From the NCBI GenBank assembly GCA_963977445.1, contig CAXBPH010000070.1, positions 1 to 27,972 on the forward strand: a stretch of DNA of 27,972 nt, read 5' to 3'. Under the pieces are notes generated by a model. It saw only the letters and a program-made list of their open reading frames with translations. It did no database searches and was not told where the DNA came from. The stretch comes from an uncultured bacterium (GTDB lineage: Bacteria; Hydrogenedentota; Hydrogenedentia; Hydrogenedentales; JAEUWI01). The position numbers and the translations under genes are program-made. How positions within the stretch are numbered: the stretch's first letter is position 1; every line of letters begins with the position of its first letter. Positions 1 to 27,972 of this stretch are shown here, in pieces.

Positions 1-51
1 TCCGGCGCACTGGGGCCAAACGTGCATCCGCGTGGATTCGGAGTCAGACTC

Positions 52-414
52 CTAGCGGCGTGGCAGGCCCAGTCTCACCTTACGGGGAGTCTTCTCTTCT
101 GGAAAATACTTAGTAGTCGTTCCACTTGACCACGAGTTCTGCACATCTTCGACGATTGGCCGGACGAAGCGCCCATGCCGCTCGTAGATGCCCAACTCGC
201 CCTTGTCGATGATCACATTACCATCGTGCACCAGGGCAGACTGGCTGCCGCTCACGGTCCGTGCAGGTGGGCTCAAGATGGGTTTTAGAAATTGACCTTT
301 TCGTTCGTACTTACCCAGGGAGCCCTTGTCGACAATATTATTGGCAAAGGCGGTGGAGGTGAGTAGCGTCGCGACAAGCGCGCCTGCGATGGTGTAGGTC
401 AGTGAATGTTTCAT
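52..414 (-). CDS. Small secreted hypothetical protein (120 aa) with an internal duplicated motif
   Basis: ATG at 414 is preceded by the RBS AAGGAGA. Sec-type signal peptide MKHSLTYTIAGALVATLLTSTAFA. Repeat pair IVDKGSLGKYERKGQFLKPI / IIDKGELGIYERHGRFVRPI. Confidence 0.75.
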   Translation of the reverse strand: MKHSLTYTIAGALVATLLTSTAFANNIVDKGSLGKYERKGQFLKPILSPPARTVSGSQSALVHDGNVIIDKGELGIYERHGRFVRPIVEDVQNSWSSGTTTKYFPEEKTPRKVRLGLPRR

Positions 415-589
415 AGTAGTTCTCCTTAAACCCATTGCGGGGTCATTGCGGGTGCCCAAGCGATTCGCCATCGGGATCCCTTTGTCATTGTTCAACGTGG
501 AGGTCATTCCGCGATCCCTCGATTCAGCTCGTTTGCAACCGGGCCTCGGCGATTCTCTGTGTGGTCTCGTTGACTCCAATCGTAACTAC

Positions 590-605
590 GCATCTTCCGT
601 GCCAA
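590..605 (-). promoter_or_regulatory. sigma54 (-24/-12) promoter for the 52..414 gene
   Basis: Minus strand reads TTGGCACGGAAGATGC, with GG-N10-GC spacing, matching the TGGCACG-N4-TTGC consensus. Confidence 0.75.
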
Positions 606-666
606 TCATAGCTAGTGAAAAAAGTGCCCAAAAACGTGGGGATTGTGAAGATTCGGAGAGCAGCCG

Positions 667-707
667 CAGCATAGATTCTATCCACACCGTGATTAGTTTC
701 TGATCTA
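667..707. promoter_or_regulatory. Putative tandem enhancer (UAS) sites
   Basis: CAGCATAG-ATT-CTATCCAC (667-685) and GTGATTAG-TTT-CTGATCTA (689-707), 22 bp apart, upstream of the promoter at 590-605. Confidence 0.55.
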
Positions 708-1031
708 TTCGAACAGCTCACCGCACTCAATACATAACATGGTCTCTCTTTTACTGGCGTATGCACCACGCTGAATATGAAGTCGTCATCACACTTCGGG
801 TAGACATGCTTCACTTATCCATTCTTGCCTCACCTCATCGTTGGCCAAGTCCAAATCCGTTTTACTTCTTGTCACGGCACAGTGCCTCCATCAAGTTCTC
901 GTAGATGTGCTTCTCATGGGACGTGCGACTTCACGGGCAGGCAGACGGGGCGCAGGGGTTGCTGTATCTGCGAATAAGGAGCGGCCCGCGTTCGCTTGTG
1001 CAAACCACAAAACGTTTCGCCAGGCCGCTGG

Positions 1032-1072
1032 GTGGTCAGAAAGGAACGCGGTCGTGTACAGGAACTTTCCTG
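1032..1072. promoter_or_regulatory. Putative tandem enhancer (UAS) sites
   Basis: GTGGTCAG half-site (1032-1039) and GTGTACAG-GAA-CTTTCCTG (1054-1072), 22 bp apart, about 70-110 bp upstream of the promoter at 1143. Confidence 0.5.
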
Positions 1073-1142
1073 CGGGCTACGCTTTAGGCGCTACGCCAGG
1101 ACTTCAGGCATTGAATTCAGGGGGCTTGCAGGAAGCACGAGG

Positions 1143-1158
1143 TTGGCACGGTTGATGC
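1143..1158 (+). promoter_or_regulatory. sigma54 promoter for the STAS gene
   Basis: TTGGCACGGTTGATGC with GG-N10-GC spacing, 75 bp upstream of the ATG at 1234. Confidence 0.75.
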
Positions 1159-1233
1159 GTATTCCAAGCAACAGAACCGAACAACGACACCGATACTTCG
1201 GCCGGGATTCGCCGGAATGGAAAGGAGTGCATC

Positions 1234-1572
1234 ATGAAAACTCAAGGGTTAGTAATGATCGAACCTCAAAAAACCGGCTTTCTGGCAACAATCCAGACCG
1301 ACCGTATCGTGACAGATGGTACGATTCACGAAATTCACCAGGAACTCCAAGAATACGTGAACGCACATCCGGGAACCGTGCTCCATCTTGATATGTCGAA
1401 TGTCCAACGCTTCTCCTGCGCGGCCCTGCCCGGCTTGCTTGACCTACAGCAAGCGCTCCGCGAAACAAACGGCGCTCTTCGATTGAGCGGCCTACGTGGA
1501 AACGTGCGAAAGTGCATTAGACTTACGGGGATGGAAAACGTGTTTACGTTGGAGCACCGCCATGCGCACTGA
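1234..1572 (+). CDS. STAS-domain protein (anti-sigma factor antagonist-like)
   Basis: 112 aa with RBS AAAGGAG. The pattern LHLDMSNVQRFSCAAL..LL.LQQ.L....G.LRLSGL...VRK.I.LTGMENVF is typical of SpoIIAA/RsbV-like STAS proteins. Confidence 0.85.
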   Translation: MKTQGLVMIEPQKTGFLATIQTDRIVTDGTIHEIHQELQEYVNAHPGTVLHLDMSNVQRFSCAALPGLLDLQQALRETNGALRLSGLRGNVRKCIRLTGMENVFTLEHRHAH

Positions 1573-1992
1573 ATTAAATGCTCGCAACTCCCAAGGAAAT
1601 TCCGATACGACAAGGACGGCACGTAGCTTCATCATCGATGCGCCGGTATTGTTCTGGTTCCCGCCACCTATGGTTCTGACCTCATCCTTCGATTGGGCCA
1701 ATTTGCTGGAAGCGGGGCACATGATACCTCGTTTCCATTTTGCACGGAAGAACCCGACTCATCCCGCAATAGTAAGTCGAGATCATGGGTCCTGCACCCA
1801 ATCCACGATTATTTTCAACCGGTAGCTGTTGCCCAGAAGGCCTTATGGCTGCCCTCGATTTAACTTCGGCACCGTAGTGAGTTCCTGGCCCCCCTCTTAT
1901 GTGGCCGGCAGCGGTACGGGTTTCGTTGTCCCCCCCCAGGTACGCGAAACAACCGCCGCGCCGGCTGCGCCATATTCAGGCCAAAAAAGAAA

Positions 1993-2046
1993 CTGACCAC
2001 TCACATGGTCTGTTGCTGACCAGTTAAGTGGTCAGCTTCTTTCTCC
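1993..2046. promoter_or_regulatory. Putative enhancer (UAS) array
   Basis: CTGACCAC (1993-2000), ATGGTCTG-TTG-CTGACCAG (2005-2023) and GTGGTCAG-CTT-CTTTCTCC (2028-2046), with 23-bp periodicity. Confidence 0.6.
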
Positions 2047-2141
2047 ATTTACCGGTGACCGGACAGATTGTTTATAGGCCCCGGCTGCTTAAGCCATTTA
2101 AGTCTTAAAGCTTATGCGTATTCCGTTTATTTTCACACTTC

Positions 2142-2158
2142 TCGGATCAATTCTTGCT
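2142..2158 (+). promoter_or_regulatory. Weak candidate sigma54 promoter upstream of the DUF1559 gene
   Basis: TCGGATCAATTCTTGCT has GG-N10-GC spacing, a perfect -12 element (TTGCT) and a poor -24 element. It lies about 100 bp downstream of the 1993-2046 array. Confidence 0.35.
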
Positions 2159-2498
2159 GCGAAATAACAGACCGACAGCGTTATTAAAACGCGTGTCTTT
2201 GATCTGGCTTTCGTGTGCGAATAGGTGTGTCGTTCCATGCTTCAGATCTGGACCCGTGCCTGTCGCTAACGGCCTGTATACAGGGTCGAGAGAGGAGGTA
2301 GTGGGCGAATTAACATATAGGGAGGTTTTCAATTTTCATGTCTGTTCCTGCCCGTGAGCAATCGCCAATACGGTAGTGAGGCGGTCTTTGTGACTGTCTC
2401 CTATTGGAGAGATTCGCGGAAACTCAAACATGGGCGTGGGTGCGTTGCTGCCTGGAGGGCGGTCGTGCCTCGCGTCCTCACCTCAGGGTGAAGGAAAA

Positions 2499-3428
2499 AT
2501 GAGAAGACGTGGCTTTACGCTTATAGAACTCCTGGTCGTTATCGCAATCATCGGCATATTGGCCGCAATACTCCTGCCCGCTCTGGCGCGCGCCCGAGAA
2601 GCGGCACGCAGGGCCTCCTGCCAGAACAATTTAAAACAGTGGGGTCTGGTGTTTAAAATGTTCGCAAATGAGTCGAGCGGTGAGCGCTATCCCCATACCC
2701 AGTTGTTTTACGACGACCCCTACAATCCAAGCGAAGAAGTCTGGGGAAAAATGGGCCCGGACTCTTCCCAAATTTATCCTGAATACGTGACGGATGTGAA
2801 GATTGGGCATTGTCCCTCGGACTCGAGCGGCAGCCAGGACGGCTCCAAGGAAGCCATGCTCTCTCCGGTGGACAATACAGATGTGGGCGATGGAACCTGG
2901 TGTACCAATCTGAATATATGCCAAGTGGAGATGATTCAGTTTGGCCCCGGAAGAGGCGGATTGGGCGATTTCAGTTATAAGTACCTTCCGAAACTTTTGA
3001 AGGCCGAGTGGATAGCCGATTCGGACGGAAACGATGGAGCGGCAGAAGCGATGTCCGAAAGCGTCACTGTAGTCGGGCGGAACGCGGACGTCAGAATCGA
3101 TCTGACGGGTGCCGCATGGAGCGCCACAGTTAGCGCCCAGCACCTGCGCGAAGGCATTGAACGCTTCCTCATCACAGACATTAATAACGCGGCGGGTTCC
3201 GCGCAAGCGCAAAGCACGATTCCGCTCATGTGGGATTCCGCGCGCGCCACGAAAACATACGGGTCCGACGGAAACTTTGCAGACTTCAACCACGTACCCG
3301 GTGGCAGCAATATACTGTATTTGGACGCCCACGCCTCTTTCGTAAAATACCCGGCGGAACATACGCAATCAACTTGGCCCCTGTCCCGTGTGTCGGTGGA
3401 CAAGACCAATAGCGATCTCGCCTGGTAA
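2499..3428 (+). CDS. Prepilin-type N-terminal cleavage/methylation protein, DUF1559 (SBP_bac_10) / H-X9-DG family
   Basis: N-terminus [47 protein letters not shown], internal CPSD, and C-terminal [18 protein letters not shown] at 2499 follows AAGGA. Confidence 0.92.
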
Positions 3429-3455
3429 CGCTTTAACCCGCACGAGAGCATCCCG

Positions 3456-3481
3456 CCAGGAAAGGCCTCGGTCTTTCCTGG
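3456..3481 (+). terminator. Stem-loop downstream of the DUF1559 gene (possible terminator)
   Basis: CCAGGAAAGGCC-TC-GGTCTTTCCTGG inverted repeat. There is no clear U-tract. Confidence 0.4.
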
Positions 3482-3537
3482 ACGTTGGGGCGCGCCCGCC
3501 CTGCTCTTGCATTCGGCCCCCATGTTGCCTGCAGTCG

Positions 3538-3576
3538 GTGGTCAGCACGTGAGGATAGTGGACAGGAACTGTGCAC
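3538..3576. promoter_or_regulatory. Putative tandem enhancer (UAS) sites
   Basis: GTGGTCAG (3538-3545) and GTGGACAG-GAA-CTGTGCAC (3558-3576), 80-120 bp upstream of the promoter at 3656. Confidence 0.65.
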
Positions 3577-3655
3577 CTGACATTTCCAGCACCGATAACA
3601 GGTGGCCTATGTCCACACAGTTAGTAGAATTCACTGCGTTTTTATAGCTGCAACT

Positions 3656-3671
3656 TTGGCACAGTTCATGC
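3656..3671 (+). promoter_or_regulatory. sigma54 promoter for the triple-YHS-like gene
   Basis: TTGGCACAGTTCATGC(T) with GG-N10-GC spacing. Confidence 0.75.
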
Positions 3672-3753
3672 TAAAGCTACGTGTGATGACATGTAGTATT
3701 TTCACGCGCATGTTGCTATATAGAAACCCCTTCAACCGAATAGAGGTACGACA

Positions 3754-4497
3754 ATGAAGTCTTTAAATTTACTAACCCCCCTCCTTGCTACGATCCTCGG
3801 AAGTATTGGCATGTTTCCCGCAGCGGCCGCCGCAGAGAAGTCCGACGGCCATGACGTAGTTGGCGATCCCTATCCCCTGGCTACCTGTCCGGTCACCGGT
3901 AAAGCTTTGGACGCGATGGGCGAGCCGATTATCAAGGTCATCAACGGCCGGGAGCTTCGATTCTGTTGCGAAGGTTGCCCGCCCAAGGTGGAAGCAGAGC
4001 CCGCGAAATACCTTGAGAAGGTCGATGCGGCCATCGCCGAACTCCAACGTCCCTTCTACCCCTTGGAACGCTGTATTGTTTCGGGCGAAGAACTTGGTTC
4101 CATGGGCAAGCCGCTGGAATTGATACATGGAAATCGACTCGTCCGGCTGTGCTGCGCGGGATGCGTAAAGAAGTTTGAAGCAGACCCCGCGTCGTTTCTT
4201 TCGAAGATTGACGAAGCCGTCGTCAAAGCGCAGAAGGAATCCTATCCGCTGGATTTCTGTATCGTATCGGGTGACAAGCTCGGTGGCGATATGGGCAAAA
4301 CAATCGATGTGACCATCGGCAATCGCCTTTATCGCGTTTGCTGCAAGGGCTGCATCAAGTCGCTTCACGAGACTCCATTGAAGTACCAGAGCATGCTCGA
4401 CGACGCGCTGGCCGGAAAACCCGTGAAGCGCCCTGAAGGCTCCGGTTCGAAAGAGACGGCAAAAGGCCATGGTGATCACGAACACGGCGATCACTAA
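3754..4497 (+). CDS. Secreted Cys-rich protein with three YHS/TRASH-like repeats and a His-rich tail (putative metal-binding protein)
   Basis: Signal peptide ending in a poly-Ala run. Three copies of YPL..C.V(S/T)G..L...MG......(G/N)R..R.CCxGC. C-terminal GHGDHEHGDH. RBS GAGGT. Confidence 0.85.
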   Translation: MKSLNLLTPLLATILGSIGMFPAAAAAEKSDGHDVVGDPYPLATCPVTGKALDAMGEPIIKVINGRELRFCCEGCPPKVEAEPAKYLEKVDAAIAELQRPFYPLERCIVSGEELGSMGKPLELIHGNRLVRLCCAGCVKKFEADPASFLSKIDEAVVKAQKESYPLDFCIVSGDKLGGDMGKTIDVTIGNRLYRVCCKGCIKSLHETPLKYQSMLDDALAGKPVKRPEGSGSKETAKGHGDHEHGDH

Positions 4498-4536
4498 TGC
4501 CTTCGGCCCCAACGGGCCATAGAGTTATCCACAGCG

Positions 4537-4567
4537 GTGGCCCGACAGTAATGTTCTGTCGGGCCAC
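4537..4567. terminator. Likely intrinsic terminator between convergent genes
   Basis: Perfect 12-bp inverted repeat GTGGCCCGACAG-TAATGTT-CTGTCGGGCCAC followed by GTTTCATTTC. Confidence 0.65.
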
Positions 4568-4649
4568 GTTTCATTTCGGAAGCACCCATGCTGGTTAAGA
4601 AAAATTGGGATTGGGACCTTGTCTGCTTTCCCAAGGGACCGCACAGACA

Positions 4650-6002
4650 TTACCCACCTGGCGTCGGCCTTATTAATCCATAGTCCTCGATTTTTTTCCG
4701 GAGCGTCACACGCGATATCTCAAGGATCCCTGCCGTGCGCTTGATGTTCCAGTTCGTAGAGAGCAGCGCCCTGCCGACGTAGTCTTTTTCCGCCTCGCGC
4801 AATGGCTTTATACTTGCCGAAAATTCAGCCGCCGGCGGGGTCTGCCCCATCGATGCCAGAACCACTTCTCTGGTGAGGATCGGAATGTCGGCAAGCAAAA
4901 TGGCACGGGTTAACACGTTGCTGAGTTCACGGATATTGCCCGGCCAATCATAGGCCATCAAACACTGAAGCGCCTTATCGTCGATTCCATGAAATTCTTT
5001 GTGCAACTCTTGCGTGATTCGCTCGAGGATGCTGCGTACCAATACCGGTATGTCGGATCGTCTGTCCCGAAGGGACGGTACACGAATGGTCGAAACGGCC
5101 ATTCGATAGTAAAGATCCTCCCGGAATCTTTCCGTGTCTATCATTGCCCTCAAATCGCGGTGGGTAGCAGCAACAATACGCGCATGAAATGGCACGGGTT
5201 TTGTGCTGCCTACGCGCTCAAACTCCTTTTCTTGAAGGACCCGAAGAAGCTTTGCTTGAAGATCGTAGGACATATCGCCAATTTCATCGAAGAAAATCGT
5301 CCCGTTGCCGGCGGCTTCCAATTTCCCCGCCTTATTCGTGTCGGCCCCCGTAAATGCCCCTTTCACGTATCCGAAAAGTTCACTTTCCAAGAGGGTAGCC
5401 ACCACGGCGGAGCAATTTACCGCGACGAACGGCGTGTTTGGGCAACTCGTATTGTGCAGCGCCCGGGCCACGAGCTCCTTGCCCGTACCGGTTTCCCCCT
5501 GGATGAGTACGGGAATAGGACTATCCGCAACGCGGGCAACTTGCTTCAAAACCTCGATAATGCCAGGATGGGCCCCGATAATTTCGTAGGGTCCTTGCTG
5601 AGCAGTGGAACCGATGGGTTCCGAATGCATATTGGAGACGTTTGAACGTTGCTTAGCGGCCTTTTCGACGGTCAGGATGACGGCATCCAAATCTAAGGGC
5701 TTTCGGATATAGTCAAAAGCGCCCAATCGTACCGCGTCTATCGTGGACTTCGAATCCTGTACGGCCGTAATCATGACCGTTAACGTATTATTGCCACTGT
5801 TTTGGAAATTCCGCAGGATTTCGATGCCGGTCGTATCCGGGAGACCGAGATCGATAAATGCCAACTCACAAGTACCTTCGTTGAGGTGGGTCAGACCTTC
5901 CTGTCCCGTGAAAAACACCTGGACGTCATGGCCAAGCCGCTGCAGGTGAATCTGAAGCGAGCGGCACAACGCTCTATCATCGTCGATTACGGAAATTTGC
6001 AT
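4650..6002 (-). CDS. sigma54-dependent NtrC/AtoC/ZraR-family response regulator (REC + AAA+ + Fis-type HTH)
   Basis: Receiver motifs VIDDD and FIDLGLPD, Walker A GETGTGKE, GAFTGA, FFDEIG, WPGNIREL and a C-terminal HTH NIKRTAGILEISRVTLRKKI. Start taken at MQISV (6002). Confidence 0.95.
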   Translation of the reverse strand: MQISVIDDDRALCRSLQIHLQRLGHDVQVFFTGQEGLTHLNEGTCELAFIDLGLPDTTGIEILRNFQNSGNNTLTVMITAVQDSKSTIDAVRLGAFDYIRKPLDLDAVILTVEKAAKQRSNVSNMHSEPIGSTAQQGPYEIIGAHPGIIEVLKQVARVADSPIPVLIQGETGTGKELVARALHNTSCPNTPFVAVNCSAVVATLLESELFGYVKGAFTGADTNKAGKLEAAGNGTIFFDEIGDMSYDLQAKLLRVLQEKEFERVGSTKPVPFHARIVAATHRDLRAMIDTERFREDLYYRMAVSTIRVPSLRDRRSDIPVLVRSILERITQELHKEFHGIDDKALQCLMAYDWPGNIRELSNVLTRAILLADIPILTREVVLASMGQTPPAAEFSASIKPLREAEKDYVGRALLSTNWNIKRTAGILEISRVTLRKKIEDYGLIRPTPGG

Positions 6003-6070
6003 GATATCAACCCAGAAGTTCCTTGCCTGGCCCGGAGACGAAAACACGGTCTACAATCGTTTGTGTCAGT

Positions 6071-6086
6071 GCAAGATCTGTTCCAA
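6071..6086 (-). promoter_or_regulatory. sigma54 promoter directly upstream of the response regulator
   Basis: Minus strand reads TTGGAACAGATCTTGC(A), with GG-N10-GC spacing and a perfect -12 element. Confidence 0.65.
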
Positions 6087-6161
6087 CCCAACATACTTCC
6101 TGCGTAACTGCTTTAACTCCCATGCTTTGCGAATATTTATTCACTTCCAGCGAACGTGTGA

Positions 6162-6201
6162 TTGGCACGCTTCAGACCACAGGTGGTTAGTATCTGACCA
6201 C
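6162..6201. promoter_or_regulatory. Putative tandem enhancer (UAS) sites
   Basis: TTGGCACG-CTT-CAGACCAC (6162-6180) and GTGGTTAG-TAT-CTGACCAC (6183-6201), 75-115 bp upstream of the 6071-6086 promoter. Confidence 0.6.
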
Positions 6202-6223
6202 AGTTTAGCACGCCAAATGAGAC

Positions 6224-8029
6224 TTAGCGCGGGATCTCGCTGTTCGGATGGGGATGCTGCGGGAGGGTAATCGTGAATATGGCGCCAGCCGTTTGGCCAT
6301 TTTCGGCGCTTATTTGCCCCGAATGGAGACCAATAATCTTTTTCACATTGGCGAGACCCAACCCGATTCCTTCAGATTTTGTTGTAAAAAAAGGTTTGAA
6401 AAGCATCTCCAGCTGCTCCTCACGAATGCCCGCTCCTCTATCGATGACCTCGATAAGCGTAGTTCCACTGGACAGGCCTCCAGAACGCGCGTGGATTTCC
6501 ACCTGCGATCCTTTGGGGGAAGCTTCGACCGCGTTCCGCACCAGATTGACCAGTACCCGTGTGAATTGCTCAACGTCGACCCAGATGTCTCCCACCTCGG
6601 GTTGAATCTGGAAATGGACTTCCACTTGACCTTCCAGAGAAGCTCCCCTCAATTCAACAACCACGCCATGGAACAGGGATTCTACATTTACATCCTTCTT
6701 GGTCAGTTTGAGTGGTCGGCCGTATTGCAACAGTTCATTCAGCATGCTCTCCAGGCGAACAAGCTGACTCATGGCTATCTCTGCCAGTTCCAGGTTTTCT
6801 GTATTCTGTTCCACGGAGCGCTGGAGGGCCTGAAAATTCATCTTGACGGAAGAAAGTGGGTTGCGCATTTCATGGACAACCCGGGAGGTGAGTTCCCCAA
6901 CCGTGGCCAAGGTGGCAGATTGGACTAGCTCTTCTTCCTTGTTACGGAGTTCGTCCAGCATCCGGTTGAAGGCACACCGGACTTCCTCCGCTTCCTCCAA
7001 GTTCATTGGGCCAAGCCTTTCGTCGGTATGGCCCTCGGAAATTCGATGGGTCACTGCCGCCAATTGCATCAAGGGTTTGCCCAAGAGCCGGGACAGCCAT
7101 ATGGCCACGAGAATGACGCCCGCCAGAACCACGATAAGCAACAGTACGACCCGGATGAGAAGAGTCCGTACCCACAGCATTGACTCATCCGTATCAACCT
7201 CAACAACAACGGCCCAATCGTAGATCTGAAAAGGTAACGTGACGCCGATGACTTCATGGGAAAAGAAATCATCGTATACATGGACGTTTTCCGTTTTCTC
7301 GCTACCGTGCCATTCGTGTTTTGGGGTTTTACGCTGAGGCAGAAACGCCGTTCTCTTACCGTTTTCAAAGGGCTCCGTCAAAATCCGAAAACTGGAGTCG
7401 ACAATATAGGCCTTTCCCGTCTGCCACAATCCACTGCGATCCTGGAGCAGCGATGTGAGGCTGGCAGTGATGTTCATATTGGCCACCAGGAATCCGGCTA
7501 TTTCCCTGTCGGCTGTCAGGATGGGACTCCCCACATGGATCCCCACTTCGTGATCGTCGTGAATGTGGGCTTCCCCAAAATAAGCCTCCGTTGTATTTTC
7601 CACATGCTCCCGAAAGGCTGGTGTTGCGAAATCGCTGTTCGGGTGGTGCCCCGGCTCCGATTCGGCAACAATGTCCCAGTCCGCGTCGAACACGGTCAGG
7701 CTTTCGTAGGTTTCCCCATGCGACTGACTTTGGAGTATTCGCTCGAGTGCCCTGACTGCGGCAGGAGGTCGCTCGTCCTCGAGCAATTCGACTTGTTCCA
7801 GCATGATTGGCAGGCTCACCAGCGCCGAAATATCGTCGATTCTCTCGTTCAGCCAGGCCGTTATCATGGTGTGGCGTGCCTCCGCGACTGACAGGACGTG
7901 GAGTCGTGTTAAATCCACCACGGCCATGCGGCCACAGTGGTAGCCCTGGTAAGCCACAATGATTAGTGGCACTATTGAAATTAGCGTACACGCGGTGAAT
8001 ACACGGGTACGAAGATTTTTTCCCAGCAT
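6224..8029 (-). CDS. Membrane sensor histidine kinase (His-rich periplasmic Cache-like domain, HAMP, HisKA, HATPase)
   Basis: Two TM segments, H-box VVHEMRNPLS, N-box NLVRNAVEA, G-boxes DRGAGI and FKPFFTTKSEGIGLGL. Confidence 0.95.
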   Translation of the reverse strand: MLGKNLRTRVFTACTLISIVPLIIVAYQGYHCGRMAVVDLTRLHVLSVAEARHTMITAWLNERIDDISALVSLPIMLEQVELLEDERPPAAVRALERILQSQSHGETYESLTVFDADWDIVAESEPGHHPNSDFATPAFREHVENTTEAYFGEAHIHDDHEVGIHVGSPILTADREIAGFLVANMNITASLTSLLQDRSGLWQTGKAYIVDSSFRILTEPFENGKRTAFLPQRKTPKHEWHGSEKTENVHVYDDFFSHEVIGVTLPFQIYDWAVVVEVDTDESMLWVRTLLIRVVLLLIVVLAGVILVAIWLSRLLGKPLMQLAAVTHRISEGHTDERLGPMNLEEAEEVRCAFNRMLDELRNKEEELVQSATLATVGELTSRVVHEMRNPLSSVKMNFQALQRSVEQNTENLELAEIAMSQLVRLESMLNELLQYGRPLKLTKKDVNVESLFHGVVVELRGASLEGQVEVHFQIQPEVGDIWVDVEQFTRVLVNLVRNAVEASPKGSQVEIHARSGGLSSGTTLIEVIDRGAGIREEQLEMLFKPFFTTKSEGIGLGLANVKKIIGLHSGQISAENGQTAGAIFTITLPQHPHPNSEIPR

Positions 8030-8088
8030 TTTATTGCAACCTCTCGTTTAAGTACATCGACGCCTATCCCTGATCCACATCCATGGGA

Positions 8089-8360
8089 CTACTCGGCGCG
8101 CCGGGGTCTGATCAGGTTCCCAACTGCGAAGACCGAACGTTCTCTCATCGTGGCGACAACGAACAGGGGGCCAAGCGTAATCCGTGTACAGTACCCCAGC
8201 CGCCAGAGGAATTCCCAAGACGCCATACAAAATCCAAAAGAGAGCGTGTTCCGAATCGTTGACGATAATCTTCGGCTCCAGGGGTACTTGGTTCGACTTT
8301 TCATGAAGCCCGTGTTATCGCAGTTCACCTTTGGTGCCCAAAGAGGCTATAGCCATAACA
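8089..8360 (-). pseudogene. Frameshifted 3' remnant of a heavy-metal P1B-type ATPase (CopA-like)
   Basis: Successive frames give SRRLSSTIRNTLSF / YGVLGIPLAAGVLY / LGPLFVVATMRERSVFAVGNLIR. These match the CopA C-terminus (RLSRATMRNIRQNL..YN.LGIPIAAGVLY..LSP..AAAAM..SSV.V.GNALR). Confidence 0.7.
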
Positions 8361-8408
8361 GGCAGGACATAGTTTCAAGTGGTCTCTATGAATCACAGAG
8401 AGTATCCA

Positions 8409-8424
8409 GCCATAATTGTGCCAG
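8409..8424 (-). promoter_or_regulatory. Candidate sigma54 promoter facing the histidine kinase
   Basis: Minus strand reads CTGGCACAATTATGGC, with GG-N10-GC spacing and a variant -12 element (TGGC). It lies about 150 bp from the 8576-8617 UAS. Confidence 0.45.
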
Positions 8425-8575
8425 AGCCGTGTGCGACTTAGCCGTCAATTTCGCGAGCACCGATCTGACCCATACCGGGAGCGCGTGTATATTTGGTGCC
8501 GTGCGGCGAGATCTATATACTTTAGGGTGAGTGGTAGTCGCTGCCAGCGGTGATTCAGGACCTATCGCCCTTCCG

Positions 8576-8617
8576 CTGGACAGGTTCTGATCAGGTACGT
8601 GGACAGATTCTGATCAC
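8576..8617. promoter_or_regulatory. Tandem enhancer (UAS) sites, best copies of the motif
   Basis: CTGGACAG-GTT-CTGATCAG (8576-8594) and GTGGACAG-ATT-CTGATCAC (8599-8617), 23 bp apart, 110-150 bp upstream of the promoter at 8727. Confidence 0.7.
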
Positions 8618-8726
8618 GTATCGGCCAATCTGAGTGGATTGATGTGTCGCGACCGCTGTCGATACTCCGCCTCCTTGTGTAAAGACGTAATTCGAAAGGA
8701 ATAACACGCGCGATTTGCGAACAACC

Positions 8727-8742
8727 TTGGCATACTAATTGC
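8727..8742 (+). promoter_or_regulatory. sigma54 promoter of the cusB-cusA-OMF-OMF operon
   Basis: TTGGCATACTAATTGC(T), close to consensus. Confidence 0.8.
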
Positions 8743-8876
8743 TGCTTACATCGCAGAATGCGCTTCGGACGATCCATCCAGGAGTCAACCGTTGATTGAG
8801 TCCACCACATACACGCTTTCCACACTTCCAAATTTGCCTGGTGATGCTCGGCAGATTCTTACGGCAGGAGAATAAT

Positions 8877-11363
8877 ATGTTGAAAGACGAGGCATTTAGC
8901 CGACTCCAAACCATGGCTTCCTCTCAAACCCGAGTGATCCTGTTGGTAATCACGGTCTTCGTAATCGGATTTCTTCTGCGAGGTTGTTTTGGCCCCCATG
9001 AGGTAGCATCGACCGACCCCGCGCACTCGGAAGCGACCACCGTGGCACCCACGGTGTGGACCTGCTCCATGCACCCGCAAATACACGCGCCGAAGCCCGG
9101 GCAATGTCCAATATGTGGGATGGACCTGATTCCCCTAAAAGAAGGCGGCGGATCGCAAGGCCCTCGGACCTTTGCGGTCACCGAAGAATCTGCGGCAATG
9201 ATGAATCTCCAGACTGTTCCTGTGGCGCGCAAGTTCGTGGACGCCGAGATTCGGATGGTCGGCAAGGTGGCCTACGACGAAACGCGCTTGACCTACATCA
9301 CCGCCTGGGTCCCTGGCCGCCTCGATAAGCTCTATGTGGATTACACGGGCGTCAAGGTCAATGAAGGCGACCACATGGTCTACCTGTACAGCCCGGAATT
9401 GATCAGTGCTCAGGAAGAACTCCGCCAGGCGAAGAACACGGCGGCCAATTTTACGGACGGCGCCGGGGCGGGCAAAATTGCCCGGGCAACCCTTCAGGCG
9501 GCGCGGGAGCGCCTCCGGTTGTGGGGCTTGACGCCAGAACAGATCGCTACGGCCGAAGGTGGCGAATTCTCCGACCATATTACCATCTATGCACCCACCG
9601 GCGGCACGGTTATCGAGCGCAATGGTCGGGAGGGCATGTACGTCGAAACGGGAACCCGAATCTATTCGCTGGCGGACCTGGATGAAATGTGGGTCATGTT
9701 TGATGCCTACGAGTCCGACCTGCCATGGCTCCGCTACGGACAGCACGTGGCATTCACCACGGAGGCCTACCAGGGCGAGCAGTTCGAGGGCATGATTGTC
9801 TTCATCGACCCCTTTCTCGATCCGAAGACCCGCACCGCTAAAGTCCGAGTAAATGTGTCCAATAAGGACGGTAAACTGAAGCCGGAAATGTTCGCTCGGG
9901 GCACGGTAAATTCCCGAATCGCCGAAGGCGGGCGGGTTGCGGACCCTACCCTCGCCGGAAAGTGGGTGGGCCCCATGCACCCCGAGATCGTCTCTGATGG
10001 CCCTGGTGACTGCCCGATCTGTGGGATGAAACTCGTCCCGGCGACGGATCTTGGCTACGTGGCCGGCGATGATTTGGAAGCCGCCAAGCCGTTGGTAATA
10101 CCTGTCACCGCCGCTCTGGTTACGGGCGCGCGCGCGGTAGTCTACGTGCAGCTGCCAGACATGGAAAAACCCACCTTCGAAGGACGGGAGATCGTGTTGG
10201 GACCCCGGGCGGGCGATTACTACCTGGTCCAGAGCGGCCTCTCCGAGGGGGAGTTGGTGGTCATAAACGGAAACTTTAAGATCGACAGCGCCCTCCAGAT
10301 ATTGGCAAAGCCGAGCATGATGCAGCCCGATGAATCTGGTGACGATGGCGAACTTCACGGCGAGCACAGTGCGCAAGAGCGCTTCGCCGATGCTCCAGCC
10401 TTTCAAGAACAATTGAGTCAGGTGTATGACGCGTACCTCCAGATTCAAGAAGCCCTGGCCGCCGACACACCAGAGGTCGCGACGGCTGCGAGCATTTCCA
10501 TGCAGGAGGCCCTGGGCTTGCTGGACATGGCCCTTCTGGAGGGAGAGGCCCACATGGCGTGGATGCCTCTGGCAAAGAGTATGGATGAGAATCTGGCAGC
10601 GATGTCAGCGGTTGCGGACCTGGAGGCCATCCGGCCCCCCTTCGAGGCCCTGAGTGGCCATCTGACCACGGCCATACGACAGTTCGGGCTGAAGGACGGG
10701 GCACCCGTATTCATTGCCCACTGCCCCATGGCACTCGATGGGAAGGGGGCCAACTGGCTTCAATCCACCGAGAATATTGCCAACCCCTATTACGGGGCGG
10801 CCATGCTCAATTGCGGCGACGTTGTGGAGCAACTAGAGTCGACAACGGAATCCTCCCCGGCGGCCGATGCCACACCCTCGCCCCGGTTTGACGGGGTGCC
10901 CCTCCCATTCCAGGAACAGCTTGCCGGGGTCTACCGCGCCTACTTGCCCCTCCATGCGGCACTCGCAGCGGACGACGCCGACACCGCCAGAACCGCCGGG
11001 ACCACCGCGTTGGAGGCCCTCAAGGCAGTTGATATGAAACTTCTCGAAGGAGAAACCCATATGGCGTGGATGCCCTTGGCAAACGGCCTGGAAGCAAGTC
11101 TGTCCACCATCGTGGCCGCAACGGAAATTGAGGCCATGCGGGGCACCTTCGCAGATGTCGCTTCGCAGATGTCTGATGCGCTCCGACAGTATGGCCAAAA
11201 AGATGGACCGCCAGTTTTCCTGGCCCACTGCCCCATGGCACTCGATGGGAAAGGGGCCAACTGGCTTCAATCCACCGAGGAAGTCACCAATCCCTACTAC
11301 GGCGCTGCCATGCTCAATTGTGGTGACATCGTGGAAGAAATTAATTCGGTGGTTGCGCAATGA
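8877..11363 (+). CDS. cusB: CusB-like RND periplasmic adaptor with two heavy-metal-binding (xPMHP..CPICGM) domains and two tandem DUF3347-like domains
   Basis: RBS AGGAG before ATG 8877. Motifs WTCSMHPQ..CPICGMDL, YSPELISAQEE, DPKTRTAKVR, LKPEMF and GPMHPEI..CPICGMKL. Two copies of AHCPMALDGKGANWLQST...NPYYGAAMLNCG. Confidence 0.9.
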   Translation: MLKDEAFSRLQTMASSQTRVILLVITVFVIGFLLRGCFGPHEVASTDPAHSEATTVAPTVWTCSMHPQIHAPKPGQCPICGMDLIPLKEGGGSQGPRTFAVTEESAAMMNLQTVPVARKFVDAEIRMVGKVAYDETRLTYITAWVPGRLDKLYVDYTGVKVNEGDHMVYLYSPELISAQEELRQAKNTAANFTDGAGAGKIARATLQAARERLRLWGLTPEQIATAEGGEFSDHITIYAPTGGTVIERNGREGMYVETGTRIYSLADLDEMWVMFDAYESDLPWLRYGQHVAFTTEAYQGEQFEGMIVFIDPFLDPKTRTAKVRVNVSNKDGKLKPEMFARGTVNSRIAEGGRVADPTLAGKWVGPMHPEIVSDGPGDCPICGMKLVPATDLGYVAGDDLEAAKPLVIPVTAALVTGARAVVYVQLPDMEKPTFEGREIVLGPRAGDYYLVQSGLSEGELVVINGNFKIDSALQILAKPSMMQPDESGDDGELHGEHSAQERFADAPAFQEQLSQVYDAYLQIQEALAADTPEVATAASISMQEALGLLDMALLEGEAHMAWMPLAKSMDENLAAMSAVADLEAIRPPFEALSGHLTTAIRQFGLKDGAPVFIAHCPMALDGKGANWLQSTENIANPYYGAAMLNCGDVVEQLESTTESSPAADATPSPRFDGVPLPFQEQLAGVYRAYLPLHAALAADDADTARTAGTTALEALKAVDMKLLEGETHMAWMPLANGLEASLSTIVAATEIEAMRGTFADVASQMSDALRQYGQKDGPPVFLAHCPMALDGKGANWLQSTEEVTNPYYGAAMLNCGDIVEEINSVVAQ
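10716..11279 (+). repeat. Intragenic tandem duplication (period 507 bp) inside cusB
   Basis: 10716-10772 and 11223-11279 are identical at 56 of 57 nt. Confidence 0.9.
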
Positions 11364-14300
11364 CCGAGAACAACGTGAATTCAGCGTCACGGCGCTCGCC
11401 CATCGATGCCCTCATGCTCTTCTGCCTGAACAACAAGCTGATCGTTTTTCTGCTGATCCTGTTCGCGGTCCTCTGGGGTGTCATGACGGCCCCCTTCGAC
11501 TGGGAATTTGAATGGATGCCCCGGGATCCCGTGGCTGTGGATGCCATCCCGGACATCGGCGAGAACCAGCAGATCGTCTTCACCGAATGGATGGGCCGGT
11601 CCCCCCAGGACGTGGAAGATCAGATTACTTATCCCATGACGGTATCCCTGCTGGGCCTGCCCGGCGTGAAAACCGTGCGCAGCTATTCCTTTTTCGGCTT
11701 TTCCACCATCTACATCATTTTTGAAGAAGGGGTGGAGTTTTATTGGTCGCGCAGCCGGGTGTTGGAGAAGCTGAACAGCCTCCCCCCCAATACCTTGCCC
11801 GCTGGCGTGCAACCCATGCTCGGCCCCGACGCCACGGCATTGGGCCAGATCTATCAATACACCCTCGAAGGCCAAGATCCCGACGGCAACCCCACAGGCG
11901 GGTGGGATCTGCACGAGCTTCGAACCGTCCAGGATTGGTATGTGCGGTATGCGCTGTTGGCATCCGGTGGGGTCAGCGAGGTGGCCTCGGTGGGAGGCTT
12001 TGTTCAGGAATACCAAATCGATGTGGATCCCGATGCCATGCGGGCCTACGGCGTAACCTTGGACGAGATTTATAACGCGGTGCGGAAGTCCAATGTGGAC
12101 GTGGGCGCGCGTACCATCGAGATTAATCGCGTCGAGTATGTGATCCGAGGCCTCGGCTTCATCGAGAATATCGAAGACATACAGAAGTCTGTCGTCAAAG
12201 TCCAGGACAACGTGCCCATCCGCTTATCGGAAGTGGCCAACGTCACCTTGGGCCCGGCCCTCCGCCGTGGTGCGCTGGACAAGTCGGGCGCGGAGGCGGT
12301 CGGCGGCATTGTGGTGGTGCGCTACGGGGAGAACCCCCTGGCGGTCATCAAGAAGGTAAAGGCAAAGATTGCGGAGATTCGGCCCGGGATGCCCACGAAG
12401 GCCGTCGTCGATTTTGCGCTGGCAGACCTGGATACGGTCGAGGCCTTTGCGGAGGCGGGCGCCTTTTCGGCCTTCGGCGACGGGGGCGCGCTGAATCAGG
12501 ATGGATGGATGGCGTGGCTGGGCGCCCACGAGCGCAGCGAATGGCCCTCTTGGGTAACTACGAGCAAAGTAACCGTCGTACCCTACTATGACCGCGCGGG
12601 GCTTATCTACGAGACCCTGGGCACACTGGAGACCGCCCTACTCGAAGAAATACTGATTACGATCATCGTAGTCCTTGTCATGGTGCGGCACCTGCGCAGC
12701 GCCGTGCTCATAAGCGGCTTACTTCCCCTGGCCGTACTCATGTGCTTCATCGGCATGAAATACGCCGGTGTTGACGCCAATATTGTGGCCCTGTCTGGCA
12801 TTGCGATCGCCATCGGCACCATGGTCGACATGGGCATCGTCATGACGGAAAACATCCTCAAGCACCTCGACGAAGCGCCGCCAGAGGAGGATCGAAAAAA
12901 CGTTATCTTTCGCGCCTCCAGCGAGGTAGGCAGCGCCGTCTTGACCGCCGTGGCCACTACGGTGGTAAGTTTCCTGCCCGTATTCACCATGATCGGCGCG
13001 GAGGGCAAGCTGTTTAAGCCCCTGGCCTTTACCAAGACCTTCGCGCTGATTGCCGCCGTGGTGGTGGCGCTCACCATCATCCCACCCCTCGCCCACATCC
13101 TGCTCGCGGGCCGGGTACGCACACCCCGATTCACCCAAGTCTTGTGGTCGGCCGTTATTGTCGGCGGCCTGGTCGTCGGTGTTTTCTTCTCGTGGCTCGT
13201 AGCGCTCATTCTCATCGCCATTGGCGCGTACCAGCTTGCCCAGCCACGGCTGTCGGAGCGGGCGGTACGGCTTGGTCCGCTCTTCGCTACGGGCCTGGTC
13301 ACGCTGGTTGTCGGGGTATTCCTCACCCGGCACTGGATGCCCCTGGGTGCCCATCAGGGCTTGCCTTACAATCTTATCTTCGTCGTGATTGTCCTTGGAG
13401 GACTGCTGGGCTTTTTCGAGTTTTTCCAGTACATCTACCCCCCGCTTTTGCGGTGGTTTCTCGATCACAAACTTGTCTATCTTTCGGGCCCGGCCCTGGT
13501 CGTCCTCTTCGGACTCTGTGCCTGGCTCGGGCTCAACCAGGTCTTCTTCTTTGTGCCCAACTTCGTGACACAAACCCGTGCGTGGAGCGCCGCGGCGCAC
13601 ACCTTTCCGGGCTTCGGAAAAGAATTCATGCCCGCACTGGATGAAGGTTCCTACCTGTTCATGCCGACCACCATGCCCCACGCGTCCATCGGTGAGGCCC
13701 TCGACGTGCTCCAGTTGCAGGATCAGGCCATCGGCGCCATACCCGAAGTGGCGTCTGTGGTGGGTAAGATTGGCCGTGCGGACAGTCCCATGGATCCCGC
13801 GCCGATCTCCATGATCGAGACCATTATCAACTACAAACCCGAATACCGGACGGACAAGGATGGGCATCGGGCCACGTTCCGATATGACGTAAAGACGGAT
13901 GCCTATTCACGGGACGAAAACGGGGAACTCATCCCCGATCCAAACGGCCGTGTCTACCGGGAGTGGCGGGAACACATCCATACGCCGGACGACATCTGGG
14001 AAGAAATCCTGGCGGCGGCGGAAGTTCCCGGTACCACCTCCGCCCCCAAGCTCCAACCCATCGCGGCGCGCATTGTCATGTTGCAGAGCGGCATGCGAGC
14101 GCCCATGGGACTGAAGGTCAAGGGCCCCGATTTGGCGACCATCGAAAAGGTCGGTTTCGAGATGGAGCGGCTGCTCAAGGAGGTTCCGAGTATCGAGGCC
14201 TCCGCCGTAATCGCGGACCGTATTGTGGGCAAGCCCTACCTGGAAATCGATATCGACCGGGAGGCCATCGCCCGCTATGGCATCACCATCCGGGACGTGC

Positions 14301-15340
14301 AGGATGTCATCGAAGTGGCCGTCGGCGGCAACACCATTACCACGACGGTGGAAGGGCGCGAGCGCTATCCTGTTCGGGTCCGCTACCTCCGCGAACTGCG
14401 GGACGACAGCGAGTCCCTGAAGCGCATACTCGTGGCGGCACCCGATGGCACCCAGGTTCCTTTGGGGCAGGTGTCCACCATCAATTTCGTGCGCGGCCCC
14501 CAGGCGATCAAGAGTGAAGATACCTTCCTGCTGGGTTACGTGTTGTTCGACAAGAAACCCGGCGAGGCCGAGGTGGATGTGGTGGAAGATGCGCAGCGTT
14601 ATCTGCAGGAGAAAATCGACTCAGGTGAATTGGTATTGCCCGCCGGAGTGAGCTATGTATTTTCCGGCAACTATGAGAATCAGATCCGCGCGGCCAAAAC
14701 CCTGGCCATTGTCCTTCCGCTGGCCCTTTTTGTCATTTTTTTGCTGCTGTATTTGCAGTTTCGTTCGACGCTCACGACCGGGCTGGTTTTCTCGGGCATC
14801 TTCCTGGCCTGGTCCGGCGGCTTCGTGCTGATCTGGTTCTATGCCCAGCCCTGGTTTCTGGACGTGAACGTGCTCGGCATCAACATGCGGGAGCTATTCG
14901 GCGTCCACACCATCAACATGAGTGTTGCCGTGTGGGTCGGTTTCCTGGCCCTTTTCGGCATCGCTTCCGATGACGGTGTCGTCATGGCAACCTACCTGGA
15001 TCAGAGTTTCAAACGGTTGAAACTGGATAGCATCGCGGCCATCCGGCAGGCAACGGTGGAAGCGGGACAACGCCGTATCCGTCCCTGCCTGATGACCACC
15101 GCCACGACGATTCTGGCGCTGATTCCCGTACTTACCTCGAACGGGCGGGGCTCGGACGTCATGATACCCATGGCGATTCCCGCCTTCGGTGGCATGGCCA
15201 TTGAATTGCTGACGCTGTTTCTCGTGCCCGTACTCTACTGCTGGCTCGGTGAGGTGCGCTTTAAATTAGGGTACTTGCGGCCCGAAGAATTGTCTGGTGT
15301 GGCCGCGAACGTCCCTGGGGACGAGGGAGACGAATCATGA
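11360..15340 (+). CDS. cusA: CusA/CzcA-family heavy-metal efflux RND permease (CusA/SilA type)
   Basis: Motifs VDAIPDIGENQQIVFTEWMGRSPQDVEDQITYP, LGPDATALGQI, GIAIAIGTMVD, EFMPALDEG and RIRPCLMT. ATGA overlap with cusB. Confidence 0.95.
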   Translation: MTENNVNSASRRSPIDALMLFCLNNKLIVFLLILFAVLWGVMTAPFDWEFEWMPRDPVAVDAIPDIGENQQIVFTEWMGRSPQDVEDQITYPMTVSLLGLPGVKTVRSYSFFGFSTIYIIFEEGVEFYWSRSRVLEKLNSLPPNTLPAGVQPMLGPDATALGQIYQYTLEGQDPDGNPTGGWDLHELRTVQDWYVRYALLASGGVSEVASVGGFVQEYQIDVDPDAMRAYGVTLDEIYNAVRKSNVDVGARTIEINRVEYVIRGLGFIENIEDIQKSVVKVQDNVPIRLSEVANVTLGPALRRGALDKSGAEAVGGIVVVRYGENPLAVIKKVKAKIAEIRPGMPTKAVVDFALADLDTVEAFAEAGAFSAFGDGGALNQDGWMAWLGAHERSEWPSWVTTSKVTVVPYYDRAGLIYETLGTLETALLEEILITIIVVLVMVRHLRSAVLISGLLPLAVLMCFIGMKYAGVDANIVALSGIAIAIGTMVDMGIVMTENILKHLDEAPPEEDRKNVIFRASSEVGSAVLTAVATTVVSFLPVFTMIGAEGKLFKPLAFTKTFALIAAVVVALTIIPPLAHILLAGRVRTPRFTQVLWSAVIVGGLVVGVFFSWLVALILIAIGAYQLAQPRLSERAVRLGPLFATGLVTLVVGVFLTRHWMPLGAHQGLPYNLIFVVIVLGGLLGFFEFFQYIYPPLLRWFLDHKLVYLSGPALVVLFGLCAWLGLNQVFFFVPNFVTQTRAWSAAAHTFPGFGKEFMPALDEGSYLFMPTTMPHASIGEALDVLQLQDQAIGAIPEVASVVGKIGRADSPMDPAPISMIETIINYKPEYRTDKDGHRATFRYDVKTDAYSRDENGELIPDPNGRVYREWREHIHTPDDIWEEILAAAEVPGTTSAPKLQPIAARIVMLQSGMRAPMGLKVKGPDLATIEKVGFEMERLLKEVPSIEASAVIADRIVGKPYLEIDIDREAIARYGITIRDVQDVIEVAVGGNTITTTVEGRERYPVRVRYLRELRDDSESLKRILVAAPDGTQVPLGQVSTINFVRGPQAIKSEDTFLLGYVLFDKKPGEAEVDVVEDAQRYLQEKIDSGELVLPAGVSYVFSGNYENQIRAAKTLAIVLPLALFVIFLLLYLQFRSTLTTGLVFSGIFLAWSGGFVLIWFYAQPWFLDVNVLGINMRELFGVHTINMSVAVWVGFLALFGIASDDGVVMATYLDQSFKRLKLDSIAAIRQATVEAGQRRIRPCLMTTATTILALIPVLTSNGRGSDVMIPMAIPAFGGMAIELLTLFLVPVLYCWLGEVRFKLGYLRPEELSGVAANVPGDEGDES

Positions 15341-16800
15341 AAAAGGAGAGTATGCGAATCGCTGTTTTGGCCACCGCACTGTCCTTGCTGGGCATGGGCT
15401 GCGCCACGTCGGGTGCTGCCAAACGGCCCGGCACGCCCGCTGACTGGCGGGCCGAAATGCAGCCCGCTCTGGCGATAGAGGAAGCCCAAACACTGGAGGA
15501 GGGTCTCACCCTGGCACGTGCCGTCCAACTCGGTGCCGAGCGCAACCCCACGGTCGCCGCAGCCCGGGAGCGGTGGCTGGCCCAGATCAAACGGGAGCCC
15601 CAGGCCCTTACCCCACCGGACCCCATGTTGGAAGCGGGCTACCAGTTCCGCAGCACGGAAACGCGGGTCGGCCCCGTGGAAAGTAGCTTCGGATTGCGCC
15701 AAACCTTACCCTGGCCTCAGAAACTCTGGGCCCGTGGGCGTGTGGCTGCCACAGGTGCTGATATTGCCCAATTACAGTATGAAGCCGCCCTGCGCGATCT
15801 CGTCGTGGATGTGAAGGCGTCGTACTACGAACTATTCTATCTCGACCAGGCGATACCCGTGGTGAACGGGATCGAGGAGATGTTACGCAACGATGCAATC
15901 CTGGCCTATGGGGAACTCAGCGTTGGCCGTACCGCCCTCAGCGAAGGCTTCCGCGCCGAGAGCCAGGCAGCACAGTTGGCCTATGACCGACTGCTGCTCA
16001 CCGAACAGCGAGCGTCCCAGGCGGAACGATTCAAATCACTGCTAAACCTCCCGCCAGACGCGACTGTAGGCCCCATCCGCAGCGCGCCGGTGTACGCCGT
16101 ATCGCCGGACGCAACGGAACTCTATGGGCGGGCCGAAGCCTACGCGGAGGCACTGCGAATCAAGGGCCTGGAAACGCAGCGGGCCGCTTTCGAAACCTAT
16201 CTGGCGAAGTGGTCGCGGGTACCCGACATCTCCGTGGGGGGAACGTACTCCTTCGTTGACCCGGCCCGAATTATGCGGACGAAGAGCCCCAATGGAACCA
16301 CCACCCAGGCACCCGCACCTGCCATGAGTGGAAAAGATCCGGTCAACGGAATGGTATCCATGAACCTCCCTATCTTTGTCTGGCGGAACAATGCCCTTAT
16401 CCAGGAACAGAAAGCGCTCGAACGGGCCATGCGCCTGGACGCCCTTGCCGATCTGAACCGGGTTCGGGCAGGCGTGGCGCGCGCCAGTTTCAACGTGCGG
16501 CTGACCGAGCGGCTGGTTGTGCTCTATGAGGACACCTTGCTGCCCCAGGCCCAATCGGTGATGGATCAGGCCGAACTCCTGTTCCGTAACGATCAGGCCT
16601 CCTTTTCTAATTTGATTGAAACCACACTGGCCTACCAGAACTTCACGCTCGCCCGACTGCGCGCCCAAGCCGACCACGGCCAGGCCATCGGAGAACTGGA
16701 GCGCCTGCTTGGTACGACTGCGGAAACCCGTCCGTCGGCGGAACCGCCAGAGAGCGACCAGAGTCAGACCACCGAAACCGAGGGAGTCGCCGCGCAATGA
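15337..16800 (+). CDS. TolC/OMF-family outer membrane efflux lipoprotein 1
   Basis: Lipobox LLGMGC. OMF hallmarks ERNPTVAAAR, PDPML, LRQTLPWPQKL, VKASYYEL, PDISVG and MNLPIF. ATGA overlap. Confidence 0.9.
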   Translation: MKKESMRIAVLATALSLLGMGCATSGAAKRPGTPADWRAEMQPALAIEEAQTLEEGLTLARAVQLGAERNPTVAAARERWLAQIKREPQALTPPDPMLEAGYQFRSTETRVGPVESSFGLRQTLPWPQKLWARGRVAATGADIAQLQYEAALRDLVVDVKASYYELFYLDQAIPVVNGIEEMLRNDAILAYGELSVGRTALSEGFRAESQAAQLAYDRLLLTEQRASQAERFKSLLNLPPDATVGPIRSAPVYAVSPDATELYGRAEAYAEALRIKGLETQRAAFETYLAKWSRVPDISVGGTYSFVDPARIMRTKSPNGTTTQAPAPAMSGKDPVNGMVSMNLPIFVWRNNALIQEQKALERAMRLDALADLNRVRAGVARASFNVRLTERLVVLYEDTLLPQAQSVMDQAELLFRNDQASFSNLIETTLAYQNFTLARLRAQADHGQAIGELERLLGTTAETRPSAEPPESDQSQTTETEGVAAQ

Positions 16801-18371
16801 GTTTGTTTTCTAACCACACGGGCGGATGGGTCCGCAACGCGACACTGGGTACGGCCCTTTCTGGCCTGTTGTTTTCCGGATGTACTACCCACTACCGGGA
16901 GTCCATCGCGGCCTATCGGTCGGCCGAACCCAGCCCGTTCTACCAGCGCACACTGGAATGGGCCGATTCAGCAATAGAAGCACCCGAGGAGACGGAAGCT
17001 TTGGTGCCCGCCGATCCGGTGGAAGACGAGACCGATGTACTCAAGCCACCGGAAACAACGAACCGGCCCGCCGCCGTGGCCGCGCGGATACTCGGTGTCA
17101 CGCCGGAAACCTTCACTTCGATGCTTTCCTCTTTGGAAAAGGACGACCACCGCGACAAGGCCCTCGCGGGCACCCTCGATTGGAATACGCTCTTGCTGGT
17201 TGTCACCCGGGACAATCCCGGTGTAGCCGGAGCGCGAAACACGTGGGAAGCAACCTTGAAGCAATACAGCCAGGCCGAATACCTGGAGGGACTGCTTCAG
17301 GAATACAAGATGTTCACGCGCTACCTCAACGTGGGTGCGGGTTCCCCACTCCAAAAGGACATGAACCAACGTTTCTTTCCCTATCCGAGTACTATCACGT
17401 TCAGGGGCGAGATGATCCGGGAGCAGGTGCGCCTTGCCGAGCTTGCCTGGGAACGGGTGCTTCGCGATACCCTCGTCGAGGCTGGAACAGCCTATTTTGA
17501 CTACGTATTTCAATACTTGGGGGCGGCCACGGTCCAGGAAAACGTGTCTTTGCTCGAGGATCTTATCAACGTCGTCCAGGACCGCTACTCCACCGGGCTG
17601 GCAACCCAACCGGACATACTGCGAATACAGGCCGAACTGGAGCGCCAACGCAAGTTGCAACTAGACTTCCAGGCCCGGCAGCGCTCCCTTGCAGCGAAGC
17701 TCAATGCCCTGCTGGGCAGGCCCGGAGGCGCGTCTCTGGGCAGGCCAGCGGGAAAAATGCTGAACAGCCCGTCGAACTCTGCCGACCAACTGGCCGCTAT
17801 CGCATTGGAGCATCGCCAGGAAGTGCTGGCGCAACAGGCTCGGGTAGCACGAACTGAAATTGCCATACGCATGGGAGAAGTCATGAACCGGCCCCCATTC
17901 AGCCAGGGCTACAGCACGCTGGACCGAGGCATGATGTCGGAGGCCGCTACTGGAACACCGGGCACAGCGCCCTTCGCCGCACAACCCGACACAGCCCAAG
18001 CGCGCCCGGCCTATGCCCAGGCGGAGGCCTATCTTAGCGAAACACGCGAGCGGCTGGCCGCAGAACGGCAATCCCTGGCTCAAGTTCAACTCGATACCCA
18101 AGCGATGGCCCGAAGCTTGTTAGAGCAAGCCGGAATCGCGGATCGGCAGACGGTATTGGTACGCGATGTGGTCCTCCCCTTAAACCAATCCACCTACGAA
18201 ATTACGCTGAGTAAATACAAGGTGGGTAGCATGACCTTCCTCGACCTGTTGGACGCGGAACGCGCACTTATCGAAAGTCGTCTGGAACTCGACGAAAGCC
18301 TCCGCAATAGAAACCAGGCCATCCTCTCGATTATCAGTGTTCGGGGATTCCATGACAAACTCATACAATAA
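16797..18371 (+). CDS. TolC/OMF-family outer membrane efflux lipoprotein 2 (divergent)
   Basis: Lipobox LLFSGC. Motifs RDNPGVAGAR, AYFDY, RYSTGLATQPDILRIQAE, LNALLGRP and YKVGSMTFLDLLDAER. ATGA overlap. Confidence 0.85.
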   Translation: MSLFSNHTGGWVRNATLGTALSGLLFSGCTTHYRESIAAYRSAEPSPFYQRTLEWADSAIEAPEETEALVPADPVEDETDVLKPPETTNRPAAVAARILGVTPETFTSMLSSLEKDDHRDKALAGTLDWNTLLLVVTRDNPGVAGARNTWEATLKQYSQAEYLEGLLQEYKMFTRYLNVGAGSPLQKDMNQRFFPYPSTITFRGEMIREQVRLAELAWERVLRDTLVEAGTAYFDYVFQYLGAATVQENVSLLEDLINVVQDRYSTGLATQPDILRIQAELERQRKLQLDFQARQRSLAAKLNALLGRPGGASLGRPAGKMLNSPSNSADQLAAIALEHRQEVLAQQARVARTEIAIRMGEVMNRPPFSQGYSTLDRGMMSEAATGTPGTAPFAAQPDTAQARPAYAQAEAYLSETRERLAAERQSLAQVQLDTQAMARSLLEQAGIADRQTVLVRDVVLPLNQSTYEITLSKYKVGSMTFLDLLDAERALIESRLELDESLRNRNQAILSIISVRGFHDKLIQ

Positions 18372-18820
18372 CGGCTGACTCCTACTATCAAACAACACCT
18401 TGCAGCGATTTGGATGGGCCTCGACTGACTTATTGTCGGTAAGGCCATTTCATTTGACCGGGCAACGTCCGTCCGAGGTCAGGAAATCAGCCCCGAACCA
18501 ATCCTTGCCATCCCGTGGTCACTATGCCTTGTTGGCCACAATGCATATTGCGTTTATTACGATGACTGGCTCAGTGCAGTCTCCACCCATGTGGCGCACA
18601 TCATTCCCTGTGCCACGGGATCCGACAACGTGGGTCGAAGACTCGCCGGAGGTGAGTTCGTGTGTGGGGCATCAATAGTGACGTGGTCTCCAACCTCTTG
18701 AAGGGCGCCCGGTCGGTTGTCGCACGATATTTTGGTATCCCATGCCCCCTGTCATCGCAGCTCCAGGCACACGAACCGGCAGGACCGGATCGCGTGGCGC
18801 CCATTGGTACTCTGTTTAGC

Positions 18821-20182
18821 TCAGACGTCCGTCTGATTCCAGAGGCGCCCTTTCAATTTTTCGAGGAGCACGGCCAACAGAATAATCCCGCCGAATACGA
18901 TATATTGGTTGAAGGGCTTCACGTTACACAGGTTCATCCCGTTGCGCACCACCCCGATGATGAAGGCACCAATCAAGGTGCCGAAGATGCGCCCCTGTCC
19001 GCCCGCGAGGGAGGTTCCCCCCACCACCACGGCGGCAATCACATAGAGCTCATATAACTGACCGGTCTTTGGATCCCCTGTTTTTAATTCGGAACCCATG
19101 ATGATGCCCCCCAACCCGGCAAGCAAACCGCACACGGTGTAGACCGTAATCAGCACCCGATTCACGGGCACCCCCGAAAGTCGGGCCGCTTCCAGATTGC
19201 CTCCCACGGCGTAGATATAGCGCCCCAGGCGACTGTAGTTCATCAACAGAAAAGCCGCCCCATAAAAGGTCACCATGATCACGACCGATACGGGTATTCC
19301 CATCACGTCGTGATGACCCAGCCACGCGAAGGAGTCGGGCAGACTGCCCAGGGCCTGTCCCCCGGTGGCCTTATAGGCGAGTCCACGGGCGATCAGCATG
19401 ATAGCGAGGGTTACGATAAACGCCGGTATCTGGAAAGCCGTAAGCATGACGCCGGAGAACAGCCCAATGAGTCCGCAAACCAGAATAGCCGCCGCACAGG
19501 CACCAACAACCACCCCCACGCCGACGTCACTGGTCGCTCCCCCTCCGGCGGCCCAGTGAATGATCGCCGTCGCCATGCAGGCCGACAAGGCAATCAAGCT
19601 ACCGACCGATAAATCGATACCCGCCGTTATGATGACCATGGTCATGCCGATAGCAATAATAGCGATCACCACAATCTGGGTTGCCACGTTGAGCAGGTTG
19701 CCCTGGGTCAAGAAGACGGGCCACCGTTGGCCGGGTGGATGGAGAAAGGGCACGTTGGCGAGGTCGGGATGAATTTTCTCGAGAGACTGGCTGTTGAATA
19801 CATCGTTGCCCGCCGCCTGGGGCCCGGCAATAACCCTGGGCAAGGTGCCCGATGCGGCCAGTTCGACCAGGGCCTTCCGCGCATCGGCTGGGGTGCCGCC
19901 CGTATTGCCCACAACTACCCCGCCTGCCGCCTTCAAGGCCGATTCAAAGGCCTCGCCAAAAGCCACCCCATTGGCCGAATCTCGTGTGGCCACAAGCACA
20001 GGCACCTGGGCACCATAGTCAGATACAATCCGTCCCGCGAGGGTCACTGCCGCATCTTCATCCTCGCCATAACGCACGGAAATCGTCGCCGCACTGAAGC
20101 CCGCGCCCAAGGCAATCAACACGAAGACCATGCCGTAGTCCAAGGCCAATTGCTTCCATCGAAATCGCAACATGTGCACCAT
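18821..20182 (-). CDS. Sugar (ribose-type, CUT2) ABC transporter permease with an inserted extracytoplasmic domain
   Basis: Motifs AIGMTMVIITAGIDLSVGS, IPAFIVTLA, GRYIYAVGGNLEAARLSGVPV and YELYVIAAVVVGGTSLAGGQG. About 120 extra residues follow TM1. Confidence 0.92.
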   Translation of the reverse strand: MVHMLRFRWKQLALDYGMVFVLIALGAGFSAATISVRYGEDEDAAVTLAGRIVSDYGAQVPVLVATRDSANGVAFGEAFESALKAAGGVVVGNTGGTPADARKALVELAASGTLPRVIAGPQAAGNDVFNSQSLEKIHPDLANVPFLHPPGQRWPVFLTQGNLLNVATQIVVIAIIAIGMTMVIITAGIDLSVGSLIALSACMATAIIHWAAGGGATSDVGVGVVVGACAAAILVCGLIGLFSGVMLTAFQIPAFIVTLAIMLIARGLAYKATGGQALGSLPDSFAWLGHHDVMGIPVSVVIMVTFYGAAFLLMNYSRLGRYIYAVGGNLEAARLSGVPVNRVLITVYTVCGLLAGLGGIIMGSELKTGDPKTGQLYELYVIAAVVVGGTSLAGGQGRIFGTLIGAFIIGVVRNGMNLCNVKPFNQYIVFGGIILLAVLLEKLKGRLWNQTDV

Positions 20183-20416
20183 GTTTTCCTCTGCTCGCGA
20201 CGCTACGTTACGATTCTGGTCCGAGACATCCTGTTGCTTCTCCGTGTCCTCTTTACGGCAACTCCGGCAATAAACTCGAACCCGTCTCGCCTGACTCGCG
20301 CGGCATTTCCAGACTCGTACGCGGGCGTAGAGCTATCCGTCATTCCCGCGCACTGGGCTGTTGATTTAATGTGCGGATTACGAATAAAGCCTGCCAACTT
20401 GTATTTAGCGCCCGCA

Positions 20417-20504
20417 ACGTCATTCCCGCGCAGGCGGGAATCCAGTAGGTATGCTCGGTTTCTGTATTCGCGTTACTGGATCCCCGCGTTCGCGAGGATG
20501 ACGT
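20417..20504. repeat. REP-like palindromic element (GTCATTCCCGCGCAGGCGGGAATCCAG type)
   Basis: ACGTCATTCCCGCGCAGGCGGGAATCCAGTA ... TACTGGATCCCCGCGTTCGCGAGGATGACGT form an imperfect inverted pair. A partial third copy, CGTCATTCCCGCGCA, lies at 20338-20352. Confidence 0.8.
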
Positions 20505-20576
20505 GTCCATACAAACTGGCAGCCCCAGTAGACTAGACGGTCTTTTTTATGTTCAACAGGCCCCGTGCCGGGCGCA

Positions 20577-21569
20577 CTACTTCAACGTGGGATCGTTTTG
20601 GCCATCTTCCTGACGATAGAGTTCCGCAGGGATCAAACGCTCCGGTTCCATGAGGACTCCGGAAAAGTACTCGGAAATCATGGTCACCATTTCCTGTCCC
20701 ATCTTGTCGGGAAACTGAATCGGGTCCGCGTAAATTTTGCCATCCTTGATGGCCTGCTTCCCATCGGGCTGACCGTCGAAGCCGATAAGGGTTACCTGCT
20801 CTGACTTGTCCGCCTTTTCCAGTGCCGCCAGGGCACCCAGTGCGCCGGGGTCGTTAATCGCAAAAATTCCCGAGAGGTTGGGGTGCGCCGTGAGAATATC
20901 CTGAGTCGCCTTGAAACCGGGGTCCCGTTGACCCTCGCAGGGCAAACGCTTCACCACGGTAATTTTCCCCGATCCCAATCCTTCGTTGTAGGCGTTGATA
21001 ACGTCATCAAAGCCCGCAACGCGATGGAGACAGGAAGCCGCCGGGTCATGGGTCAGTATGGCAATTTCACCCCCCTGACTGCCCAGCGCCTCAATCATGG
21101 CTTCGCCCGCCAGGCGACCGCCCTGATAGTTGTCCGTTGCAATATGGCCGGCAATCTTTACCCCCGAAGCCGTGCACTCAAGGTCACAGGTAAACACGGG
21201 AATCCCCGCATCGTTGGCCTCGCTGATGGCCGCCCCAATCGCTTCCGAATCCGCCGGGTTCAACACAATCGCGTCTACCTTGCTCACCACAAAGTCACGA
21301 ATCTGATCCATCTGCTTGGCCACATCGGCCTCGGCGCTTACCACCCGCACTTCATAGCCATGCTTGGCCGCTTCCGATTGGATGTTTTCCGCGATCACTT
21401 CAAAAAAAGGATTGTTGGAATTCATCTTGGAATAGCCGATGACCTTGGCCGCCGGTGCGCTTCCACCGTCCTTCGGGACGTCACCCTCCGTATCACCGCC
21501 ATTGCCGCACCCAGCGACAAGGCCCGCTAAGCTCAAAACTACGACTCCGAATACACGTGCTCTCATCAT
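20577..21569 (-). CDS. Sugar ABC transporter substrate-binding lipoprotein (RbsB-like, periplasmic binding protein type 1)
   Basis: Lipobox LVAGC. Motifs NNPFF, DAIVLNPADS, AGIPVFT, ATDNYQGGRLAG, IFAINDPGALGA and IGFDG. RBS AAAGGAG before ATG 21569. Confidence 0.92.
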   Translation of the reverse strand: MMRARVFGVVVLSLAGLVAGCGNGGDTEGDVPKDGGSAPAAKVIGYSKMNSNNPFFEVIAENIQSEAAKHGYEVRVVSAEADVAKQMDQIRDFVVSKVDAIVLNPADSEAIGAAISEANDAGIPVFTCDLECTASGVKIAGHIATDNYQGGRLAGEAMIEALGSQGGEIAILTHDPAASCLHRVAGFDDVINAYNEGLGSGKITVVKRLPCEGQRDPGFKATQDILTAHPNLSGIFAINDPGALGALAALEKADKSEQVTLIGFDGQPDGKQAIKDGKIYADPIQFPDKMGQEMVTMISEYFSGVLMEPERLIPAELYRQEDGQNDPTLK

Positions 21570-21793
21570 GCGCTCCTTTCGCCACTCAGCATTGAATCCT
21601 AACAACCGGACGATAGCTTGTCAATTACGCGTCGGCGAACCATCATGATACACCGCCGGGATCCTGCTCCGTCCATGCACCGAAGTGACTCCACCCCGAC
21701 ATATCGGTCTCATTGGATTCGTAGAACATATTGTCACACACCCGCCAACCCTGCTATCGTATGCCCAGACATGCGGCATAGAGCAAAAAGGAG

Positions 21794-22798
21794 ATGCAAG
21801 TCATCATGCAAAGCGATACCACACGACACTGGCCTCTACTGGCCTGCTGCCTCCTCTTGGCGACGGGTTGGGCATCCGCAGAGTTGCAAAACGTCGTTTT
21901 TAACGGTAATTACAGTCTTAAGGACGAATCGCGGGTAGCGCACGTGTCCCCCGTAGTTCTCGACAACTCGGGCAATGCTTCTGGTCACATTCGAATGGAG
22001 ACCAGTGAGCTAATTGGACACAATTCTTCCTTCGCGTATGTTCAGAAGGTGGCCATCCCCGCTCGGCTAACGCCAAAAAGTTATCAGAATCTGGCCCGGG
22101 TTTTCCTCTCTATCTATATTGGCCGGCCCTCGGGCCCGTCGGGCGACATGGACTTCGCCGTCACGGTGAGTGGTCACGAAACCACTGTTCCGCCGTACCG
22201 CGTGTACACCGGCCTCATTTTGGAGCCTGGCTGGCACCCCATATTGATTGATATGGGACCTTGGGCCGGGCAGGTGGTCAACCTCTCATTCCAGGCGGCC
22301 TGGCTCGAAGGCAATGCTCAGGACGTCATCCTCGGCTTGCCCCGACTTGTTGCCTGTCACGGCCCGTCCTATGAGGGCAGTGGTGGATTAAGTAGCGGCC
22401 CCCACTATCATGGCCGAGGGTCGATTCATCGTAAAGGTGGTTGTACTGTCCACGTGGATGGCACGGTGATGGAAGGAGGTCCCCTCATGCTGGAACGCTT
22501 TGACGTAATCAAAAGCGCCACCATGCATATGCAATCGGAGCTGCAAGACTACACCGCCACCTTGCTCCCTGGCTTCCATTGGCTGCCCCTTCAATTGCCT
22601 ATACAGTCCGAGTGCAAGGTCCTCACGGGGTGCATCGAAGGTGTTGTAGAACAAGGGCCCATCGATGTAATTCCCAATTTCATGATCGACGACAAGGCGC
22701 GCCTGGAAAGCATCGTCAAGAACCTCGACCCCGAGTTGGACATCCCGCTGCCTCCCCAGCTTTTTAAGTCCGTATCAGTCGTGCCGTCTTCCCCTTGA
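21794..22798 (+). CDS. Hypothetical protein with predicted signal peptide
   Basis: 334-aa ORF filling the intergenic gap. N-terminal WPLLACCLLLATGWASA. The start may be 21806. Confidence 0.65.
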   Translation: MQVIMQSDTTRHWPLLACCLLLATGWASAELQNVVFNGNYSLKDESRVAHVSPVVLDNSGNASGHIRMETSELIGHNSSFAYVQKVAIPARLTPKSYQNLARVFLSIYIGRPSGPSGDMDFAVTVSGHETTVPPYRVYTGLILEPGWHPILIDMGPWAGQVVNLSFQAAWLEGNAQDVILGLPRLVACHGPSYEGSGGLSSGPHYHGRGSIHRKGGCTVHVDGTVMEGGPLMLERFDVIKSATMHMQSELQDYTATLLPGFHWLPLQLPIQSECKVLTGCIEGVVEQGPIDVIPNFMIDDKARLESIVKNLDPELDIPLPPQLFKSVSVVPSSP

Positions 22799-22860
22799 GA
22801 CCCACCCGATATGACCACCGTAGTTCGTGGTGAAACACCTTCGAAAAAGCTATGCCACCG

Positions 22861-24189
22861 CTACCCGTCGGCTGAACCTTTCTGGTCCGCCAACAACCCC
22901 CGCACCACCTGCGCACGCTCGCTGAGGTCATCGCGATCGTTGGGTTCCTGAATACTTTCTTCGCTTTCACGCTCAATCATTTCGACCTGGCGCAACACGG
23001 CCTGACGGTCTTCCTCTCCCCGTGTCTGGCGGGCCACTTCGGCCAGGGCTTCCACGATACGCATTAATACAGCGGTGTCCGAACGACCGTGTTGACGAAT
23101 CTGATTGAATGCCGACGCAATAAAATCCGCGAGTGTAATAGCAGGAATGACCACACGCAATCCATCGTCCTCATCAAAAAACAGAGAGGGTGGGAGGTCT
23201 CGCTGGGCGATACGACCCAGCGCCGCACCCAGCCGATCAACACAATTCATCGCCGTAAACGGATCATTCACGCCGGGGGATAGTGCCCGTACGGCAAGTT
23301 CCACCAATTCCAGCAACGCACATTCCACGTCCTGTCGGGGCGTACGCCGTGAGCCCGTCACCACACATTGGTTGACCGCCTCTTCCAGTTCGTCAGGACA
23401 AGTGCCTTCGCCATGGAAATCCGCCAGCACCATACCCTGACAGAGGAATTGTCCCGGACGGTATCGTAGCCGGATGACACCCCCGGCCTGTTTGGCGTAT
23501 TCCGTGAGTTCGACGGTGTCGATACCCTGCACGTAGCCTTCTTGCTGGGCAGGAACGGAGGCGATACACGGTGGCAGGGAGTCACAGTGTTGCGCCGATT
23601 TCTCCGTCCCTTCATCCCCACAGGCAGGACAGAGGCGATGTATCGAATCCTCGAGATCTCGGGCCACACGGAGCACCACATTCGGCGCTTGAATTAAATC
23701 GGCGATAGTCTGCACAAAATGGATAAGGTAAATGAGATTGAATACGGCCGCAGCGATGCCTGCATAGACCGAAAAATGGGGAACGAATTGCCAATCTTCG
23801 CCACCCCGAATGGTCGCCAACACCACCAATGCGTAGAGGGCCGTTGCCACAAAGGTCCCCAAGGCTACCTGGGTCGCATGATTATTCAGAAAGCTCCGAA
23901 GCAGGCGTGGCCCGAATTGCGATGCCGCGATGGACAGGGTCAGGATGGTCAGGGAGAACACCAGACTGAGCACCGTTGCCATTACGCCCGCAATGGTCGA
24001 AAGCAGGGTCCGGGCGGAATCCGGAACTATTCTCAGCCAGGTGGCATGCTCAATGACGGCCCCACCAAAACGTCGATCCAGATAGGGAAAGGCAAGCGAC
24101 GCAAACAGGGCAAACAGGATGAATGCGGAGGGCACAAACCAATAGCTTCCCGTCATACGATCCCAGAAATTGACCAAGCGCGCGCGCAT
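22861..24189 (-). CDS. DUF2254-family membrane protein
   Basis: Motifs SYWFVP, ARTLLSTIAG, AASQFGPRLLRSF, GYVQGID, RTPRQD and AVRALSPGVNDPFTAMNCVDRL. Confidence 0.9.
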   Translation of the reverse strand: MRARLVNFWDRMTGSYWFVPSAFILFALFASLAFPYLDRRFGGAVIEHATWLRIVPDSARTLLSTIAGVMATVLSLVFSLTILTLSIAASQFGPRLLRSFLNNHATQVALGTFVATALYALVVLATIRGGEDWQFVPHFSVYAGIAAAVFNLIYLIHFVQTIADLIQAPNVVLRVARDLEDSIHRLCPACGDEGTEKSAQHCDSLPPCIASVPAQQEGYVQGIDTVELTEYAKQAGGVIRLRYRPGQFLCQGMVLADFHGEGTCPDELEEAVNQCVVTGSRRTPRQDVECALLELVELAVRALSPGVNDPFTAMNCVDRLGAALGRIAQRDLPPSLFFDEDDGLRVVIPAITLADFIASAFNQIRQHGRSDTAVLMRIVEALAEVARQTRGEEDRQAVLRQVEMIERESEESIQEPNDRDDLSERAQVVRGLLADQKGSADG

Positions 24190-24343
24190 CTGTAACTCCT
24201 CACCTTATAGCCCGGCCCAAGGCGAGTCCCCGGACGATACGGCCTGTCCGATCACGTTGCGATTCACTCCACGACGTGCTCTAATGACATGATACACACC
24301 AAGCCAATCAAAACGACAACCTGCACCATGGAAACCCTCAACC

Positions 24344-25258
24344 ATGCCCAAGCCTGCCATCGCTGTTTTACTGCTCCTAATCTCGTCCTTGGTCTCCTTC
24401 CACAGCGCCGTCGCTGAGCCGGTCGTTGGCAGCGAGGCCCACAAACTACTCACCGCCTTTTACGATTACGACGCCACCATCCCCCTGGAGGCCCGCATCG
24501 TTGAACACAAGGAGGAAGAGAACACCATTCGGGAAAAAATCATCTTTCGGGGTGTTCGCGCTGCCCTCGTTCCCGGCTACCTCGAATACCCCAAAGTCGG
24601 CGATGGCCCTTTCCCCTGCGTTCTCCTCATGCACGGCTGGTCGGGCGCCAAAGATCGCTGGTGGATGGATGGCGGCTACAGCCACGGTGGCGAAGTGCGG
24701 AAAGCCCTCCTGGACGCGGGCTACGCCGTCTTCGCTCTCGACGCCCAGGCCCACGGTGACCGTATCGCCGAAAACGACTACGCCGTGATCAACGACTACA
24801 ACGAACCCGGCACCCCGCCTCGGAAAAACTACTTCACCCTCCGCGACATCATCACCCAGACCATTCGCGACTACCGCCGGGGCATCGACTACCTGGAAAC
24901 CCGCAGCGATATCGACACCAAGCGCATCGGCATCGTGGGCTACAGCATGGGTGGATTCCATGCTGTTTCCCTCACCGCCGTGGAGCCACGCATCAAGGCC
25001 AGCGTGGGGTGCGTCGTGCCCGTCACCTGGCAGGAAGACCCCCTCCTCGATCCCGCCAACTACGTGGAGAGCATCGCTCCCCGCCCCTTCATGATGCTCC
25101 AGGGCAAGACCGACGGCCTCTGCAACGAAGAACAGGCCCATGCCCTCTTTTCCCACTTCAACCCCGACACCACCCGCCTTGTTCTCTACGATTCGGGACA
25201 CAAACTTCCCGGCGAATGGGTAAACGAAGCCATACCGTGGCTGGTGGAGCGGTTGTAG
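24344..25258 (+). CDS. Secreted alpha/beta-fold hydrolase (esterase/peptidase-like)
   Basis: Signal peptide, LMHGWSG oxyanion motif, nucleophile GYSMGG, Asp in GKTD and His in DSGH. Confidence 0.9.
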   Translation: MPKPAIAVLLLLISSLVSFHSAVAEPVVGSEAHKLLTAFYDYDATIPLEARIVEHKEEENTIREKIIFRGVRAALVPGYLEYPKVGDGPFPCVLLMHGWSGAKDRWWMDGGYSHGGEVRKALLDAGYAVFALDAQAHGDRIAENDYAVINDYNEPGTPPRKNYFTLRDIITQTIRDYRRGIDYLETRSDIDTKRIGIVGYSMGGFHAVSLTAVEPRIKASVGCVVPVTWQEDPLLDPANYVESIAPRPFMMLQGKTDGLCNEEQAHALFSHFNPDTTRLVLYDSGHKLPGEWVNEAIPWLVERL

Positions 25259-25314
25259 TGGACGCAACTCGGTGAAATGACCTTCTGTGGCAAAAAAATC
25301 GATAAAAAGGTGTT

Positions 25315-25355
25315 TTCATACTAAATCAGTATGAATTAGTATGAAATTAGTATTT
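25315..25355. promoter_or_regulatory. AT-rich operator-like repeat upstream of the ChaN-family gene
   Basis: TTCATACT-AAATC-AGTATGAA perfect inverted repeat, then direct copies TTAGTATGAA and ATTAGTATTT. Confidence 0.4.
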
Positions 25356-25464
25356 CGTAAGTGACTACGGACCCTATATTTACATTCCTTTGAAGTTTTG
25401 GAAATGATTCTGTTATTGTTACTAAACAAAAGTTGTAACAACATTAGCCCCACCTCTACATCGG

Positions 25465-26463
25465 ATGATTTCCATGCTCGCTACTGCACTGCGCACGATG
25501 CCCACGCTCCTTACGCTCCTACTCGTCGCCGGGTGTGCCACCACTGGCCATCACTCTGGCACAACACAGGCCGAAGAGGAAACACCGAGCATTGCGCCCC
25601 AGGCAATGACCCTGGTGACCGCCGATAACACAACCATCACGTGGGACGCCCTCATCGAACAGGCGGCAGCCGCCGATGTCATCATCCTCGGTGAACAGCA
25701 TGATGACCTCCTTGGGCACCAGTTCCAGACCGCACTCGTCACGGCCCTCCTCGAAAAGCAGCCTGTGGCCGTCTGCCTGGAAATGCTGGAACGCGATGAG
25801 CAGGCCTTCGTCGACGCATATCTAGCCGACACCATCACCCAGGAAACCCTGGTCGACGTGACCGACTCCAAAGACTGGGGTGCCAAGGGCAAGTGGGATC
25901 ATTTCTACCAGCCCACCGTCGACGCCGCGAAAAGCGCCAAGGCCCCCGTCATCGCCGCAAACGCACCCCGTCGTTTCACCCGCCTTGGTCGTTTCGAAGA
26001 CTTCGACGGGCTGGCCGCCTTCACCGAGGACTACCCCAATCAGTTTGTGGTGCCCACAGCCATCGAGCAGGGCGACTACGCCGAGCGTTTCAAAGACACC
26101 ATGCGCCACCACAGCGCACCACCAACCCCTGCGAAGAAAAAGGGCAAAAAGAAAGCACCCGAAATGGGCGGCATGCCCCCGTTGACGGAAGAAAAGCTGG
26201 AGTCATTTTTCCGTGCCCAACAAGTTTGGGACGCCACCATGGCCGACAGTGTGGTAAAAGCCCAGGCCACCCACGGCAAAGCCGTCCTTCTCATTGGTCA
26301 GTTCCACACCGACCACAACGGCGGCACCCTCCTTCGCATGAAAGCCGCCGCGCCCGATTTGAACTACCTCACCATCAGCCTCCAGCGGGATAGCGAAACC
26401 ACCCTCCGCGAAGAAGACAAAGATCGTGCGGACGTCGTAGTTTTTCGCCCCACGCAGGAATAG
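25465..26463 (+). CDS. ChaN-family (DUF399) lipoprotein
   Basis: Lipobox LVAGC. Motifs ADVIILGEQHD, LEMLERD, PVIAANAPR, AQQVWDATMA and GQFH. The start may be a downstream Met. Confidence 0.88.
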   Translation: MISMLATALRTMPTLLTLLLVAGCATTGHHSGTTQAEEETPSIAPQAMTLVTADNTTITWDALIEQAAAADVIILGEQHDDLLGHQFQTALVTALLEKQPVAVCLEMLERDEQAFVDAYLADTITQETLVDVTDSKDWGAKGKWDHFYQPTVDAAKSAKAPVIAANAPRRFTRLGRFEDFDGLAAFTEDYPNQFVVPTAIEQGDYAERFKDTMRHHSAPPTPAKKKGKKKAPEMGGMPPLTEEKLESFFRAQQVWDATMADSVVKAQATHGKAVLLIGQFHTDHNGGTLLRMKAAAPDLNYLTISLQRDSETTLREEDKDRADVVVFRPTQE

Positions 26464-26510
26464 CCACAGCCGATTTCCTTGAGCGTCTTTCGTCGGGCAC
26501 CCGTCCAAAA

Positions 26511-26799
26511 GGGGCTTAGACATTCTTGTCTGAGACAAAGCCCACCACCATGATCGAGGGGGCTCATTGGCATGTAAGTTTGTCCCCGTCTAATTAACAA
26601 TCGTACGGAAGCTACGGGATTGGGTGCTGAGGAGCGCGGCGCGGTTGGTATACAGCATGATTCGTCCAACATGTTCCTGCACTCACTATTCAACGATAAA
26701 TTAGTAATGTATTCTTAGGCCTCCCATTCCGTCCAAGAGAAACGCCGGGCCACTTCACAATCACGAGGGCTTTGTCTCAGACAAGAATGTCTAAGCCCC
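26511..26799. repeat. 289-bp element bounded by perfect 33-bp inverted repeats (REP doublet/REPIN or MITE-like)
   Basis: GGGGCTTAGACATTCTTGTCTGAGACAAAGCCC (26511-26543) and its exact reverse complement (26767-26799). Confidence 0.85.
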
Positions 26800-26862
26800 G
26801 ATCTACCGCAATGCGGAAGATGCTTTGGGATTCGCAGCTACACGTACGCGATAACCGGCGTC

Positions 26863-27720
26863 CTAAAGGCTCCTCAACCGTGGATACTTTTCCAGCAGGG
26901 TTTCGGGCAAGCCCCCGACGTCGCCACCCATCGCTGCCTGTATCTCCAGCGCATTCACCACGGCCTGGCCCTGAAAGTGGTTGTTTGTCACCACGTAGAC
27001 CTTCTCCGCCTTCGCCTGCATATTCCTCAGCTTTGCCAGCCAGGGCTTCAACTCCTCTTCGCTGTACAGGTAATCGTACCGTTCATTCTGACCCGCCCCT
27101 TCGCGAAACCAGTTGTCGTAGTTCCGCCCGTGAAAGCGAACGTACGCCAGGGGCGCGGTCACGCGGTCCGACGGCCCGATGGAGTCCTTGAAAATGGGCT
27201 GATCGATGTTGCAGAAGGCAATATCCCGCTCCTGCAAGCCCGCGTACACCTCGGGCAGGTCCCACGTGCTGTGACGCAGCTCCACCACCAGCGGATAGTC
27301 TGAGAACTCATCCGCCACCTTCCCCAGCCACAACCGATTCTCCGCCGTCCGCCGGAAGCTCCAGGGGAATTGCACCAACACCGCCCCCAGCCGTCCCGCC
27401 GCCTTCAACGGCCGGATACCATCCCGATATTGCTTAATCTCTGACGGCATTGGCCAGGACTCGCGGTGGTGGGTAAAGCGTTCCCACAACTTCGCTGTAA
27501 ATTGAAAGTCCGGGTGATCCGCGACAAGCCGCACCCAGGATTCCGCATGCTTCGCGGCAGGAGGCCGATAGAAACTCGAATTAATCTCTACTGTGTTGAA
27601 CCAACGGGCCAGCCAGGGTAAGGCGTGAAAACCCTTTCCCCGCTTCTCTGGATACACAATCCCATTCCAGTCCGCATAGGACCAGCCTGCGGTGCCTATA
27701 TAAATCTTTCCCTGCTTCAA
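26863..27720 (-). CDS. DUF72 (YecE-like) domain protein
   Basis: Motifs IGTAGWSY, FNTVEINSSFYRPP, LVQFPWSF, ELRHSTW, YVRFHGRN and RYDYLYSEEEL. TTG start. Confidence 0.92.
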   Translation of the reverse strand: MKQGKIYIGTAGWSYADWNGIVYPEKRGKGFHALPWLARWFNTVEINSSFYRPPAAKHAESWVRLVADHPDFQFTAKLWERFTHHRESWPMPSEIKQYRDGIRPLKAAGRLGAVLVQFPWSFRRTAENRLWLGKVADEFSDYPLVVELRHSTWDLPEVYAGLQERDIAFCNIDQPIFKDSIGPSDRVTAPLAYVRFHGRNYDNWFREGAGQNERYDYLYSEEELKPWLAKLRNMQAKAEKVYVVTNNHFQGQAVVNALEIQAAMGGDVGGLPETLLEKYPRLRSL

Positions 27721-27917
27721 GAACTTTTTCCTTTTGGCCTCAGTATAGCGTTCTGAGTAATCTTACGAAAGCATACACAGGGACGTCCCGCCGCAACAGA
27801 CACGGGCACAAACGGATTTCTCTCAAATGCGTCCAACACGGTCATCCGTTGAATGTCATACCTCAAGCTGCATGGCACCTCGTGGTCTTACATGTCTCTT
27901 CGAATGCCTTGTGTCGG

Positions 27918-27972
27918 GCAGGTATGCCCAACCCCCTGAGGAACACACCAACAGGGGGTTGGGCATACCTGC
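27918..27972. repeat. REP-like hairpin, perfect 21-bp arms, truncated by the window end
   Basis: GCAGGTATGCCCAACCCCCTG-(13 nt)-CAGGGGGTTGGGCATACCTGC. Confidence 0.75.

Follow-up and report, generated by a model that had tools for sequence, protein, structure and literature searches.

Enhancer-binding proteins of the NtrC type carry out ATP-dependent open-complex formation by means of a GAFTGA loop. At glnAp2, NtrC binds as dimers to tandem palindromes spaced about two helical turns apart and about 100 bp upstream of the -24/-12 promoter, and other enhancer-binding proteins with Fis-type helix-turn-helix (HTH) domains do the same. ZraSR of Escherichia coli is a sigma-54-dependent, metal-responsive two-component system, while the E. 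coli Cus system is run by an OmpR-family regulator and sigma-70. CorSR of Myxococcus xanthus, from the curA copper cluster, is likewise described as a sigma-54 metal-responsive system (PMC3707914). For ZraR, the reported E. coli regulon is only zraP, zraSR, and perhaps mgtA, and ZraSR is now treated as in part an envelope-stress system (PMC7657598).

The window analyzed here is a stretch of 27,972 nucleotides from an uncultured member of the Hydrogenedentota (contig CAXBPH010000070.1). It contains a 19-bp palindrome, GTGGWCAG-N3-CTGWCCAC, in tandem copies upstream of sigma-54-type promoters (Table 1). With good probability, the NtrC-family activator whose gene lies in the window uses these copies as its upstream activating sites and would thereby drive the sigma-54 promoters of a regulon for metal stress. 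Among known systems, CorSR and ZraPSR come closest. The regulon and its operator are apparently without earlier description, and the wiring itself is ordinary. The contrast with CusRS drawn in the initial annotation is correct but implies no novelty in kind, since sigma-54 metal two-component systems were already known.

The likeness to CorSR is one of architecture. Both pair a periplasm-sensing kinase with an activator of receiver, sigma-54, and HTH_8 domains, and the copper-resistance cluster of M. xanthus, to which the regulator genes belong, also has several putative -24/-12 promoters (PMC3707914). Genes for YHS-bearing P-type ATPases are found near it in M. xanthus (PMC3707914), comparable to the relative G008, where an ECF sigma factor and a copper-type P-type ATPase accompanied by YHS and HMBD modules are encoded directly upstream of the kinase. 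In contrast, CorSR acts on genes for a multicopper oxidase, for CopA, and for a cytochrome, the lineage differs, and neither an RND pump nor an enhancer motif is mentioned in the portion of the source considered (PMC3707914). ZraPSR (HydHG) of E. coli and Salmonella shares with the proposed circuit metal activation, sigma-54 dependence, positive autoregulation, and a secreted CpxP/ZraP-like target, which is matched here by a PF13801 hit on contig C192. However, with 347.7 bits the activator falls short of the 760 required by the ZraR equivalog model, the kinase reaches 164.6 bits where the cut-off is 479, and at least eight promoter regions are involved here, including that of a CusCBA-type pump. 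The pump itself is of the kind found in CusCFBA: its match to the CusA family exceeds the cut-off, and it is encoded together with a CusB-like adaptor and outer-membrane factors. Differences are the additional modules of the adaptor (HMBD and DUF3347) and two insertions in the pump. The locus resembles NtrC at glnAp2 in the GAFTGA motif and in having tandem palindromes, likewise spaced by about two helical turns, ahead of a -24/-12 promoter. It differs in its recognition sequence (GTGGTCAG-N3-CTGACCAC), in the signal, and in the set of targets.

Table 1. Coordinates of predicted genes, promoters, and palindromic sites in the window.
Feature	Position	Strand	Basis or remark
Small secreted protein	52-414	-	Signal peptide and two IDKGxLGxYERxGRFxxP repeats
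-24/-12 promoter TGGCACGGAAGATGC	590-604	-	Exact match; for small secreted protein; PWM>=11 site upstream
Tandem sites	667-685, 689-707		22 bp apart; 5+5 mismatches; PWM 11.4+14.5; pair rank 8 genome-wide
Weak tandem: half-site and site	1032-1039, 1054-1072		22 bp apart; PWM 1.7+12.1; pair rank 16
-24/-12 promoter TGGCACGGTTGATGC	1144-1158	+	Exact match; for STAS gene
STAS-domain protein (anti-sigma antagonist-like)	1234-1572	+	PF13466/PF01740
Triple sites	1982-2000, 2005-2023, 2028-2046		23 bp apart; PWM 11.6/16.9/11.0; pair ranks 5 and 7
Doubtful -24/-12 element CGGATCAATTCTTGC	2143-2157	+	3 mismatches
DUF1559 protein with prepilin-type N-terminus (possible target)	2499-3428	+	PF07963, PF07596
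Tandem sites	3538-3556, 3558-3576		20 bp apart; 4+1 mismatches; pair rank 4
-24/-12 promoter TGGCACAGTTCATGC	3657-3671	+	Exact match; for YHS gene
Secreted protein, three YHS/TRASH Cys modules and His-rich tail	3754-4497	+	Domain search
Hairpin terminator between convergent YHS and activator genes	4537-4567	+	12-bp stem, T-rich tail
NtrC-family enhancer-binding response regulator	4650-6002	-	Receiver, Sigma54_activat, AAA_lid, HTH_8 domains
-24/-12 promoter TGGAACAGATCTTGC	6071-6085	-	1 mismatch; activator gene (putative autoregulation)
Tandem sites	6162-6180, 6183-6201		21 bp apart; pair rank 3
Membrane sensor histidine kinase	6224-8029	-	HATPase_c, HisKA, HAMP; dCache_1 below Pfam cut-off
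-24/-12 element TGGCACAATTATGGC	8409-8423	-	1 mismatch; faces kinase gene
Tandem sites between divergent promoters	8576-8594, 8599-8617		23 bp apart; 3+1 mismatches
-24/-12 promoter TGGCATACTAATTGC	8728-8742	+	1 mismatch; efflux operon
CusB-like adaptor	8877-11363	+	2 HMBD and 2 DUF3347 domains
CusA-type heavy-metal RND pump, 1326 aa	11360-15340	+	TIGR00914, 755.5 bits (cut-off 701.45)
Two tandem outer-membrane efflux proteins (OEP)	15337-18371	+	PF02321 in each

The half-site GTGGWCAG occurs 10 times in the window compared with 1.6 expected, a count reached in none of 100 shuffles, and seven of these fall in the intergenic sites given by the initial annotation. Twelve of the 13 tandem copies listed there fit the 19-mer GTGGWCAGNNNCTGWCCAC with one to five mismatches out of 16, while the site at 1032 is a left half-site only and the listed position 1993 corresponds to the right half of a 19-mer located at 1982. 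The spacings, in order, are 22, 22, 23/23, 20, 21, and 23 bp, and therefore place the palindromes on one face of the helix. A terminator-like hairpin was called at 2015-2036, overlapping bases of the triple site. The initial annotation noticed no motif in the intergenic regions of the right half, and the scan returned there only lone matches with at least four mismatches and no tandem.

The promoter pattern TGGCAC-N5-WTGC was matched with at most one mismatch 11 times in the window (4.55 expected; 11 reached in one of 100 shuffles). Six of these matches belong to the seven promoters first proposed, five as good and two as weaker, and none of the five others (5190, 14446, 15392, 18601, and 25557) is close to a motif. 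The remaining proposed promoter, at 2143-2157, is not above chance because the window has an equally good element in about every 870 nt of strand. A search of both strands found no better candidate for the DUF1559 gene, and no DUF1559 gene was seen beside the motif in the annotated loci of relatives. The triple site ahead of this gene is nonetheless strong, and the gene is a possible target. Measured from site center to promoter 3' end, the distances in the window are 86-166 bp, slightly wider than the 60-150 bp originally reported. The element at 8409-8423 lies 176 and 199 bp from the shared sites at 8576-8617 and has a leader of about 370 nt, in which a small ORF was not conserved.

Both kinds of element are far above chance. 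In scans of the whole genome (7.1 Mb), palindromes with at most one mismatch number four, three of them inside the window, and three of the genome's four best sites flank the activator's own genes. Tandem pairs with summed mismatches of at most seven number six (four in the window), all in three loci, compared with none in three block-shuffles. When a PWM was trained on 24 sites from relatives only, with none from this genome, six of the best eight single matches lay in the same three loci, namely the window, C192, and C250. The top eight tandem pairs at 20-23 bp (six in the window and one on each contig) were exactly the proposed ones, with PWM sums of 26-45 compared with 17.8 for the next pair. 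The pair at 8576/8599 is the genome's best (45.2), and site 6183 has the highest single score (25.2). Among 161 promoter-like elements genome-wide, seven have a site of PWM>=11 at 60-260 bp upstream, where about 0.7 would be expected, and six of the seven are in the three loci. Contrary to the initial annotation, the regulon is not self-contained, since the loci on C192 and C250 also belong to it.

The motif was also found at orthologous kinase/activator loci of relatives that are recorded under the label Candidatus Hydrogenedentota. Across 17 loci (247.7 kb), 25 sites with at most three mismatches were found compared with 2.3 expected. A correctly oriented -24/-12 element follows at 40-300 bp for 21 of the 25 (13% of random positions) and at 80-125 bp downstream for 18 (2.5%), although binomial P values for this coupling overstate the evidence because the relatives are kin. 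Four of the 17 loci (L035, L036, L061, and L065) have no coupled site. In whole genomes of relatives, single sites with at most two mismatches were not enriched over a reversed-pattern control (8 and 7, 5 and 4, 8 and 5, 2 and 0, 4 and 5), and the specific signals are only the clustering at the locus and the promoter coupling. Sites precede the activator gene in G000, G008, G006, and G051, and the promoter arrangement ahead of it recurs in the latter three.

The identities initially assigned to the activator, the kinase, the Cus-like operon, and the secreted repeat, STAS, and triple-YHS proteins were borne out by domain searches. The activator has the full set of enhancer-binding motifs, including GAFTGA, Asp51, and Walker A GETGTGK, and matches the solved ZraR central domain (E 2.7e-78). 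A single rpoN is present in the genome. Its HTH is of Fis type (ISRVTLRKKI), and the motif appears to track this recognition helix: a site was present in 12 of 12 relatives with an (S/T)RVTLR helix but in only 3 of the 22 loci whose helix reads SPTTLR or SRPTLR, a co-variation confounded with phylogeny. The link between regulator and motif, as initially proposed, is supported comparatively by position beside its own genes and orthologous pairs, the set distance to -24/-12 elements, and HTH co-occurrence, so that proximity, conservation, and co-variation together point to the local activator. A scan of 19 ORFs of the window gave no OmpR-type regulator. In the kinase, QGYHC (28-32) and H44 are invariant across 13 orthologues.

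We infer that the activator likely switches on the copper/silver-efflux and metal-binding genes marked by the palindrome. The membrane kinase would use its outer domain, which bears His and Cys residues, to sense metal in the periplasm, most likely Cu(I)/Ag(I), and would phosphorylate Asp51 of the activator. Activator dimers would then fill two or three palindromes 20-23 bp apart and build an ATPase ring, which would loop to sigma-54 polymerase about 85-165 bp downstream and open the promoter. Targets in the window would be the CusB-CusA-OEP-OEP pump, the triple-YHS, two-repeat, and STAS proteins, and the activator gene itself, with the kinase gene probably and the DUF1559 gene possibly among them. 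Elsewhere they would be the Met-rich, ZraP-like periplasmic protein of C192 and the OEP/HlyD-type operon of C250.

That the palindromes are a dispersed repeat or a family of terminator-like hairpins with coincidental promoter-like neighbors seems scarcely credible. The half-site pair at 2015-2036 was indeed called as a hairpin, and other short dispersed palindromic repeats are present in the genome, but in 7.1 Mb the motif is confined to about nine places, each of them intergenic and upstream of genes. Its coupling to promoters is far above random, and it is kept across genera and families while its flanks are not; this explanation is already disfavored. It is improbable, if less so, that the motif is the operator of another protein, either a different enhancer-binding protein or a metal repressor or activator of classical type whose gene lies elsewhere, with the local pair controlling only part of the regulon. 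The genome encodes about 25 enhancer-binding proteins, and no regulator gene adjoins the motif on C192 or C250. However, -24/-12 elements follow the sites 83-134 bp downstream, an arrangement typical of enhancers and not of an overlapping operator, the site ahead of the local activator's gene is kept in four genomes, the motif goes with the RVTLR helix, and the annotated loci have no further regulator gene in common.

It is uncertain which metal is involved, and the metal response, which the initial annotation stated outright, is not supported in that form and is suggested by gene content, such as the CusA-family pump and the HMBD, YHS, and DUF3347 domains. The proposed circuit may possibly answer a divalent metal such as Zn, Cd, or Co, or general envelope stress, rather than Cu/Ag, though we consider this somewhat unlikely. 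The C192 protein matches PF13801 (E 3.8e-5; 24.3 bits, below the cut-off of 29.2), which, like the His-rich tails of the YHS protein and a 225-aa protein of C250, would fit Zn as well. The STAS, DUF1559, and small secreted proteins are of no metal-related family, and E. coli ZraR is described as answering non-metal stresses (PMC7657598). Against this, the pump is nearest to E. coli CusA among solved structures (E 2.4e-186, compared with 3.2e-117 for ZneA), the C192 protein has Met-rich repeats, and the G008 modules accompany a copper-type ATPase. The pump also has Met opposite Met at three aligned positions that we take to be the CusA methionine triad.

Among the targets, OEP operons, YHS proteins, and the small repeat protein recur in relatives, as does CusBA in G051. 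The YHS orthologue in G003 and small secreted protein orthologues in four relatives stand behind the motif and a -24/-12 promoter. The small secreted protein had no match in Pfam or NCBIfam, and a search of 5.8 billion proteins returned only 10 clusters, all unnamed. In G051, too, the kinase is preceded by a STAS gene, which has a -24/-12 element.

The sigma-54 system noticed in the window is real, and the reading given to it in the initial annotation is essentially right. It is most likely a canonical enhancer-dependent sigma-54 regulon, a system of a known kind with a canonical regulatory logic, newly delineated in an uncultured lineage. What is new is the operator sequence, together with some targets that have no assigned function. 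We know of no transcription factor characterised in this uncultured phylum, and the analysis provides a testable regulatory map that covers at least eight transcription units with their operator, promoters and regulator. The operator and promoter module is also a possible metal-responsive part for heterologous hosts. The source genome (G000) comprises 7.1 Mb on 464 contigs with 56% G+C, and its contig C70 (27,972 bp) is the whole window. Ten genes occupy the left 18 kb. A search with the kinase gave, as nearest relatives, public MAGs that bear the label Candidatus Hydrogenedentota.

Genes of the left part of the window, and members of the small secreted protein family at relatives' loci (L-numbers)
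Feature	Coordinates	Strand
Small secreted protein	52-414	(-)
STAS protein	1234-1572	
Prepilin-type/DUF1559 protein	2499-3428	
Secreted protein, three YHS/TRASH modules	3754-4497	
NtrC-family activator	4650-6002	(-)
Membrane histidine kinase	6224-8029	(-)
CusB-like adaptor, 828 aa, two HMBD and two DUF3347 domains	8877-11363	
CusA-type pump, 1326 aa	11360-15340	
Two outer-membrane factors	15337-18371	
Small secreted protein family, L024	14878-15249, 16688-17125	
Small secreted protein family, L026	862-1437	
Small secreted protein family, L028	11425-11808	
Small secreted protein family, L031	12633-12989	

The half-site GTGGWCAG of the palindromic motif occurs 10 times in the window against 1.6 expected, a count that none of 100 shuffles reaches. 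Across the 7.1 Mb, six tandem pairs with summed mismatches of at most 7 were found (four in the window, one on contig C192 and one on contig C250), and three block-shuffles gave none, so that enrichment over background is upheld. Twelve of the thirteen 19-mers listed in the initial annotation match GTGGWCAGNNNCTGWCCAC with 1-5 mismatches, the remaining one, at 1032, being a half-site only; the tandem spacing held, successive sites being 20-23 bp apart. Only four 19-mers in the genome have at most one mismatch, three of them in the window and the fourth on C192. A position matrix (PWM) was built from 24 distinct sites, all from relatives, and then run across G000. Six of the eight top single hits fall in the three loci formed by the window, C192 and C250. 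The top eight tandem pairs with a 20-23 bp spacing are 8576, C192:41, 6162, 3538, 1982, C250:4854, 2005 and 667, with PWM sums of 26-45; the ninth reaches only 17.8, and the pair before the STAS gene (1032/1054) ranks only 16th. High-scoring single sites at C91:19229 and C273:7304 lie in long ORFs with no promoter nearby and were taken as chance. A further hit outside the three loci is C114:17606.

Sigma-54 promoters are recognised by a GG and a GC dinucleotide at a distance of exactly 10 nt, embedded in TGGCAC-N5-TTGC. With at most one mismatch, this -24/-12 pattern occurs 11 times in the window against 4.55 expected. Six of the promoters proposed earlier belong to this class, those at 590, 1144 and 3657 being exact and those at 6071, 8409 and 8728 carrying one mismatch. 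The seventh, at 2143-2157 before the DUF1559 gene, has three mismatches and is at chance level; as a strand has an element of this quality roughly every 870 nt, it counts for nothing by itself, and a search of both strands near 2143 gave no better candidate. Genome-wide, 7 of 161 promoter-like elements have a site with a PWM score of at least 11 located 60-260 bp upstream, compared with about 0.7 expected, and six of the seven sit in the three loci. Sigma-70-like promoters in 1-9200 number 10 against 6.2 expected, none of them positioned to serve the target genes. The genome contains one rpoN (PF04552, E 3.9e-64, contig C291). Rfam returned no family at gathering score across the whole window, hence none that would account for the long leaders. 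A small ORF within the leader of the kinase gene (8098-8313, minus strand) does not resemble the one in front of the kinase of the relative G006 and was dropped.

The regulon was initially described as self-contained. This was not borne out, because site pairs with promoters are also present on C192 and C250. On C192, the pair 41/63 lies upstream of TGGCACAAAACCTGC and of a gene (401-1246) for a secreted protein with MGSMGDK-type Met-rich repeats, whose match to the ZraP/CpxP-like family PF13801 is sub-threshold (E 3.8e-5, 24.3 bits; cut-off 29.2). After this ZraP-like gene, 1559-3595 encodes a membrane protein with a Met/Gly-rich periplasmic N-terminus, FAD/NAD-binding and 2Fe-2S domains, which may be a metal reductase; a multihaem cytochrome comes next. 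On C250, the pair 4854/4875 is upstream of the minus-strand TGGCACGTCAATTGC, behind which lies an operon for an outer-membrane factor, a 225-aa His-bearing protein and a CusB/HlyD-type adaptor. The OEP/HlyD operons under the motif (C250 370-3057; L024 2070-3656, minus strand) have no recognisable inner-membrane pump and also encode a small His-bearing membrane-anchored protein. That of G008, the closest complete genome, includes a 528-aa His/Thr/Glu-rich lipoprotein with a YHS/TRASH module at its C-terminus.

Conservation at orthologous loci provides further evidence. Full-length kinase orthologues with 35-68% identity were found in 13 of the 60 relatives searched, and these 13 loci, with four further Hydrogenedentota-labelled loci, form a set of 17 (247.7 kb). 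It contains 25 sites with at most three mismatches, compared with 2.3 expected at the G000 genome rate. A correctly oriented -24/-12 element lies 40-300 bp from 21 of the 25 (13% of random positions) and 80-125 bp from 18 of them (2.5% of random positions), figures that overstate independence because the genomes are kin. Single sites with at most two mismatches, counted genome-wide in five relatives, show no enrichment over a reversed-pattern control; the kinase locus accounts for 3 of 8 such hits in G008 and 2 of 2 in G051. The specific features are clustering at the kinase locus and coupling to promoters. A helical-phasing rule for the site-to-promoter distance was rejected: relatives cluster near 84, 96, 108 and 119 bp, and G000 (84-134 bp) departs from this.

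The same kinds of targets recur. The activator gene itself is preceded by sites in G008, G006 and G051, OEP operons in G008, G006, G003 and G007, and a CusB(HMBD, DUF3347)-CusA-OEP operon in G051, a member of another family. A YHS/TRASH protein is a target in G003 and a YHS-bearing DUF2231 membrane protein in G020, while the small two-repeat secreted protein is one in G008 (twice), G001, G004 and G011. In G051, the kinase gene is preceded by a STAS gene that has both a -24/-12 element and a weak site.

By its domains, the activator is a response-regulator-class enhancer-binding protein (EBP) of the NtrC family. It consists of a receiver (PF00072, E 1.1e-19) with the phospho-acceptor Asp51 within FIDLGLPD, an AAA+ sigma-54 interaction domain (PF00158, E 6.7e-66) with the Walker A motif GETGTGKE and a GAFTGA loop, and a C-terminal Fis-type HTH (PF02954, E 1.2e-10). 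About 25 proteins of G000 possess a full sigma-54 interaction domain, and the assignment of the sites to the local activator rather than to another EBP thus needs support. Of the four top sites of the genome, three border the genes for the local kinase and activator, and the site upstream of the activator gene is conserved. Among the relatives, the 12 with an (S/T)RVTLR recognition helix in their linked activator all have the motif, while at loci with SPTTLR or SRPTLR helices a site with at most three mismatches occurs in only 3 of 22. This association of HTH and motif would fit the local activator and points in the right direction, confounded as it is with phylogeny. Site geometry, conservation and HTH co-variation together make the local activator the predicted UAS binder and sigma-54 activator.

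The metal signal is predicted from gene content. The pump scores 755.5 bits against TIGR00914, above the cut-off of 701.45, and resembles E. coli CusA far more than ZneA. In the alignment with E. coli CusA (FMP-YMP, SMI-EMV, VML-DML), Met is kept at all three positions, which we take to be the Cu(I)/Ag(I) methionine triad of CusA. The YHS, HMBD and Met-rich modules would fit soft metals; Zn is another candidate, given the His-rich tails and the ZraP-like hit. The adaptor and pump (8877-15340) have an unusual architecture, and pump stretches at about 347-403 and 588-751 have no counterpart in E. coli CusA. For CusCBA-type pumps OmpR-type control is the textbook case; here such a pump is under predicted sigma-54 control instead.

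Sigma-54 two-component systems for metals have been described before. The ZraSR regulon comprises zraP, zraSR and perhaps mgtA (PMC7657598). The activator and kinase of the window miss the ZraR and ZraS equivalog cut-offs of NCBIfam (347.7 vs. 760 and 164.6 vs. 479, respectively). CorSR of M. xanthus is associated with a copper cluster that has four putative sigma-54 promoters (PMC3707914). A kinase homologue in a Myxococcales MAG has 36% identity. In G008 (L024 9131-13996), the kinase and activator genes directly follow, on the same strand, those for an ECF sigma factor and an HMBD/YHS P-type ATPase, an order that recalls CorE/CopA/CorSR of M. xanthus. According to a 2025 survey, sigma-54-promoter-bearing EBP genes of Planctomycetota 'correspond to ZraR' (PMC12316311), and in the available text of a paper on the sigma-54 regulome of D. 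vulgaris, metal stress comes up only in passing. No description of the operator or regulon was found in open-access text, where both half-site strings with 'enhancer' gave, among the matches listed, only eukaryotic papers.

The outer domain of the kinase is Cache-like, below the Pfam cut-off only. Across 13 orthologues, residues 28-44 include two invariant elements, namely QGYHC, immediately behind the first membrane helix, and His44. The pattern is shared by homologues from MAGs labelled Thermodesulfobacteriota, Myxococcales, Holophagae, Acidobacteria and Planctomycetota. Of 80 kinase-homologue loci, 33 were scanned, the 47 left out matching only the catalytic half of the kinase; beyond the Hydrogenedentota-labelled loci, a GTGG...CCAC palindrome was found at only two, both of Planctomycetota. 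At both (L089 5251-5289; L091 6540-6633), tandem copies of the variant GTGGAAAG-N3-CTTTCCAC are flanked by divergent -24/-12 elements, with a kinase homologue of 26-27% identity about 0.4-1.7 kb downstream; one of the variant carriers is among the 3 of 22 loci, the other a further Planctomycetota locus at which no activator was identified. One of the two records is titled Candidatus Uabimicrobium sp. A broader reading, which we consider possible but rather doubtful, is that the QGYHC kinase and its activator belong to a family of sigma-54 two-component systems for metal sensing that spans several phyla, has yet to be described and keeps GTGG...CCAC operator arms (GTGGTCAG in Hydrogenedentota-labelled genomes, GTGGAAAG in the two Planctomycetota records). 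Beyond efflux, it would command an envelope programme of secreted IDKGxLGxYERxG-repeat proteins, a STAS partner-switch protein and a pseudopilin-like DUF1559 protein.

The regulon's most conserved target is the small two-repeat secreted protein, foremost among the proteins without an assigned function that are flagged here as candidate metal-stress proteins. Members of its family share a signal peptide, two IDKGxLGxYERxGRFxxP repeats and a conserved Trp, and have no Pfam or NCBIfam hits. A search of 5.8 billion proteins recovered only 10 clusters, all unnamed. An AlphaFold2 model from 13 sequences was too poor for a fold search (mean pLDDT 63, pTM 0.23). Look-alikes in the Atlas all score below 0.9, with a PcoE-family cluster at rank 10 (0.86), a resemblance that is a lead only.

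Two minor features were also observed. On C200 (1914-2042), a weak motif tandem with a PWM sum of 16.7 precedes TGGCACGAATTGTGC by 119 bp, and no ORF of at least 90 aa follows on that strand; the tandem may belong to a small gene or RNA, or have arisen by chance. Additionally, a dispersed repeat of about 57 bp opens the contig (1-57) and reappears on C250 (5202-5258); its core palindrome GGAGTCAGACTCC has 15 copies in the genome, two of which lie no more than 150 bp from the end of a contig.
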